Origin: a virus
Lineage: Duplodnaviria; Caudoviricetes
Strand: one strand, 5' to 3'
DNA: 62,751 nt
IMG/VR virus record: IMGVR_UViG_3300018469_000176
Span: 1 to 62,751 of that record
Positions 1 through 62,751 of this stretch are shown piece after piece. The notes below the pieces were generated by a model. The model was not told the origin of the DNA. It did not search any database and worked only from the letters and a program-made list of their open reading frames with translations. Made by a program: the position numbers and the translations under genes. Each line of letters starts with the position of its first letter. The stretch's first letter is position 1.

Positions 1-204
1 CTCCCAGCTCAGCAGCTCCCGGGCCAGCACCTCACCGACCGGGCCCGGGTAGAGCCGGGCCGCGCGGTAGGCCGCGGTGCGGATCTTCCGCTTCTCCACG
101 GTGTCGAGGTAGGACGGGCTCGACTGGGTGTAGGGCCGGACCCCGTAGTCCGGGGTGATCCCGTCGGTGGCCGGCGACCGCCGCGGGGCCTCCGCGGAGG
201 TCAC
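1..204 (-). CDS. Hypothetical protein, truncated by window edge
   Basis: GTG overlaps the methyltransferase stop (GTGA); frame MTSAEAP...RAARLYPGPVGEVLARELLSWE is open to base 1; not in ORF track. Confidence 0.6.
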   Translation of the reverse strand, partial: MTSAEAPRRSPATDGITPDYGVRPYTQSSPSYLDTVEKRKIRTAAYRAARLYPGPVGEVLARELLSWE

Positions 205-767
205 GACACCGCCCAGATGCCGAAGGTATAGGGCCCCCAGGACGGCATCTCCAACCGGATGAACGCGTCGACGCTGCCGAACCCGGCCCCCCGGAGCAGC
301 TCCTCGACCCCTTCCCGGTCCCACGCCCAGTAGTGCTCGAAATTGCTGTCGTACCAGGCATCGAGCGGGGTGGACAGCAGCAGCCGGTCGGTCTTCTTCC
401 GGATCTGCGCGAGCACCGCGCCGGGATCGTCGAGGTGCTCGATGGTCTCCGAGCACACGAACAGATCCACCGGGTCGAGCAGCACGAGGGTGTCTTCGAT
501 CATGCCGTGGAACTGGTAGCCGAAGCCCTCGGCGTAGTCGCCGAGGACCGGGCTGTCGCAGAGCGCCTGCGCGATGGCGCCGTTGCCGCAGGACAGGTCG
601 GCGACCGTGACCGCGCCGCCCTCGCGGTGGGTGTAGCCCCGCCCGAGCGCGATGGTGGCCGCCACCCGGACGTGGTGGTCGCGCCACCGGGAGGCGTCGT
701 GCGGGACCGGGTAGATCGCGGCCAGGGTGGTCGGCTCGTGGGTCGGCCGCAGCCGCTGCCGGGTCAC
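201..767 (-). CDS. Class I SAM-dependent methyltransferase
   Basis: VADLSCGNG motif I and CSETIEHL; GTG at 767 overlaps the GT2 stop. Confidence 0.8.
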   Translation of the reverse strand: MTRQRLRPTHEPTTLAAIYPVPHDASRWRDHHVRVAATIALGRGYTHREGGAVTVADLSCGNGAIAQALCDSPVLGDYAEGFGYQFHGMIEDTLVLLDPVDLFVCSETIEHLDDPGAVLAQIRKKTDRLLLSTPLDAWYDSNFEHYWAWDREGVEELLRGAGFGSVDAFIRLEMPSWGPYTFGIWAVS

Positions 768-1468
768 AGCAGCGCCCTCAGCTTGTCGACGTCGGCGGCC
801 AGGCTGGGCCCGTCCTGCTCGGTGCCGTCGCGGTAGGCGTAGAACGCGGCGCTGTCCGCGGCCACCATCTCCGCGGAGTTGACCTCGACGTAGCCGGCGT
901 CCAGCTCGGCCTTGCCGGCGGCCGGGTGCACGTGCTCGATGACCACATCCGGCAGCCAGAACAGCCGCTCCAGGGCCTCGCCCCAGGCCTTCCACACCAG
1001 GTCGACGCACAGGTGGGTCATGGTGCCGGGCGCCATGTAACCGAGCGCTTGCACGATGTTGGAGGTCATCACCACGGCGGTCGGCATGGCCTCGCGCTGC
1101 AGCAGGTCGTCGCCGTAGGCGACACCGAGGCCGCCGGACAGGGCCTCGACCATGCGGTGGTCCCAGCCCGGGGTGCGCGGGCGGTGGTCGTCGCCGAGGA
1201 ACCCGACGTAGCGATAGTGCGGTGCCCAGGTGACCGCGCTGTGGTTCAGCGTGCGCACCATCCGGACCCGCGGCCCGGACATCCACCGGTCCCCGATGCC
1301 CTCCTGCTGGCGGCCGAGGTACTCCCACAGGTCCGGATCGTCGTCGTCGACGGCGAACAGCAGGTCAGTCAGATCCGGGTCGGTGTAGTGCACCCAGTTC
1401 GCCCAGAGCGCCGGCAGCACCGCCGCCCGGCCCCGCGTCGGGATGATGACCAGCAGTTCTGCCGTCAT
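764..1468 (-). CDS. GT-A (family 2-like) glycosyltransferase
   Basis: LVIIPTRGR N-terminus, AVDDDD, GFLGDD (DxD-like), IEHVHP. Confidence 0.8.
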   Translation of the reverse strand: MTAELLVIIPTRGRAAVLPALWANWVHYTDPDLTDLLFAVDDDDPDLWEYLGRQQEGIGDRWMSGPRVRMVRTLNHSAVTWAPHYRYVGFLGDDHRPRTPGWDHRMVEALSGGLGVAYGDDLLQREAMPTAVVMTSNIVQALGYMAPGTMTHLCVDLVWKAWGEALERLFWLPDVVIEHVHPAAGKAELDAGYVEVNSAEMVAADSAAFYAYRDGTEQDGPSLAADVDKLRALL

Positions 1469-1501
1469 AGTGGCATCCAAGAGTGTAGTGTCATCCACAT
1501 G
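1467..1501. promoter_or_regulatory. Divergent promoters with two degenerate 17-bp operator copies
   Basis: + strand TAGTGT (1486-1491) 7 nt before ATG 1499; - strand TACACT (1482-1487); two 13/17 matches to GTAGTGGCATCCACTAC. Confidence 0.55.
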
Positions 1502-1717
1502 CCCAGACCTGGCCCAGTTCGGCAGAAACTCCAGTGTCGAGACGATGACTGGATGATCGAGTGGCTGCAGAAGACCGCGGACGTGGAGTTCCCCACCGCC
1601 CAGGGACCGGGCAACGTGGCCGCGCTGATGCGCGCCATGCTCCGGGAGTCCATCGCGCTCCGGGAGAAACGCGCCATCCGCCGGGGCCATGACCGCGCGC
1701 CCTTGGAACCCCGCTAG
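1499..1717 (+). CDS. Putative ribbon-helix-helix DNA-binding protein
   Basis: 72 aa; strand KLQCR, helix DDWMIEWLQKTA, helix NVAALMRAMLRESI; leaderless geometry. Confidence 0.55.
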   Translation: MPRPGPVRQKLQCRDDDWMIEWLQKTADVEFPTAQGPGNVAALMRAMLRESIALREKRAIRRGHDRAPLEPR

Positions 1718-1893
1718 CTCGGGAACGCCGCAATGATCGCGGTGATGATCCAGAACGCCAGCCCGAGCGCCATGAAGTTGGTCCGACCCCACGCCGGGCC
1801 GGGGCCCTCCGCCGGGTGATGGGCGTGGCCAACGATGGCCGCGATCAGGAAGCACACGAGCCCCGCGATGAGCAGTATCAGGGTGATGACCAT
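1714..1893 (-). CDS. Small two-TM membrane protein
   Basis: Two hydrophobic segments; AAGGA RBS. Confidence 0.7.
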   Translation of the reverse strand: MVITLILLIAGLVCFLIAAIVGHAHHPAEGPGPAWGRTNFMALGLAFWIITAIIAAFPS

Positions 1894-1978
1894 GGCGAAT
1901 AGACCGCCGTTCCTTGTGGAGGAGCGGCGAGGATTGCGGGGAGCGTCTCGCCGTGAGGGCACAGGTGTGCCGGGCACC

Positions 1979-2007
1979 ATCGTGGAGGGTCAAACGGCGC
2001 ACGTCAA
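1979..2007 (-). promoter_or_regulatory. Sigma70-type promoter
   Basis: TTGACG-17 nt-CACGAT on minus strand upstream of the membrane protein. Confidence 0.45.
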
Positions 2008-2366
2008 CCTGACCGCGCTTGGCGTAGTGCGCGCTGGGTGTCGTAGACGTCGCCGAGCCGCACCCGGAGCCGGCCGTCGACGCCGCGGTGCCCGGTCAGC
2101 TTCCCTGTAGAGATCCACTTGTAGACGGCCGCCGGCGAGCGGCCCACGTGGTCGGCGGCGGTGTCGACCGTGACCCGTTCCTCCAGGTCGAGCACCACGC
2201 GGCGGGGGACCACCCAGTGCTGGCCGAGGCGGAGCATGCGCTGGTCGAGGCCGTCGCAGGCCACCGGGTCGGCGACCAGCAGCCCCTCCCGGTAGGAGCC
2301 GGCCACCCGCCGGGCCCGGTCGGTGGCGGTGTCCCCGGGCCACGGCCAGGGGTCGGCAATGATCAC
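2004..2366 (-). CDS. HTH DNA-binding protein (excisionase/MerR-like C-terminus)
   Basis: TVDTAADHVGRSPAAVYKWISTGKL. Confidence 0.7.
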   Translation of the reverse strand: MIIADPWPWPGDTATDRARRVAGSYREGLLVADPVACDGLDQRMLRLGQHWVVPRRVVLDLEERVTVDTAADHVGRSPAAVYKWISTGKLTGHRGVDGRLRVRLGDVYDTQRALRQARSG

Positions 2367-2369
2367 CCG

Positions 2370-3344
2370 TCACCTGTTCCACGAGTAGACACGCTCGGCC
2401 CCCAGGAGCGGGGCGTCCGCGGGGCCCTTCACGTACGGCGCGATCCACACCGGCCGATGATCCTTGATCGAGGGGTACCACTGCTGCCGCCAGTGCCCGC
2501 GGTTGATCCACCGATGATGATATTCCCGCGATGTCCCCGTAACGGGCCTCGACTCCGGATCGGGATTCCGTAGCGAGATCACTCGCACGGTCCGCGCGTC
2601 GGCGGTGTCCGCCACGCCCGCGCGATCGAGCCGGCGCCGGGCCGCCCGATCGGGGTGCTCCGTGCGCTCGACCACCAGCCGCTGACGCATCAGATTCCAG
2701 GTCGCAACCAACCGCACCGACACCACGCCCGGAAACCAACGCCACATCTCCGGGTCGTCCAGATCAACCTGCTCCGGATCGGGAAAGTAACAATCCTCTG
2801 GTGGCGCTACCTGCCAAGGCATAAACACCGTCCCGAAGGGTACGAACGCAGGTACAGTGCCGTCCTCGCAATAAATCGGGTCCGCCATCGACTGTGTAGT
2901 CTGATAACGCTGATACGACGCGCCATCCATAAAGGGAAACACTATCGCACCAATTGGACCCTTGTCCTTCACCACCATCGTGCTCCACAAGACGAGCCAC
3001 TGAACACCGTGTAACGGTCTGCCGTACACGACCAGCCCATAGAGCGCAGGCATATCAGCGAGGGAAAAACCCGTAGGAGGCATCGACGGCGCAGCGGCAT
3101 CTATTAACTCCGCGAACCCACCACCTATGTAGTTAAGGTTACCATCTTCAAGCGCCTGCCCCGCGCAGCGGATAACTGATTCCACAGCCACATTCATCCT
3201 CGCATCCGTATATGGCTGCTCCTCCATGGAATACCAGTCCTGCATCGTCCACTTGGCAAAAATACAAAGCATAGTGCCAACCCGTACATCGTCTAGCAAA
3301 CGCTGACGCAGCTCAGGAAGATCCCGCGGACCTACAGAAATCAC
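2370..3344 (-). CDS. Hypothetical protein with C-terminal RGHWR motif
   Basis: HRWINRGHWRQQWYP...WIAPYVKG; 5' part visibly lower GC. Confidence 0.7.
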   Translation of the reverse strand: MISVGPRDLPELRQRLLDDVRVGTMLCIFAKWTMQDWYSMEEQPYTDARMNVAVESVIRCAGQALEDGNLNYIGGGFAELIDAAAPSMPPTGFSLADMPALYGLVVYGRPLHGVQWLVLWSTMVVKDKGPIGAIVFPFMDGASYQRYQTTQSMADPIYCEDGTVPAFVPFGTVFMPWQVAPPEDCYFPDPEQVDLDDPEMWRWFPGVVSVRLVATWNLMRQRLVVERTEHPDRAARRRLDRAGVADTADARTVRVISLRNPDPESRPVTGTSREYHHRWINRGHWRQQWYPSIKDHRPVWIAPYVKGPADAPLLGAERVYSWNR

Positions 3345-3357
3345 GAAACCACCCCAT

Positions 3358-4119
3358 TCACGCCGCGTAGCTCCTGGCGATGATCAGGCACATCTCGTGG
3401 TACTGCTCGTGGGTCCAGCGAGTGCCGCAGCGGGCGCACTCCACGGTCAGCGTGCCGTTAGCTTGGGTCAACGTCTGCGTCTGGCATCTCGGGCAGGGCG
3501 CCGGCTTGCGGGTGACCAGCTCGGTGCGGGCGGCGAGGATCCGGACCAGCTCGTGCAGCCGCAGCAGCGCCAGCGCACCGCCGAGCCCGTCCACGGACTG
3601 GGTCAGCCAGTACCCGGCGGGGTCGATCACCGGGGACCCGTCGGCGGCCCACACCGGCTGCTCATAGAAACCGGCTGAGAGCCACGTAGCCCAGTTTCGC
3701 GTCAGAACCCCCACCCCACGGCTGATGCGCGCTCCTGGGCGGCTCTGGGCGGCTGCACGGCGGTCCCAGGGCCCGATGGCCCCCGCCCAGAACTCGACCT
3801 CGTCGTCAAGGGCGACCATGAGCGCCTCCACGGCCACCCGGATCGGGATCGGCCGCTCCCGCGTCCCCGAGAGCCGCTCGCCCATCCCGTTGCCGGGCGT
3901 GGTGCCGAGGATGGTGTGCAGCTCGGCGTAGTCCATCGGGAGCTCGCGCACGGCTTGCCGGACCGTGGTCTCGCAGCAGCGGCAGAGTCCGTCCTCGGTC
4001 TCCAGCAGTGCCCCGACCCGGGCGGTGGCGTCGGTGCCGGGGATCGGGAGCCGCTCGTGGTCGGGGCAGCGGCCGGCGCGGCGGCAGCGTCGGGACAGGT
4101 CGATAGCGGCGTCGATCAT
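3358..4119 (-). CDS. Zn-finger phage protein
   Basis: N-terminal Cys cluster, C-terminal CPRC...CARC; AAGGAG RBS. Confidence 0.7.
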   Translation of the reverse strand: MIDAAIDLSRRCRRAGRCPDHERLPIPGTDATARVGALLETEDGLCRCCETTVRQAVRELPMDYAELHTILGTTPGNGMGERLSGTRERPIPIRVAVEALMVALDDEVEFWAGAIGPWDRRAAAQSRPGARISRGVGVLTRNWATWLSAGFYEQPVWAADGSPVIDPAGYWLTQSVDGLGGALALLRLHELVRILAARTELVTRKPAPCPRCQTQTLTQANGTLTVECARCGTRWTHEQYHEMCLIIARSYAA

Positions 4120-4130
4120 CAGGCTCCTTC

Positions 4131-4382
4131 TCAGAGGCTTCCGGGGCACTCGGCCACGATCTCGTAGACGTCCACGGTGATGAGCCGGTTGCTCGCGGGG
4201 TCGCGCCACTGGCGGGGCCCCACGAGGATCGGCTCCCACAGCACGGTGAGCAGGTTCTCGGCGGCCATCTCGGCAGCCTGCTGGCGGACCGACTCCAGCA
4301 TGTCCTCCTCGGTCGCCGTGCAGCCCGCGACGTGGCGGACCAGCACCTTCATCACCACCACGTGCGGCTCGTGCGCGCTCAC
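4131..4382 (-). CDS. Hypothetical protein
   Basis: GTG overlaps polymerase stop; 83 aa. Confidence 0.6.
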   Translation of the reverse strand: MSAHEPHVVVMKVLVRHVAGCTATEEDMLESVRQQAAEMAAENLLTVLWEPILVGPRQWRDPASNRLITVDVYEIVAECPGSL

Positions 4383-7300
4383 GCCGCGTCCGCCCAGGCG
4401 AAGGACGGCCCGGACTCCGCCGGCGCGGCCACGATCGGCACCCCGCGCAGCTCGCCGGCCATGCACTCGACCAGCGTCACCACGGCCTGCTCGGCCTCGG
4501 CCTCGGGGACGGCGACCACCAGCTCGTCGTGCACGGGCAGCAGTGTGCAGTGCCCCCACGGGGTATCGCGCCAACGCACCAGCGCATCCACCAGAAGTTC
4601 GCGCGCCGTGCCCTGGATGCAGTAGTTGGGCCCCTTGTGCGGGTACCGGCGGGGGAGGTGGATGATCCGCCCGGCGGTGGTCTCGAACTGGGTGTGCCCG
4701 GCCTTGATTCCCGCCCGGACCGTGGCGGACCAGGCGCTGAGCGTGGGCAGCATCGCGTCGAGCGAGTCCACCATGGACGCCGCGATGGCCTGCGAAGTAC
4801 CCATCTGCGCGGCCAGGGTGGGCACCGCACCGCCGTAGATCCGGCCGAAGACCCCGCGCTTGACCATGTACCGATCGTCCTTGGTCGCCTCGGGGCCGAA
4901 GACCTGCCGGGCGACCTCCCAGTGCAGGTCGCGCCCGTCGGCGATGAACTGGCGCAGCACCGCGTCCCCGGACAGCGCGGCGGCCACCCGCAGCTCCACC
5001 CCGGAGAAGTCCGCGGAGATCAGCAACTGGCCGGGGTCCGCGGTGATGCAGGCCCGGATCCCGCCCACCCGGGACAGCTGCTGCAGGTTCGGTCGAACGC
5101 AGGACATTCTTCCGGTGTCCGTCCCCAGGGTGTAGATCGTCGGCCGGGCCCGGCCGTCCCCACGGCACAGCTCGGCGTAGGGCCGCAGGAACAACGAGAG
5201 CGCGGTCTCGTGGTGACGGTGCTCCAGCACCGCGCGGGCGAACGCGCCCAGCTCGCCCTCGGCCTTGGCCAGCGGCTCCAGCGCGCCCTTGGCCACCGAG
5301 GGGCGGCCGGTCTTGGTCACCGGCAGCCGGGCGTCCAGGCGCAGCGCAACCTGCCCCACCTGCGCGTCGGAACCGGGGTTGTCCACGCCGAACGCACAGA
5401 CCGCCGCGGTGGCCTGGGCCAGCGCGGCGGTGTGCGTGGCGGTGAGCTCGGCGACGTGCGCGGCGTCCAGGGCCACCCCCACGTCGGTGACCCGGGCGGT
5501 CATCCGCTGGGCCAGCCGCTCGCGGGCCAGCACCGCCGGGGTGGGCTCGGGCAGCACCCGGGCCAACGCCGCGGTGTCAAGCACGTCGGCGGCGGCGTAG
5601 CGGGCCATCGTGGCGCACCGGGAGTCGACCTGCGCCCAGCCGGAGCGCTCGATCGGGGTGGTCACCTCGGTCTCCTTGAGCCAGCCGCCGACCTTGAACA
5701 GCGCGGTGCGCGCGGCGTCGGTGGTCGGGGTGACCGCGGTGTCGCCGAGCACCGCCGGCGCGAACTCCTTGAGCCCGGTCGAGTCGTTGCCGGTGGACGC
5801 GGGGTCGGCCAGCTTGGCCGCGATCACCGTGTCGACCATCCGGTCCCAGCCGGCCTCGATGTCGAGCAGCCCGGCGTGCGCGAGCGGCACGAGGTCCGCG
5901 GTGGCCGAGAAGGCGTGCAGCCTGCCGGCCTCGGCGAGCAGCTCCCGGATCGCCTCGGCGTGGTCGATCGGGTGGAAGACCGCGGCGGCCACCTCGTCGC
6001 CGAGCTGCACGGTCCGCAGCCCGTAGTGCACGTGCCCGATCGGGTAGCCGGTGGTCTCGACGTCCACGGTGATCCCGCCGGTGGTGCGCCCCGCGGCCGA
6101 GCGGACCACCGCGGCGGCCTGCTCGACGCTGGTCGGGATCACGTGCAATTCGGCATCCACTACCACCGGGAGGGTCAGGATCTCGCCGGCCGCCGCCGCG
6201 ATGGCGTCGAGCCGGGCCTGTGCCTTGGCTGCCGCGTCGGCGACCCGCTTGGCCTCCTTGAGGATCACCCGGGCCTCGGCCTTGGTGATGCCCCGTTCGT
6301 CGGCCATCCGAGCCACCGCGGTGTTGGTGACTTTCCGTGACGGCGCCGGCCCCTCGGGGAGATCAACAGGCGGTTCTGGCGGGTCGAGCGGGCTGGCGGG
6401 ACGATTTTCCGGTCCCGCCAAGTCGGATCGTTGCAGGTCAGACCCGGTTTTGGAGGGTGTTTTCGGCGGGCTGGCGGCTTGTTCCCTAGGGGTTGCTGGG
6501 GATTCTGGGAGTACTAGGCTATTTGGGGGGTGTGTGTTTTTTTCTCCTGTTTTCCTAGTAAAACTAGCCAACCCGCCAACAGTACCGTCGAAAACGTAGG
6601 GGGAGCTGCGGTGATCTTTTTTGGCGGCTTCGGGATCCGACCCGCCAGAACCCGCCTCAGACCCGCCAGATTCCTTGATCGTCCCGGTGACCCCCTCGGC
6701 TCCACGGACCACGTGGCGGGTTGGCAGCGGCTCCCAGGGCGCGATGCCCGCCGGTCCGCTCAGCACGGACAGTGGGCGGTGCCACTTGCCGTTGATCTTC
6801 TCCGAGGGGTAACCCATGTCGGTGAGGGTCCGACCGAACGCGGTGATGGTGGCGACCGACATCCTCCGGTACACCGGGCTGCGCTGGTGCCACTCGGCGA
6901 AGTGGTTGTAGAGGGTGCGACCGGGCGTGCCCGGATCGGCGGGCACCGTGCAGTCCTCCACCCACTCGCGCACCGGGTCCTGGGCGTGCGCGACCTCCTC
7001 GGCCATCCCCCGGATGGTGATCGGGGCAGCCGAGAGGGTGGCGGTGGTCTGGTCGGCCAGCCATGCGGCGGCCTCGCGCATCATCGCGGCCAGGATCCCG
7101 GGCGCCTCCGCGGCCAGGGTGGCACGGTCCAGGCGCGCCCACAGCGGCGCGACCGTGGCCTCGGGCGCGTTGCAGGGGATCAGCCGGATCCGGGCGCGCA
7201 GCGCGGGGTCGGTCAGGGTCGGCTCGGTGTTGGTGGTCATCACCAGGGTGTGGGTGGGGGCGAAGGTGACCGGGTTGCCGTTCATCGGGCGCGCGGTCAT

Positions 7301-9184
7301 GGACCCGCCGCCGGTGAGCTGCTTGAGCCGTTCGGTGGCGTCGTGCCCGCGCTTGGGTCCCTCGTCGATGAAGCTCAGCCGGCGGCCCTTGAGGTCGTAG
7401 ATGATCGCGTCGTGGTCCCGGTTGTCGCCGAGCAGCTTGGCGTTCGCGGCGTGCCCGTAGGAGCCGACGGTCTGCAACAGGAACTCGATCAGTGAGGTCT
7501 TCCCGGAGCGCTCCCGGCCGTAGAGCATGGGCACCACCGCGGTCGGGTAGCCGGTCAGCGCCACCGACAGCACGCGCAGCGCCCAGGCCCGGATCTCGGG
7601 GTCGGGCAGCACGCCGGCGAGGAACGCGTCCCAGGCCGGGGTCGGCACGTCGGGGTTGGGCGCGCACCGCGCGGTGTGCAGGTGCGGGGTGTTCGGGTCG
7701 ATCCAGTACGCCGGGGTGGGCACCTCGCCGCTCTCCCGCAGGTTCCACGGCACGCGCCCAGCCCAGAGCACCTCGGGGTTGGTGTCGAGCTCGGCCACCT
7801 TGAGCGTGGCCGCGTTGTCCGACATCAGGATGTCGCGCAGCTTGCGGGTGACCTTCCCGGCGCCGGCCGAGGACAGGAACATCGCCCGGCGCACGGCCTG
7901 CCAGTGCCCTTCGGTACGCTCGCCGGCCGCCGCCGGGATCGGGGTGGAGCCCAGCGGCATCAGCTCGGCCAGCGCGGCCACGATCCAGCCGGAGAGATCC
8001 TTCGGGTCGGCCACCCACGCGTCGGGCTCGCGTTTGATCCACAACCCGGCGTCCTGGGCGAAGCGCAGCACCGGGAACATGCGCCCGGCCACCTCCTTGG
8101 CCAACCCCTGGTCGCTGCCGTCTCGGCTGGGGTCGAAGGGGTAGTCCGGGCTCAGCGCGGTCCACACGTTCCACGGCGGGTCCGGGGGCGCGTCGGCGGG
8201 CTCCTCCTCGCCCTCCTGGGCCACCGCCTGGGCCGCCGCGGAGAACTGGGCCTCGTCCTCGCGGGTGTAGACGTAGAACGGTCGCTGCGAGCCGTCATCG
8301 AGGCCCTGGCGGATCCAGAGCAGGTCGTCGGTGTCCGGCGTACCCCAGACCCCGCTCACGGCCGCACAGAGCCGTCCCTCGGCCTCGTCGCGGTCCAGGA
8401 AGCCGCCGCCGACGTAACCGCCCAGGGTCATCGACGCGCGCAGCAGCGCGTTGCGGAACCCGAGCCCGCCGACCGGGTTGTAGGTCGCGACCTCGGCGAG
8501 CTTCTCGTCCATCGCACGGTGCGCGGCCTCGGCCGACTGCGGCTCTCGGGAGAGCACGAACGTCCGCCACCAGTCCGGGCCGCCGACCAGCGCCCCGACC
8601 GCGGTGCCGGCCCGGAGCTCCCGGACGTGCGCGGCCAGCGTGAGCCCGCTGGTGTCGCCGCCGGCGCGCAGCGCGTCGAGGTCCGGCGGGGTGATCCAGC
8701 GGTAGGCCGTCGGCTCGCCGGTGACCTTGGACGGGCGCACCGTGGGGGCGATGTAGGCGAACCCGTGGGAGGTGCCGTCGGGCAGCCCGCCCTTGAGGTC
8801 GATGCCCGGGTAGACGTTGTCTCGCGAGCCGGCCTGCAAGCTGGCGATGAACGAGTGCACCCCACCGGACGGGGTCGTCGCGGTGCCGTAGGACAGCGGC
8901 GGAGCCTCACCCAGCGCGGCGACGTCGGCGCCGTTGCGGAAGTCGAAGTCCACCAGGTCCAGGCCGTGGCCCATGACCGCGCACAGCGCCATCCCGGGCT
9001 CCCAACGGTCCACGATGGACGGATCGGCGGGGATCTGTTCCCAGCGGTTCGGCCGCAGGAACCCGGTCTTGGACGCGGGGTCGGGGTCCGGGAAGGCGAT
9101 GAAGATCGGGACGCCGGCGCGGGCCAGCTCGCGGGCGATGTCGAGGGCCTGGAGCTGGGCGGCATCGAGCTCGGTAGTGGTCAT
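4379..9184 (-). CDS. Fused Prim-pol / SF3 (D5/P4-like) helicase / 3'-5' exonuclease / family A DNA polymerase
   Basis: Prim-pol LVDFD and TPSGGVH; Walker A GRERSGKT, Walker B FIDE, motif C MTTN; Exo VDVETTG and YAAAD; PolA ADFSGVELR, RYMVKRGVFGRIYG, VHDEL. Confidence 0.9.
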   Translation of the reverse strand: MTTTELDAAQLQALDIARELARAGVPIFIAFPDPDPASKTGFLRPNRWEQIPADPSIVDRWEPGMALCAVMGHGLDLVDFDFRNGADVAALGEAPPLSYGTATTPSGGVHSFIASLQAGSRDNVYPGIDLKGGLPDGTSHGFAYIAPTVRPSKVTGEPTAYRWITPPDLDALRAGGDTSGLTLAAHVRELRAGTAVGALVGGPDWWRTFVLSREPQSAEAAHRAMDEKLAEVATYNPVGGLGFRNALLRASMTLGGYVGGGFLDRDEAEGRLCAAVSGVWGTPDTDDLLWIRQGLDDGSQRPFYVYTREDEAQFSAAAQAVAQEGEEEPADAPPDPPWNVWTALSPDYPFDPSRDGSDQGLAKEVAGRMFPVLRFAQDAGLWIKREPDAWVADPKDLSGWIVAALAELMPLGSTPIPAAAGERTEGHWQAVRRAMFLSSAGAGKVTRKLRDILMSDNAATLKVAELDTNPEVLWAGRVPWNLRESGEVPTPAYWIDPNTPHLHTARCAPNPDVPTPAWDAFLAGVLPDPEIRAWALRVLSVALTGYPTAVVPMLYGRERSGKTSLIEFLLQTVGSYGHAANAKLLGDNRDHDAIIYDLKGRRLSFIDEGPKRGHDATERLKQLTGGGSMTARPMNGNPVTFAPTHTLVMTTNTEPTLTDPALRARIRLIPCNAPEATVAPLWARLDRATLAAEAPGILAAMMREAAAWLADQTTATLSAAPITIRGMAEEVAHAQDPVREWVEDCTVPADPGTPGRTLYNHFAEWHQRSPVYRRMSVATITAFGRTLTDMGYPSEKINGKWHRPLSVLSGPAGIAPWEPLPTRHVVRGAEGVTGTIKESGGSEAGSGGSDPEAAKKDHRSSPYVFDGTVGGLASFTRKTGEKNTHPPNSLVLPESPATPREQAASPPKTPSKTGSDLQRSDLAGPENRPASPLDPPEPPVDLPEGPAPSRKVTNTAVARMADERGITKAEARVILKEAKRVADAAAKAQARLDAIAAAAGEILTLPVVVDAELHVIPTSVEQAAAVVRSAAGRTTGGITVDVETTGYPIGHVHYGLRTVQLGDEVAAAVFHPIDHAEAIRELLAEAGRLHAFSATADLVPLAHAGLLDIEAGWDRMVDTVIAAKLADPASTGNDSTGLKEFAPAVLGDTAVTPTTDAARTALFKVGGWLKETEVTTPIERSGWAQVDSRCATMARYAAADVLDTAALARVLPEPTPAVLARERLAQRMTARVTDVGVALDAAHVAELTATHTAALAQATAAVCAFGVDNPGSDAQVGQVALRLDARLPVTKTGRPSVAKGALEPLAKAEGELGAFARAVLEHRHHETALSLFLRPYAELCRGDGRARPTIYTLGTDTGRMSCVRPNLQQLSRVGGIRACITADPGQLLISADFSGVELRVAAALSGDAVLRQFIADGRDLHWEVARQVFGPEATKDDRYMVKRGVFGRIYGGAVPTLAAQMGTSQAIAASMVDSLDAMLPTLSAWSATVRAGIKAGHTQFETTAGRIIHLPRRYPHKGPNYCIQGTARELLVDALVRWRDTPWGHCTLLPVHDELVVAVPEAEAEQAVVTLVECMAGELRGVPIVAAPAESGPSFAWADAA
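6368..6670. other. Putative replication origin inside the replicase linker
   Basis: AT-rich core about 6520-6625 with CTAGT-AAA-ACTAG; repeated CCCGCC(A) units in both orientations; about 19-bp inverted repeat at 6368-6386 / 6638-6657. Confidence 0.55.
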
Positions 9185-9702
9185 GTGAGGGCACCTCGTA
9201 GCGGGTCAGGGACTCCGCAGTCGTTCACGGCAGCGAACAGACCGTGCCGGCAGGCATCGGCGGCGTGCGGCAAGCCGGTGAGGTGGCCGAGCAGGCCGGC
9301 GGCGCGCAAGCGCGCGTTCGTGGCCCAGGGCTTGACGTCGGCGGCCGAGCGCAAGACCACCCGGGCCCCGGCCGTGGCGCCGACGTGGCGCAGCTCCTCC
9401 ACCAGCTCGCGGGTGGTTCTTCCGGCAGCGGCGTGCTGGGAGCGTGCCGCACGCTGACCCACCACAAACCGCTCGATCGCCAGAACAGTTGCATGTACCG
9501 TACATCCATTTTGGCTGGATCGCCGCGAGTCCGGAGCCAAAATCAGGGACGGGGACAACAGGCCGCGTGTCAGCCCACCCACGGACGTGGCGGTGGTCTG
9601 GAGCACGAGCGACCGGACGAGCACGTGATTCTCGAACAGCAGGGCGCACAGCCCGGTGGTCTTCCCCGGGTCCGCGCCGACGACCAGCAGCCGGGCGCTC
9701 AT
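9181..9702 (-). CDS. RuvC-like Holliday junction resolvase
   Basis: VVGADPGKTTG, LAIERF, HAADA. Confidence 0.75.
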   Translation of the reverse strand: MSARLLVVGADPGKTTGLCALLFENHVLVRSLVLQTTATSVGGLTRGLLSPSLILAPDSRRSSQNGCTVHATVLAIERFVVGQRAARSQHAAAGRTTRELVEELRHVGATAGARVVLRSAADVKPWATNARLRAAGLLGHLTGLPHAADACRHGLFAAVNDCGVPDPLRGALT

Positions 9703-9929
9703 GGCCGCCGCTTCTTCCGACGTTTGATCTCCCGGTCCAGGTACCACCGGGCCTTCTGCAGGTCTTGGATCGGGTTGTCCTTGAGGTCGACCCGCCACAG
9801 GTACTTGATCACGGTGGCGAGGTTGTGCCACATGTGCTCGATGACGTCGATGCACTCGATGCGTCGGCCGCACTTACACCGCGCCGGGCTGGAGGTGTAG
9901 TGCGCCGGGTGGTTCACCAGGTCGCCCAT
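9699..9929 (-). CDS. DUF3310-type protein (putative nucleotide kinase)
   Basis: DLVNHPAHY, ECIDVI, KYLWR, DLQKARWYL. Confidence 0.8.
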   Translation of the reverse strand: MGDLVNHPAHYTSSPARCKCGRRIECIDVIEHMWHNLATVIKYLWRVDLKDNPIQDLQKARWYLDREIKRRKKRRP

Positions 9930-11722
9930 CAGCTCACCGCCTCCAGCTCGGCCGCTATCGCGCGGGTGCTGGTCGTGCCGCCGAGGAGCTGGCGCACGAT
10001 CCGGGGGTCCTTGACCAGGTCGGCGAGCTGGCCGGCGTTGGCCCGGAGCACCGAGCGGATCGCGGTGTCCACAGTGTTCTTGGCGACGATGTCGATGATC
10101 TCGATGCTGTCGTGGACCTCGGAGCCGATGCGGTGCGCGCGGTCCTCGGACTGGCTGGACTCGATCAGGGACCAGGGCCGCTGCAGGAACACCACGGTGC
10201 TCGCCGCGGTCAGCGTGATGCCCTCCCCGCCGGCGCCGGTCGTCGCGCAGATCAGGTCCAGCTCGCCGGCCTGGAACGCGGCCACGGTCTCGCGCCGCGT
10301 GCGCATGGTCTGCTCGCCCACCACGTAGCCGACCTTGCGACCGGCCGCGGTGGCGGCCTCACCGGCGAGCATCATCAGCTGCCGGCTCGGGGCGAACGCC
10401 AGCACCGACTGGTCAGGGCGCTCGTCGAGCACGTCGAGCAGGGCGTCGACCTTCCAGCTGGGGTTCTTGAGGATGATGTGGCGGTGATCCTTCTCGTACT
10501 CCAGGCCGGAGTCATCGACGTGCACCTGGGTGGTGATCTCCATGTCGCAGTCGGCCGAGGCCATCGCGATGAGCACCCCGACCCGGGCGCGCACGTCCAT
10601 CACCGACAGCTCGGCGCCGGTGGGCATGTCCGCGAGCATGGTGTCGCACATCTGCTCGTACGCGTCGCGGTAGTCCGGCGGGAGCTCCACCGACCGGACG
10701 CTGTAGACCTTGGGGGGCAGCTGGGCGAGCACGTCGGCCTTGGCGACCCGGCGGTGCTGGCCCAGGATCGTGGTGCGGAACTCGAAGTCCCGGCGCGGGT
10801 CCAGGCCGAGCACCGAGGAGTCGTAGTCCCCGGGCAGGGACTGGCAGTAGCGGTTGACCCAGCGTTCCTTGCTCGGCCAGGCCCCCGGCGCGAACGCGTG
10901 CAGGGCGGGCCACAGGTCCGCGGGGTGCTTGGCGATCGGGGTGCCGGACAGGGCCACGAAGTTGTCCGCGTTCGCGGCGATCCGGCGGGCCGCGTGGGAC
11001 TGGGCGGCGTGCGCGTTCTTCATCCGGTGCACCTCGTCGGCCACCACCGTGACCGGGCCGAGGCGGACCAGCGGGCCCTTCGGCTTGGGCGCGGCCGGGG
11101 CGTCCCGACGGGCGGTCTGGTAGCTGGTCACGTAGACGTCCGCGGTGCCGATCCGCCGCGCTCGACGGTCCGGGGTCCCGGTCCAGGCCACGGTGTTCCA
11201 GTGCGGGGCCCAGGCGGTGAAGTGCTCGACCCAGGAGTCCACGACGCTGGCCGGGCAGATCACCACGATCGGCAGCACCGAGTGCCCGGCGTGCGCGCGC
11301 TCGACCAGGCCGAGGATGGCGGTGACGGTCTTCCCGGTGCCCTGCTCGTCGAAGATCAGGAACCGGCCGGTGGCGGCGATCTCCAGCGCGCCCTCGACCT
11401 GGTAGGAGCGCGGGACCAGCCCGGCCGGCGGGGTCACGGCCAGCTCGGCGGGGCGTTGGGTGCGGGCCTTGACCTGTTCGTAGAGCCACTCGGTCAGCGC
11501 GGGCCCGGGTTTCCACCAGGCGCCGAAGGTCTGCGAGAGCTGCGCGACCGCGGTCCAGGTGGCCGGCACCCAGAGCCCGCCGGGCGGGTCGGTCTTGGAG
11601 AACAGCGGGGTGAGCAGCTGGAGCTGCTGGTTGGCCAGCGCGCACTCGTGATCCCACCCGGCGGCCATCAGGATGATGCGCTCGCAGTCGTGGGTGATCT
11701 CGCCGACGATCGTGGCGGGCAC
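9929..11722 (-). CDS. SNF2-like SF2 helicase
   Basis: DEQGTGKT, ADEVH, LSGTP, GGEGITLT, QSEDRAHRIG. Confidence 0.9.
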   Translation of the reverse strand: MPATIVGEITHDCERIILMAAGWDHECALANQQLQLLTPLFSKTDPPGGLWVPATWTAVAQLSQTFGAWWKPGPALTEWLYEQVKARTQRPAELAVTPPAGLVPRSYQVEGALEIAATGRFLIFDEQGTGKTVTAILGLVERAHAGHSVLPIVVICPASVVDSWVEHFTAWAPHWNTVAWTGTPDRRARRIGTADVYVTSYQTARRDAPAAPKPKGPLVRLGPVTVVADEVHRMKNAHAAQSHAARRIAANADNFVALSGTPIAKHPADLWPALHAFAPGAWPSKERWVNRYCQSLPGDYDSSVLGLDPRRDFEFRTTILGQHRRVAKADVLAQLPPKVYSVRSVELPPDYRDAYEQMCDTMLADMPTGAELSVMDVRARVGVLIAMASADCDMEITTQVHVDDSGLEYEKDHRHIILKNPSWKVDALLDVLDERPDQSVLAFAPSRQLMMLAGEAATAAGRKVGYVVGEQTMRTRRETVAAFQAGELDLICATTGAGGEGITLTAASTVVFLQRPWSLIESSQSEDRAHRIGSEVHDSIEIIDIVAKNTVDTAIRSVLRANAGQLADLVKDPRIVRQLLGGTTSTRAIAAELEAVS

Positions 11723-11749
11723 GCGGGATCCCTCCTGCCGAAGATGGGG

Positions 11750-11788
11750 GACCGCCGGCCCGGGGGATCGGCTCCCGGACCGGCGGTC
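11750..11788. terminator. GC-rich hairpin between SSB-like gene and helicase
   Basis: GACCGCCGG...CCGGCGGTC with inner CCGGG/CCCGG stem. Confidence 0.5.
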
Positions 11789-11795
11789 GTATTCG

Positions 11796-12749
11796 TCAGG
11801 CCGCTGGTTGGCCCGTCATCTTGGCCAGCAGTGCCTTCTGCTCCGGGCTCAGGTCAGCCGGGGGCTCCGGTGCGGGCGGCGGCGGAGGTGGCTGCTGCTG
11901 CATCACCGACTGGGGCTGGGGCTGCTGCATGACCGGCTGGGGTTGCTGGACCGGCGGCGGCGGTGCCTGCTGCGGGATCGGAGCAGGTGCCGGAGCAGGT
12001 GCCGGAGCAGGTGCCGGAGCAGGTGCAGGTGCCGGAGCGGGCGCAGGGGCCGCTGCGACCGGCGCGGGTGCCTGCTGCACAGGGGCCTGGCCCTCGGGCA
12101 GGAAGTACTGGCACTGGTACGTCGCGGCCTTGGCGTCCACGTTCGGGATCTGCCGCCGGGCGACCAGCGTCACGATGATCCCGCAGTTGGCCTTGGGCGC
12201 TCCCGGTTCGGCGCCGGCGGCACCCATCGCGCGGGTGAGCTCGTCGCGCATCTGCCCGGCCACGTACAGCTGCGCGCGACCGTCCGGATAGGCCTCGCTG
12301 GTCGGCACGTACACCGGGACCTTCATCAGCCACTTTGTGCGGCCGTCCCGGTAGGTGGAAATCTGCATGCCGTTGGTGTTGGGCACGGTCTGCGCTTCGA
12401 CGTCGCTTTCCACCACGTCGCGGGCGACCACCATGGAGTACTGGTGGCCGATCGGGGCGCCCTTGAACGACAGGGCCGGGCCGAACCCGACGGTGGGCTG
12501 GCCGAAGAAGTCCTCGAACGTGCCCTGGGGTAGCGGCTGCCGCATTGGCTGCTGCTGCTGCTGCTGAACGTAGCCCTGCGGCTGCTGGTAGCCCTGCGGC
12601 TGAGCGTACTGCTGGGCGTACTGCTGGGCGTACTGCGGCGCCGGCTGCTGCTGATAGGTGACCTGCCCGTTCGGGATCTGACCCTGGGGGAATTGCCCCT
12701 GCTGGTCCGGAGCCGTCGGGAACTGCGCTGGGTACTGCGGCTGTGTCAT
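11796..12749 (-). CDS. Putative ssDNA-binding protein with Q-rich and PA-repeat tails
   Basis: Beta-rich core between exonuclease and helicase genes; low-complexity termini. Confidence 0.5.
   Translation of the reverse strand: MTQPQYPAQFPTAPDQQGQFPQGQIPNGQVTYQQQPAPQYAQQYAQQYAQPQGYQQPQGYVQQQQQQPMRQPLPQGTFEDFFGQPTVGFGPALSFKGAPIGHQYSMVVARDVVESDVEAQTVPNTNGMQISTYRDGRTKWLMKVPVYVPTSEAYPDGRAQLYVAGQMRDELTRAMGAAGAEPGAPKANCGIIVTLVARRQIPNVDAKAATYQCQYFLPEGQAPVQQAPAPVAAAPAPAPAPAPAPAPAPAPAPAPAPIPQQAPPPPVQQPQPVMQQPQPQSVMQQQPPPPPPAPEPPADLSPEQKALLAKMTGQPAA
11980..12027. repeat. 12-bp tandem repeat (coding, Pro-Ala)
   Basis: GGAGCAGGTGCC x4, last copy imperfect. Confidence 0.8.
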
Positions 12750-12770
12750 GGCTGGATTCCTATTCTCTGT

Positions 12771-13580
12771 TCACTGGATCTTGCCGGCGTGCCCGGGGCA
12801 TCCGGGTCCACCGTCTCGTGCGGATTGCGGCCGATAGAACGGGCAGAAATAGCACTCCTCGGAGTCGGGATTCATCGGCACATCGGTGAGCTGGGCCTGC
12901 CCGGTGATCAGGGCGATGGCCCACTGCTTGCGGTAGTCGGTCTGCGCGAACACCTCGGCGAGCAGGTCGTCGTCGGCCGGGGTGTGCTCGCGCTCCCACA
13001 CGTAGAGCCCGTCGATCGAGCTGGCGGCGGCCGGGTAGGCCAGCAGCACCACCCGGCGCACGGGCAGGCCGAGCAGCCGGTAGCCCCGCGCGTAGAGCAG
13101 CAGCTGCACGACGTACCCACGACCGGGGCCGGCGGTGCTGCGGACCTTGGCCATCGAGGTCTCGCCGAGGAACTTGTGGTCGTCGACGGACTGCTCCACG
13201 GCGTCGTAGAGATCCGCGGTGCCGGGGTGGTCCGGGTGCGGGGTGACCCGCTGCTCGGCGACCCAGCGCAGCTGCCCGGAGCGGACGTTGTCAGCCAGGA
13301 AGGCCTCGGCCGCCCAGGCGTGCAGCGCGGTGCCCCGGATCGACGGCCAGGGGTCCACGACGTGGTTGGTGCGGGGGAGCAGGGCCATCTTCCCGGCGAC
13401 CTGGCGGTGGCAGATCGCGCCGAGTTCCGAGGGGCCGAGGTGATCCTGTAGGGAGCGGGGAGCTTGCGCGGCGTGGTCGAGGAACACCCGCTTGATCTCA
13501 TGGGCGTACCGGCTGGCCCACAGCGTGTTGCCGTTGAGCCGAGCCGGTGCGGCGCTCATGAACTCGTCGATCTTGCTCAC
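12771..13580 (-). CDS. Cas4-like / PD-(D/E)XK exonuclease
   Basis: GPSELGAICHR, GTALH, GTADLYD, DDHK, QLLLYA, CYFCPF...C. Confidence 0.85.
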   Translation of the reverse strand: MSKIDEFMSAAPARLNGNTLWASRYAHEIKRVFLDHAAQAPRSLQDHLGPSELGAICHRQVAGKMALLPRTNHVVDPWPSIRGTALHAWAAEAFLADNVRSGQLRWVAEQRVTPHPDHPGTADLYDAVEQSVDDHKFLGETSMAKVRSTAGPGRGYVVQLLLYARGYRLLGLPVRRVVLLAYPAAASSIDGLYVWEREHTPADDDLLAEVFAQTDYRKQWAIALITGQAQLTDVPMNPDSEECYFCPFYRPQSARDGGPGCPGHAGKIQ

Positions 13581-13912
13581 TCGGTGACTGCCTCCAACCG
13601 CCAGCTCGACGACTGGGTGGCGTAGCGGACCCAGGTCTCGGGGAGGTCGCGCTTGAGCTGCTTCGAGTCGAGCCGCCACGCCGTGGTGTGCAACAGCTGC
13701 AGGGGCGTGGCCAGGAACTGGCTGTGCAGCAGGATCCGGTCGGCGTGGGGCTGCTCCGAGATCATCTCGATCTTGAGCGCGTCCGTGACCGCTTTCAGCT
13801 CCGCGGTGTACTGCACGACCAGCGGCTTGAGCCGGTCGTACTCCGCACACAGCTGCTCGAAGCGGGTCTCGGGACGGGGACGCACGACCGGCGCCGGGGT
13901 GGTGTCCGTCAT
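13577..13912 (-). CDS. Hypothetical protein, first gene of replication operon
   Basis: 111 aa, helical N-terminus, stop overlaps exonuclease start. Confidence 0.7.
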   Translation of the reverse strand: MTDTTPAPVVRPRPETRFEQLCAEYDRLKPLVVQYTAELKAVTDALKIEMISEQPHADRILLHSQFLATPLQLLHTTAWRLDSKQLKRDLPETWVRYATQSSSWRLEAVTE

Positions 13913-14062
13913 GAGCGCAACCCGGAGGCGGGGGCTTGTGGATGACCGTACGATTGGCCACCGGCACCGCGGGGTACCAGCGAGCTGGACATGTAGGCAA
14001 CCTCTCGCGAACGGATGTCCGGGGTTATGGCCCCCGGGCGTCCTGGGTGAATGAGGAGGAAG

Positions 14063-14122
14063 GCACGAGGTGGGCGGGCCGATGGCAGCTGGGGAGCTGG
14101 GCCCGGCCCGCCCGCCTCGTGT
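14063..14122 (-). terminator. Long hairpin downstream of 14122-14427 gene
   Basis: GCACGAGGTGGGCGGGCCG / CGGCCCGCCCGCCTCGTGT. Confidence 0.55.
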
Positions 14123-14427
14123 TACGTGCGGTTCAAGTTGGCCAGGTGCCGCTCCTCCTCGGTCTCATGCTCGTCGACCCAGTCACAGAACCGGATCATG
14201 TTCTCGGCGATAGCGCGCAGCTCGCGGGTGTCGTGACCACCGCGTCGCGTCCAGGGCACCCAGAGCGTGACCGCCGCCGAGTCGTCATCCCCGGGCTGGT
14301 GCATCAGCTCCGGCTCGGTCGGCAGCCGCAGCCCGTAGAAGTTGTCGCCGGTGTCGGCGGTCTTGGTCAGCCACACCGCTCGGGTGGCCATGAACTGGAT
14401 CTCGTGGTGGTAGACGTTGATCCTCAT
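14122..14427 (-). CDS. Hypothetical protein
   Basis: 101 aa, purine-rich RBS. Confidence 0.7.
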   Translation of the reverse strand: MRINVYHHEIQFMATRAVWLTKTADTGDNFYGLRLPTEPELMHQPGDDDSAAVTLWVPWTRRGGHDTRELRAIAENMIRFCDWVDEHETEEERHLANLNRT

Positions 14428-14516
14428 GCTGTCTTCCTTCCTGACCCGGTATGCTCGGGTCGCCCTGCTGTGTGGGTCGCACCCCGGGCGGGGTCACTCC
14501 CAATGGGTGGGTAGTG

Positions 14517-14765
14517 TCAAGCGCGCCGCACCAGTTCTCCTACTCGGACTGGTGCGGCTCGCGACGCTTTGTCAGCTGCCCAGCGCTCGGCGCGGGCCTG
14601 GCGGGCGTCCTCGGTGCACGGCTCACACTCGCAGCCGTGGTTGATCACGGTGTGCCGGTTGTGCCGCCGCGCGTTCACCGCGACCCACCGACCGTCGATC
14701 AGCACCCGGCGGGCCCGGCGGCGCGAGTACACCGAGCCCGGCAGTCGTCCTCCGGTCCAGCTCAC
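14517..14765 (-). CDS. Small Zn-binding protein
   Basis: HNRHTVINHGCECEPC; GTGA overlap. Confidence 0.6.
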   Translation of the reverse strand: MSWTGGRLPGSVYSRRRARRVLIDGRWVAVNARRHNRHTVINHGCECEPCTEDARQARAERWAADKASRAAPVRVGELVRRA

Positions 14766-15226
14766 GTCGTCACCCCCCAGGCGCTCCACGGGTTCAACGA
14801 GGCGTCGAGCACCGGGGTGCGCGGCGACCAGGTGGGCATCGGATAGACGTAGTGCGGCGCGACCGAGGTCACCCCATCGGCCACCGGCGGCGGTTCCGTT
14901 GCGTCGGCCGGGTGAATGAACAGCGCGGCCAGGACGACCAGCCCCGTGGTGACGGCGACCTCGACGAGCACGCCGGGCTCGCGACGGGTGCTGTGCCGGC
15001 CTCGCACCCGGGCGTACCGCTGGGCGGGCACGGCGGGCGGTGGCCACTGTCCGTGTCCGGCCTTCGAGCGGCGCCGCGACGGGGGTGCCTGGTGGGCAAC
15101 GCGATGGGCGGGACCAACACTGAGTTCCACCACTCGGGGTAGCGGATGTGTGCAGGTGGTGGCATCCACTCGACTGCCAGCGCGCGGCGGTAGCGTGGTC
15201 GACACGCCGCGCATATAGTCGGTCAT
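14762..15226 (-). CDS. Putative single-TM protein (start uncertain)
   Basis: RGRH followed by hydrophobic VLVEVAVTTGLVVLAALFI. Confidence 0.4.
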   Translation of the reverse strand: MTDYMRGVSTTLPPRAGSRVDATTCTHPLPRVVELSVGPAHRVAHQAPPSRRRSKAGHGQWPPPAVPAQRYARVRGRHSTRREPGVLVEVAVTTGLVVLAALFIHPADATEPPPVADGVTSVAPHYVYPMPTWSPRTPVLDASLNPWSAWGVTT

Positions 15227-15332
15227 GACACCGCACGCCTTTCAAGAGAACGCAAGTGGTGGGGCTGTGGAGTCGAAGGTGCAAGAAGGTGGGCCGTTCC
15301 TGGCGGGGGACGGCCTCCTTGCATGTGAGGGG

Positions 15333-15614
15333 TTACGCCGGCGCGGGCTCCCGGCCGAGCACGGGGTTATGGGGGGTGAGTGCTCGGCCGGGAGCCTCAG
15401 TCGGGGGGCTCTGGAGCTCCTCGACCGTCACGGTTCGGCCTAGCTTGTCGGTCAGTACACGAGCGGCTCGCTGCCGGTAGATGACCGAGGCCGGCGAGCG
15501 CCCCGATTCGACCCGACTGACGTGCTGTTGCGAGAAGTCGATCGCCCGAGCGAACTCGGAGATCCGCATCCCGGCTTCCTCACGGAGTGCCCGCAGTGGG
15601 CTGGTTTCGTGCAT
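15333..15614 (-). CDS. XRE/Cro-family HTH regulator
   Basis: LRALREEAGMRISEFARAIDFSQQHVSRVESG. Confidence 0.8.
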   Translation of the reverse strand: MHETSPLRALREEAGMRISEFARAIDFSQQHVSRVESGRSPASVIYRQRAARVLTDKLGRTVTVEELQSPPTEAPGRALTPHNPVLGREPAPA

Positions 15615-15627
15615 GGCGCCATGCAAG

Positions 15628-15655
15628 CACATGTTGTCCAACATCACCACATGTT
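15628..15655. promoter_or_regulatory. Putative operator at the strand switch
   Basis: CACATGTT twice, 20 bp apart; palindrome ATGTTG-TC-CAACAT. Confidence 0.45.
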
Positions 15656-15806
15656 CACTCGCTTGCGGCGCCCCTGTCACCGCGGGGACGCTACTCGTAC
15701 GTTCGGGTCCGCGGGACCGCCGGTCGGTGGGCGGCTTGCAGAACGCCCGTCGGTAGGGCATCCTCGGGCAGGATTGTCGCACCCACCCAGCACGAGGAGC
15801 CCACCC

Positions 15807-15980
15807 ATGAAGATCATCGACCTGACCGGAACCGAGTTCCACCGGCGACTGCGTAGTGCTGCGGCCGAGCTGACCGCGGACCCCGTCAAGCGAGACCAGC
15901 GCCGGCGCGCGCACGACCAGCAGTGGAGGCGCTGCGCGCACGGCAACAACCCGGCCGACTGCTGCGGGACGCCGCGATGA
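15807..15980 (+). CDS. Hypothetical protein
   Basis: GAGGAG RBS; CAHG...CC tail. Confidence 0.6.
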   Translation: MKIIDLTGTEFHRRLRSAAAELTADPVKRDQRRRAHDQQWRRCAHGNNPADCCGTPR

Positions 15981-16246
15981 AGGTCATCCCCCGCAGCCAC
16001 ACCCGGAAGATCCAGGCGATCAAGGACAAGAACCTGGTCTGCACGGTCTACAGCGAGAGCGACGACTTCAAGGGCCGCGAAGTCGATCCGAAATACGCAT
16101 GGGAGGCGCTGCGCCAGTACACCTTTGCCCGGCTGCGCGACTACGAGGACGGTAAGCGCTGGGTGGTCCGGGTGCACGGCAACCTGTGGTATGACCTGGC
16201 CGTTTGCCAGACGCCCGATGATCTGCCATCGTCGCCCGATGTGTGA
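15977..16246 (+). CDS. Hypothetical protein
   Basis: ATGA overlap, 89 aa. Confidence 0.65.
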   Translation: MKVIPRSHTRKIQAIKDKNLVCTVYSESDDFKGREVDPKYAWEALRQYTFARLRDYEDGKRWVVRVHGNLWYDLAVCQTPDDLPSSPDV

Positions 16247-16261
16247 ACCCGGACCCGTTGC

Positions 16262-16483
16262 GTGAGCGACGAGTTGATCCCCACCTCGGAGGTCGCCACC
16301 CGGCTCGGGCTCGCCCGCAGCGGGGTGTCCAAGGCCCTGCATCGGATGGGGATCACCGCGGCCAGCGCGCAGAGCGGCCGAGCCGGTGAAGACCTCTGGT
16401 CCTGGCCCGAGATCCAGCGTCGGTGGACCGACCCGCAGTACCGACCCGGCCGAGGCCACGTCCGTCAGGAGCCCACCCCGTGA
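16262..16483 (+). CDS. Small HTH DNA-binding protein
   Basis: IPTSEVATRLGLARSGVSKALHR. Confidence 0.7.
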   Translation: MSDELIPTSEVATRLGLARSGVSKALHRMGITAASAQSGRAGEDLWSWPEIQRRWTDPQYRPGRGHVRQEPTP

Positions 16484-16665
16484 AAGACGCACCCCTGATC
16501 GACAACCTGGAGGGCAACCTCTACGTCGACACGCTGCTCAACGTGCGCTCCATGGCCCTGCTCGCGGCCACCATCGGGTACGCCGGCAACAACATGCGCA
16601 TCGGCACGATCTTGACCGCCGCGGAGGAGTTCGAGAAGTGGCTGCTCCGTGAGGAGCCCACGTGA
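16480..16665 (+). CDS. Hypothetical protein
   Basis: AGGAG RBS, GTGA overlap. Confidence 0.6.
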   Translation: MKDAPLIDNLEGNLYVDTLLNVRSMALLAATIGYAGNNMRIGTILTAAEEFEKWLLREEPT

Positions 16666-17231
16666 GCCGGCACTGGCACGACGGGGTGAGCACGGCCCCG
16701 CCCGAGCCCGAGGGTCCGAGGCGACCGCGGCGGGTGGTCGTGGTCGTGGTGCTGGCCGTGGCGTCCGCGGCGGTGGCCGCCACCATCAGCGCGGTGTCGT
16801 TGACCCGGATCGCCGGCGACTCACTCGGCTTCCCGGACTTCCTGGAGTGGACCTTGACCGGGGCCGTCGACATCGGCGCGGCCACCGGCGCCGTGCTCTG
16901 GGTGACCGCGCGGGACCGTGACCGGCTGCGGGGGCGCTGGCTCAACATCTCCTGCTCCTCGGTGGCCGCGATCGGCGTCGGTCTCGACCACGCCAGCAAC
17001 GCCGCGCCCGGATGGGCCTGGGCCTGGGTGGCGTTCGCGATGGGCGCGTTCCTGCCGGCCCTGTCGACCTGTCTCATCCACGTGCTCGCCCACCTGGTCA
17101 CCGACAACGCGGCCCCGGCCGTGGACGTGACCACCAACGGGCACGTGCTCGACCCAGCGGCCGAGCGCAAGGCCGCCGATGCTGCTCGCAAGCGCAAGGC
17201 ACGCGCCGATCGCAAGGCTGCGGCGGCGTGA
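16662..17231 (+). CDS. Four-TM DUF2637/Spd-like membrane protein
   Basis: Four hydrophobic helices, W...G.VD and P.....H pattern; upstream of TraB-like gene. Confidence 0.6.
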   Translation: MSRHWHDGVSTAPPEPEGPRRPRRVVVVVVLAVASAAVAATISAVSLTRIAGDSLGFPDFLEWTLTGAVDIGAATGAVLWVTARDRDRLRGRWLNISCSSVAAIGVGLDHASNAAPGWAWAWVAFAMGAFLPALSTCLIHVLAHLVTDNAAPAVDVTTNGHVLDPAAERKAADAARKRKARADRKAAAA

Positions 17232-17255
17232 CCCGACAACCGAGGAGCGCACCTG

Positions 17256-17402
17256 ATGGAGAAATCCCGACGTCCCCGCCACTTCCTGTCCACCGATGAC
17301 CAGGAAGTGGCGTGGTGGGTGATCTGGCGCCGACGCACCTGGGCGGCCTGGGTAGCCCTGGCCAAGGGCAGCGGCCGACACCGCCGCCCGGAGGCTCAAT
17401 GA
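17256..17402 (+). CDS. Small hypothetical protein
   Basis: GAGGAG RBS; 48 aa ending GRHRRPEAQ; ATGA overlap; not in ORF track. Confidence 0.5.
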   Translation: MEKSRRPRHFLSTDDQEVAWWVIWRRRTWAAWVALAKGSGRHRRPEAQ

Positions 17403-17722
17403 GTGCACCCGACTTCCATCCCCAACGTGTGGATGATGCTGTGGACAGCTCCGTCGACGACCGACCCCTTCCCGCGCCGACCGATCAGGTGGTGCGTCCG
17501 CTGCGGGCGACCGCGGCGACCCCGCAGCGCATGGGGATGCGGGAGAACGCGGCGTGGATCCTCGCGCCCGTCGTCCTCGGCATCATCACCGGCACGACCA
17601 TGAACCTGGCCGGGGCGAATGCGCTCTACATCGCTGGCGCCCTGTTCCTGATCGCGGTGCTCACCCAGCTGACCTGGTCTCGGTTCCGGTACCTGCGGCG
17701 GATCCGGAAGGCGAAGAAGTAG
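17399..17722 (+). CDS. Two-TM membrane protein
   Basis: Two TM segments and basic C-terminus. Confidence 0.65.
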   Translation: MSAPDFHPQRVDDAVDSSVDDRPLPAPTDQVVRPLRATAATPQRMGMRENAAWILAPVVLGIITGTTMNLAGANALYIAGALFLIAVLTQLTWSRFRYLRRIRKAKK

Positions 17723-17725
17723 ATC

Positions 17726-19627
17726 ATGTCCAAACGGCGCCACGTCACCGCATCCGACCTGCCCGGGCTCGCGGGGTCCTGGGCGCTGCGGAAGCTATGG
17801 AAATGGCGCGGCGTGCTCATCCCGATCTGGCTGGCGATCAGCCTGGCCATGGTCGGGACCTTGGTCAACGCGCTGTGGCCGACGTGGTGGCCGGCGCCGA
17901 TCTCGCTGGCCCTGCTCGCCGCCGCGGTGATCTGGTTCGTCGGCGAGCACCTGTCCGGGCCGTGGCGCAACGTGTGGCTGTGGCTGGTCCCCTCGGCCCT
18001 GGACGACGGACGCCGTGGGGTGCTCGACCGACCCACCGAGCGGGCCTACCTCGCGGTGCTGCTGACCCTGTGTGGGGCCTGGACATCCCGGCTGGTGCAG
18101 GACGGCTGGTCGGACCCGCTGTGGTACGCCCTGCTCGCCGGGGTGCTGGTGCTCGGGGCGCCGTGGTGGTGGCACCGACGCCTGCGCCGCTCGGTCAACC
18201 GGTTCGTCCGCCGCTGGCCGGCTATCGCCGAGCGGATCAAGGGGTTCGAGAAGTCCACGGTGCGGCTGCTCCCCGAACAGTCCACCCGCAAGGTCACGGT
18301 CCTGTCGGTCAAGCTCGCGCCGACCAAGACCATCGAGGACGTGGGCACCACACTGCTGCCGCTGGCATCGGGCTTCGGCCTCCGCGGCGGCGCCTGCACG
18401 CTGGCCAAGGACGAGAACTCGGCCCGGCACGTGACGCTGCGGATCGTCCCGCGCAACCCCTGGTCCAAGCGGATCGCGCACCCGTGCCCGCCGATCGGCA
18501 GCCTGGACCTCACCCAGGACGAGCTCACCGTGGGCACCGGGGTGCTCGACGACGCCACCGAGCAGCGGATGGCGCTGTTGCACTGCACCGGGGTCATCGG
18601 CCAGCGCGGGAGTGGCAAGTCCGGGATGATCGAGTCCCTGCTGATGTGGATCACCGCGGCGGAGCCCAGGCACTACGCGCTGCTGGGCATCGACATGGCC
18701 CACCTCGCCACCCTCGGCGTGTGGCAGCCCGCGTTCGCCTACCCCATCGCCGGCACGATCGACGCCGCGCGCAAGCTGCTGCAGGGTCTGTTCGCGCTCG
18801 GTGAGTACCGGGAGGAGGAGCTGGCCCGGCGCAAGATGGCGGACCCGAACTACGGCAACGTCCTGCGGATCGGCGCGGAGTTCCCGGTGGTGTTCGTGCC
18901 CATCGACGAGCTGCCGGCGCTGGTCGTGCAGGGCGGCTCGTCGGTCATCACGGCGCTCGGGCAGATCGCGCAGCGCTTCCGCAAGGTCAACATCTTCTTG
19001 ATCCCGGCCGGGCAGAACCCGACCGAGCACGACTTCGGATCCACCGAGTTCCGCGCGCAGTTGGAGAACATCATCGGGCTGTTCCTCGACGCGCGCCAGT
19101 CCCAGACGCTGTGGGGGGAGGAGCGCAAGCACGGGTGGGCGAGCAACCACCTGGCCCCGTTCACCCACCTGCTGCACTCCCGGGTCGGGCACACCACCCC
19201 GCGAGTGGCCCAGGGCTACTACGTGTCCCCGCGCATGCGCGCCCGGCGCCTCGGTGAGCTCGCCCACCTCGGCGACCGCGGGATGCTCGACACCGGCTCC
19301 ATGACCGCACTGGTCGGGCACACCAACCCGGGCATCGACGACGGCAAGTCCGGCACCACGGTCGCTCCGCAAGCACCCCCCGTGCTGCACGCTGTGCCTG
19401 CGCTGCCGGCCCGCCCGGCGTCGTCGGCGGAGTTGGACGACAAGGTGCTGCGCGAGCTCCCAGCGCGCCACCAGGGCTCCGTAGGGGCCACCGCACTGGC
19501 CACCCAGCTCGGGGTCAGCCGCGACGCCGTCACCCGCTCGCTGGGCCGACTGCGCGTTCAGGGTCGGGTGGTCAAGGTCGACCGGGAGTGGGCGCTGGCT
19601 CCCACTCAGCGAGTGGACAGCCCATGA
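17726..19627 (+). CDS. traB: FtsK/SpoIIIE-family TraB-like DNA translocase
   Basis: Four N-terminal TMs, Walker A GQRGSGKS, Walker B FVPIDE, RFRKVNI arginine-finger region, AGQNP, C-terminal winged HTH. Confidence 0.8.
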   Translation: MSKRRHVTASDLPGLAGSWALRKLWKWRGVLIPIWLAISLAMVGTLVNALWPTWWPAPISLALLAAAVIWFVGEHLSGPWRNVWLWLVPSALDDGRRGVLDRPTERAYLAVLLTLCGAWTSRLVQDGWSDPLWYALLAGVLVLGAPWWWHRRLRRSVNRFVRRWPAIAERIKGFEKSTVRLLPEQSTRKVTVLSVKLAPTKTIEDVGTTLLPLASGFGLRGGACTLAKDENSARHVTLRIVPRNPWSKRIAHPCPPIGSLDLTQDELTVGTGVLDDATEQRMALLHCTGVIGQRGSGKSGMIESLLMWITAAEPRHYALLGIDMAHLATLGVWQPAFAYPIAGTIDAARKLLQGLFALGEYREEELARRKMADPNYGNVLRIGAEFPVVFVPIDELPALVVQGGSSVITALGQIAQRFRKVNIFLIPAGQNPTEHDFGSTEFRAQLENIIGLFLDARQSQTLWGEERKHGWASNHLAPFTHLLHSRVGHTTPRVAQGYYVSPRMRARRLGELAHLGDRGMLDTGSMTALVGHTNPGIDDGKSGTTVAPQAPPVLHAVPALPARPASSAELDDKVLRELPARHQGSVGATALATQLGVSRDAVTRSLGRLRVQGRVVKVDREWALAPTQRVDSP

Positions 19628-19887
19628 GCGGCGACCCGGTGGGAACCTGGGTGGTGCTCGGGCTAATCTGGCTCGCGCTGTACGTGGCTGTGTGTGCGTG
19701 GTTTCCCTATCGCAAGTGCCGTGCCCCGCGGTGCGAGCGAGGCCGGAAATACTCGCCGTTCAGTGGGCGCGACACCAAGGACCGACCCTTCCGACCCTGC
19801 GGGCGGTGTGGAGGATCGGGTCTACGGGTGCGGTTAGGCCGCCGCGTCTACGAGGTACTCAGTGCCGCCCGCGAGGAGGATGACTAA
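19624..19887 (+). CDS. Membrane-anchored DnaJ-type Zn-finger protein of AICE transfer clusters
   Basis: TM, then WFPYRKC...C and CGRCGGSG; ATGA overlap with traB. Confidence 0.7.
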   Translation: MSGDPVGTWVVLGLIWLALYVAVCAWFPYRKCRAPRCERGRKYSPFSGRDTKDRPFRPCGRCGGSGLRVRLGRRVYEVLSAAREEDD

Positions 19888-19948
19888 CCCCCCGGGACCC
19901 CGATTTCCCCATGCCCTTTTCCCCGAACAGGAATGAGCTCCCCTCACC

Positions 19949-20380
19949 ATGGCACCCGTCTCGCCCCAGACCCCGGCTACCTTGACTCGTGACCATTTGT
20001 TGTGCGAACTCGTTGAACGGGTCATGAGCCCCGCGCGCATCCGGCCCCGCCTCTACGGTGATCTCAGCAGTAAGCGGGCGCTGGCGGTCGCGTTCCAGAC
20101 CCTGCAGCAGCTGTGCCACGAGGCTCAGGTCAGCGAGGTCGACCTGGATCTCATCGAGGTCACCGACGCCACCCCGGCGCTGTTCACCATGCTCCGGCGG
20201 CTCGATGTCGAGCTGCAGCGCTCCGGTGGCCGACTGCGCATTCGCGGGGTGAGCGACGCGGTGCTCATCGCCATGGACGACCCGGCGCTGTCGCTGGCCG
20301 ACGCCGTGATGATGTACCGCTGCGCGCACGAGGTCTACGTCGTAGTGGACCCCCCTCCGGACGACGTTATCGCAGGTTGA
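19949..20380 (+). CDS. STAS-like (anti-anti-sigma) protein
   Basis: RLYGDLS, VDLDLIEVT, GGRLRIRGVS. Confidence 0.55.
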   Translation: MAPVSPQTPATLTRDHLLCELVERVMSPARIRPRLYGDLSSKRALAVAFQTLQQLCHEAQVSEVDLDLIEVTDATPALFTMLRRLDVELQRSGGRLRIRGVSDAVLIAMDDPALSLADAVMMYRCAHEVYVVVDPPPDDVIAG

Positions 20381-20391
20381 ACCATACGGTA

Positions 20392-20419
20392 TTGCATGAT
20401 ATCGTGCGGTCGTTACACT
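20392..20419 (+). promoter_or_regulatory. Sigma70-type promoter with palindrome
   Basis: TTGCAT-16 nt-TACACT; imperfect palindrome GCATGATATCGTGC over -35 and spacer. Confidence 0.5.
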
Positions 20420-20455
20420 ACCCGTCAGCGCCACCCACCCGCTAAGGACACCGCC

Positions 20456-20827
20456 ATGTCCCTCTCGATCGACGCCGTGCGTCTGCACCGCGTTTCCACT
20501 CACCGCACCCGCGTGTTCCGCCGCGACAACGGCAAGATCCTCGGCTATCTCGATCTGATGGAGGAGCCCAAGCACGTCGGCCGAGCACGCCAGCGCCACT
20601 ACCTCGCCACTCCCGCGCACTGGGCCTTCCTCGGCACCCAATCCGATGACGGCATGCCGGGCGACCAGGTGCCGCGTCGGCTCCTGCTTCCGGTACCTGG
20701 TATTCATTCATCGCACGCCGATGCCATCTACGCGCTGTTGCGCCATCTCGACGCGCAGCGTGCGCCCGGCGTGGGGCACCCGCCTCACCCGGATGTCGTC
20801 ACTCTCGCTCCCAAGGAGACTGTGTGA
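20456..20827 (+). CDS. Hypothetical protein
   Basis: AAGGA RBS, 123 aa. Confidence 0.65.
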   Translation: MSLSIDAVRLHRVSTHRTRVFRRDNGKILGYLDLMEEPKHVGRARQRHYLATPAHWAFLGTQSDDGMPGDQVPRRLLLPVPGIHSSHADAIYALLRHLDAQRAPGVGHPPHPDVVTLAPKETV

Positions 20828-21234
20828 GCCTCACTACGCTCGCTCCACCCCCGCCGACTGTCCGACCCACCTCGGTGTTCGGGCCACAGCTACCCACCAT
20901 CACCGACTACAAAGCCGCTGCCCAACGTGGTGCGTCCCTGCTCGACCAGCACCGCCCGGACTGGGCCCGCTCGATCCACCTGCAGAACCTCAGCCTTGGC
21001 GACCCCAACTACTGCGTGCTCGGGCAACTGTTCTTCACCTACGGCCTCGGGCTGACCACGCTGTTCGGGCCGAACATCGTGGAGAGTCACCGCGGGACTG
21101 ACCTACCCACCTGGTACGGCTTCGACAGCGCCATGGAGCACAACTTCGAGCTGGACCGCGGCGTCTTACCCGGGTTCCGTGCCCTCACCGACATGTGGGC
21201 GATCGAGGTCGCCGTCCGCAGGATGGGTGTCTGA
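20824..21234 (+). CDS. Hypothetical phage protein
   Basis: AAGGAG RBS; GASLLD..RPDW...CVLGQL. Confidence 0.7.
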   Translation: MSLTTLAPPPPTVRPTSVFGPQLPTITDYKAAAQRGASLLDQHRPDWARSIHLQNLSLGDPNYCVLGQLFFTYGLGLTTLFGPNIVESHRGTDLPTWYGFDSAMEHNFELDRGVLPGFRALTDMWAIEVAVRRMGV

Positions 21235-21734
21235 TGACCGAGAAGAAATCCGTGCGGCTGGTCGAGCCCGGAGTGGCCCTGCCGTCGATCCAGGGCGAGC
21301 AACTGATCGCCTCCGGGCACGCCATCTGGGCCGACCAGGCCGAGGTCGACGCCTACGTGGCCCAGGCCTCGGATGAGGTACTCGCGTGCCGATCCCGCGG
21401 CCGGCACACCTACGAGATGCTGAGCAAGACCGAGCGCATGCGGTTCGAGGGGGTCACCCCCGAGGGATTCCTCGTCCGCCGGATCCTCTGCGGCGTCTGC
21501 GAGAAGGTCTTTCGAGTCGAGGAGTGGGACGTCCGGCACCGACGGGATGTGGTCACGGCCATGTTCCTGGTGCGGGCCTACCCGAAGTACAAGAAGGGCT
21601 ACCTGGGCAAGTCCGGTCAGGGCAGGATGCGGCCCCGGGCGATTCAGAGCGCAGCGGGCACCACGGCGATGCGCGGTGTCAGCTTCCGCCAACTGCGCCG
21701 GGAAGCCGTCGAGAACGCCAAGGCGTCGGCGTAG
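21234..21734 (+). CDS. Zn-binding hypothetical protein
   Basis: CRSRGRH...CGVC; TGATG overlap. Confidence 0.65.
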   Translation: MTEKKSVRLVEPGVALPSIQGEQLIASGHAIWADQAEVDAYVAQASDEVLACRSRGRHTYEMLSKTERMRFEGVTPEGFLVRRILCGVCEKVFRVEEWDVRHRRDVVTAMFLVRAYPKYKKGYLGKSGQGRMRPRAIQSAAGTTAMRGVSFRQLRREAVENAKASA

Positions 21735-21736
21735 CC

Positions 21737-22096
21737 ATGGCCCGGCGGCTGACCATCATCTGCGACCTGGACGAGCGGGAACCGGCGTCCGAGCACGCGT
21801 TCGGCCTCGACGACTCCGGCTGGAAGATGGACCTGTGTGACGAGTGCGCGGCCGAGCTACGCGAGGCCATGGACCAGTGGATCAAGCTGGCCACGCGCAC
21901 GAGAGGTCCCAAGCGCAGGCCCGGCGGGAACCCGGCCGAGGAGCGGGTCCGCACCGACCCCAAGGACCGCTGGGCGGTCCGGGCGTGGGCAGCCAATGAG
22001 GGTATCGAGATCCGGCAGAACGGGCAGATCCCCCGCGAGGTGTGGCAGCGCTGGCAGGACGCCGGTTCACCACGGCCCGCCAGCGACGTCGCGTGA
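21737..22096 (+). CDS. lsr2: Lsr2-like protein with altered AT-hook
   Basis: FGLD...MDLC dimerisation domain; VRAWAANEGIEIRQNGQIP DNA-binding domain. Confidence 0.85.
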   Translation: MARRLTIICDLDEREPASEHAFGLDDSGWKMDLCDECAAELREAMDQWIKLATRTRGPKRRPGGNPAEERVRTDPKDRWAVRAWAANEGIEIRQNGQIPREVWQRWQDAGSPRPASDVA

Positions 22097-22425
22097 GATC
22101 ACGGCGGGCCCGCGAGCAGGCGGTGGCCCTCTACCTCAAGGGGGACACCGCCGCCGAGATCGCGGTCCAGCTCGGCTGCAGCGCGGACACCGTGCTCCGC
22201 TGGCTACGCGACGCCGGAGTGCCGCTGCGGCGACCGGGCCGGCGCAAGCGGCGCGACGTTGACACCCAGAAGATCGTCAAGCTCCGAGAGGAGGGCCACG
22301 GCTGGTACAAGATCGGCCAGGAGGTGGGGATGTCCCACAGTGCGGTGCGGTCCCGCTACCTCCAGCATGAACAGCACGTCGAAGTCCATCGCCAGCGAGC
22401 GCACGCTAACCGAGAGGACGAATGA
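22093..22425 (+). CDS. Tandem HTH DNA-binding protein
   Basis: AAEIAVQLGCSADTVLRWL and WYKIGQEVGMSHSAVRSRY. Confidence 0.8.
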   Translation: MRSRRAREQAVALYLKGDTAAEIAVQLGCSADTVLRWLRDAGVPLRRPGRRKRRDVDTQKIVKLREEGHGWYKIGQEVGMSHSAVRSRYLQHEQHVEVHRQRAHANREDE

Positions 22426-22673
22426 TCATGACCACCACGCTGGACCAACTCAACGAGTTGACCATCCTGGACCACACCGGCGACAAGACCATCGAGTGGA
22501 ACCCGCGCGACCCGGATGAGGTCAACAAGGCCCGCCTGGAGTTCGCCAAGCAGAAGGCCAAGGGCCACCTGTCCTACCGGCTCGACGCCGACGGGAACCG
22601 GGGGGCGGTCATCCGGGAGTTCGACCCGACCGCTCGACGCATTGTGATGGCACCGCAAACCGTCGGCGGCTGA
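22422..22673 (+). CDS. Putative ubiquitin-like (beta-grasp) protein ending in Gly-Gly
   Basis: 83 aa; beta-beta-alpha-beta-beta-beta pattern; ends IVMAPQTVGG-stop. Confidence 0.55.
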   Translation: MIMTTTLDQLNELTILDHTGDKTIEWNPRDPDEVNKARLEFAKQKAKGHLSYRLDADGNRGAVIREFDPTARRIVMAPQTVGG

Positions 22674-22674
22674 C

Positions 22675-23331
22675 GTGCCGTGGGTGCGGCCCCCGACAAT
22701 CACCTGGGCCAACACCTCCACGAGCACGGCCACGGTCACGGTGAGGACGGCCAGCAACAGCACCACGACCGGTATCTACACCGTGGACGCCGGCAGTACC
22801 TGGTACTTCGAGCCGAACCCACCCCTGCACCCGGGGGACCACCTCGTGCTCACCTACGGCGAGCCGGACCCCCGGGAGAACTGGGGCTGGGAGTCGCGTC
22901 AGGTGGGCAACGACGACATCACCTGGGAGGACGCTGAGCAGGTGCGCGCCCTGTATACCGAGCGGCGGCAGGCCCGGACCGCGGCGGTCGACAGAGCCGC
23001 CGCCACCCTGCTCGGGCTGCTCAACGAGGCGCAGCGGGCCAGCTACGAGGCGGACCGCACGTTCCTGGTCGTCGGCTCGGAGGGCGGGCTGTACCGGATC
23101 CGGCCGGGGTCGATGGGCAACGTGGACTGGTTCGACCCGACCGAGGTCGAGCCCCGCCGACCCGCCGGCCAGCTCTGCGCGCACCCGGTGCTCCACGACG
23201 GCGAAGGGCACCTCCCCGACCCCGACGTGGCCCTGGCCCAGCTCCTGCACCTGACCACCGACGAGCCCGGGTGGCTCCGCCGGGCGAACGTGCACGCTGG
23301 GAGGGCTCCCCGACACCCCGTGGCGGCGTGA
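22675..23331 (+). CDS. Uncharacterised Cys/His protein coupled to the GG protein
   Basis: Starts 1 nt after GG-protein stop; FLVVGS.GGLYRI, LCAHP, LPDPDVALAQ, TTDE. Confidence 0.7.
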   Translation: MPWVRPPTITWANTSTSTATVTVRTASNSTTTGIYTVDAGSTWYFEPNPPLHPGDHLVLTYGEPDPRENWGWESRQVGNDDITWEDAEQVRALYTERRQARTAAVDRAAATLLGLLNEAQRASYEADRTFLVVGSEGGLYRIRPGSMGNVDWFDPTEVEPRRPAGQLCAHPVLHDGEGHLPDPDVALAQLLHLTTDEPGWLRRANVHAGRAPRHPVAA

Positions 23332-23546
23332 TGTTGCATCAGACCACTGCCATCTACCAGACCCGGCTGACCGCCTGGAAGCCCACGTGCACCTGCGGCT
23401 GGGTGGGTGAGCTCGTCGACGCGATGTCCACCGACCCGCTCGACAGCCCGGTGCAGGCCGCACTGGCCCAGGGGGTCGCGCACGCGATGCACGCCGAGGG
23501 GGCCATCGACTGGGACGTCCCCTATCGGTGGATGGCCGAGCGATGA
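23331..23546 (+). CDS. Small hypothetical protein
   Basis: CTCGW motif, overlapping start. Confidence 0.55.
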   Translation: MLHQTTAIYQTRLTAWKPTCTCGWVGELVDAMSTDPLDSPVQAALAQGVAHAMHAEGAIDWDVPYRWMAER

Positions 23547-23710
23547 CCAAGCTCACCCGGGCCAGCATCGCCGGCGTGTTCGCGATGGTCCTGTCGGTGG
23601 CCTGGTACGCGGTGTGCGAGGCCTTCCACTGGTCCACTTTCGCGATCTTCTCCGGCGCTATCGCGATCGGCGGCGGGGTCGGCGCTGCCATCGTGGTGGC
23701 CTGGGAATGA
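23543..23710 (+). CDS. Small membrane protein
   Basis: Two hydrophobic segments, ATGA overlap. Confidence 0.6.
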   Translation: MTKLTRASIAGVFAMVLSVAWYAVCEAFHWSTFAIFSGAIAIGGGVGAAIVVAWE

Positions 23711-23913
23711 GGACCCAGTTGAACCCCCGCTCCGACGCCGAGCGTCGATACTGGGGCCAGTTCCTCGGCTGCCCGGACTGCGGGATGGTCGCCGGCGAGC
23801 CATGCCGTGACCTGCGCCGCCCGTGGACGGACACCATCACCTCGATGCCGCACAAGAACCGGCCACGCAAGCGCCGAAGACCGAAACGGAACGGGAGGAA
23901 GCACCCGATATGA
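23707..23913 (+). CDS. Small Zn-finger protein
   Basis: CPDC...GEPC...PH..R, basic tail. Confidence 0.6.
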   Translation: MRTQLNPRSDAERRYWGQFLGCPDCGMVAGEPCRDLRRPWTDTITSMPHKNRPRKRRRPKRNGRKHPI

Positions 23914-24287
23914 CAATGATTTTCGGCAGGCTGTGGGATGCGCCGATCTGCGACGACGCGATTAAGGTGCCGACCCCGGTCCACGTGCACTGCCTGTCCT
24001 GCGCCGAGCGGATCCTCGACGGCGACCGGGGGTTCCTGCACCCGACCTACGCCGAGCGGATGGAGCCCAAGTACATCGTCGCCGGCACTGGGTCTCGGCT
24101 GCTGACTGCCGCGCACCGGGAGTGTCAGATGCTGCACGAGGTCGGGCACATCGTTGGGGTGTGTCGGTGCACCGACTGGGACACCAACTCCCGGGAGGCC
24201 GCCCTGGAGTGTCTGCGCCGCGTCGAGGCCGGCGACCTGACCCGGGCGATCCGGGAAGCCCAGGCAGCCCGGGGCGTGACCAGCTAG
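23910..24287 (+). CDS. Cys/His-rich hypothetical protein
   Basis: CLSC, HREC, H...CRC; GGAGG RBS. Confidence 0.65.
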   Translation: MTMIFGRLWDAPICDDAIKVPTPVHVHCLSCAERILDGDRGFLHPTYAERMEPKYIVAGTGSRLLTAAHRECQMLHEVGHIVGVCRCTDWDTNSREAALECLRRVEAGDLTRAIREAQAARGVTS

Positions 24288-24429
24288 AACGCAAGAATCG
24301 GCCCCGCGCCGACCGCGAGCACCGGCCTTCAAGAGGGGGCCGAGCTCAAGCGGTGGCGCGGGGCCATCTGCAACCGGTGGTGGGACATCCCGTCGGGCAC
24401 GACGGCCGCCACCGGGTAGTGGGGGAGAG

Positions 24430-27400
24430 CTAAACGAATGCCGGGGTGCCGCCCAAGGCCTGTTCAACAAGATCGGGCTGAGCGGTGCTCGGCGACAGCA
24501 CGACCGGCTGACCGGCTTGCGGACCGGGCGTTAACACTGGTCGTCCAGCGCGGGAAGTTACGACGAGCGGTACCCCCGCCCGCACACCGGGACGCACGTG
24601 CGGACGTCCTGCGGTGGGCGGCCACGCGATGCGGATGTAGCCGAACATGGTGGCGACCGCCAGCAGCACGGCCGAGTAGGCGATAGCGGTGCCGGTCAGG
24701 GTGCCGATCGCGGTGAAGATGCCGCTCACGGGGCCTACGGCGATGCCGGCGGCGAGCAACGTGGCGACGGCGCCCAGGGAGCCGACGCCGTAGATCGTGA
24801 CGCCGCCGGCAGCCGTGAGCGTGGCCAGGGCCAGTAGCGTGGCGGCGCTCGGCGAGATGCGCTGACCCGTGGAGGTCAACGTTGCGGCGGCGAGCAGCAT
24901 GGTGGTGGTCAGCCCGGCCACGCCACCAGCGGCCGACAGGGTGAGCACGGCCAGCAACTGGGCGGTACCGGACTTGGTTACCAGACCGACCGGTGACAGC
25001 GTGGCGACGACCGTCAGCGAAACGGCACCCAACTCGGTGACGACCCCGGCGCCGTTCAGCGTGCCGACGACGGCCAGCGAGACCGCCCCGAGGTAGCCGG
25101 CGGTGGCCGCCGAGGACAGCGTGGCCACCACGACCAGGCTGGTGGGTCCCGTCACCCCACCGACCCCGCCGGAGGCGCTCAGCGTGGCAACCACGGTCAG
25201 CGCGGCCGTGCCCAGCTTGGCGAGGACCCCGACGCTCGTGAGGGTGGCGACCACGGCCAGGTTGGCGGTGCCGAACCGGGTCTGCAGGCCCGTCGAGGTC
25301 AGCGTGGCGAGCGCGGTCAGGTTGACGGCGCCGAGCTGGGTGCGCAGGCCGGCGGAGGACAGCGTGGCCACCGCGGCCAGGCTGACCGCCCCCAGCACAG
25401 CCACGGTGCCGGAGGCGGTCAACACGGCCACTGCGCCCAGCGTGGTGCCACCGAGGACGGTCACCAGGCCGGTGGTGGTCAGGGAGCCGAGCGCAACGAA
25501 CGCGACCGTGGTCTGCCCGGCGATGCCGCCCGCCGCGGACAGGGTTGCGACGACGCCCAGGGTGGTGGCGCCGTGCTTTGTCACAGTCCCGGCGGAGGCA
25601 AACGTACATATCACGGCGAGGGTGGTCGCACCGAGCTCGGTGACGATCCCAGCACTGGACAGGGTGGCGACGACGGCCAGCCCGGCTGCGGCCACGCTCG
25701 TGACAGCCCCTGAGCCGCTCAGGGTGGCCACGGCGGCGAGGTTCGCGGCGCCGAGCTTGCCCAGGACGCCGGAGGCGCTCAGCGTGGCGATGGCGGCCAG
25801 CGCGGTGGCCCCGAAGTAGCCGCCGGTACCCGCGCTCGTGAGGGTGGCCACCACGGTCAGGTTCGCGGTGCCCAGCTTGGTGACCAGACCGGCCGAGGTG
25901 AGGGTGGCGACCACGGACAGGGTGGTGGCGCCGAGTTGGGTGACCACGCCGGCGGACGTGAGCGAACCGACCGCCGCCAGCGTGGTCGTGCCGAGCACGA
26001 TGACGCTGCCTGCGGAGCTCACGGTGGCGATCATCGACAGGGCCGTAGCGGCCACCGCTGTCATCGAGCCGGCGGAGGTGAGGGTACCGACGGCAGTGAG
26101 GTTCGCAACCCCCAGCTTGACGATCACACCGGTGGTGCTCAGGGTGCCGATCACGGCCAGGTTCGCGGTGCCGAACCGGGTCTGCAGGCCGGCGCTGGTG
26201 AGGGTGGCGACGGCGGCCAGGGCGCTCTCGGCACCGGGCAGCGTGACCAGGCCTGCGCTGGTCATCGTGGCGACGACGGGCAGGGTGGTGGCGCCGAGTT
26301 GGGTGACCACGCCGGCGGAAGTAAGCGAACCGACCGCCGCCAGCGTGGTCGTGCCGAGAACGGTGACGGCGCCCCCGATAGTCAGCGAACCGACCACCGA
26401 CAGGGCCGTTGCGGCCACCGCAGTCACCGAACCGGCGGCGCCGAGAGTACCGATGGCAGCGAGGTTCGCAACCCCCAACTTGGTGATCAGTCCGGCCGAG
26501 GTGAGGGTGGCCACGGCGGGCAGGTTCGCGGCGCCCAGCTCGGTCACCAGACCCGCGCTGGTGAGGGACGCGACCACGGTCAGGTTCGCGGCGCCGGCAT
26601 GGATCACGGTGGTCGAGCCGGCGGAGGTCATCGTGGCCACCGCGGCCAGGTTCGCGGTGCCCAGCTTGGTCACCAGGCCGGCGGAGGTCAGGGTGGCGAC
26701 GGCCTGCAGGGTGGTGGCGCCGAAGTAGCCGCCGGTTCCCGCGCTCGTCAGGGTGGCCACGGCCGGCAGGTTCGCGGTGCCGAGCTTGGTCACCAGACCG
26801 GCGGAGGTCAGGGTGGCCACGGCGGGTAGGTTCGCCGCGCCGGGCTGACTCACCGCACCCGCGCTGGTCAGGGTGGCCACCGCGCCCAAGGTTGCCGCTG
26901 CCGGCTGGGCTTTGACGCCCGCTGAGGTCATGGTCGCGACGGCACCCAGGGTGGTCGCGCCCGGCTGGGTGACCGCACCCGCCGAGGTCATCGTGGCGAC
27001 CGCGGACAGGGTCGCCGCCGCCGGCATGAACACCGGGTCGGCGGCGGCGGTCAGCGTGGCGGTGGCCGACAGCGTGGACGCACCGGGGTGCGTCAGCGGA
27101 CCACTCGGAGTGTATCTGATGGCCAGGCCGACAAAGTCAAGGTTTGCCGTTGCCGATTGCGCGCCATTCTTAAAGGCATCGTATTGAACATGCAAAGTAG
27201 CCAGTTGTGCATACGTCGGGCACTGTGCCCCAGTTAAGGGGAGCGTCTCAGTATAGGTAGTTACCGTGGAAAGCGTAGGTACGTTGATGCCACCGATTCG
27301 CTCTGCTTGAGAAGGACCAGTAGCGAGGTTGACCCTTGTGCTGTACCACCGTGCGACGTTAGAAACCCACGTCCCGACCGTCATGTCCACCTGAGTGACG

Positions 27401-28278
27401 GTAGCTCCTGGATCATCAATAGCTGCCTGCGCATCAAAGCCAGTCAGGTACATGTCCCCGCCACCCGTAGTCGTCAGGGTTGCGAAGTTACCTGTTGTTG
27501 GTCCAAGAGCGTTGGTTGTGTTAGTCCACGTTGATCCCGTAGTACTAACTACCGAAGTTGGATAAAGTACCGCTGTAGTCTCAATGGGTAATTTGCCTGA
27601 TGCGGTTATCGTGGCGACCGCGGCCAGGTTCGCCGTACCCAGCTGGTTGACGGTCCCGGCCGAGGTCATGGTCGCGACCGCGCCCAGGGTGGCGGCGCCG
27701 GCGTGAGTGGGGATCGACGGGGCGTTGTTGACGTTGTCCCACTGGGTGGTGCCGCCCCCGTTACCGGCGCCGATTCCGACGTACAGGTCGGTGATCGAGA
27801 AGGCCGCGGAATAGCTCGACCCGAACTGGGTCCAGCTCAACCCGTTGAGGCTGGTGTACCAACTGACCGTGGTCCCGACGGCGGCGATCTTGAGCCAGCG
27901 GTGGTTCGTGGCGTTGTAGGTGTTGGACAGGATTGTGGTGGCGCTACTGGCGACGCGGCGTTCGGCGACGAGGTTGCCGCCTGTCACCGTGAACAGCACC
28001 CCGTCGGTGGAGGCCGCGTTGAGCAGCTCGATCCACTGGTAGGTGGCGCCCACGCTGACCAGTTCGATGACGAACTCGGAGCTCGTCAGGTCGTAGGGGA
28101 TCAGGGTGTAGAGGGCGGTGGTTCCGGCGGCCTTGGTGATGCCCAGCGTGCCGCCGGAAACAACCAGCTCGGCGGGGCTGTAATCCCATTTCGCGGAGTC
28201 TTCGGTAGCGAACGTGTCGGTGAGAGTGGCGACCTTCGGGTTGGCCGGGGGCGCCCCAAAAAGGGGGAGGATGGGCAT
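24430..28278 (-). CDS. Long repetitive tail fibre-like protein
   Basis: Lectin-like N-terminal domain plus about 40 (by eye) roughly 21-aa repeats such as GATTLAAVATLTSAGLVTKL; end of tail operon. Confidence 0.7.
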   Translation of the reverse strand: MPILPLFGAPPANPKVATLTDTFATEDSAKWDYSPAELVVSGGTLGITKAAGTTALYTLIPYDLTSSEFVIELVSVGATYQWIELLNAASTDGVLFTVTGGNLVAERRVASSATTILSNTYNATNHRWLKIAAVGTTVSWYTSLNGLSWTQFGSSYSAAFSITDLYVGIGAGNGGGTTQWDNVNNAPSIPTHAGAATLGAVATMTSAGTVNQLGTANLAAVATITASGKLPIETTAVLYPTSVVSTTGSTWTNTTNALGPTTGNFATLTTTGGGDMYLTGFDAQAAIDDPGATVTQVDMTVGTWVSNVARWYSTRVNLATGPSQAERIGGINVPTLSTVTTYTETLPLTGAQCPTYAQLATLHVQYDAFKNGAQSATANLDFVGLAIRYTPSGPLTHPGASTLSATATLTAAADPVFMPAAATLSAVATMTSAGAVTQPGATTLGAVATMTSAGVKAQPAAATLGAVATLTSAGAVSQPGAANLPAVATLTSAGLVTKLGTANLPAVATLTSAGTGGYFGATTLQAVATLTSAGLVTKLGTANLAAVATMTSAGSTTVIHAGAANLTVVASLTSAGLVTELGAANLPAVATLTSAGLITKLGVANLAAIGTLGAAGSVTAVAATALSVVGSLTIGGAVTVLGTTTLAAVGSLTSAGVVTQLGATTLPVVATMTSAGLVTLPGAESALAAVATLTSAGLQTRFGTANLAVIGTLSTTGVIVKLGVANLTAVGTLTSAGSMTAVAATALSMIATVSSAGSVIVLGTTTLAAVGSLTSAGVVTQLGATTLSVVATLTSAGLVTKLGTANLTVVATLTSAGTGGYFGATALAAIATLSASGVLGKLGAANLAAVATLSGSGAVTSVAAAGLAVVATLSSAGIVTELGATTLAVICTFASAGTVTKHGATTLGVVATLSAAGGIAGQTTVAFVALGSLTTTGLVTVLGGTTLGAVAVLTASGTVAVLGAVSLAAVATLSSAGLRTQLGAVNLTALATLTSTGLQTRFGTANLAVVATLTSVGVLAKLGTAALTVVATLSASGGVGGVTGPTSLVVVATLSSAATAGYLGAVSLAVVGTLNGAGVVTELGAVSLTVVATLSPVGLVTKSGTAQLLAVLTLSAAGGVAGLTTTMLLAAATLTSTGQRISPSAATLLALATLTAAGGVTIYGVGSLGAVATLLAAGIAVGPVSGIFTAIGTLTGTAIAYSAVLLAVATMFGYIRIAWPPTAGRPHVRPGVRAGVPLVVTSRAGRPVLTPGPQAGQPVVLSPSTAQPDLVEQALGGTPAFV

Positions 28279-28298
28279 AGGTCAGCCCTCCTCGGTGC

Positions 28299-28976
28299 TC
28301 ATGGCCGGGTGTACTCGTCCCACTCGACGTCCGCGACCCACCGGTCTTGCAGGGGGTTGCCGGTGGTGGCGGCGTAGTTGTCCAGCAGCACGACGATGCC
28401 CTCCAGCGGGCGCAGGATCAGGTCCGACTCGGAGACCCCGTCCACCGCGTCCAGCTTTTCGTAGCCCGAGGCGGTGGTCGCGGAGACCGCGCCCCGACCC
28501 GCCCACAGTTGGGTGAGCGCGGTCCCGGCGGGGACGGTCACGGCCAGCGGGGACGCCGACGCGGCACCGTCGGACGACGCATCGCCCTTCACGGTGACCG
28601 ACGAACTGGAGCTCAGCGAGCTGTCGAGCGGCACCTTGGTGATCGCGGTCCCGTTCGTGGGCAGCGCGGTGAACCGGTGCACCCGGATCGTGGGTGGAAT
28701 CACCAGAATGGTCTTGATCGTGTCCCGGTAGAGGTGCAGCCCGATACGGGACACGGAGACGAGCACGGTGGAGCTGGTCGCGTTGTGCAGCGACAGCAGG
28801 TACTGCGGCGGGGTGGCCCGGCCGGGGGTGATGAACGTCGCCGCCGCCCCCTGGTAGGACACGATCCGGTCGGTCGTGGGGATGACGTACTGGGTCCACG
28901 AGTCCGTCGATAGCGCGCCCTGCCGGTAGCCGTCGAACTCCAGCCCGGCCAGCGCCGACGTGTCGACATTCGGCAC
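28299..28976 (-). CDS. Virion-associated protein, paralog of 28997-29671
   Basis: GGAGGT RBS; shared LSTDS..QYVIP and W.EYTRP. Confidence 0.7.
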   Translation of the reverse strand: MPNVDTSALAGLEFDGYRQGALSTDSWTQYVIPTTDRIVSYQGAAATFITPGRATPPQYLLSLHNATSSTVLVSVSRIGLHLYRDTIKTILVIPPTIRVHRFTALPTNGTAITKVPLDSSLSSSSSVTVKGDASSDGAASASPLAVTVPAGTALTQLWAGRGAVSATTASGYEKLDAVDGVSESDLILRPLEGIVVLLDNYAATTGNPLQDRWVADVEWDEYTRP

Positions 28977-28996
28977 ACCACACCTCCACTTACACC

Positions 28997-29671
28997 CTAA
29001 GGTCTGGTGTATTCTTCCCAGTCCACAGTGGCCAGCCAGCGGTCGGTGGCCGGGTTACCGGAGGATGCGGTGGCCTGGTCCAGGAACACGACCACGCCCT
29101 CCAGCGGCCCGAGCTTGATGTCGGGGTCGCCCACGAAGAACGCGGCCAGGTCGAACGGCTCGTATCCCACGGCCGTGACGAACCGCGGCGCCCAGACCTG
29201 GTCCATCACCGATCCGGGGGTGATCGTCAGGGTGGTGCCAGACGGGGTGCCCGCACCCGCGTTGTCCGCCGACGAGTCGCCCCATAGGGTCACCGACGCG
29301 CTGGACGACAGGGAGGTGTCGAGCGGGACCTTGGTCAGGGCGGTGCCCCCGGTAGGTAGCGTGGTGAACCGGTGAATCCTGATCACCGGCGGGACCACGT
29401 TGATCGCCTTGATCACGGTGGAGAGCACGTCGACCTTGATCCGGTTGACGTTCACGTAGACCAGGGAGGAAGTGGCGTTGTGGATCGCCACGAGTTTCTG
29501 CGCGGCCACCGCTCGGCCCGCCGTGACGAACGTGCAGCAGCGCCCCCGGTAGCTGGTGATCCGGTCCGCGACGGGGATCACGTACTGGTCGCAGGAGTCG
29601 GTGCTCAGCGTGCCTCGGCGGTAGAACCGCACCTCCACGCCGGATACGGCGGTGCTGTCGACGTCACCCAT
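28997..29671 (-). CDS. Virion-associated protein, paralog of 28299-28976
   Basis: AGGAG RBS; colinear similarity over full length. Confidence 0.7.
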   Translation of the reverse strand: MGDVDSTAVSGVEVRFYRRGTLSTDSCDQYVIPVADRITSYRGRCCTFVTAGRAVAAQKLVAIHNATSSLVYVNVNRIKVDVLSTVIKAINVVPPVIRIHRFTTLPTGGTALTKVPLDTSLSSSASVTLWGDSSADNAGAGTPSGTTLTITPGSVMDQVWAPRFVTAVGYEPFDLAAFFVGDPDIKLGPLEGVVVFLDQATASSGNPATDRWLATVDWEEYTRP

Positions 29672-29680
29672 CGGGGCTCC

Positions 29681-31033
29681 TCATCTCTGCCGCATGAGCG
29701 ATAGCGCGCGCGTGTGGGACGCCTCCTCGGCGGCGGCTACGGCCGGGGTGATCTCGACCGCCAGGTAGGACACCTGCAGGACGTTCGTGGCCGGGGTGGT
29801 CCAGCCATAACTGGTGGAACCGGGAGTGCCGACCAGACCCATGCCTTTACCGATGATCGTCGTCGCGGCATTGCTGGCGTTCTGCCAATAGTCCAGGCTC
29901 ACCGTGGCCGCATTCGGGGTGTAGACGGGCGTATTCAACCCAATGCACGACAGTAGGTAGACCATTGATCCGGCTTTGCTGGTAACCAGGTTATCCAGAG
30001 ACGTTCCCGTGTTTACCGCAGCGGACACAAAGTGCGTCTTGACCGCGCCAACCGGGTTCTGCCCGACACCACGGAGGACTCGCACGGCGACCGGCAACGA
30101 CACCCCGGACGTCCCGGTACGCGTACAGGTAACGGTCATGGCCCCGGGCGACGTTTGAATGTCTCGGTACCAGATGGTGCCCATTCCGTAGGCGTTGACT
30201 GCTTCTCCGTCAACGTGCCCCGCTACGGCATAAGCACCACCCACGGAATCGAATGCGCCCAACGGTTGAGCCGCTCCGGCACTGGTGAGAGCCATCGCAC
30301 AGATCACGACAATGACCGAGTTGGCGGGCGGGGTGAACGACGCCGTGACGACGGACGTCTGCGCACCGGTGCTGCTCCGGATGACGGGCGGGGTGGAAAC
30401 GTCCTCGAAGACCCCGGTCGGGTCCGTGATGGACGGTCCGGCCTCGTGAGTCGCCCCGGTTCCACCGGTGAGGGTCCGCCCGTTTCCCGAGTAGTCGCCA
30501 GGCTCCTCGACGATGAACCGGTGCGCTCGCAGGTTGTTCGCGGTCCGCGCCACGTCGTACTGCGCGAGCTCCGTCGCGACCTCCCCGGAGCTGAGCGCGG
30601 CCTGCCACATTTTCACGTTCGTGACCGAGCCGTTGAAGAAGTCCCCGGCGGCGTCGGAGGTGCCGACCGTGAAGTTGTTCGGGGCGGGCGGCGCGGAGAT
30701 CGTGCCCGAGGTGGGGGTGAGAGCGCCGCCGTCCGGGCCGACATACAGGGTCCCGGAGGTGCCCGAGATGACGACGCCGATCTTGTACCAGGCGCCCACG
30801 GTGAGCGCGACGGACCCCAGCGTGGTGCCGAGATTGAACAGGCGCAGCGTCGTGCCGTCGGTGTCGGTGGCCAGCTCGACCCCGCCGGTGCCGTCGTAGA
30901 CCCCGGCGATGCAGGAGAACTGGTTGCGGTCGGTGGTGATCTTTGCCCAGCACGTCATGGACCACGTGGTGGACGCGGGGAGGCCCGTCGTCCCGGCGTA
31001 GGACTGGCCGGACGCGCTCCAGCGAACGGCCAT
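29681..31033 (-). CDS. Minor tail protein with LamG/ConA-like domain
   Basis: WSMTCWAK, WYKIGVV, FFNGSVTNVKMWQAALS. Confidence 0.75.
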   Translation of the reverse strand: MAVRWSASGQSYAGTTGLPASTTWSMTCWAKITTDRNQFSCIAGVYDGTGGVELATDTDGTTLRLFNLGTTLGSVALTVGAWYKIGVVISGTSGTLYVGPDGGALTPTSGTISAPPAPNNFTVGTSDAAGDFFNGSVTNVKMWQAALSSGEVATELAQYDVARTANNLRAHRFIVEEPGDYSGNGRTLTGGTGATHEAGPSITDPTGVFEDVSTPPVIRSSTGAQTSVVTASFTPPANSVIVVICAMALTSAGAAQPLGAFDSVGGAYAVAGHVDGEAVNAYGMGTIWYRDIQTSPGAMTVTCTRTGTSGVSLPVAVRVLRGVGQNPVGAVKTHFVSAAVNTGTSLDNLVTSKAGSMVYLLSCIGLNTPVYTPNAATVSLDYWQNASNAATTIIGKGMGLVGTPGSTSYGWTTPATNVLQVSYLAVEITPAVAAAEEASHTRALSLMRQR

Positions 31034-31118
31034 TGCGCGCCCCCAGCGTCCACGTCACGGGCCCCGCCGCCCGACCCCTGCGGCAAGGGGCCGGGCGGCG
31101 AGCGGGTGTCTCTCGGGC

Positions 31119-31514
31119 TCAGGTGGCGCCGAGGACGATCGAACCGGCGGCGAAGCTCAGGGTGTCGCCCAGCGCGGTGGTCTTGTTCGCGGTGAGCGGC
31201 CCGAACCACTTGCGCACCGGGCTGCCGGTGGAGTCGAACAGCTCGATGGCGACCACGGTGGTGGCCGGCATGTTGAGGAAGGTGCCCACGGTCGTGTTGG
31301 AGCACCCGGTGCCACCGGACGCGGTGGTCCACACGGTGATCGACTGGCGGGCGTAGGACCCGGCGCCGGGGACCACCTCGGTGCCGGTGGCCGCCGCCGT
31401 CCCGATCACCGTGAACAGCGCCAGCTTGATCGGCGTGACCGTCGCGAGATAGGTGGTGGTGCCCATCGACGCGTTGAGGAACCGGTCGCTCTCGCCGGTT
31501 GCGAGCACAGGCAT
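31119..31514 (-). CDS. Small tail-fibre-associated structural protein
   Basis: LALFT...GTEV...SYARQ...GPLT..KT..GD pattern. Confidence 0.65.
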   Translation of the reverse strand: MPVLATGESDRFLNASMGTTTYLATVTPIKLALFTVIGTAAATGTEVVPGAGSYARQSITVWTTASGGTGCSNTTVGTFLNMPATTVVAIELFDSTGSPVRKWFGPLTANKTTALGDTLSFAAGSIVLGAT

Positions 31515-31517
31515 GAC

Positions 31518-31775
31518 TCAGCCCTCCAGGAGGTTCGCGTAGTTGGTGGCCAGGAACTCGGCCTGCTCGGGGCTGGTGATGACCGCGCGGAGCTCGTCCC
31601 CGGTCTTCCCCTCGGCGTTCGCGGTCTGCGCGGTGCACACCTCGCACGGCGGGTTCATTCTGGAGTGGCAGTCCATGTGGTAGGTGACTTCGGAGTGGTC
31701 CGGCAGGGTGATCACGTGGCGCGGGTGGTCGTCGACCTGCCCGCACGCGAGGCAGTTTCTGACGGGCTGGCTCAT
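31518..31775 (-). CDS. Small Zn-binding protein
   Basis: CLACGQVDDHPRH...HMDC...CEVC; AGGAGG RBS. Confidence 0.7.
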   Translation of the reverse strand: MSQPVRNCLACGQVDDHPRHVITLPDHSEVTYHMDCHSRMNPPCEVCTAQTANAEGKTGDELRAVITSPEQAEFLATNYANLLEG

Positions 31776-31856
31776 CGCGTTGTTCCTCCTGGTAGCGGGC
31801 ATGACAAACACCCCCGTGCCGGCGGCAGCGAGGGTGCAGTGGTGGAGCTCTAGGAG

Positions 31857-32270
31857 CTAGGGACGGGCGGCGTCCGGCTCGACGCGGATGACGCCGAGCA
31901 GGATCTCGGTGGGCTCGCCGGTGGGGTCGATGACGTCGAGGCCGTACTCGCCGACCTTCCAGTCCCAGGCCGCCGACATGTCGCCGGTGATGGCCAGCAG
32001 CGCGGCCCCGGTGGTGACGTATTGGAGCTGCTCGGCCGCGGGACCGACGGGCGGGATGGCCGAGGTGAGCCCCCAGGTGATGGTGCCGGCCTGGGTGGAC
32101 CAGGCCTGCAGCACGACGTCGGACTCGTCGACCGGGCGGACCGCGGCCCGGGCGGACCAGCTCGCGGCCAGGGTGGCGTGCAGGATCGGGCCACCCTCGC
32201 CGTCCCAGACCGGCACGGACAGGCTCAGGGTGTTGCCGGACCGCACGGTGAAGTCGAAGCGCACGGCCAC
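31857..32270 (-). CDS. BppU-N-like virion protein
   Basis: All-beta pattern ...GEYGLDV...ILLGVIRV; GAGGAG RBS. Confidence 0.55.
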   Translation of the reverse strand: MAVRFDFTVRSGNTLSLSVPVWDGEGGPILHATLAASWSARAAVRPVDESDVVLQAWSTQAGTITWGLTSAIPPVGPAAEQLQYVTTGAALLAITGDMSAAWDWKVGEYGLDVIDPTGEPTEILLGVIRVEPDAARP

Positions 32271-32280
32271 GGGGAGCTCC

Positions 32281-32868
32281 TCAGCAGGTCGGTTGGTAGT
32301 TGACCTCGTCGCCCGGGGGCTGATCGCCCGGAGGCATCGGCAGCTGCCCACCGCGGGCGTGCCGACCGATGCGCTGGCCGACGAAACTGCCCTGCTCGCC
32401 CGACAGCATCTCGTCCACCGGGTACTGCGGATCCGGGTCCGGCACGTGCATGTCCACCGGGTCCGTCGCGTCCGGGTCCGGCACGTGCAGATCCGGCGGC
32501 ACGACGAGCATGCCCGGCGGCGGTGGGGCCGGCACCCGCGCGACGATCTGAGTGCGCGCGTACGCGGCGAACCCGGCGGTCAGCGCGGTCATGATCGCCG
32601 ACTGCACGTAGGGGGTCAGGGCCAGCCCGAAGGCCAGCGCGAGCGCCATCGCGGCCTGGATGAAGCCGAGCACCGCCGGCGGTACCCGGTCGGCGGCGGC
32701 GAACGCCGCGGTGAGCACCCCGGCCAGCGCGACCACGGCCGCGTTGACCAGGCCCTGGATCTCGATCGAGAACGGGGCGTAGAGCGCGGTGCCCAGCTGG
32801 GTGGCGACGGCGACCAGGCCCAGCCATAGCGCGGAGTCGCGTAGGAACACGGTGCGGAATGCGGTCAC
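32281..32868 (-). CDS. Putative holin (four TM) with Pro/Asp-rich tail
   Basis: Four TMs ending RTQIV..V; duplicated HVPDPD...PVD in tail. Confidence 0.6.
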   Translation of the reverse strand: MTAFRTVFLRDSALWLGLVAVATQLGTALYAPFSIEIQGLVNAAVVALAGVLTAAFAAADRVPPAVLGFIQAAMALALAFGLALTPYVQSAIMTALTAGFAAYARTQIVARVPAPPPPGMLVVPPDLHVPDPDATDPVDMHVPDPDPQYPVDEMLSGEQGSFVGQRIGRHARGGQLPMPPGDQPPGDEVNYQPTC

Positions 32869-33488
32869 GGGTGGGTCCAGTTCTGCAGCATCGCGGCCCG
32901 GGCGTCGGGGAGTCGGATCGCCCGGGTGCACACCGCGCGGTGCAGATCGTTGGCCATGTTGTTCTTGACCTGGGCACCTCGGGGCCCGTTGCGCGGTTCG
33001 GGCCACAGGTTGCGGGGGTCGGCCACCGCGCCGCCCAACGACAGCGGGATGAGGTGGTCTTCCTCGATCACGGTGTTGGACATCTCGCCCAGCCCGTAAC
33101 GGATCTTCTGATCGTTCTTGAGGGCGGTGGTGTAGGACGACGGCGGGCGCACGGTGGCGGTCCAGCCCGGCTTGCAGATCGTGGTGTCCAGCGTCTGTTC
33201 GGTCACGTCGGGGTTGTGCGCGCCCGGGGTGCACCGCAGGTCCGCGCGGCCATCGACGATCGTGCACGGTCCGGTGTAGGGGCCAAGCGCGGCGCCAGAG
33301 GCCGGTGCCGGGCCCGGAGCGGGGGTCGAGGGGGCGGGTGTCGGCGAAGGAGCGGCCACGGTCGGCGAGGCCGGCGCGGTCACGGTGCTCAGGTCGGGCA
33401 GCGGCGTGGCCGGGTTGGGGCTGCACCCGCTGATTGCCAAGACCAGCGCGCACGTCCACACCCAGTTCGCCCGTCTATTGGACATCAT
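32865..33488 (-). CDS. Lipoprotein with HNH-like nuclease domain
   Basis: Lipobox LAISGC, Pro-rich linker, EEDHLIPLSLGG...NLWPEP. Confidence 0.75.
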   Translation of the reverse strand: MMSNRRANWVWTCALVLAISGCSPNPATPLPDLSTVTAPASPTVAAPSPTPAPSTPAPGPAPASGAALGPYTGPCTIVDGRADLRCTPGAHNPDVTEQTLDTTICKPGWTATVRPPSSYTTALKNDQKIRYGLGEMSNTVIEEDHLIPLSLGGAVADPRNLWPEPRNGPRGAQVKNNMANDLHRAVCTRAIRLPDARAAMLQNWTHP

Positions 33489-33494
33489 CGTGTC

Positions 33495-33542
33495 AGGTTA
33501 CGGCATGGGGCCGCGCGACGGGAGACCCCGACCGCGCGGCCC
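33495..33542 (-). promoter_or_regulatory. Hairpin followed by leaderless -10 box
   Basis: GGGCCGCGCG / CGCGCGGCCC stem; TAACCT 6 nt before ATG 33488. Confidence 0.45.
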
Positions 33543-33551
33543 GCCATGCGC

Positions 33552-33962
33552 TCACTGGGCGACGGGAGGTTCCGTCGGCGCGGGCTCCGGCGTGGGCTCC
33601 GGGGCCGCCTGGTGGCTGGCGGCGATCCGCTCGGTCTCGGCGTTGAGCTTGGCCACCTCGTCCTTGACCAGGTTGGCCACTTCCTGCACCTCGGCCTCGG
33701 ACACCTGGCCCTGACTCTGGGCCCGGGTCAGCAGGTCGTCGATCGCGGCGATCAGGGCCGAGTCGGTGGCGGTCAGCGCCGCTACCTGGGCCTGGAGATC
33801 CTCGAATGCAGCCATAGCGTGGTGCTCCGTTCGTAGGTTGTACTCCCACAGATCGGTCTGATCCGCGGACAACTGGTTGACCTGCTCCTGGAGGTTGTCG
33901 TTGCGGCGGCGCAGCGACATCACCCACTGCCGGATCTCTGCGATCATGGCGCGCTGCTCCAC
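33552..33962 (-). CDS. Coiled-coil hypothetical protein
   Basis: Heptad-like pattern, GAGGAGG RBS. Confidence 0.6.
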   Translation of the reverse strand: MEQRAMIAEIRQWVMSLRRRNDNLQEQVNQLSADQTDLWEYNLRTEHHAMAAFEDLQAQVAALTATDSALIAAIDDLLTRAQSQGQVSEAEVQEVANLVKDEVAKLNAETERIAASHQAAPEPTPEPAPTEPPVAQ

Positions 33963-34156
33963 AGGTAGTCCTCCTCGTTCCGGATGTAGCGCCCAGTGAT
34001 CAACCAGCCCGCGCCGTCGTGGGAGTACTCCAGTTCCGCCTCGGTGGCGGTGGCCTCGAAGACCAGCCCGCGGATCTCCTCGATCGCCTCGTTCACCGCT
34101 TCGGCGGGTCGGGCGTCGCTGACGTAGCGAGACAGCACCAGCTCGTGCTCGACCAC
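33944..34156 (-). CDS. Hypothetical protein
   Basis: GGAGG RBS, 70 aa. Confidence 0.55.
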   Translation of the reverse strand: MVEHELVLSRYVSDARPAEAVNEAIEEIRGLVFEATATEAELEYSHDGAGWLITGRYIRNEEDYLWSSAP

Positions 34157-34170
34157 GGCCGCCTCCCAGG

Positions 34171-34776
34171 TCAGGGGCTCAGGGCTCCGAAGGCGACGAT
34201 GTTGTCCCGGTAGCTGTGCCGGGCGGTGTCGAGCTCCCCGCCGCAGGTGACCAGCCGCAGCGTCGGCACGGCCTGGTCGCCGTAGACCCAGCCGGTCGGG
34301 AACCGATCCTTGCTGACCCGCTCGCTGTGCATGATCGTGTACCGGCTGGAAGTCCCGTCGGCGCGGTGCACGGTGACCGTGTCCCCCTCGGCCAGCTCGG
34401 TCAGCTGCGCGAACAACCCGGGCTGCCCGCCGCCGTTGACGTGGCCCAGGATCACCGTGGGGGTGGTGGCGGTGGGCGCGCTGGCCCGCCAGTAGCCGCC
34501 CTGCATCGGCTCGGTGACCGGCGGAACCTCCACGGTGCCGTTGGGCTGCAGCCCGAGCGGGATCAGCGTCGACCCGGCGATACCGAGGCGTTTGATGTCG
34601 AAGGTGATCGGCGCGGCCAGTGGGGGCTTGGCCAGGATCGTCGGGGGCACCGGGGAGTCATGCCGGCCGGCTGTGGTGGGTGGCTGCGGGGCCCCACCAC
34701 AGCCGGCCGACAGCACCAGGGCGAGCGTCGCACCCAGAATGGCAACTGCGCGCCCGATGCGGCCTTGCGGTCTCAT
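34171..34776 (-). CDS. Class F sortase (lipoprotein)
   Basis: Lipobox LSAGC; ILGHVN, GLFAQL, FPT.WVYG, LRLVTCGG, YRDN; ATG overlaps upstream stop. Confidence 0.9.
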   Translation of the reverse strand: MRPQGRIGRAVAILGATLALVLSAGCGGAPQPPTTAGRHDSPVPPTILAKPPLAAPITFDIKRLGIAGSTLIPLGLQPNGTVEVPPVTEPMQGGYWRASAPTATTPTVILGHVNGGGQPGLFAQLTELAEGDTVTVHRADGTSSRYTIMHSERVSKDRFPTGWVYGDQAVPTLRLVTCGGELDTARHSYRDNIVAFGALSP

Positions 34777-35270
34777 GCCCCGCCGGTGTCCGCGCCGCCC
34801 ACGGGGAGCTGGCTGAGCGAGGACACCGTGGCTCCGGTGGCGGAGTCCACCGTGGTGAAGGGCGCCGGCGTCGCCGACACGGTCACGGTCGGCTCGGGGA
34901 CCGGGGTCGTGGCCGGGAAGATCGGGACGCCGGCGATCTGGGTGCAGGACACCACGGGGGCCGCGCCGGCCTCCTGGGTGAGCGCCTGCTCGTTGGCCTG
35001 GGCTAGCGGGCCCGGGGTCGTGGTGGTGGTGGGGCCGGTGTTGGTGCCGGACTGGGTGCCGGTGTTGGTCCCGCCGGTGGCTTCCGCGATGGGCACGCAG
35101 ACCTGGGTGACGTTGCCGTTGTTGCTGTCGTTGACCGAGCTGTCGTTGTTGCTGTCGTTGGTGCTGTTGTCGGTGGTGTCCTGGGCGAACGCGGCGCTGG
35201 GCGCCAGTGCGAGGGCACCGACCACGATCAGGGAGCTGAGCGCCAGGCGCAGGGCGGATCGGGCGGGCAT
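34773..35270 (-). CDS. Secreted Thr/Asn-rich probable sortase F substrate
   Basis: Signal peptide ending AFA; C-terminus LPVGGADTGGA-stop. Confidence 0.7.
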   Translation of the reverse strand: MPARSALRLALSSLIVVGALALAPSAAFAQDTTDNSTNDSNNDSSVNDSNNGNVTQVCVPIAEATGGTNTGTQSGTNTGPTTTTTPGPLAQANEQALTQEAGAAPVVSCTQIAGVPIFPATTPVPEPTVTVSATPAPFTTVDSATGATVSSLSQLPVGGADTGGA

Positions 35271-35779
35271 GGTCGAGGCGACTCCACTTCAAGAGGGGAT
35301 GGAGCGTTCGCACGGTCTAACGAGGCCCCCAGCGGGGAGGTACGGGGAACATCGGGGGCAGAGTAGACCGAGCTCACAACGATCATCCCGGCCGGGGGGA
35401 GTGGAGGCTCGGCCTGGCTGTTGGAGTAGGCCAGGAACGTCGCGAGGATGGCGAACGCCAGCCCGACCCCGGCCACGATGTGCGCCCACAGCGCGCTCGC
35501 GCCCCGCTCCCGGCCCTCCGAGGTGGTCATCCGCGCGGTGAGGTCGTCCAGGCTGCTTTCCATCCGCTGCAGCGCCGCCTCGATATCGGCGACCCGGTCG
35601 TTGACGTGAGTGATCACGGACTGCCGCGCCGCCACGTTGGACTCGGCGGCGGCGGCGATCTCCCGGCGCAGCGCGATCATGTCCCCGCGGAGCATGGCGA
35701 GCTGACCGGCGGTGTGCACGCGCAATGTCTCGATGGTCCACCGGCGTGGTGCCGAGCCCCCGTTGCCGATGTCGGTCAT
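35228..35779 (-). CDS. Coiled-coil protein with C-terminal TM
   Basis: Heptads then IVAGVGLAFAILATFLAY. Confidence 0.6.
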   Translation of the reverse strand: MTDIGNGGSAPRRWTIETLRVHTAGQLAMLRGDMIALRREIAAAAESNVAARQSVITHVNDRVADIEAALQRMESSLDDLTARMTTSEGRERGASALWAHIVAGVGLAFAILATFLAYSNSQAEPPLPPAGMIVVSSVYSAPDVPRTSPLGASLDRANAPSPLEVESPRPCPPDPPCAWRSAP

Positions 35780-36138
35780 GATGCGCCCCGCGCTGCGCCT
35801 CGACCGGGTGGCTCGACCCGGGACGTGGGCACCAGCCGGAAGCCTGCGGCGGTCAGGGCGTGCTGCAGCCGCTCGGCGGCGACGAGATCGGGGGCGCCCC
35901 CGGCCGCAACCAGTGCGGTCACGGCGGGGTCGGGGGCGTCGTCGGACTGTAGCGGACGCACCCGGGTGACCGGATAGCCGGCCTGCCCGCCGTCGTCCAA
36001 GGTGAGGATCACGCTGGCCGGCAGGAAGGCCGTCACGCTGCCTCGGGCCACCTCCTTGCCGTGCTGGTCATAGACCAAGACCCGTTGCTTGGTGGTCACC
36101 CAGGTGAAGTAGTCGACGAAGTTGGGGTAGTCAGCCAC
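35776..36138 (-). CDS. Hypothetical protein
   Basis: GTG start after the tail gene; ATGA overlap downstream. Confidence 0.55.
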   Translation of the reverse strand: MADYPNFVDYFTWVTTKQRVLVYDQHGKEVARGSVTAFLPASVILTLDDGGQAGYPVTRVRPLQSDDAPDPAVTALVAAGGAPDLVAAERLQHALTAAGFRLVPTSRVEPPGRGAARGAS

Positions 36139-36146
36139 GGGGCCCC

Positions 36147-36737
36147 CTAGTAGTAGTCGATGCCGCCACTGGTGGGCTTGCCCATGTCCGTGATCCACAT
36201 CGACACCGGCCAGCGGTTGCCCGCGAAGTTGAGGTCGTTGTAGACCCCGAAGACGCGGCCCCCGTCGTGGCCGTAGACGCAGAACAGCGCGCGCAGCGTG
36301 TCGGCGTCCTCGGGCCACGGCGCCATCGTGCCGTCGATGATCGCCTCCCGGACGGAGCCGAACTGCCCGCACAGGAACGAGGTGGAGCGCAGGATGAGGC
36401 TGGCCGTGGTGGGCGTGGTGCCGTCGGTGGTGAAGGCGAGCCAGCACGCCATGGTGGCGTCCCCGGGCCCGTCCACCCAGACCCCGGCCCGCACGCTGAC
36501 CTGGTAGGTCCGACCGGGGACCAGGCCGGTAGCGCTCAGCTCCATCACGGCCCGGCTGACCGCTCCGTTGAACGGGGCGAAGTTGCCGCCCACCCGTTCC
36601 CGGAAGGCGACCGCGCCCGCGGAGAGCCGGTCGATCGCCCCGGCCGAGGGGATGGTGCGCCGGGCCACCTCCCGCAGTTCGGTGCGCAGCTGGGCGTGTT
36701 GCTGGAGCAGGTCGGTGGGTACCTCGACGCGGCCCAT
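36147..36737 (-). CDS. Minor tail protein
   Basis: N-terminal coil then beta domain; follows hub gene. Confidence 0.65.
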   Translation of the reverse strand: MGRVEVPTDLLQQHAQLRTELREVARRTIPSAGAIDRLSAGAVAFRERVGGNFAPFNGAVSRAVMELSATGLVPGRTYQVSVRAGVWVDGPGDATMACWLAFTTDGTTPTTASLILRSTSFLCGQFGSVREAIIDGTMAPWPEDADTLRALFCVYGHDGGRVFGVYNDLNFAGNRWPVSMWITDMGKPTSGGIDYY

Positions 36738-37870
36738 CAGGGGCTCACCAGTACCGAGCTGGTCTCCAGGCTGGCCGAGGTCGGGGTGTGCGTGACCCCG
36801 ATCAGCCGCTGCGGGTAGGTCCCGTCGAGGACCCAGGAGTCCCCGGACACGTTGAACGTGGCGTTGTCCCCCAGGGACCAGGTGCCGATCTCGGGGAACG
36901 CCTCCGGGTCCACCTCGATCGTCCAGGTCAGCGCCGGGAGCCGGTTGGTCGCGACGAACGACTGGGCGTGGCTGGTCAGGACGGGCAGCTCGTGCACCGA
37001 GTCGGCCATCCGGGTGCTGCGTTCGAGCATGGGCCACCCCTGTGCGGTGAAGGTCAGATCCTCGGCCACCCCGATCGGCGGGATCTCCGAGCTCCCGGCG
37101 GCGTCCCCGGTCACGTACCCGCGGAAGGTCATCTCCGAGCTGTCGCCGGTCTCGGCGATCTGGGTGATGGTGGTGGGGAAGTCCCAGGCCCACGGCGAGC
37201 TCACCAGCCCGAGCCGGGGGTTGCCGACGTCGACGGTCCAGCCGAGCTGGCGCTGGTTGAGGTCCAGCGTGGCGCGGAACCGGATGTCCGGGCCGCCCTT
37301 CTCCTGGGACAGCTGGGTGAGCCGCTCCAGCACCGAGGCCAGGTCCGCGCCGGTGTAGTTGCGCAGCACGTCGATGACGATCGACGGGCTGGGCAGGGTG
37401 AACGGCAGCGCTCGGCCGGTGCCGGTGGTGGCCAGCGCCAGCAGGGTGCAGGCGATGCTGTACTGGTCGACCTCCAGGATGAGGTTGGAGTCGGTGGTGG
37501 CCGGGGTGAGCTCGGTGCCGGCCTTGAGCACCATCCGGGCGTCGAGCAGGGTGGCGATCGACGTGCAGCCGAACTGCACCGTGGAGCGGTCCGCGGCCAC
37601 GTCGTGGGTGACCACCGGCCCGGCGAACAGCGGTTGCGCGTCGCGCATCAGGATCAGCGTCCAGTACCAGTGCGAGCCGGCCACCGAGCGGGCCCGAACC
37701 CGGTTGCTGGCGTCGCTGGTCAGCCCGTCGGACAGCAGCGGGGTGGTGATGGTCATCGACCCGGCGCGGGACAGGTCCAGGCTGTCGGACCAGGTGAAGT
37801 CCGACATCGGCAGCTCGTCGACGACTTCCCCGGTCGTGGTGCGGGCGACCAGGCACGTGTAGACGGCCAT
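36737..37870 (-). CDS. Minor tail / baseplate hub protein
   Basis: MAVYTCLVARTTTGEVVDELP, LFAGPV, GGPDIRF, WSLGD. Confidence 0.7.
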   Translation of the reverse strand: MAVYTCLVARTTTGEVVDELPMSDFTWSDSLDLSRAGSMTITTPLLSDGLTSDASNRVRARSVAGSHWYWTLILMRDAQPLFAGPVVTHDVAADRSTVQFGCTSIATLLDARMVLKAGTELTPATTDSNLILEVDQYSIACTLLALATTGTGRALPFTLPSPSIVIDVLRNYTGADLASVLERLTQLSQEKGGPDIRFRATLDLNQRQLGWTVDVGNPRLGLVSSPWAWDFPTTITQIAETGDSSEMTFRGYVTGDAAGSSEIPPIGVAEDLTFTAQGWPMLERSTRMADSVHELPVLTSHAQSFVATNRLPALTWTIEVDPEAFPEIGTWSLGDNATFNVSGDSWVLDGTYPQRLIGVTHTPTSASLETSSVLVSP

Positions 37871-39000
37871 CAGGTGATCTCGATGGTGCCCTGGAAGACC
37901 ATGATCCCGGGGAAGGTGTACTGCCCACCCAGCTGCGGGATCCCGGTCCCCATCACGCCGGACTGGGTGGCCGCGATGTAGTCGTGCAGCCGGTTCTCCT
38001 GGGTGTTGATCGGGAAGTAGGGCCGCATCACCGTGGAGCTCGGCGGGATGAAGCACTTGCCCAGGAAGATCCCGGCATCCGGCAGCACGTTGATCTTGGC
38101 GAAAATCTGGGTCTCCTCCTGCGGCGCCGAGGTGATCCCGGGCGGCAGCTGGGAGTAGATGGTCCCGGAGCCGAAGTTGTTGCCCGACAGGGTGGCCCGG
38201 AACACGTAGCGCAGGTGCATGTTCTTGCCGGTGACCAGGTAGCGGCCGATCGAGGAGCTGCCCGCGCCGAGGTTGACCGTGCCCGGTGGGGTGTTGCCCT
38301 GGTTGTCGGTGCCGCTCCAGAACAGCGACGGGGTGAAGCTCGTCCACACCGCGGGGGTGGCCACCGTGACCCAGGCCGAGGTGAGCCACACGTCGATCTG
38401 GCCGTTGGTCTGCACCCGCAGGTCGCCGTTGTAGGACCCGGCGCGGGCCAGGGCGGTGGCGCTGGCCACCGGCCGGATCCCGCCGGCGGCCCGGGTGAAC
38501 TGCCGGACGTCAGTCATGGTCAGCGTGCCGTTGGTGGCGCAGAGGATGTTGTAGAGCGCGATGTAGCCGGCCGGGGTGGCCGGGACCGCGGGGGACGCTG
38601 CGGCGATCCCGTCCACGGTGAGCAGCTCGAAGACCTTGAGCCCGGACGCGTCGACGTCGGTGTCCCGGACCCGGGCGCAGAGCACATCGATGCGCGGGTT
38701 GCCCGCCGGCGCGGTCAAGCTCACGTTCGTCGATGCCGGCCAGGTGCAGACGTAGGTGCCGCCGCCGGCGGTGGTGAGGATGCAGTGCCCGGGGCCGACC
38801 GCCACCCGCGGGGCGCCGGCGGTGCCGTTGGACACCGGCAAGAACGGGGTGGCCCCGCCCTGCAGCACCCCGGTCTCGGCCAGCACGTTGCTGGTGGGGT
38901 CGCGACCGACCAGCGCGGACAGCGCGTACCGGGCCTCGGACATGGTGAGCGCGGTGTTCACGAACCACGGGTCGACAGCGCTCGCGACGGCGGTGCCCAT
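37870..39000 (-). CDS. Minor tail protein
   Basis: NPRIDVLCARVRD, G..AASP..P..P.G.I.L motifs. Confidence 0.75.
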   Translation of the reverse strand: MGTAVASAVDPWFVNTALTMSEARYALSALVGRDPTSNVLAETGVLQGGATPFLPVSNGTAGAPRVAVGPGHCILTTAGGGTYVCTWPASTNVSLTAPAGNPRIDVLCARVRDTDVDASGLKVFELLTVDGIAAASPAVPATPAGYIALYNILCATNGTLTMTDVRQFTRAAGGIRPVASATALARAGSYNGDLRVQTNGQIDVWLTSAWVTVATPAVWTSFTPSLFWSGTDNQGNTPPGTVNLGAGSSSIGRYLVTGKNMHLRYVFRATLSGNNFGSGTIYSQLPPGITSAPQEETQIFAKINVLPDAGIFLGKCFIPPSSTVMRPYFPINTQENRLHDYIAATQSGVMGTGIPQLGGQYTFPGIMVFQGTIEIT

Positions 39001-39003
39001 CGC

Positions 39004-39933
39004 TCACCTCCAGGCGGTGCGGTAGTGGGCGGTCATGGTGGGAGCGCCGGCCGAGGTGCCGTAGAAGATCAGCGGCCGGACGGTGCCCGGCGGGATGATC
39101 GGCCAGCCGCCGCCGGCGATGGACAGCAGCGCGCGCCGGCTCGCGGTGCCGCCCTCCAGGGCCCCGTGCCCGGGGATGAGCAGCCCGGTGGGTGTCGGTT
39201 GCGGCATGTGGTCGCAGTTGACGAACAGCGAGATCCCGTCTGCGATGTCGCCGAGGAACGTGACCTGGTTGCCGGTGGTGGCGTCGAACACGGCCGGGTT
39301 GCTCACCGGGCCGACGAACTCGATGACCGGCCCGACTGGCGCGGTCCCATCGTTGGTGATGTAGACCGCGGCGGCCCGCCCACCGGTGCCCGCTGATATC
39401 CCGGTGGTGGCCGAGATGCCGGTGGTGGCGTCGATGCCGCCGACGCCGGGGTTGAACAGCCCGGTCTGCGGACTGACCACGGTCGCCTGGTACTTCCTGG
39501 GGTCCGGGGCGACGAGCTGCACCGAGAACTCCAGGCTGTTCCAGTTCCGGTCCCGGCTCAGGATGGCCCCGTCGAGCTCGACCGCGGCGGTGTAGGTCCC
39601 CAGTTCGTCGGTCACCGTCAGCGGATAGAGCAGCGTCGGGTCGGAGCAGATGCCCATGAACTCCTGCTGCGCCCGGCGCATGGTCAACGTGCTCGGCGCG
39701 GTGATCGCCACCACCAGCCCGACGGTGCGCACATCGCGGTAGTTGGCCGCCCGCCAGACCCCGTCCGCGGTGACCCGGGGGGTGCGCACCGGGCGCATGG
39801 AGGCCGAGCCGAACCACCCGGTCTCCTCGGTGCACATCCATTCGACACCGTCACTGTCGAGGTAGGGCGCGTAGTCGCCGATGTTGGCCAGCAGGTGGTG
39901 CGACATCGAGATGGTGTCCAAGGTCAGCAGCAC
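39004..39933 (-). CDS. Distal tail protein
   Basis: Follows tape measure; FSVQLVAPDPRKY, N.GTAP..P. Confidence 0.8.
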   Translation of the reverse strand: MLLTLDTISMSHHLLANIGDYAPYLDSDGVEWMCTEETGWFGSASMRPVRTPRVTADGVWRAANYRDVRTVGLVVAITAPSTLTMRRAQQEFMGICSDPTLLYPLTVTDELGTYTAAVELDGAILSRDRNWNSLEFSVQLVAPDPRKYQATVVSPQTGLFNPGVGGIDATTGISATTGISAGTGGRAAAVYITNDGTAPVGPVIEFVGPVSNPAVFDATTGNQVTFLGDIADGISLFVNCDHMPQPTPTGLLIPGHGALEGGTASRRALLSIAGGGWPIIPPGTVRPLIFYGTSAGAPTMTAHYRTAWR

Positions 39934-39945
39934 CGGACCCTCCCC

Positions 39946-42900
39946 TCAGCCCTGGGTGCGCACGGCGAAGGCCTGGCGCCGGGTGAACTCGCTGAACGCC
40001 TGCTCCGGGGTCCACCCGGTGTCGTGCAGGTGCAGGTGGCTTTCGCCGCCGGCGGCCTGCGGGTGCCGGGTGAGGTGGGTGACCAGTCGGTCGAAGCTGC
40101 GCGTCTGGTCCGCGGTGAGCACCCGCTCCGGCATCCCGGTGCCGTTGATCACGGTGGTGATGCCGGGAGGCAGGTAGCCGCCGGTGTCGAAGCCGCCGTA
40201 CTGGCCGACCAGCCCGGTGGCCTGCCCCATCCGGGTGGAGTAGCGGTCCGGGAACGCGGAACGCTGGATGCTCTGCGCGAGCCGGCCGGGCTCCTGGGTC
40301 CACCAGTTGTTGGGGAACATCGAGAAGAACTTGCTGGCCGCGTAGGTCACGTTGGTCAGCTGCGCCGGGCTGCCCCAGCCCATCGAGGGCCGCTGCTGGA
40401 ACACGCCCAGCGAGTCGTGGTCGACGGCCACCTTGAGGTTGCGCAGGTTGGACTCGACCAGGCCGGTGGCCGTCCCGATGATCGCGGCTTGGCGGGCCCG
40501 GTCCCCGAACCGGCCACGGGCCACATCGGAGATGATCCGGACGATGCCCGCGGCCTCGTCGCTGGTCGCCCCGGTCGCCGCCCCACCGGCCGCGGTGGCC
40601 TCGGCGTCCTTGCGCACGGCCACGTTGAACAGGTGGTCGAGCACCTTCTTGATCCCGGCGGCGGCCATGTTCCCGCCGAAGGTCTTGCCGCCGATGCCGT
40701 CGATCGCCCGGCGGACCGGGTCGATGACCGAGCGGGCCTTGTCGGTGAGGTAGGTGACGATCGCCCCGATGGCCGTGCCGAGTGCCCCGCCGACGCCGCC
40801 TCGGCCCAGACCGGCCGCGGTCATCGCCCAGTGCACGTGGTCGTAGTGGTCGGCCCGGACCCCGGCCGAGTACGTGTGGTGCCGGCCGTCCTTGACGTTG
40901 TACGGACCGGGCGTGTGGATCAGCTCGGAGATCGCCCCGCCGTACTTGTCGTAGATCCACTTGTCGATGGCGCGCATGTCGCCGCCGGCGATGTCGATGG
41001 CCTGGCCGGTGTGGTGGTAGCTGCCCGGCTCGTTCCGCACCGAGGAGCTCAGCCGGGCGAACGGGATGGCGGCCTTGACGATGGCCCACATCTGCTGCCA
41101 CAGCCCGCTGACCCCACCGCCGGCCGGCGCCCCGAACACGGCACCGGTCTCCGGGGGCCGGATCATCCGCACCGGGTTCTCGTGCGCCCGGTTGATCAGG
41201 TCCATGGCCGCCGGGCCCATCGCGGCGGTGGCCTCCGGGCGCACGATGTACTCCCCGCCGGCCAGCAGGTAGGGCTGGTTGCCGCGCCGGGCCGGGATGG
41301 TGTCGTGGCCGGGGCTGTAGCCGGGCAGCTGCCCGGACACGGGTGTCCCGTCGTATTCGTCGACGTAGCCGCCGCGGGCCAGGTTGCGCGAGCGCTGCAG
41401 GGCGCCGCCGACCCCGCCCGGGCCCGGGTTGGGGATCCGCGGAACGTTGATCGTGATGTCGAAGCCGAGCGCCTTGGCCAGCCCGGACAGCGCCGCGCCG
41501 AACCCGTTGAGCACGTCGATCACGGAGTTGATGCCGCCGATGAAGGCCCGGCGCATGCCGTCGAGCAGCGCGTACTGCCAGCTGTCCATGTCGAAGCTGA
41601 TCATGGAGAGCCAGCCGTTGATGGCGTTGAACAGGCCCAGCATCGCGGTGTCGACGACGATCTTGGCCTGGTTGCCCCAGGTCGTGAAGGCGAGCAGGTT
41701 GTCGACGATCCAGGTGGAGAACGAGGTGCGGGTGTCGGTGTTCGACTTGTCGATCCCCGCCCACCGCTCACCGGCCCATTTGCCCAGCTTGCCGGCCTGT
41801 TCGCCGACCCACACGCCGAGGTCGACGACGGTGTCGGTGCCCCACTTCTTGAGGTTGTCCTTCGAGGTGCCGGTGAACCAGTCGACCAGCTTGAGCGCCC
41901 AGCCGGTCCAGGTACCGACGGTGACCACCGCGTCGGTGCCCTGCTTCTTGAGACTCTTGTCGGTCTCGTCGCGGTAGAGCCCGATCAGCTTGATGCCGCC
42001 GCCGGTCCACAGCGCGATGTTCGCCAGGATCCCGGCGCCGGTCTCCCGGGAGGTCTTGTTCGACTCCTCCTTGGCGCTGCCGAGGAGCTTGCTGACCTTC
42101 CCGCCGAAGTCGATGAGGTTGAGCAGGGCCCCGGCGAGCTCCTTGGACATCGCCTTGGTGAACTTCATGACCGGGGAGTTCTCGAACTGCGCCTGCGACG
42201 GGCCGAAGGTGGACTCCCCGGTCTGCAGGGTGTGCCAGAGCCGGGTGATCTCGCTCTGACCCCGATGGCCGGTGATGTTCTCGATCGAATACCCGGCGTC
42301 GCCGGCGATCTCCTGGCCCAGGGTGGGCGCCTTTCCGGGGTCTAGCCGGGGATCCCGGGACCGCTGCAGCGCGCTCTGCGCCGCCGGGTGCACCGCGGTG
42401 GGGTCCTCACCCGAGAGCTTGATCAGTTCTTCGGCGGCCTGTTTGAGGGCGAGGTACAGCCCGCCGACCGCCAGCGTGATGAGCCCGAGGTTGGTCACCG
42501 CGCCGGTCACCCCACCGGCCTTCGACAAGTCCTTGATCGAGTCGACGCCCTCCTTGAGCCCCTTGCCGGCGCTGACGATCCCGGCCACCATCTGCGCGGA
42601 CTTGAACAGGATGAAGAAGTCGATCAACGCGATGAGCACCGGCTGCGGGATCTTGGCCAGCTCCGTCATCAGGGCCTGCAGGATGATCAGGTTGGGTGCG
42701 CTGGCCAGCGCGATGATCATGCTGCCGACCACCTCGCCGAGCTTCTTGAGGATGTCCCAGATCCGCGGCCCGTTTTCCTTGACATATGCCATAAAGTCGT
42801 TGAACTTTTTATTACCTCCGGAGGCGGCGGAGATGCCGAAGTCCCGGAACTTGGCGGTGATCCGCTCGATGCCGCCGCCGATGTCGTCGAAGAACGGGCT

Positions 42901-45246
42901 GAACCCCTTGGCCAGCCCGGCGAACCCGGCGAAGATGTTGCCGGCGATCCGGCCGAACGTGCGGATGGCGCCGGGCGCCTTCTCGATCAGGTAGTCGATG
43001 AAGTCGTCCCACACCGGTCCGGCCAGCGCGTCGCCGGCGTCGATGGCCAGGTCACCCAGGGCCCGGGAGGTGACGTCGAGCAGCCGGTTGATCCCGTCGA
43101 ACGCGGGCTTGGCGCGGCGTGCGCCCTCCTCCAGCCCGGGCAGCAGTCCCTGGGCGGCGGTCTCCCGCAGCTCGGCGAACTTCGGCTTGAGCTCGGACAG
43201 GTAGAACTGCACGAACTCGCGCCCGGCCGGGGTCAGCTTGGCCAGCGCGGCGGCGTAGGCGTCGGCCCCCTTGGCGGCGGACTCGGCGGCCGGGGCGGCG
43301 TCGAGCTGGGCCCGCTCCAGGGCCCGTTGCGCCGACTCCACCCCCGCCACCGCGGTGGCGATCGACGCGTCGGCCTGGCGGTGCTGCTCGGCGGCGGCGG
43401 TCTTGGCGGCGGCGATCTGCTCCTCGGCCTGCACGTGCTGCGCGGCCTGGGCACGCTTGGCCTCGGCGAGGGCCTGGGTGGCCTTCTCGGTGCCCTCCTG
43501 GGCCCGTGTGACGCCTTCCTGGGCCCGCATGACCCCGGCGGAGCCCTCGATGCCCTCCCGGTCGGCCTCGCGCTGCTGAGCGGCCAGCTGCACCCCGCGG
43601 GCCTTGGTCTCGATCAGGTGCTGGGTGGCCTCGTCCAGCGCCAGCTGGTCCTTCTCCAGCTGCAGCCCGGTGACGTGCTGCTGGCGGTCCAGCTCGATCT
43701 TCTCCCGGGCCTCCCGGAGCCGGATCTCCGCGCCGCGGGTGGCCAACGCGTTGTCGGCCAGGGCGAACGTGAGCTGTTCGAGCTGCTCGCGGGCAGACTT
43801 GCGGGCGTCGGTGAGCGCGACCTGGGCGGTCCGTTCGTTGCGCTGCGCGGTCTCCAGGGACTGCTCGGCGGAGGTGACCCGGGCCGCCGCGGTGGCCGCC
43901 CCCTCGGCGCCGGCACGCACCGCCGCGTTGATCCGCGCCTGCGCGGCCTCGGCCCCGGCAGCGGCCGACGCGCGGGCGTTGGCCAACCGACCGACGGCGT
44001 TGGTGACCCCCTCCTCGGCGTTGGTGATCGCCATCGCGTGCACCTGCGCCTGGCGGGCGGCGGCCTCCTGCTGCTGCGCGGCCACCCGACCGGTGGCGGC
44101 GGACTGGGCCTGCATCGACTCGTTGGCCTTGAGCGCGTCGCCGATGCCGCCGAGACCCAGCGTGAGCGCGCCAACCCCGGCCACCGCGATGGGCAGCCCG
44201 GTGAGCAGACCTCCGGCGCCACCGAGCAAGGTGGCGCCGATCGGGACCGCGAGGGGGCCCAGCAGCAGCATGCCGCGCTGCAGGTTGGACATCTCCGCGC
44301 CGGCCTCGGCGAACCGGGCGGCCAGCGACCGGATCCCGCCCTCCGCGGTGGAGGTGTCGGCGTCGACGTGGAACGTCACGTCGCGGCTGGCGTAGGCACG
44401 CAACGCGTCGATCTCGGCGATGGCGGCGGCGGTCTCGGCCCGGACCAGCACCGAGGTCTCGCCGCCGGCGAAGGTCTGCCCGCCGAGCTCGAAGTCCCGG
44501 CCACCGGAGAGCTGGGCCATCGCGGCCCGCTGCGCGTCGAGGTCGGCGAGGAACCGGTTGGCGTTGGCCGCGGTGACCGAGTCCGCGCGGGCCCGCAGAT
44601 CCTCCAGCCCAGCCTTGAGCTGGGCCAGCTTGCGCTCCGCGGGGGCGATGTCGAAGTCGACCGCGCGCCGCTCCTCGATCGCGGCGTCGAGCTCCCGGTT
44701 CAGCGCCTGCACCTGCGTGGAGGCCTCCGCGGTGGAGACCAGCAGCTCGTGGCGGCGCCGGAAGATGTCCTCGTACTCCTCCTTGAGCCGCTCGATGTCG
44801 GCTTCGACCCGCTCGGTGTTGCCGCCGATGGAGATCCGAGCCACCCGCTCGCGGGTCAACCGCTGCAGGTCGTCGTCCAGGCGGCTCAGGTCGGCGTCGA
44901 AGTCGGAGGTGTCGATCGAGGCCTTGGCGTCGCGGAACGCGGTCTCGTACTGCCGCTTGAGCTCAGCGATCTTGGCTTCGGCCTCGGCGGCGTTGGCCCC
45001 CAGGTTGGGGTCCCCGATCGCGGCCAGGGCCTTGTCGATGGACTGCTTGGCCCGCTCGCCGAACGTGCGCCCGTAGCTGTCCCCCTTGGCGACCGCCTGC
45101 GCCTCGTCGACCTGCGGCTCGACCTGCACCTCGTACTTGCCGCGGATCTCCCGCAGCTGGGCCTCCATGTCGCGCTGGAACTCGTCGAGGCTGGGCCGGA
45201 CCTCGGCGTGCGCGGTGCCCGCGCGGAACCCTGGACCTCCCGGCAT
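39946..45246 (-). CDS. Tape measure protein with C-terminal peptidase-like and transglycosylase-like domains
   Basis: 1766 aa helical; YHHTGQAID...HYDHVH; VESNL...SLGVFQQRPSMGWG. Confidence 0.92.
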   Translation of the reverse strand: MPGGPGFRAGTAHAEVRPSLDEFQRDMEAQLREIRGKYEVQVEPQVDEAQAVAKGDSYGRTFGERAKQSIDKALAAIGDPNLGANAAEAEAKIAELKRQYETAFRDAKASIDTSDFDADLSRLDDDLQRLTRERVARISIGGNTERVEADIERLKEEYEDIFRRRHELLVSTAEASTQVQALNRELDAAIEERRAVDFDIAPAERKLAQLKAGLEDLRARADSVTAANANRFLADLDAQRAAMAQLSGGRDFELGGQTFAGGETSVLVRAETAAAIAEIDALRAYASRDVTFHVDADTSTAEGGIRSLAARFAEAGAEMSNLQRGMLLLGPLAVPIGATLLGGAGGLLTGLPIAVAGVGALTLGLGGIGDALKANESMQAQSAATGRVAAQQQEAAARQAQVHAMAITNAEEGVTNAVGRLANARASAAAGAEAAQARINAAVRAGAEGAATAAARVTSAEQSLETAQRNERTAQVALTDARKSAREQLEQLTFALADNALATRGAEIRLREAREKIELDRQQHVTGLQLEKDQLALDEATQHLIETKARGVQLAAQQREADREGIEGSAGVMRAQEGVTRAQEGTEKATQALAEAKRAQAAQHVQAEEQIAAAKTAAAEQHRQADASIATAVAGVESAQRALERAQLDAAPAAESAAKGADAYAAALAKLTPAGREFVQFYLSELKPKFAELRETAAQGLLPGLEEGARRAKPAFDGINRLLDVTSRALGDLAIDAGDALAGPVWDDFIDYLIEKAPGAIRTFGRIAGNIFAGFAGLAKGFSPFFDDIGGGIERITAKFRDFGISAASGGNKKFNDFMAYVKENGPRIWDILKKLGEVVGSMIIALASAPNLIILQALMTELAKIPQPVLIALIDFFILFKSAQMVAGIVSAGKGLKEGVDSIKDLSKAGGVTGAVTNLGLITLAVGGLYLALKQAAEELIKLSGEDPTAVHPAAQSALQRSRDPRLDPGKAPTLGQEIAGDAGYSIENITGHRGQSEITRLWHTLQTGESTFGPSQAQFENSPVMKFTKAMSKELAGALLNLIDFGGKVSKLLGSAKEESNKTSRETGAGILANIALWTGGGIKLIGLYRDETDKSLKKQGTDAVVTVGTWTGWALKLVDWFTGTSKDNLKKWGTDTVVDLGVWVGEQAGKLGKWAGERWAGIDKSNTDTRTSFSTWIVDNLLAFTTWGNQAKIVVDTAMLGLFNAINGWLSMISFDMDSWQYALLDGMRRAFIGGINSVIDVLNGFGAALSGLAKALGFDITINVPRIPNPGPGGVGGALQRSRNLARGGYVDEYDGTPVSGQLPGYSPGHDTIPARRGNQPYLLAGGEYIVRPEATAAMGPAAMDLINRAHENPVRMIRPPETGAVFGAPAGGGVSGLWQQMWAIVKAAIPFARLSSSVRNEPGSYHHTGQAIDIAGGDMRAIDKWIYDKYGGAISELIHTPGPYNVKDGRHHTYSAGVRADHYDHVHWAMTAAGLGRGGVGGALGTAIGAIVTYLTDKARSVIDPVRRAIDGIGGKTFGGNMAAAGIKKVLDHLFNVAVRKDAEATAAGGAATGATSDEAAGIVRIISDVARGRFGDRARQAAIIGTATGLVESNLRNLKVAVDHDSLGVFQQRPSMGWGSPAQLTNVTYAASKFFSMFPNNWWTQEPGRLAQSIQRSAFPDRYSTRMGQATGLVGQYGGFDTGGYLPPGITTVINGTGMPERVLTADQTRSFDRLVTHLTRHPQAAGGESHLHLHDTGWTPEQAFSEFTRRQAFAVRTQG

Positions 45247-45278
45247 GATCTGCTCCGATCAGCCGGGAGACCCGGTTC

Positions 45279-45737
45279 CTAGGTGGGGGTGATCATGCGG
45301 GCGACCCGGGCCTGGCGGGCGGCTTCCCGGGCCCGGTTGGCCGCCCGGTCGGCCGCGGTGACCGGCCGCGGGATCGGGGCGGGCTGATCGACCTGGCCGT
45401 CCTCGCTGTTCGCCGCAACGGTGACCGCGGTCAGCACGCGCAGCGCCTCCACCGCGGCCACCAACATCTGGTACTCGTGGCTCCAGCCGAGCAGGGTGGG
45501 CGGCGGTGGGTCCCCGGTCCGGGCCAGGAACGCCTCCCAGTCCAGCGTTTCGTCGTCGGCCAGCGCCGCTTTGTAGTGCCCGTGCTGCGGCAGCAGCGCC
45601 GCGAGCCGCTCCAATTTCGAGAACGGCAGCGCACCCCGGAAGAAGTCCAGGATGTCGATGCCCAGCTCGTGGTGGAGGTCGTATTCCAGCTCGGGGCCGT
45701 AGCGGTCGATCAGGTCGATCAGCCCGTCACTTCCCCC
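45279..45737 (-). CDS. Tail assembly chaperone -1 frameshift extension
   Basis: -1 frame open from the slippery site: LIDRYGPELEYDL... Confidence 0.8.
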   Translation of the reverse strand, partial: GGSDGLIDLIDRYGPELEYDLHHELGIDILDFFRGALPFSKLERLAALLPQHGHYKAALADDETLDWEAFLARTGDPPPPTLLGWSHEYQMLVAAVEALRVLTAVTVAANSEDGQVDQPAPIPRPVTAADRAANRAREAARQARVARMITPT

Positions 45738-46018
45738 GTGCTCACCCCCCAGGCCTCACCCATGTCCTTGAGGATGGTGAGGATCAGGTCGCCGGGGGCG
45801 TCGTCGAACAGGGCGATGAGCTCCTGGGCCTTCTCGTCGCCGAACAGGGCGGCGATGCAGGAATCGGAGTCCTCGGCGCGCAGCGCATTCCGGAATGCCT
45901 TCTGCTGGCGCCCGGTGGGGAAGTGAACTTCGATGGTGTCGCCGGAGGGCAGCGGGATCTCCAGGGGTTCCCGCTGCGCCTCCGCGACATACTGTTCGAA
46001 GCTCTTGAGCTTCTTCAC
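45719..46018 (-). CDS. Tail assembly chaperone
   Basis: Between major tail and tape measure genes. Confidence 0.8.
   Translation of the reverse strand: MKKLKSFEQYVAEAQREPLEIPLPSGDTIEVHFPTGRQQKAFRNALRAEDSDSCIAALFGDEKAQELIALFDDAPGDLILTILKDMGEAWGVSTGEVTG
45731..45737 (-). promoter_or_regulatory. Programmed -1 frameshift site GGGGGAA
   Basis: Three codons before the chaperone stop, open -1 frame. Confidence 0.8.
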
Positions 46019-46176
46019 TCACTCCCCCGGGGGGCCGGCGTGGGCGGCGGGGTCTTGGCCGCCGGCTGCTTGTCGGCCAGCCGGTAGCCCTGGCACTGCA
46101 GGTCGTTGGCCTCCTCCGCGGTGCCGGCCACCCAGGGGTTGCCGTTCGGGTCGACCAGATGGATCTCCTCGGCCAT
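46015..46176 (-). CDS. Small hypothetical protein
   Basis: AAGGAG RBS, 53 aa. Confidence 0.6.
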   Translation of the reverse strand: MAEEIHLVDPNGNPWVAGTAEEANDLQCQGYRLADKQPAAKTPPPTPAPRGSE

Positions 46177-46228
46177 GGTGGCGCTCCTTGTCTCTATGTG
46201 TCGGTCATCAGGACAGTGCAGGTCAGGA

Positions 46229-46888
46229 TCAGGAGAACTGCATGGCGGCGGTCCGCGCGGCCCAGCCGGGGCCACCGTAGAGGTGGCGCACGGAGTAGCC
46301 GAGGACACCGTCGGTGTAGGCGGTGTAGGTGACGTCGCGGTTGATGCTGTCCACCCCGTCACTGATCTTGATGTTGCCCACCGAGGTCATCGTGACCCGG
46401 GGCAGGTCCATCGCCACGAAGATCGAGTCGGTGCCGGTGCCGTCCGTCCACAGGATCAGCATCCGCAGCGGAATCGTCGTCGGGCGCACGGGCTCCGTGA
46501 AGTTCAGCTCCGAGGTGGACACCGTCAGAATGGTGCCGCCCAGGTTGACCGTGTGGTAGCTCTCCAGGGTGATCCGCTTGGTCTCCTGCATGGAGAACTT
46601 CACCGTGACTTCGTTCTTCGTGATGTCGTTGCGGGTGGGCACCAGCTGGCCCACGGACATCGTCGGAACGGTCGCGATCTGCCGAGCCACGTCGATTCCC
46701 TGCGCCTTGTCCAAATAGCCGACGTCGACGTAGCCGGCGGGCAGCGCATTGAGCGCGTTCGCCGCACCGGCGCCGGTGGTCAGCGCGGTGGGCGGGTTGG
46801 TCGTCATCGGCGCCAGGAACACGTCGGCATCGAGGCTCTTGCGAATGAAGTCGGTGTTGCGCTGCTGAACGGACGTATACGTGACCAC
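46229..46888 (-). CDS. Major tail protein
   Basis: LPAGYVDVGYL..G, PTRNDIT; synteny. Confidence 0.8.
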   Translation of the reverse strand: MVTYTSVQQRNTDFIRKSLDADVFLAPMTTNPPTALTTGAGAANALNALPAGYVDVGYLDKAQGIDVARQIATVPTMSVGQLVPTRNDITKNEVTVKFSMQETKRITLESYHTVNLGGTILTVSTSELNFTEPVRPTTIPLRMLILWTDGTGTDSIFVAMDLPRVTMTSVGNIKISDGVDSINRDVTYTAYTDGVLGYSVRHLYGGPGWAARTAAMQFS

Positions 46889-46981
46889 AGTGGACCTCCG
46901 AAGGGAATTGCGTGATGTCCGGCGGACTCACCGGCCGGCTGTGCAAGGTGCAATTGCGGAGTGGCCTTGCGCTGTGACCGC

Positions 46982-47383
46982 TCAGGTGGTGCGCAGCCGC
47001 CGCATGGACAGCTGGTAAACAGCCACGACCAGGCGCAAGTCCTGGTCGGGGTAGGGGACGAGCTGCGGGGCCGCCATGCCGATCGTGTAGTCGATGCAGG
47101 CGATCCCGGTGTCGAGCGGGACCTCGGTGTGCGGGGCGGCCAGCACGAGCTGCCGAGCCCGTTCGGACAGCGACCACGCCCCGGGCCGGTCCACGGCGAA
47201 CACCGCCACCTCCACGTGGGCGTGGTCGGTCAGCCCGTCGTCGTCGCCGCCGACGCGGGTGAGCGCGATCAGCGGCGGCACCATGGTCACCGGGGTGGCG
47301 GTCACCAGGGTCACCCCCAGCGGGGCGAGTACCCCCCGGATGACCTGTTCGGCGTCGGGGTAGACCCCCAGCAGCTCGGTCAC
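46982..47383 (-). CDS. Tail terminator
   Basis: YPDAEQ, RVGGDDDG; synteny. Confidence 0.75.
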   Translation of the reverse strand: MTELLGVYPDAEQVIRGVLAPLGVTLVTATPVTMVPPLIALTRVGGDDDGLTDHAHVEVAVFAVDRPGAWSLSERARQLVLAAPHTEVPLDTGIACIDYTIGMAAPQLVPYPDQDLRLVVAVYQLSMRRLRTT

Positions 47384-48162
47384 ACCACCCGCCTCCTCGT
47401 GGTGGCGCCCTGCAGGCCCGCGACGGGGCGGACCCCGACCTGGCCCTGCAGCTGCCGGCGGCGGCGCTGGCGGCGCAGTCGCGTGTCGCGGGTGTCGTTC
47501 GGGGCGCCCTCCGGTGGGGGCTGGGTGCCGGCGGCCGGTGGGGGCGCGCCGCCGGCATAGGTGCTGACGGCACCACCGACTGCCGCGCCGCCGAGCACGG
47601 ACAGTCCTCCCAGCCCACCGACGCCGGCACCCAGGTTGTAGCCGCCGCGCGGGCTCAGGAACCGGCGCAGCGAGGGACGGGTGGGCAGGTAGAACGCGGC
47701 CCGGAACGGGCTCGACCCGGGCAAGATCCGGCGCACCAGCCAGCCCGCGGTGTAGCGACCTCGGTTGCGCCGCACCACCCGCCGGTTCAGCCCCGAGCTC
47801 GCCGCCCGCGGGATCCGCCCCGGGCCGAAGCTCCGCGTCCGGGTCGGGTGGGTCTCGGTGGGGGCGTTCACCGCGTCCGCGGACCGGCCCAGGGTGTGAT
47901 AGCCGTAGTCGAGCTCCACCCGAGTGGCGTAGGGCAGCGTGGAGGCCACCGCGAAGGCGACCCGGCCGTTGCTCTCGTACGGCCCGGTGATCTCGATCGA
48001 GCTGCGGTACAGCCCGGGGTGCTCGTCCTCGAACGCGCCGCCCACCGGGGCGATCCGCTGGGCGTGCGCCTTGAGCTGCTCGGCCTTGCGCAACGCGACC
48101 ACGGCCGCCTCCGGGCCGCGCAGCCAGCCCTCGGCCCCGTGCATGTCCGGGTCGTAGCGCAT
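47380..48162 (-). CDS. HK97 gp10-like neck protein with Arg-rich extension
   Basis: AQRIAPV..GLYRSSI...YATRVE; GAGGAGG RBS. Confidence 0.65.
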   Translation of the reverse strand: MRYDPDMHGAEGWLRGPEAAVVALRKAEQLKAHAQRIAPVGGAFEDEHPGLYRSSIEITGPYESNGRVAFAVASTLPYATRVELDYGYHTLGRSADAVNAPTETHPTRTRSFGPGRIPRAASSGLNRRVVRRNRGRYTAGWLVRRILPGSSPFRAAFYLPTRPSLRRFLSPRGGYNLGAGVGGLGGLSVLGGAAVGGAVSTYAGGAPPPAAGTQPPPEGAPNDTRDTRLRRQRRRRQLQGQVGVRPVAGLQGATTRRRVV

Positions 48163-48179
48163 CGGTAGCCTCCTCGGGC

Positions 48180-48401
48180 ATGGCGGAACCACGGGGAACA
48201 CGGGGCACGTACGTCGGGATCCTGGCGGTGGCCGAGGGGGCGCTGCGGCACCTGCACCGCGAGCTCGGGCACCCCGAGTCGGACCCGGTGACCCTGGAGG
48301 CCGAGGCGATGGCGCTGATCAACGGGCTCTACGGGGCGGGCTGGTACCTGCACCGCATGCCCGAGCTCGAAATGATCGAGATCACCCGGTCGCCCGAATG
48401 A
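48180..48401 (+). CDS. Small opposite-strand gene within neck operon
   Basis: Fills the gap between two minus-strand genes; 73 aa, protein-like composition. Confidence 0.5.
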   Translation: MAEPRGTRGTYVGILAVAEGALRHLHRELGHPESDPVTLEAEAMALINGLYGAGWYLHRMPELEMIEITRSPE

Positions 48402-48723
48402 GCGCGAACCGGTGCGCCGGGGCCCAGCCGGTGAACGGGGACTGGTAGGTCCGGGCGTCGCCGTCGACGTTCCACTTGGTCCCGTCGGGCAGCTCGACGA
48501 GGTCCGAGGGGATCACGTCGGAGCCGGGTGGGGCGTGCACCCACAGCCGGGTGACCACGGTCTCGCGGGCGCCGCCCTCGGTGGTCTCCACCGTGGAGCG
48601 GCGGGTCACCGCGCAGCCCGGCACCGGGTGCCGAGAGGTGGCGGTGAAGTCGCCGTAGTCGTCGCGGGTGCGCCGGATCACGGTCAGCGTCTGCCCGTGC
48701 GTGAACGGGGCCCCGGGGCTCAC
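48382..48723 (-). CDS. Head closure / stopper protein
   Basis: DDYGD, D.V.LPDG..W.VDG; synteny. Confidence 0.8.
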   Translation of the reverse strand: MSPGAPFTHGQTLTVIRRTRDDYGDFTATSRHPVPGCAVTRRSTVETTEGGARETVVTRLWVHAPPGSDVIPSDLVELPDGTKWNVDGDARTYQSPFTGWAPAHRFALIRATG

Positions 48724-49349
48724 GAGTGCAGCTCGATGCTGCGCCGCCCGCTGAACCGGTAGGCGTTGAGCACGGTGCGGTCCGCGGCGCCCAGGGCGAG
48801 CGGGCCGGACGCCGGCTGGCGGTCCCCGGCGATCCGGTAGGAGTCGTCCCCGACGGTTTCCGCGGCCAGGTAGCCCCGCCCGGGGATGGTCTGGGTGCGG
48901 ACCACCATGCCGGCGACCACGGCCACGATGTCGGCCGGGATCTCCGCGTAGCCGTGGGTGTAGGTGACCTCGACCAGCTGCGACTCGCCGGCCAGGTCGT
49001 AGAGGCTCTCCGGCAGGTTGAGCACGTACTGGGCCGGGCCGCCGGACACCCAGATCCGGTCCTGGCCGTCCCAGAACCAGGTGGGCAGCGTGGTGCGGAC
49101 CCCACCGAGGCCGAGCGCCGCGATGGCCTCGACGGAGATCACCGGCCGGTTGGTGAGCGTCACCGCCTCCCCGACCGCGCGAAATACGTCTGTGCTCGAC
49201 GTCTGCGTGAAGTCGCGGCGGCAGTAGTTGCGCACCACCGCCGACGCATCTTCCAGCTGTGCCTGGACCTGTACGCGCTCGTCATCCACCACGGTGCGGG
49301 CGATGCGGGCCTCGACATCAGTGATCTGGGCCAGCGTAGAGAGGGCCAT
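48720..49349 (-). CDS. Head-to-tail adaptor
   Basis: LEDASAVVRNYC, VTYTHGY..IPADI. Confidence 0.8.
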   Translation of the reverse strand: MALSTLAQITDVEARIARTVVDDERVQVQAQLEDASAVVRNYCRRDFTQTSSTDVFRAVGEAVTLTNRPVISVEAIAALGLGGVRTTLPTWFWDGQDRIWVSGGPAQYVLNLPESLYDLAGESQLVEVTYTHGYAEIPADIVAVVAGMVVRTQTIPGRGYLAAETVGDDSYRIAGDRQPASGPLALGAADRTVLNAYRFSGRRSIELHS

Positions 49350-50349
49350 TGCGTCCCACCTCCTCGGCGAGGTCACACCAGCGGTTCATGTCCGCGATCG
49401 GGTCCTGGCGGGCGGCCACCTTGCGCGCGGCATGGCTGGCGATGTTGAACCCGCGGGAGCTGCGCAGGTAGCGGATGGCCGTGACCCAGCCCTCCGGGTC
49501 GTCGCGGTCGACGAACGTGCCCGCGTCGCCGAGGGCCTCGCGCAGCCCAGGGGTGGGGTGCGCGATCGTCGGGATGCCCGAGCAGGCGGCCTCGACCGCG
49601 GTGCGGCCGTAGCTCTCGTACTTGCTGGGCATCAGCAGGATCTTGGTCCGGGCGTAGACCAGGGCCGCCATGTCCGAGGCCGGGACGTGTTCTTGCACGG
49701 TCACGTTGGGCAGCGCGTGGATCTCCTGCTCGCCGTAGCCGCCCTTGACCGCCAGGAACGGCACGTCGGGCAGCGCCTCGGCGAGCCACCAGAACAGCTT
49801 GGCGCCCTTGTTCCCCCACATGTTGATCAGCGTGACGTGCTTGCCGGTGGCGGCGGTGGGGCTGGCGTACTCGGCCGGGATGACCGGCGGGTGCACCATG
49901 ATCGAGCACGGCGGGATGCCGCCGATGGCGTACTCGGCGAGGAAGTCCTCGTACTCGGCCTGCACCCAGTCGGCGTGGTAGGTGACCATGTCCGAGGGGC
50001 CGCGGGCGACCATCTCCATGGAGAAGTCGAAGGTGTTGTGGATCAGGTGGCAGAGCGGGATGCCATGCATCCGGCACAGGATCGCGGTGCGGACCGTGGA
50101 GTCGAGGTAGGTGATGACCAGGTCCGGGCGCCGGGCCGGGTCGCCGAACCACTGCAGCGGGTCGCTGGGCCCGTCGTAGGGGTAGACGTGGATCCCCTCG
50201 ATCTCGTACGGCAGCCCCTCCTGCACGGTCAGCGACACGTCCACCCGGTGCCCGCGCGCCGCCAGGTGGCGCAGCAGCGCGAACGCGGTCATCTCCGCCC
50301 CGGCGCAGTGCACCGGCGGGAACGCGTGGACCAGCACCAGGACTCGCAC
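49318..50349 (-). CDS. GT-B (family 4-like) glycosyltransferase
   Basis: HAFPP..AGAE, NKG, PSKYESYGRTAVEA (E-x7-E). Confidence 0.88.
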   Translation of the reverse strand: MRVLVLVHAFPPVHCAGAEMTAFALLRHLAARGHRVDVSLTVQEGLPYEIEGIHVYPYDGPSDPLQWFGDPARRPDLVITYLDSTVRTAILCRMHGIPLCHLIHNTFDFSMEMVARGPSDMVTYHADWVQAEYEDFLAEYAIGGIPPCSIMVHPPVIPAEYASPTAATGKHVTLINMWGNKGAKLFWWLAEALPDVPFLAVKGGYGEQEIHALPNVTVQEHVPASDMAALVYARTKILLMPSKYESYGRTAVEAACSGIPTIAHPTPGLREALGDAGTFVDRDDPEGWVTAIRYLRSSRGFNIASHAARKVAARQDPIADMNRWCDLAEEVGRNGPLYAGPDH

Positions 50350-50377
50350 CTTGTCAGTACCTTTCGAGTAGGGGGAT

Positions 50378-50460
50378 AGGACCCGCCGGGAGCGGAGCGC
50401 ACCATTCCCGGCGGGTCCTCCAACCGATTCAGCGGGGGACCATGAACCCCGGGAATCGGT
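50378..50460. terminator. Two hairpins after the capsid gene
   Basis: 14-bp AGGACCCGCCGGGA / TCCCGGCGGGTCCT and ACCGATTC / GAATCGGT. Confidence 0.6.
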
Positions 50461-51440
50461 CAGCTCTGCTGCCCCGCGGCGGCCCGGAGAACGCCGAACG
50501 GGAACCGCGTGGCCGCATTCGGCCGCAGCGACGTGACCGGGTTCGCGACCGCCCAGGCAAGGCGCATGGTAACGCGCATGGCCTGCCCATCGTTCTGCAT
50601 CGCATTCCACACCACAACGCCAGCGGCGTCGTTGATGATCCCCTGGTCGAACATTTTGAAGCTGATATCCTGTCGCATTCCGAGAAGTGCCATGGACCAA
50701 TCGCCCATGACCAGATCACACAGCGTGGAGTCCCAGGAACCGTTCAGAACCTCACTGGCCGGATAGCCGTAGAGGCTGCCGCCGGAACCATTCTGCATGT
50801 CCGGCTGGTAGATCGGCAGGCCCTGCGCGGACCGGGTCTGCATCAGCTTCCACTTGAATCCGGGCCGAGTCGCCCAGCCGGACACGTTGGTGATGCCCTC
50901 CTTGGTGACCTTCTCGGCGAGCACCGCCAGGTCGACCCCGATGTCCGCCGCCGTGCCGGTGGTGACCGTGTTACCTGCGGCGATGGCCGCCGGCACGATG
51001 CCCTGGGCCCAGGTGGCCGGGGCCCCGGTGCCGAACAGGCAGGCCTGGTCGATGGTCTTGCCGAACGCCTCGACGATCCTCGGCCGCAACTGATCCCAGA
51101 TGGGAAATGCCGCGTCCGCCAGGTACGAGTCGGGCACCGGAACCACAACCGCGATCTCCTCGACAATGAGGTTCACGCCGGTCCAGGCCTGCTTGGTGGT
51201 GCGCTTGAGGCCCATGTCCGGAATGGCCTGGGACACGAAGTAGGCGGTGGGCAACACGTCGAGCACGGGCTGCCGCAGGGTGGAGGTGCTCATGTGCACC
51301 TGCTTGGCCAACTTGAGCGTCGCGCACTCGTTGGGCAGCTTCTGGATGATCTCCAGAGCCAGCGGCTGGGGGACCAGGGGATCGGTCACCGAACCGGCAG
51401 CACCGGCCCGGAAAACGCCCTGGTCAAAGTTGGTCGCCAC
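50460..51440 (-). CDS. Major capsid protein (HK97 fold)
   Basis: 326 aa after scaffold; EEIAVVVPV, IDQACLFG, GDWS. Confidence 0.9.
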   Translation of the reverse strand: MATNFDQGVFRAGAAGSVTDPLVPQPLALEIIQKLPNECATLKLAKQVHMSTSTLRQPVLDVLPTAYFVSQAIPDMGLKRTTKQAWTGVNLIVEEIAVVVPVPDSYLADAAFPIWDQLRPRIVEAFGKTIDQACLFGTGAPATWAQGIVPAAIAAGNTVTTGTAADIGVDLAVLAEKVTKEGITNVSGWATRPGFKWKLMQTRSAQGLPIYQPDMQNGSGGSLYGYPASEVLNGSWDSTLCDLVMGDWSMALLGMRQDISFKMFDQGIINDAAGVVVWNAMQNDGQAMRVTMRLAWAVANPVTSLRPNAATRFPFGVLRAAAGQQS

Positions 51441-51519
51441 GGTGGACTCCTTCTATTCGGGGCAGCGGACAAAAGGGCCGGACCGTGGTGTACGTCCGGT
51501 CAGCTGCGGAATTGCGTGG

Positions 51520-52047
51520 TCATTGGAAACCCGCCATCCGCCGGATGAGGTCATCCGGTGTCTCGGGTGGCCGAGCGGTCGTGCGAGCGCCCTGGCGGAG
51601 GTTCGCCGGGCCTGCGGTACCCCCGGTCAGTTCGTCGAGGTCGTCCTTGAGCTGCTTGGCTTCGGCCTTGGCCTCGGCCTCGGTGGTCGCGGTCATCCGG
51701 GCGGCCCACTTGACCGGCAGCCCGGCGGTCTCCGCGGCGGCGGTGCGCAGGTCGCGCAGCTCGTAGCGGGCCAGCCTGTCGCTGGACTCCTTGAGCTGGG
51801 CGGCCAAGCGCTCCTCGTTGGTCTTGCTGGCCTCCTCGATCACCGCCAGCCGCTTGGCGGCGTCCGCGTTGGCCTTGGCCGCCGACTCGTGCTTGCGGGC
51901 CATCGCCTTCCACTTGGCGAGCTCGTCCTCGCGGTCGTCGGGGCCCGTGTCGGGCGGCGCGGCCGGTGGGGTGGCGGTCGTGTTCGTGGTCGGCGTGACC
52001 GGCGGGGTGCCCGGAGGCGGAGTGACGGTCTCGTTCGGTGTGGTCAT
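51520..52047 (-). CDS. Scaffolding protein
   Basis: KWKAMARKHE coiled coil preceding capsid. Confidence 0.85.
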   Translation of the reverse strand: MTTPNETVTPPPGTPPVTPTTNTTATPPAAPPDTGPDDREDELAKWKAMARKHESAAKANADAAKRLAVIEEASKTNEERLAAQLKESSDRLARYELRDLRTAAAETAGLPVKWAARMTATTEAEAKAEAKQLKDDLDELTGGTAGPANLRQGARTTARPPETPDDLIRRMAGFQ

Positions 52048-52126
52048 GAACAGCTCCCATGTCGGGGAATGGCGAAGGCCCCGCCGTGTCGGCAGGGCCT
52101 GTGGGGCTTTAGTGCGGATCGGACGG

Positions 52127-52768
52127 TCAGAAATGCAGGGCGGCGCGGGTCTTGGCGCCGACGATCCCGTCCGGGGTCAGCCCGGAGCGGCGCTGGAACT
52201 CGATCACCGCCGCGCGGGTCTGGTCGCCGAAGTAGTCGGTGCACGGCGACCAGCGGGCGTACGCCGGGAAGCGGCTGGTAAGCAGCTGCTGCAGCCGGAG
52301 CACCTCGGGACCGCGGCTGCCCTTCTGCAGCACCCCGGCACCGCCGCCACCGACCGCGGGCGGCCCGGCGGGTGGCGGCCCGCCGGGCCCGAGCACCCAG
52401 TCGGTGGTGGCCTCACACGCCGGCGAGGCGACCACGGACAGATGCAGGTGCTTGGTGTGCGGATTGGACCCGTGGTACGGCGCCCAGCCGCCCTGCCAGA
52501 TCCGCCGGTTCCAGATGATGTACTTGATCCTCGGGTCCCGGTTGCGGACCAGGGTGTCGGCCAGCCAGTTGCAGTCCAGCCCGCCGCCCGGATCGTGGGT
52601 GAAGTCCCGGGCCGTGACCGTGCTCCGATACCACGGATTGTGATCGGACGACCGCGAAGCGTGAGCGGCGTCGCCAACCCCTCCGTCGGAGGCCTTGGAC
52701 CGGTTCGGGGCGCGGGCGTTGAGCTGCTGGCGTAACTTCTCCAGCGCGGCGGCCATGTGCCAGGCCAT
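52127..52768 (-). CDS. Endolysin-like Zn peptidase (M15-like) with PG-binding domain
   Basis: SDHNP...ARD, HTKHLHLS; FQRRSGLTPDGIVGAKT. Confidence 0.85.
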   Translation of the reverse strand: MAWHMAAALEKLRQQLNARAPNRSKASDGGVGDAAHASRSSDHNPWYRSTVTARDFTHDPGGGLDCNWLADTLVRNRDPRIKYIIWNRRIWQGGWAPYHGSNPHTKHLHLSVVASPACEATTDWVLGPGGPPPAGPPAVGGGGAGVLQKGSRGPEVLRLQQLLTSRFPAYARWSPCTDYFGDQTRAAVIEFQRRSGLTPDGIVGAKTRAALHF

Positions 52769-53538
52769 CAGGTGCTCCTCTCCAGCAGCGGGCCGAGCTC
52801 GCCGTGCTGGGTGGTGGTGGCCTCGGCGGGTGCCGAGGTGTGCAGCAGGGGTTCCAGGTCGCAGCTGCACCGGTCGTGGATGGGCAGCAGCTGCTCGGCC
52901 GGGAAGGGGCCCAGCGCCTCGGTGCACAGCGGGCAGGACAGGTCGCCGCGGGTGACCCGGCGGTAGGCGGCCACCTCGGGCATGGCCACCAGCACCGCGC
53001 GAGCGGTGTGCGTCTTGGCCAGCTGCAGGTCGGTAAGCGCGATGGTCAGCGCCCGGTCCAGGCCCTTCTGCCGAGCCGTGGCCGGATCGTCGCCCTGCCC
53101 AAGCCGCCACCAGATCGTCGTGAACGGCCGCTGGTAGAGCTCGGACTGCTCCAACCCGTCGCGCAACACCGCCCCGACCACGGTCCGCGGGGGCACGGTC
53201 ACCTGGGTGCCCACCGGCTCGTTCGCGGTGGCCGAGATGACCTGGTGCAGATAGCTGGCGGTCATCACCGACATGGCGGTCTGAGCGCCGCGGGCCAGCG
53301 GCAGCAGGTACTGGACGAACTTCTCGGCCTCGGGGCGGTTGTAGGGCGCGAGCGTGCCCCACAGCCCCACGATCGAGCGGGTCACGGTCGCGCGCAGCCG
53401 CGCCTGGGCCACCAGGTTCTGCTGGGTCAGCGCGACCGGGTCGAGCTCGGTCCACATCCGGGCGAGCGCCTCGTCCGGGCCGCCCCCGGGTCTCGACCGC
53501 GGACCCGGCTGGTACTCCCGCGGGTCCGGGGCGCTCAC
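52768..53538 (-). CDS. MuF-like minor head protein
   Basis: YRRV...SCPLC...PIHDRCSC after portal. Confidence 0.75.
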   Translation of the reverse strand: MSAPDPREYQPGPRSRPGGGPDEALARMWTELDPVALTQQNLVAQARLRATVTRSIVGLWGTLAPYNRPEAEKFVQYLLPLARGAQTAMSVMTASYLHQVISATANEPVGTQVTVPPRTVVGAVLRDGLEQSELYQRPFTTIWWRLGQGDDPATARQKGLDRALTIALTDLQLAKTHTARAVLVAMPEVAAYRRVTRGDLSCPLCTEALGPFPAEQLLPIHDRCSCDLEPLLHTSAPAEATTTQHGELGPLLERST

Positions 53539-55118
53539 TTCTTCGGCCCGACGTTCTTGGCGCTGGTCTTGCGGACCGGCTTGGTGGACTGCTGACCGGC
53601 GGCCGGTCCGGCCTTGGCCGGGGACCCGCTGGCCGGCTCGGTGACGACGTCCGGGGACGGCGCCGGCGACGCCGATCCCGCGGCGCCCGGCAGGACGTTG
53701 GTCTCGGTGTAGGTGACGCCGCGGTTGGTGGAGATCAGGCCGCCCTCGGCCACGGACAGCGGCGCGAGGATCGAGGACAGCATCGCGTCGTGGACCCGCT
53801 CGGCCTCCATCCGCTCGACCTCGCCCGGGGTCATGCCCAGCCCGCGCATGCGGGTGCGCCACGGCACGCCGGCGGTCATCTGCTGCACCGCGGCGGCGGA
53901 CATCTCCAGCGAGCTGCGGAACTGGGGGTCGCGCCAGATGACCTCACAGTCCGAGGCGACCTTGGTGCCGATCATGTCGCCGACCAGCTTGTAGACGGTC
54001 TCCCAGCTGTTGCCGAACTCCTGCTCCCGCTCCTCGATCTTGGACACCAGGCCGGTCTCGGTGAGCGCCAGCGCGTTGCCGCTGACGTTGACGATGCCGG
54101 CCAACAAGTAGCTGGGCGGGGTCCGGGTGATCGCGGCCAGGTACTGCACGTCGGACTCCACGGCCTTGATCACCGGCGTGACGTCGGTGATCTCGAAGCT
54201 CCCAAACTTGGCGTCCGGGTTGGGGACGTTCCACAGCAGGTCCGCGCCCGGGTCGAAGTCGTCGGCGGGCTGCCCCTTCTCGTCGGTCAGGTCCACGCCG
54301 GTGGCCCACCGCTGCCGGTAGGCCTGCATCGCCGAGATGACCATCCGGTCCAAGATCGTCGAGTTGATGCGGTCGAGAATGTCGATCACGTCTTCGAACT
54401 CGCCGAGGCCGCCACCGGACATGTCGGGGCGGTTCACGAACGGCACCACCGGCACCGCTTGCATGTCGTTGCTGGCGACCCCGCCGGGGAACTCGGACTC
54501 GTCGACCTGCCACACCTGCGCGGCCCACAGCTCGGTCGAGGCCTCCTTGGACCGGCCGGGCACGGTCCGGTAGTAGAAGATCGCCTCCGGCAGGTAGAGC
54601 ACCGCAAGCTGGGCGTCCTCGACGTCGTCCCACCACGTCTTGAGCGCGGCGCGGACGTCGCGGCGGTTCTCCGGGGCGGCCTCGTGAATGACCTGCCGCG
54701 GGTCCTCCGGGGTGATCAGGGGGTCGCCCTCGTCGTTGCGGCCGACGATGACGTAGGCCCGGCTCATCACCACCGCGGCGCGGTGCACCAGCCCGGCGTC
54801 GGCGTCCAGGTTGTTGTCCTGCCACCATTCCCAGGCGTCCTTGTCAGCCTCGTCGGTGGCGTCCCCGCCGGCCCGGAACCCGACGATTTTCATGCGCTCC
54901 AGAACGGTCTCGGCGAGCAGCAGGCCGAAGTTCGTCCGGGACATCTTCTGGTGTCGCCGGTAGGCCTCCCGCATTTTCCGGTTGCCATGCGGAACGGGCG
55001 GGGTACCCCTCCAGTAGAGGTCCAGCAGGTCGAAGCGGCGTATTTCCGCCTGCAATTTCTTGCCGAGTCGAAGTAACCACCAGTCGGGCGACCCGGGGGT
55101 CGGTGTGTAATCCAACAC
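53535..55118 (-). CDS. Portal protein (SPP1-like)
   Basis: NFGLL..., W.DN.LD, VPVVPFVN, AYRQRWATG. Confidence 0.9.
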   Translation of the reverse strand: MLDYTPTPGSPDWWLLRLGKKLQAEIRRFDLLDLYWRGTPPVPHGNRKMREAYRRHQKMSRTNFGLLLAETVLERMKIVGFRAGGDATDEADKDAWEWWQDNNLDADAGLVHRAAVVMSRAYVIVGRNDEGDPLITPEDPRQVIHEAAPENRRDVRAALKTWWDDVEDAQLAVLYLPEAIFYYRTVPGRSKEASTELWAAQVWQVDESEFPGGVASNDMQAVPVVPFVNRPDMSGGGLGEFEDVIDILDRINSTILDRMVISAMQAYRQRWATGVDLTDEKGQPADDFDPGADLLWNVPNPDAKFGSFEITDVTPVIKAVESDVQYLAAITRTPPSYLLAGIVNVSGNALALTETGLVSKIEEREQEFGNSWETVYKLVGDMIGTKVASDCEVIWRDPQFRSSLEMSAAAVQQMTAGVPWRTRMRGLGMTPGEVERMEAERVHDAMLSSILAPLSVAEGGLISTNRGVTYTETNVLPGAAGSASPAPSPDVVTEPASGSPAKAGPAAGQQSTKPVRKTSAKNVGPKK

Positions 55119-55141
55119 CCTGGGCTCCTATACTGTGGGGG

Positions 55142-55351
55142 GTGAGCACCCCGAATAAATGTTCACCCGAGGTCTACTATTTCGCGGTCAAACGGGTCAT
55201 CGCCATTTTCGAGTGCCCGGATTGTGGGGTACCGGCGGGCACGTTCTGCGCCTATCCGCGGCCCCGGGTGGATCGAACCTGCCCGGGCCGGATCCCGATC
55301 AACTTCTCCCCGCGCGACATGGTCCAGTTGGACGGGCTGACCTGGGACTGA
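55142..55351 (+). CDS. Small Zn-finger protein, leaderless
   Basis: TATACT 7 nt before GTG; CPDC...C...C. Confidence 0.55.
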   Translation: MSTPNKCSPEVYYFAVKRVIAIFECPDCGVPAGTFCAYPRPRVDRTCPGRIPINFSPRDMVQLDGLTWD

Positions 55352-55372
55352 ATCGCCGGTAGCCTCTGCGAC

Positions 55373-55552
55373 ATGGCGGCGGACGACTGCGGCGACTTTG
55401 TCGACGGCGAATGGTGTGAGCTGCTCGAACGCTACGACGAACGGGTCCGGGAGATCATCGTCGAGCAGCTCGACGAGGACATCCGGGCGGGCTGGCAGGA
55501 CCGGGAACGGGCGCTGTTGCGCCTGCACGGGCTGTTCGGGTCCTACCGGTGA
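55373..55552 (+). CDS. Small acidic protein, leaderless
   Basis: TAGCCT 7 nt before ATG; 59 aa; not in ORF track. Confidence 0.55.
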   Translation: MAADDCGDFVDGEWCELLERYDERVREIIVEQLDEDIRAGWQDRERALLRLHGLFGSYR

Positions 55553-55764
55553 CCGAGCCGGCCGGCGACGAGCGCCGCTGGTACATCGGCCTGTTCGGCG
55601 GCATGCGGATGTCGGTGGCGCTGGGCCCGGGAACCTTCCGGGTGCCCCCGGGCCAGCCGCTGCCACTGGACGATCAGACCCTGCTCTACCCGGTGTCCCA
55701 GGACATCGCGACCGAGTGGGGCTCCACGGACGGCGAGGCCTGGGACCCGGAGCAGGCCGAGTGA
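55549..55764 (+). CDS. Small hypothetical protein
   Basis: GTGA overlap. Confidence 0.55.
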   Translation: MTEPAGDERRWYIGLFGGMRMSVALGPGTFRVPPGQPLPLDDQTLLYPVSQDIATEWGSTDGEAWDPEQAE

Positions 55765-55796
55765 TCTACAAGCCTTGCAGCAACTTGTAGATCACT
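55760..55796. terminator. 13-bp inverted repeat between convergent genes
   Basis: AGTGATCTACAAG / CTTGTAGATCACT. Confidence 0.55.
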
Positions 55797-55805
55797 TGTA
55801 GCAGG

Positions 55806-56312
55806 TCACCACCGATGTGCGATATCGAGCACGACGCGGCCGGGCAGGGTGAACACCCGGAACGGCAGCCGAGCGCGCACGCCGACACCGAACGAGGTGT
55901 AGCCCTCAAAGCCCCCGGCGAAGACCACCGAGCGCAGCGTCGGGTAGCCGGCCACGGACACCATGGACCGCCCGATGGCCCGGTTGAACCCGGTCGGGGC
56001 GTTCGCGGTCACCTGCAGCCGGGCACCGCCAGGGGTCGGGACCACCTGACCGGACCCGTCCGCGGTCACCTGCGCCACGTAGGCGACCGTGTAGCCCGCC
56101 GCCGCGCCGTCGAGGTCGATCACCACCCGGTCGAAACAGGAGTGGGTGCCGGCGCGTACCCCGATCACCGGGTTCCCGGTCATCGCGACGTTCTGCTCGG
56201 GCAGCGACCCCCAGCCGGTCGGGCAGGCCACCACCGCCGAAGCGGGTGCGGCGAGGGCCACGGTGGCCACGACGGCGAGCAGGACGGCGAGTAGTAGTCG
56301 GATGGTGCGCAT
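55806..56312 (-). CDS. Secreted AMIN-like domain protein
   Basis: Signal peptide; CFDRVVIDL, DGSG, FEG..FGVGV, RVVLDIAH. Confidence 0.75.
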   Translation of the reverse strand: MRTIRLLLAVLLAVVATVALAAPASAVVACPTGWGSLPEQNVAMTGNPVIGVRAGTHSCFDRVVIDLDGAAAGYTVAYVAQVTADGSGQVVPTPGGARLQVTANAPTGFNRAIGRSMVSVAGYPTLRSVVFAGGFEGYTSFGVGVRARLPFRVFTLPGRVVLDIAHRW

Positions 56313-56324
56313 GACGGATCTCCT

Positions 56325-57956
56325 TTAGAACCTGACCAACCGCCGCGAGCGCAGCTGCGCCCGAGCGGGTTCCACGCCGGCCGCCCGGGCATCGGCACGC
56401 GCCTCGAAGGCGAGCACCGACGCCATCGCGGCGTCGATCTTGGCGGGGCTCTGCGGGGTGACCTTGGAGATCAGGATTCCGGCGCGGTGGGTGCGCCGGC
56501 GGGCGTTGAGCACGTGCCGGGTGAGCAGGCTGCCGCCGTCGTGGGACAGGTCGTGGTCGGCCACGGCGGCGTGGAACCGCTCCAGGGCCATCACCATCTG
56601 CCGGGACCGGTTGGTCCACCACTCCAGCGGCTGCGCCGGTGACGCCTTAATCCGGAGCGTTTCCGAATAGTCCCGGGTCCATTTGTCGACATAGTCCATC
56701 CAATGAGCCGGGTCGCAATAGAAAGCCGCGACATCAAATCGCTCGAAAGCGCCGGCGACGGTGTTGTCGACGTCCTCCCGGTCCACCATCCAGTTCGTAC
56801 CTTCCGGCCCGGGGGGCTTCTCCCAGCAGCCGAGCACCGCGAGGTGCCCGTCCTCGATCCGGCAGGCCACCAGGGCGGTGGCGTCGTCGCGGACGGATCC
56901 GTCGAAACCCAGCGCGATGAGATCGCCATCCGCGATGACCTTGGACGCGTCCGCGCAGCGTCCCCAGGTGTCCGGGGCCATCCAGCTGTCGCTGCTGGCC
57001 ACGACCTGGTTGAGCCAGTAGCGTCGGCTGTCCGAGGGGTCGGACTGCGGGTCGTAAATCTCGGCGATGATCCCTTCGAGGTCCATCCACTCCGCGGCCG
57101 GGCCGTAGGCGATGCGCAGTCCCTTGGTCAGGGACTCCCGGTCGGACATGTCCGTGTCCGGGGGCGCCTCCTTGTGGCTGAACAGCAGGGACCGCTCCTT
57201 GACCTTCCCCTCGGCGATCTGCTTGGCGTAGTTGTGCGTCTGCTCGGCCACCGAGTTCTCGCCCGGCCGGTACATGGTCGAGGTCTCCAGGCACCACGGG
57301 TCCGCGTTGAGCCGCTTGCGCAGGTTGCGGCGGACGATCTCGTGCATCCGGTGCAGCTCGGCGCCCACATAGAGGTGCGTCTCATCGAAAACGGCAAACG
57401 TCTCTTTTCCCCCATCCTTGGCCGAACCGGACGCAGTGGACGGAACGACCTCGCCGTGGTTGGCGTGCAGGATGACCCGGGTGGACGACTGGGACGCGCG
57501 TCCGATGTCGATGCCGGGGAAGGTGTCACCGTGCCGCTCGGACAGGCTGGTGAGCATCACCGCCACGTTCGAATAGGTGTTCGATGACTGCCCCTCCTCG
57601 GTCGCCAGGCAGCGGATGAACGGGGACTTGACCTGGCGTCCGACGGGCTGTCCGTCCGCGTCCCAGCCGGCGAACCGGACCGGGCCCAGGGCCTCGGCGC
57701 AGACCAGCATGCCGGCGAGCTCGCTCTTGGACCGGCCCTTGGCCCGGGACAGGAACACCCGCCGGTAGGCGCGGCGGCCCGTCTGCGGATCCAACCGGTA
57801 GCACTGCAGGATGAACTCGTAGAACTCGTCGTCCAGCTCCACCTTCTGCCCGATGACGTCGCCGGGCCCGTGGACCAGGTAGTACTCCATCCACTCCACG
57901 ACCTGGTCGCCCAGGGACGGGAAGGACAGGTGGTCGTTCGGTCCCGACCAGGGCAT
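56325..57956 (-). CDS. terL: Terminase large subunit
   Basis: RAKGRSKS, FDETH, GFDGS..DATAL, KIDAA. Confidence 0.93.
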   Translation of the reverse strand: MPWSGPNDHLSFPSLGDQVVEWMEYYLVHGPGDVIGQKVELDDEFYEFILQCYRLDPQTGRRAYRRVFLSRAKGRSKSELAGMLVCAEALGPVRFAGWDADGQPVGRQVKSPFIRCLATEEGQSSNTYSNVAVMLTSLSERHGDTFPGIDIGRASQSSTRVILHANHGEVVPSTASGSAKDGGKETFAVFDETHLYVGAELHRMHEIVRRNLRKRLNADPWCLETSTMYRPGENSVAEQTHNYAKQIAEGKVKERSLLFSHKEAPPDTDMSDRESLTKGLRIAYGPAAEWMDLEGIIAEIYDPQSDPSDSRRYWLNQVVASSDSWMAPDTWGRCADASKVIADGDLIALGFDGSVRDDATALVACRIEDGHLAVLGCWEKPPGPEGTNWMVDREDVDNTVAGAFERFDVAAFYCDPAHWMDYVDKWTRDYSETLRIKASPAQPLEWWTNRSRQMVMALERFHAAVADHDLSHDGGSLLTRHVLNARRRTHRAGILISKVTPQSPAKIDAAMASVLAFEARADARAAGVEPARAQLRSRRLVRF

Positions 57957-57977
57957 CGCACACCCCCGGGACATGGA

Positions 57978-58010
57978 ACAGTTGACAGTCGACAGTCTAA
58001 GGCGTAGCTT
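57978..58010. promoter_or_regulatory. Consensus promoter with heptamer repeats, divergent from terL
   Basis: TTGACA-17 nt-TAGCTT; ACAGTTG ACAGTCG ACAGTCT; minus-strand TAGACT. Confidence 0.65.
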
Positions 58011-58039
58011 GGGTGGACCACCCACCCAGGAGGACCACC

Positions 58040-58258
58040 ATGGCTGTAGCAGTCCTGTCCGAGCCCGGCACCGAGTACGGCCCCTGCGTCACGGAGTGCG
58101 AGCACCGCGACTGCGCCGAGACCCGGAAGATGGCCGAGAGCAAGTGCCCCCGGTGCAAGCAGCCGATCGGCTACCGCCGGGCGTTCTACATCGAGGTCGG
58201 CGGCCCTGGCCTGGAGCACGCCTCGTGCCTGGAGTCGGACCTGGCGAAGGTCACATGA
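58040..58258 (+). CDS. Small Zn-finger protein
   Basis: AGGAGG RBS; C..CEH..C, CPRC, HASC. Confidence 0.7.
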   Translation: MAVAVLSEPGTEYGPCVTECEHRDCAETRKMAESKCPRCKQPIGYRRAFYIEVGGPGLEHASCLESDLAKVT

Positions 58259-58344
58259 TCCCCTACCAGACGCCGCGGTCCTGCGGGAACTGCGGGACCA
58301 CGCTCAGCCCCAACGGCACCTGCGCGAAATGCGACCGCCGATGA
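58255..58344 (+). CDS. 29-aa Zn-ribbon microprotein
   Basis: CGNC...CAKC; ATGA overlaps at both ends. Confidence 0.5.
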   Translation: MIPYQTPRSCGNCGTTLSPNGTCAKCDRR

Positions 58345-58628
58345 GCCCGGTCGGCACCATCTACCTGCTGCACTTCGACGTGCCCTACCACCACGCCCGG
58401 CACTACACCGGGTGGACCTCGGACCTGCCGGGACGCCTGGACGCGCACACCGCGGGTGCCGGGGCCCGGCTGCTGGCGGTCATCACCGAGGCCGGCATCG
58501 GCTGGACACTGGCCCGGACCTGGCCCGGCACCCGAGCCCGCGAGCGGCAGCTCAAGACCCAGGGCGGAGCATCGCGACGGTGCCCGCTGTGCGGCGTCAC
58601 ACCCCACCGAGAGAGGACCCACCCATGA
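58341..58628 (+). CDS. Minimal GIY-YIG-like nuclease
   Basis: TIYLLHF...HYTGW..L..RL..H, ERQLK, CPLC. Confidence 0.7.
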   Translation: MSPVGTIYLLHFDVPYHHARHYTGWTSDLPGRLDAHTAGAGARLLAVITEAGIGWTLARTWPGTRARERQLKTQGGASRRCPLCGVTPHRERTHP

Positions 58629-59038
58629 ACGAGCGCGGCCAGCTCACCGCCCAGGAGTGGGCGAAGAAGATCGAGAAACAGGAACGCGCCCGCAAGGCAG
58701 CGCGCCTCACGCGAGGAGACATCATGACCACCGAGTTCCAGTACGGACAGGCGCCGCCGGCGTCGGACATCGTCCTGCTCGAAGGCATCCCGAGTCCGGA
58801 GCAGCGGGCGATGACCGCGTCGCTCTACCTGGACCTGGTCAAGGTGTGGGGGGACCGCGTCCGGGAGATCCGGGACGACGCGATCGTGGAAATGCTGGCC
58901 GAGCGGAAGCCGGCGGACGTGGCCCGGACGCTGCGTCTCGGGACCACCCTGATCGCCACCGCCCCTGGACGGGTGGCCAAGCGCCGGCTGCAGCAGTTCG
59001 GGGACAGCCAGGAGCAGCTCGTCGAGAAGGCGCCGTGA
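58625..59038 (+). CDS. Hypothetical protein with C-terminal HTH-like segment
   Basis: RDDAIVEM...PADVARTLRL. Confidence 0.55.
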   Translation: MNERGQLTAQEWAKKIEKQERARKAARLTRGDIMTTEFQYGQAPPASDIVLLEGIPSPEQRAMTASLYLDLVKVWGDRVREIRDDAIVEMLAERKPADVARTLRLGTTLIATAPGRVAKRRLQQFGDSQEQLVEKAP

Positions 59039-59235
59039 TCACCACGGCCGGGTTCTGCCCGGTGTGCCTCCTACCCGTCCTGCTGCTCCGCAACGCCGAG
59101 ACCCCGGTCAAGGACGCGAAGATCGAGTGGCACGACGTGCTCCGGACCACGCTCGGGCTGACCGGGCTGTTCAGCTGCCCCGGTAGCGGCCACACGGTGC
59201 CCGAGGCCTCCCGGCACTACGCGGGTGCGCTATGA
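59035..59235 (+). CDS. Small Zn-binding protein
   Basis: CPVC...H...CPGSG. Confidence 0.55.
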   Translation: MITTAGFCPVCLLPVLLLRNAETPVKDAKIEWHDVLRTTLGLTGLFSCPGSGHTVPEASRHYAGAL

Positions 59236-59792
59236 ACAGCTGCTATTGCCCCGACTGCCGAGAGAAGTACCACCAGCAGCGGCTCGCCCGGGACCGGCAG
59301 GCACAGCGTCCGCGTCCGCGCCGGAAGCGGAAGGGCCCGGCACCCACGCTCGGCCGGTTCGTCGCGTTGCTGTTCGTGGTCGGACTGATCTTCCACTACC
59401 CGTGGTTGCTACTGCTCGTCGCGCCGCTGCTCGGGGTCTGGGCAGCGGTGTGGTGGGATCGGAACGTCCGGGACGCCGCTGACCCGTCGAGGATCAAGCC
59501 GACTCGGGGTGTCCTGGCCGCGCCGCGGGAGCCCACGGTGCAGGTGCTGGTGGCGGGCATGACGGTGGTCAGCACCCTGCCCGCGAGGTACACCTACCCG
59601 CGGATGGTCGGCCACATCTCCCACCCCACCCCCGAGGAGCAGCGGGCCCGGGACTTCGAGTACGGGCACAACCTGGTGCTCGTAGACTGGTATGGCGGCA
59701 GGCGCCAGTGGGAGTCACTGGACCATCTGGAGCTCTACCGGGAGCTGCCGTGGCCACCGTCACCAGGTACTGGTGGTGGGAGGAGACCGTAA
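59232..59792 (+). CDS. Membrane protein
   Basis: CYCPDC, two TMs, C-terminal small beta domain. Confidence 0.6.
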   Translation: MNSCYCPDCREKYHQQRLARDRQAQRPRPRRKRKGPAPTLGRFVALLFVVGLIFHYPWLLLLVAPLLGVWAAVWWDRNVRDAADPSRIKPTRGVLAAPREPTVQVLVAGMTVVSTLPARYTYPRMVGHISHPTPEEQRARDFEYGHNLVLVDWYGGRRQWESLDHLELYRELPWPPSPGTGGGRRP

Positions 59793-59982
59793 CCACCACC
59801 CTCCCGCCGCCGCGGACCCCTCGCTGGGTGGTCATCGCGGCCGACCGGAAGATCCCCGGACGGGCCCGGGTCATCGGCCCGTTCACCACCCTGACCGAGG
59901 CCAAGGCCTACGGGCGGCATTACCATCCGCGCCAGCATCGGGTGGTCGGTCTGAACCGGCCCCGACGGAGGCGGGTGACCAC

Positions 59983-60126
59983 GTGAGGGACGGGCTCTAC
60001 CAGGTCACCAACCGGTATCTCTGCGCCGGCTTCCTCGTGCAGGGTGGGCGGGTGGTCGAGTGCGCCCCTATCCTGCGCAAACGCCTCAACTACTGGATCA
60101 CCATCGGCCGCTGGATCTGCCCGTAG
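59983..60126 (+). CDS. Small hypothetical protein
   Basis: GGAGG RBS; LYQV...LCAG....GRVVECAPILR. Confidence 0.55.
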   Translation: MRDGLYQVTNRYLCAGFLVQGGRVVECAPILRKRLNYWITIGRWICP

Positions 60127-60170
60127 ACCCCCAGGTTGCGTCGGTAGCGGAGTCCGCTAGCCTGGCCGCC

Positions 60171-60310
60171 GGCGTCACCGAACCTGAGCCCAAGAGGAGA
60201 CACCGAGGCTCACGGGGGCGCTAGCACTGGAAAGGCCTGGCCACAGGGATCCAGTGTTGCTCTGGGACGGGAACGGCCCCCCGCAAGCCAACGCCATGGG
60301 GGGCCGTTCC
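60171..60310 (+). ncRNA. Candidate structured small RNA
   Basis: Upstream TTGCGT-16 nt-TAGCCT; two multi-stem hairpins then 13-bp hairpin; no convincing ORF. Confidence 0.35.
60270..60310. terminator. 13-bp hairpin between convergent units
   Basis: GGAACGGCCCCCC / GGGGGGCCGTTCC. Confidence 0.65.
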
Positions 60311-60357
60311 TGCTGTCTAGGCCAGGGCGAGGACCAACACCATCGTGGCGGTCATGA

Positions 60358-60537
60358 TCAGGGCGACGGTGAGGATGGCTCGGCCCACGCGGCCTCCTCC
60401 CGCATCTTGTGCACGGTCGTGGTGGCCAGCAGCGTCACCAGGTAGAGCAGCGCCGCCCACACGGCCGGTCCGGTCATCAGCACCAGCACGCCGAGTGCGA
60501 GTGTGATCAGCTGCCGGCTCGGGTACCACTCCAGCAT
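60358..60537 (-). CDS. Small membrane protein
   Basis: TGATG overlap with terS; long hydrophobic stretch. Confidence 0.55.
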   Translation of the reverse strand: MLEWYPSRQLITLALGVLVLMTGPAVWAALLYLVTLLATTTVHKMREEAAWAEPSSPSP

Positions 60538-60977
60538 CAGCCGGCGATGTGCATGTTGCGCCGGCGCGCGACCGAGGCCGCCGGAGTGGTCTCGGCCTGC
60601 TCCTTGCGCTTCTTCTCGGCCGGGGTGACGACCTTGATGCGCAGCCGGGCCCGGTCCTCCGGAGTGACCCCGAACTTGGCCAACCGCAGCCGCACCTCGG
60701 AGGCGAACTCCCACCGCCCCTTCTCCCACATCGTCGAGTGCATCAGCGCGGTGTCGATGAGGAAGTGCCAGCCCAGCGGGGGCTCGTCGACCAGCAGCGG
60801 GGACCGCCGCAGCGAGTCCCACAGCGCCCGCGTCATCGGGTGCCACTCGACGGTGTCCGGGAGCTCGGGGCCAGCGAGCTGCTCGTACGTACCGTCATCC
60901 ACTACGTCGGTGGTAGGGATGGGGTCGACGTTGCGCCGGCGCTTGGTAGGCGACGGCGGAGGACCGGTTCCCGGCAT
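60537..60977 (-). CDS. terS: Terminase small subunit
   Basis: GTGPPP...RRRN, WHP.T..LW, EVRLRLAKFGVTPEDRARLR; GGAGGT RBS. Confidence 0.85.
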   Translation of the reverse strand: MPGTGPPPSPTKRRRNVDPIPTTDVVDDGTYEQLAGPELPDTVEWHPMTRALWDSLRRSPLLVDEPPLGWHFLIDTALMHSTMWEKGRWEFASEVRLRLAKFGVTPEDRARLRIKVVTPAEKKRKEQAETTPAASVARRRNMHIAG

Positions 60978-60990
60978 GGTGCACCTCCCC

Positions 60991-61007
60991 GTAGTGGCAT
61001 CCACAAC
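60991..61007. promoter_or_regulatory. 17-bp palindromic operator abutting terS RBS
   Basis: GTAGTGGCATCCACAAC, 16/17 to consensus. Confidence 0.6.
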
Positions 61008-61039
61008 GTCTCGCTGACCTGCGGATTTCCGATCAAACC

Positions 61040-61290
61040 TTGTGTGTGCGGCATGTCACGTGGTATCGCGCGGGCGCGCATCATGCGCGCGCACACGCCT
61101 GCGCGTACGAGACACGTGCGCGCAGCGTTGTGCGCACAACCGCACACTCGCGCACACACGCGTCACGTGACGCACGTCACACGCGCACGTGACGCGCATG
61201 GGCGGGCACGCGCCGGCGTGCGTGCAGGTGGGCGCGCTGCGCGGGTGCGCGCACTCGCACCTGGCCGCATGGCGCGCGGTGTGGGCGCTC
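61040..61290. other. Purine-pyrimidine alternating tract with palindromes
   Basis: Dense CG/CA/TG alternation; GTTGTGCGCACAAC and GCGTCACGTGACGC. Confidence 0.7.
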
Positions 61291-61304
61291 GCTACGGTCC
61301 GCAC

Positions 61305-61562
61305 ATGGCAACTGAGCGCACCCAGACCCCGCAACTCCGGCAACCGACCGAACTGATCGACATGTGGTTCGACCTCTGCGAGCAACTGCTGACCGTGCAG
61401 CGCCAGGGCATGCGCGCCGTGGTCGGGATGTTCGCCCCGCTCATCCACGCGGCGCAGGAGGCCGAAGCGCCTACGTCCAGCGCGACCCTGCAAACGGCGG
61501 CAGCGCGTCAGCAGGAGTCGCGAGAGGCACGCCAGGACGACCGTCAGCCTGCCCGGACCTAG
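61305..61562 (+). CDS. Hypothetical protein, leaderless
   Basis: TACGGT 6 nt before ATG; 85 aa. Confidence 0.55.
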   Translation: MATERTQTPQLRQPTELIDMWFDLCEQLLTVQRQGMRAVVGMFAPLIHAAQEAEAPTSSATLQTAAARQQESREARQDDRQPART

Positions 61563-61632
61563 ATCGACATTGCAGTGTGGGCCATGGTGTGTTTCACTGG
61601 GGTTTCGCCCACCCATATCTCAGGAGCGCACC

Positions 61633-61935
61633 ATGGCCGCCACCACTACCGCCCGGAAGACCACCCCGACCACTCGCGGCGCTCGCAAGCCTGCCGCCCG
61701 CATCCCTGCCGCTCCCCGTCGGTCGCGCCACGCGCGCCGGGTAGAGCTGGGCATCACGATCGGCGCTGTAGTCCTCCTGGCGCTCGCTTGGCTGCTTCCC
61801 GACCACACTGCCGCCATGGGCGCGAATACGGCCGCCAGCGTCGCGCTCACGGTCCTTGCCGTGCGGTTCTGGCAGCGCGCGTCCGTCGCAATCCTGCGCC
61901 ACGCCCAGCGCAACGCCGAGAGGGTGAGCGCGTGA
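61633..61935 (+). CDS. Two-TM membrane protein
   Basis: AGGAG RBS; basic N-terminus, two TMs. Confidence 0.65.
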   Translation: MAATTTARKTTPTTRGARKPAARIPAAPRRSRHARRVELGITIGAVVLLALAWLLPDHTAAMGANTAASVALTVLAVRFWQRASVAILRHAQRNAERVSA

Positions 61936-62138
61936 TGCCGACCTATCGGACTGTGGACGCGCTCGGGCTAGAGCCCGGTCAACTCGTCATCGTCACGGTG
62001 CCCAGCGGACACGTCGAACGGGTGTGCACCCGCAGCGAGGTAGGTCCGGGTGAGGTGGCCGTGACCGTGGTCGTGCACACGGACGAGCGCGACATCGTGA
62101 TCGGGTGGCCGTGGCAGGTCCGGGTGGTCAGCGGGTGA
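61935..62138 (+). CDS. Small beta-rich hypothetical protein
   Basis: TGATG overlap. Confidence 0.5.
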   Translation: MPTYRTVDALGLEPGQLVIVTVPSGHVERVCTRSEVGPGEVAVTVVVHTDERDIVIGWPWQVRVVSG

Positions 62139-62409
62139 GCGCCCGGCGCGCGTCCTGGTGTCGATGGTTGAGGTTGCGCCGGTAGGTCGCTTCCGCGGCG
62201 CAGCACGCGGCGCAGGTCACCTCGCCGTGGTTGAGGTGCCGGCGGTACGCGGCACGCGTCCCGCAGGGCTTGACGGACCCTGGTCGAGCCCTGCCCAGCG
62301 TGTCGACGCTGACATACCCTGCCCATTGCTTCCCGCCGGTAGTGGATGCCACTTCCCTGCGCCTTTCCGGTCGGTAGTGGATGCCACTACCACGGGTGAC
62401 GTTCGTCAC
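62128..62409 (-). CDS. Small Zn-binding protein (start uncertain)
   Basis: PCGTRAAYRRHLNHGEVTCAAC. Confidence 0.5.
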   Translation of the reverse strand: MTNVTRGSGIHYRPERRREVASTTGGKQWAGYVSVDTLGRARPGSVKPCGTRAAYRRHLNHGEVTCAACCAAEATYRRNLNHRHQDARRALTR

Positions 62410-62451
62410 TGGCGCGAGTGGGGAGCGCGCGCCGGTAGTGGATGCCAGTAT
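62339..62451. repeat. Three copies of 17-bp palindrome GTAGTGGATGCCACTAC
   Basis: 62339-62355 (16/17), 62374-62390 (perfect), 62435-62451 (15/17). Confidence 0.85.
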
Positions 62452-62751
62452 TTCACTCGTTCGGTCTAGCGCACCCGTGGTCGAGTGCGTTACGCCATTC
62501 GTGGTTGGCCGCTATCGCGTCACCAGGCGCGATTACGCACGCTGGCCTCTCGTGATCTTGCAGCCGGCCGGGGGAGGCGAAGCACTGGGGCACGGTCGCG
62601 GCGCGGTAGCGCGCGGCGCCCTGACAGGCTCGCTGCCGCTCCGGAGGCTGCACCGGGAGAGGCGACGGCACCCTAGCGCAGCGGGGCGCTCAGGCCCTGG
62701 TCAGGGGGAAGTTGATCATGATCGAGAGACCCGTACGTACCAAGATCAACC

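Follow-up and report, generated by a model that had tools for sequence, protein, structure and literature searches.

We asked whether a single phage gene can encode an entire replisome, and what the long linker joining its two halves is. The window, by which we mean the whole 62,751-nt stretch of DNA analyzed (IMG/VR record IMGVR_UViG_3300018469_000176), carries terminase, portal, capsid, tape measure, and tail genes, and has no contig terminal repeats longer than 15 nt. The product of the gene at 4379..9184 is the replicase of an uncultured, siphovirus-like soil phage.

One reading frame, four replication activities

The frame runs from ATG to stop over 1601 aa, a chain of ~172 kDa, on the minus strand (ORF listing of the window), and it starts in an ATGA overlap with the stop codon of the preceding ORF. 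Length is little proof at 70% GC, since a 603-aa ORF also lies on the opposite strand of the gene (4529..6340). GC3 in the replicase frame is 0.92–0.93 overall and 0.84–1.0 throughout the non-linker parts. The first-pass annotation had described one uninterrupted 1601-aa frame, with the strand unstated, bearing catalytic motifs for four activities. The ORF is exactly as described, and each of the activities is supported: PF00476 and DUF5906 exceed their cut-offs, the archaeo-eukaryotic-type primase (AEP) is supported by fold, and the exonuclease by invariant residues. The parts of the protein are as follows.

4379..9184, minus strand: whole replicase ORF (P0001), with GC3 of 0.92–0.93 and full-length homologs
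8660..9142, minus strand: AEP prim-pol catalytic core, ~aa 15–175 (AF2 model, Foldseek, invariant D79, D81, H110, and D129)
8213..8644, minus strand: helical domain after the AEP core, ~aa 181–324 (helices in the AF2 model)
7049..8065, minus strand: D5_N-like region and SF3 helicase, ~aa 374–712 (DUF5906, profile, fold; G561-K562, D607-E608, N652)
6764..7021, minus strand: C-terminal helix/strand domain, ~aa 722–807 (order of secondary structure in the AF2 model; position)
6305..6748, minus strand: P/S/G/T-rich linker, ~aa 813–960, indel-rich and poorly conserved (alignment A1)
5561..6124, minus strand: 3'–5' exonuclease domain, aa 1021–1208 (sub-cut-off PF01612; invariant residues)
4430..5434, minus strand: family A DNA polymerase domain, aa 1251–1585 (PF00476, PDB matches, phrog_17)

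Residues 1–340 matched no Pfam family even at E ≤ 5 and did not reach the gathering cut-off of PF09250 (22.8 bits), a cut-off that sister forms with a different N-terminus clear with 63–79 bits. A profile of the N-terminus searched against PDB sequences gave a chance match only (E = 0.34). With the AF2 model of the same residues (pLDDT 80), the best four Foldseek matches were all pRN1 ORF904 prim-pol (structures 3m1m, 9aam, and 1ro0; E of 2e-5 to 1.2e-3, probability 1.0), followed by RepB', S-2L PrimPol, and CAPP. The alignment to the top match, 3m1m, extends over 350 columns. D79, D81, H110, and D129, which we take to be AEP motifs I–III (acidic pair, histidine, third acidic residue), are invariant in 13 sequences, and for D79 and D81 this extends to an alignment of 34. 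The predicted structure confirms the N-terminus as an AEP primase, similar to pRN1 ORF904 in its modeled fold and not of the TOPRIM type.

The helicase matched DUF5906 over residues 554–656 (39.6 bits, cut-off 27.6), with further weak Pfam matches to VapE-like and D5_N families. Profile matches were to ASFV C962R (E = 1e-15), D5 (0.014), and, weakly, SaPI5 PriRep5 (7ola; 0.036), and a Foldseek search with the AF2 model (pLDDT 90) returned ASFV PrimPol and poxvirus D5/E5 (E of 3e-18 to 1e-13). G561, K562, D607, E608, and N652 are invariant in the alignment of 34 homologs; we assume G561-K562 to be the Walker A residues, and D607-E608 and N652 those of the SF3 helicase motifs. The helicase is confirmed as an SF3 enzyme of the D5 type, not a DnaB-like one. 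By analogy with its structural relatives, we infer that it may form a hexameric ring with 3'–5' unwinding. Because it would be a ring, each helicase assembly would hold several polymerases; the first-pass annotation suggested as much for an uncleaved linker, which is reasonable. The domain that follows (aa 722–807) has the element order H-H-E-H-H-E-E in a model of the whole module, and from this order and its position we read it as a putative winged helix. D5/P4 alpha and SaPI Rep have a winged helix at the same C-terminal position, as described in PMC4889955 and PMC9371898.

For the exonuclease, PF01612 scored 20.4 bits, under its cut-off of 23.6, and the family is on record for many homologs. 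D1041, E1043, D1097, Y1196, and D1200, presumably the five catalytic residues of a DEDDy exonuclease, are invariant in 34 homologs. The polymerase matched PF00476 with 161.5 bits over residues 1251–1585 (cut-off 34.3), phrog_17 at 2.9e-90, and PDB chains of Taq, Klenow, and PREX at E of 4e-27 to 1e-16 (Taq and Klenow, 4e-27 to 3e-17; PREX 5dku and 7sxl, ~1e-16). D1392, K1442, and H1552-D1553-E1554 are invariant in the 34-sequence homolog alignment, and we take them to be the palm and finger catalytic residues of family A.

The fusion is conserved among relatives

The first-pass annotation had proposed a domain-architecture search for the same fusion, and had named a stop or frameshift in the linker as a result that would undo it. 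The search gave 449 hits, and among the matches listed 117 of 120 homologue clusters (42%–77% identity, from several sources) carry both PF19263 (helicase) and PF00476 (PolA), and these fused clusters are 1527–2038 aa long. The linker shows neither stop nor frameshift: the junction lies in a single frame in all 38 related viral loci that have both halves at ≥36% identity, and a second assembly, which may share sample or reads, has 0 differences from the window across 5800–7300, linker included. The linkers contain no stops in the coding frame, compared with means of ~5 and ~6 in the other two frames. Intact fused ORFs are also found within actinomycete contigs of isolates, 0.3–1.4 Mb long. Runs X2–X4 contained short, dissimilar pieces only.

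An assembly or sequencing error that joined two adjacent genes might be suspected from the resemblance of the linker to intergenic DNA in composition, and from Microbacterium/Arthrobacter phages and 12 distant viral contigs that keep primase/helicase and DNA polymerase I as adjacent separate genes, but it is refuted for practical purposes by the recurrence of the fusion in clusters from several sources, by a frame kept in viral and isolate-genome loci alike, by stops that fall in the other two linker frames, and by the base-for-base equality of the other assembly, though this was possibly built from the same reads.

The linker DNA resembles a replication origin

Within the linker, GC3 is 0.46–0.72, and at 6372–6752 it drops from above 0.9 to roughly 0.5 (0.46–0.58). 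The DNA underneath it contains the following elements.

6372..6752, no strand assigned: origin-like element with ten GGCGGG/CCCGCC repeats in both orientations and an AT-rich core between them (repeat counts)
6638..6670, minus strand: left array of three direct iterons at a spacing of 10–11 nt, in codon phases 0, 2, and 0 (repeat family D3)
6480..6565, no strand assigned: AT-rich core, 45%–50% GC in 60-nt windows, with four CTAG; one of the three places in the window where GC is lowest
6372..6386, no strand assigned: an arm of inverted repeat I3 (15 nt, perfect), which flanks the core, the other arm lying 251 nt off at 6638–6652
6536..6542, minus strand: A_AAA_AAC heptamer, in frame, with a stop in the –1 frame 5 codons on; unconserved in relatives

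GGCGGG occurs in 10 copies in 375 nt, versus five at most in any other 375-nt interval (Poisson 7e-8), and its copies occupy codon phases 0, 1, and 2 in both orientations. The repeat consensus is approximately TCTGGCGGGTY, and five of the seven copies of TGGCGGGT in the window fall within 6377–6721. The first repeats lie no more than 50 nt from the end of the winged-helix coding sequence. The first-pass annotation overlooked the main character of the linker, a DNA element made of an iteron array with an AT-rich core, which most likely serves as an origin.

Relatives show a common architecture with rapid turnover of the repeat word. Linker GC and GC3 are below those of the rest of the ORF in all 37 fused genes compared. 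In 28 of the 37, the linker has a lineage-specific top 7-mer in 5–15 copies, a count higher than in any window of equal size elsewhere in that ORF; the top 7-mer of the other nine is not above background, though weaker repeats are visible in their sequences. Six different repeat cores share one layout. The core has undergone 15 changes on a 31-row tree and differs even between sister genes: the word of the window is not that of its closest relative, L001 (GGAGGG), and words likewise differ between L002 and both L010 and L003, and between L015 and L016. The lowest 90-nt GC per linker ranges from 0.28 to 0.60 across the 37 loci, and 13 of them have a 17–47-nt alternating purine/pyrimidine tract at the center instead of an AT-rich core.

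A second motif, CAGGTCA, is conserved in the linkers (exact in 17/37 and within one mismatch in 29/37, versus 6/37 for the control orientation). It is built of two rare codons, AGG (3.2% of Arg codons outside the linkers) and TCA (4.5% of Ser codons there). A universal CAGGTCA/TGACCTG inverted repeat was rejected; the downstream half was found in 16/37 against 15/37 for the control, and the upstream half alone is supported.

Unfused relatives were also informative. At locus L089, an unfused 936-aa gene (Prim-Pol/D5_N/DUF5906) is followed, 5 nt past its stop, by the same array in untranslated form, and L038, which encodes PolA alone (57% identity), is without the array. An intergenic origin in two-gene relatives was rejected, the array being absent in 12 of 12 distant contigs.

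The layout follows that of a known origin. SaPI origins are described as 6–12 iterons just 3' of rep, with an AT-rich center and at least two iterons per side in opposite directions, and the C-terminal winged helix of Rep/PriRep5 as binding iterons of 5–6 nt (PMC9371898). In the window, at least two repeats stand on each side in opposite directions, as they do in relatives; the center is AT-rich (the alternating tract takes its place in the 13 loci above); and the array lies directly 3' of the helicase/winged-helix coding end, translated here and untranslated in L089. We consider it likely, from this repeat architecture, that the single-chain replicase gene harbors the replication origin of the phage in linker DNA 6372–6752, translated in frame.

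By analogy, the winged helix at aa 722–807 is a candidate iteron binder. In five sister comparisons, its last 22 residues were 55%–77% conserved and its body 77%–94%. L002 and L010 share the same putative recognition helix and have different iterons; a clean residue-to-base code in the wing was sought and rejected.

Further signals in and around the linker were few. Terminator-like matches around the linker numbered two, within shuffle expectation; no structured RNA in Rfam matched 5800–7300 at E ≤ 1; and four folds considered as ssi-type ssDNA hairpins had z-scores of –0.80 to +0.48. The cumulative GC-skew minimum lies at ~4500–5000, 1.5–2 kb off the element, in a window where skew largely tracks gene orientation. 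An attP site inside the linker was ruled out, because the fused gene is intact inside the isolate contigs.

Other readings of the linker

The array could be a cis element of another kind, such as a repressor operator or roadblock, a centromere-like partition site, or a packaging signal. Sites of this sort also typically show clustered short repeats in both orientations, the proposed iteron binder is a candidate whose residues follow no clean code, and the window encodes other possible binders (HTH proteins at 2004–2366 and 22042–22425, and a phrog_1568 "DNA binding protein" at 3358–4239). We nevertheless regard this as unlikely. In every case, translated or untranslated, the array directly follows the sequence encoding the winged-helix end of an SF3 primase-helicase of the self-loading type, and the core that it encloses is AT-rich or easily distorted. 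It agrees point by point with the SaPI origin design described in PMC9371898. The repeats are concentrated at a single place and not genome-wide, ParA/ParB families are absent from the ORFs scanned, and the terminase genes are ~50 kb distant.

A slightly less probable idea, and one compatible with an origin in the linker, is that the working enzymes are separate, produced by a –1 frameshift, an internal start, or proteolysis of the linker, with the full chain a precursor or minor product. The linker is long, exposed, and variable; the A_AAA_AAC heptamer is in frame and shortly precedes a –1 stop; and PREX is described as a polyprotein (PMC10201439). Against this, slippery heptamers, of several types and in differing positions, occur in just 16 of 37 linkers, and L001 is without the A-run, so a programmed –1 frameshift is rejected as a conserved mechanism. 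An internal start for PolA is rejected as well, Met960 not being conserved. There are no sigma-70-like sites in 6100–7000, and a Pfam search found no protease or intein families in the replicase protein.

A plain spacer, that is, a disordered low-complexity peptide with relaxed codons and GG-rich repeats whose DNA has no role, would account for the P/S/G/T-rich composition and the loose GGxxAGSGG pattern in the linker protein alignment, and linkers do tolerate drift. It is strongly disfavored, and we give it very little weight: it leaves unexplained one DNA word that recurs in every codon phase and on either strand, within-genome copies that all change together between sister genomes, a low GC3 kept in 37/37 genomes of ~70% GC, the conservation of the rare-codon CAGGTCA, and the same array in untranslated form at L089.

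Comparison with known systems

Phage lambda offers a counterpart to the proposed origin within a coding sequence. There, the iterons and AT-rich region of ori lambda lie inside the O gene, where they encode an interdomain stretch, and among lambda-related phages initiator specificity and iterons change together. The likeness is that of an origin within the initiator's own reading frame, as proposed for the window gene. Lambda O is not a helicase, primase, or polymerase and recruits host DnaB, and we know of no sequence relation between it and the window replicase.

The SaPI module (Pri, Rep, and ori; fused as PriRep5 in SaPI5) is similar in joining a primase to a self-loading SF3 helicase with a winged helix, and in short iterons that start just past the helicase coding end and flank an AT-rich center in opposite orientations. 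It differs, as the module is described, in that its origin is untranslated and it includes no polymerase, whereas the phage frame continues through into the exonuclease-PolA; moreover, the phage hosts are actinomycetes and the phage primase is a pRN1-like AEP by fold.

PMC4889955 mentions triple primase-helicase-polymerase fusions only in passing, citing two phage proteins whose composition is different. One, Pas55 of the Actinoplanes phage phiAsp2 (AY576796), is described there as a primase, SF3 helicase, and PolA in one actinophage chain. It is 33% identical to our replicase over 263 PolA residues, residues 1343–1596 alone align, and its N-terminus is a DUF3854, DnaG/TOPRIM-type primase; on these sequences the two are independent fusions. 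The other, gp55 of Lactococcus phage 1706, is an AEP primase, SF3 helicase, and polymerase in a single polypeptide according to the same source, and differs by that description in having a family B polymerase. Pas55 was the only phage primase-helicase-PolA fusion that we found in the literature.

Apicoplast PREX likewise holds primase, helicase, and exonuclease-PolA in one translation product (PMC10201439), but it is eukaryotic and organellar, its primase being of the TOPRIM type and its helicase T7 gp4-like. Since the phage primase is AEP and not TOPRIM, and its helicase SF3 and not DnaB-like, the replicase is no relative of PREX; the earlier proposal of an independent all-in-one replicase built from different parts is upheld by primase fold and by helicase profile and fold. 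The best structural matches, pRN1 ORF904, ASFV C962R, and poxvirus D5/E5, have the same order of AEP prim-pol, then D5_N and SF3 helicase, without PolA; ORF904 is itself a plasmid replicase. Microbacterium/Arthrobacter phages (e.g., genes 42 and 43 of Nicky22) share the order of primase/helicase followed by DNA polymerase I, but as separate genes with 27%–28% identity. The first-pass annotation had asked whether the architecture is already a characterized family, and we found no such account in the literature, although members may be listed in the supplements to PMC4889955 and PMC10201439.

A model for initiation

The gene encodes one chain, which runs from the AEP primase-polymerase through the D5-like SF3 helicase, the putative winged helix, and a ~150-residue linker to the 3'–5' exonuclease and family A polymerase. 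In the mechanism that we propose, the winged helix would bind the iterons, which lie immediately downstream of its own coding sequence; two helicase hexamers would then self-load flanking the core, which they would melt; and the AEP domain would prime synthesis for extension by the tethered proofreading PolA. The gene most likely arose when a primase-helicase gene and its downstream origin were joined in frame to polA, so that the origin is now translated as a spacer. The corresponding ancestral arrangement, with polA just 3' of an untranslated origin, was not found among the relatives examined.

More tentatively, and with somewhat less than even confidence, we suggest that this one ORF could be a complete self-specifying replicon, encoding initiator, helicase, primase, and proofreading polymerase together with a translated origin. 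If so, the determinant of specificity would sit within ~100 bp of its iterons, and an origin located within the coding sequence would give each gene copy its own start site. The rapid, concerted switching of iteron words among sister phages would then define replication-specificity groups, and the gene alone, perhaps with SSB, would drive origin-specific replication of any circle bearing it.

In actinomycete phages and prophages, the AEP/SF3/exonuclease-PolA form makes up a large and conserved clade that is uncharacterized. Annotators should not mistake a low-GC3 dip within a long replication gene for a frameshift or gene boundary. A translated origin would place a DNA element and a protein linker on the same bases, with codon usage there following the DNA signal. 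The family would provide an initiator-origin pair that is concrete and testable and has naturally occurring specificity variants, and a single-gene replisome that brings its own origin would appeal for minimal self-replicating DNA systems.

A four-activity replicase in a single frame

The first-pass annotation had claimed an uninterrupted frame of 1601 aa encoding primase, helicase, proofreading and polymerase activities, and we found this frame at exactly 4379..9184 on the minus strand, starting with ATG. Length alone is no proof, because the DNA is 70% GC, and a 603-aa ORF on the opposite strand overlaps the same ground. The replicase ORF has a GC3 of 0.92–0.93 and, outside the linker, of 0.84–1.0 in each 150-nt window.

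Profile matches of the replicase (residues)
15–796: phrog_1156 'DNA primase' (PHROGs)
554–656: DUF5906, 39.6 bits versus a cut-off of 27.6 (Pfam)
1021–1208: 3'-5' exonuclease, sub-threshold, 20.4 bits versus 23.6 (Pfam)
1038–1596: phrog_17 'DNA polymerase' (PHROGs)
1251–1585: DNA_pol_A, 161.5 bits versus a cut-off of 34.3 (Pfam)

The PolA part is matched by the Taq, Klenow and PREX chains (E 4e-27 to 1e-16). The helicase sequence profile found C962R (1e-15), D5 (0.014) and the SaPI5 PriRep5 chain 7ola (0.036), and a model of residues 330–815 (pLDDT 90) matches the ASFV C962R PrimPol and the poxvirus D5/E5 helicases (E 3e-18 to 1e-13). Residues 1–340 matched no Pfam family even at E ≤ 5, and their profile found nothing among PDB sequences. 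For the N-terminus, an AlphaFold2 model built on a 13-sequence alignment (pLDDT 80) gave Foldseek matches whose top four are structures of the pRN1 ORF904 primase-polymerase; RepB', cyanophage S-2L PrimPol and a Prim-Pol associated with CRISPR come next. Across 34 full-length homologues, invariant residues were found in the primase and helicase (D79, D81, G561/K562, D607/E608, N652), the exonuclease (D1041, E1043, D1097, Y1196, D1200) and PolA (D1392, K1442, H1552-D1553-E1554); the 13-sequence alignment of the N-terminus adds H110 and D129 as invariant. The invariant residues, which we take to be the AEP, Walker, DEDDy and PolA motifs, together with the profile and fold matches support all four activities.

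The fusion is widespread

A search of 5.8 billion clustered proteins gave 449 matches, the best 120 of which are 1527–2038 aa long and 42%–77% identical, mostly with 95%–100% of the query aligned; PF19263 and PF00476 are both on record in 117 of these 120. Among the listed homologues are several NCBI proteins, from Pseudonocardia and Actinoplanes, whose name is merely 'DNA polymerase'. Relatives are encoded in 249 stretches of IMG/VR, from which we retained 75 loci. One frame crosses the helicase–PolA junction in 38 of the 75; 13 further retained loci are long ORFs with just one half still aligning, and 12 distant ones (∼31% identity) have two genes instead of one. Isolates of Micromonospora, Nocardioides, Kribbella, Labedaea and Actinophytocola carry the fused ORF intact deep within contigs of 0.3–1.4 Mb. 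A second assembly, from a soil metagenome run, covers 5800–7300 with 0 differences and 0 gaps at ∼10× depth; it is not independent support, because it possibly comes from the same sample. The helicase–PolA fusion is real. Forms that match just from residue ∼325 on have a canonical PF09250 Prim-Pol N-terminus, and the whole clade is therefore AEP + SF3 + PolA.

In three loci (L053 and L060, which are among the 38 with one frame across the junction, and L082) PolA is divided between two ORFs, near the equivalent of residues ∼1110–1215, with the helicase–linker junction still in frame. Two copies of the fused gene (L081 and L088) lie ∼47 kb apart on one Nocardioides MAG contig of 101,680 nt, with the same ORF length, linker statistics and repeat word; prophage duplication or a repeat in the assembly may explain them.

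Genomic context

The window, a siphovirus-like contig, has head genes for both terminase subunits (small and large), a portal, a scaffold, a capsid of the HK97 type and connectors. Its tail genes encode the major and minor tail proteins, chaperones and a tape measure of 1766 aa. Neighbors of the replicase include a SNF2-type helicase, an ORF resembling nucleotide kinases and a 'DNA binding protein'. The scanned ORFs included no integrase family, and the contig has no terminal repeat.

Further features of the window
2370–3344 (−): 324-aa ORF with no Pfam family, in a patch of GC 0.58–0.62 with strongly negative GC skew
15923–24287 (+): block of mostly unknown small genes
17726–19627 (+): FtsK/SpoIIIE-like ATPase within that block, PF01580, 27.9 bits
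27480–27620: lowest-GC spot (44%), no obvious repeats on reading, within a 1282-aa ORF of unknown function (24430–28278, −)
45279–45614 and 45719–46018 (−): matches to the first and second halves of the phrog_2624 tail-assembly-chaperone profile
55806–56312 (−): protein with an AMIN-like domain (PF24837, 134 bits), encoded between the genes for portal and large terminase

The 324-aa ORF looks like a recently acquired low-GC gene adjoining the replication module. The ATPase and its block are unusual for the contig of a tailed phage and are reminiscent of conjugative elements in actinomycetes. The phrog_2624 matches are the chaperone pair usually found upstream of a tape measure gene, its members joined through a frameshift.

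A repeat array in the linker

Over residues ∼830–930, GC3 drops from >0.9 to 0.46–0.58 and local GC to 45%–50%. Five of the seven window copies of TGGCGGGT lie within 6377–6721, and 10 of 160 copies of GGCGGG within 6378–6752; any other 375-nt window has at most five (Poisson 7e-8, or 1e-5 allowing for all windows). The linker copies of GGCGGG occupy codon phases 0, 1 and 2 on both strands, and are therefore a DNA repeat and not a peptide repeat.

Layout of the repeat arrays
Window, coding strand, left side: 1 direct, 1 inverted, 3 direct 10–11 nt apart, 1 direct
Window, coding strand, centre: AT-rich core, ∼85 nt
Window, coding strand, right side: 1 inverted, 1 direct, 2 inverted
Window, 6372–6386 with 6638–6652: perfect 15-nt inverted repeat, bracketing the AT-rich core
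Relatives, common layout, first part: 2–7 direct copies 10–11 nt apart, 1 inverted, conserved CAGGTCA
Relatives, common layout, second part: T-rich stretch, 2 direct copies 8–9 nt apart, core, inverted copies
L089, an unfused Prim-Pol locus: 3 direct 11 nt apart, 1 inverted, 1 direct, AT-rich stretch, inverted copies 11–12 nt apart

We compared the linkers of 37 fused genes (36 loci and the window). GC and GC3 are below those of the rest of the ORF in all 37, with a lowest 90-nt linker GC of 0.28–0.60. The linker's top 7-mer (5–15 copies) beats every equal-sized window elsewhere in the ORF (maximum 2–6) in 28; weaker repeats are visible in the printed sequence of the remaining nine. The other two frames average ∼5 and ∼6 stops, and the coding frame has 0 in any linker. 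CAGGTCA, encoded by rare AGG and TCA (3.2% of Arg and 4.5% of Ser codons outside linkers), is exact in 17/37 and within one mismatch in 29/37, versus 6/37 for the control orientation. A perfect alternating purine/pyrimidine run of 17–47 nt replaces the AT-rich core in 13/37. These tracts (L012, L014–L017, L022, L025, L034, L036, L045, L046, L056, L060) are of the Z-DNA-prone CA/CG type and are translated as His/Thr/Arg/Ala runs; elsewhere in the same ORFs such runs are ≤16.

Repeat cores differ by lineage (GGCGGG, GGAGGG, GGACAG, GCAGGG, GACGGG, GAAGGG). On a quick maximum-likelihood tree of helicase + PolA (31 rows; six duplicate, split or truncated rows left out), the repeat class switches 15 times, the minimum possible being six, and sister genes carry different repeats (the window's gene versus L001; L002 versus L010 and L003; L015 versus L016). 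Since the copies within a genome switch jointly and often, they behave like sites for a co-evolving binding protein.

Controls and INTERMEDIATES comprised distant two-gene loci, L089, L038, isolate genomes and partial-match forms. Isolate genomes have the array wherever both halves are alignable. Neither array nor GC dip occurs between the genes in any of the 12 distant two-gene loci, and L038, a PolA alone (57% identity), has no array upstream. The Prim-Pol/D5_N/DUF5906 gene of L089, on a Pseudonocardia MAG contig of 7.7 kb, is unfused and encodes 936 aa; an array built from GTGGCGG in the same layout starts 5 nt past its stop codon and is untranslated, with no PolA downstream. After the array (L089:4434–4720) come two small ORFs and a capsid gene of the HK97 type, all within 2 kb of the Prim-Pol/D5_N/DUF5906 gene, a compact layout that recalls a capsid-encoding phage satellite.

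A putative origin translated in frame

According to PMC9371898, SaPI Rep and the fused PriRep5 are self-loading SF3 helicases whose C-terminal winged helix recognizes iterons of 5–6 nt; 6–12 of these lie directly downstream of rep around an AT-rich center, with two or more on each side, oppositely directed, and two hexamers are thought to load, one either side. P4 alpha and other D5-family helicases likewise bind origins via a C-terminal winged helix (PMC4889955). The design of the linker element matches that of SaPI origins, and from this match we infer that the linker is probably a SaPI-type origin, translated in frame as an interdomain linker, and how it would be bound and fired. The domain at residues ∼722–807 would bind iterons that start ≤50 nt from its own coding end, helicase rings would load and melt the core, the AEP would prime, and the tethered proofreading PolA would extend. 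Phage lambda O likewise has its origin inside the initiator gene.

Across five comparisons between sister genes, identity is 55%–77% over the final 22 residues of the ∼722–807 domain versus 77%–94% in the domain body, which fits a specificity role for the wing. Hitch-hiking of these residues on a swapped linker would explain the low identity equally well, and the wing residues showed no clean code for the iteron word, so the domain is a candidate binder only. For the linker itself, an attachment site is ruled out because the fused ORF is intact far inside the isolate contigs. Other features tested were frameshifting at a dnaX-like site, an internal start or promoter, RNA of an Rfam family, ssDNA hairpins and a second inverted repeat common to all relatives. 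None was supported as conserved, and GC skew of the window was uninformative. The likely history of the putative in-frame origin is the in-frame joining of a SaPI-like module, of the kind in L089, to a polA gene like that of L038; we found no direct intermediate.

Relation to known replicases

Full-text literature searches returned no description of an AEP/SF3/PolA chain and no origin in such a linker; supplementary tables may list members. The chain is not described in the available parts of PMC10201439, PMC5862659 or PMC11348598, the last without the words 'fused' or 'fusion'; PMC10201439 reports D29-like actinophage PolAs with 'no known partners' and AEP–PolA fusions in another cluster only. 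Among 50,697 phage genomes, no record covers 80% of the replicase in one place. PMC4889955 names two helicase-primase-polymerase fusions, Lactococcus phage 1706 gp55 (SF3, AEP, PolB) and Actinoplanes phage phiAsp2 Pas55 (SF3, DnaG-type primase, PolA). Pas55 differs from the window replicase in having DUF3854, and just 263 PolA residues align, at 33%. With AEP, SF3 and PolA, the window replicase represents a third kind of triple fusion, and the clade that carries it is shown here to be large.
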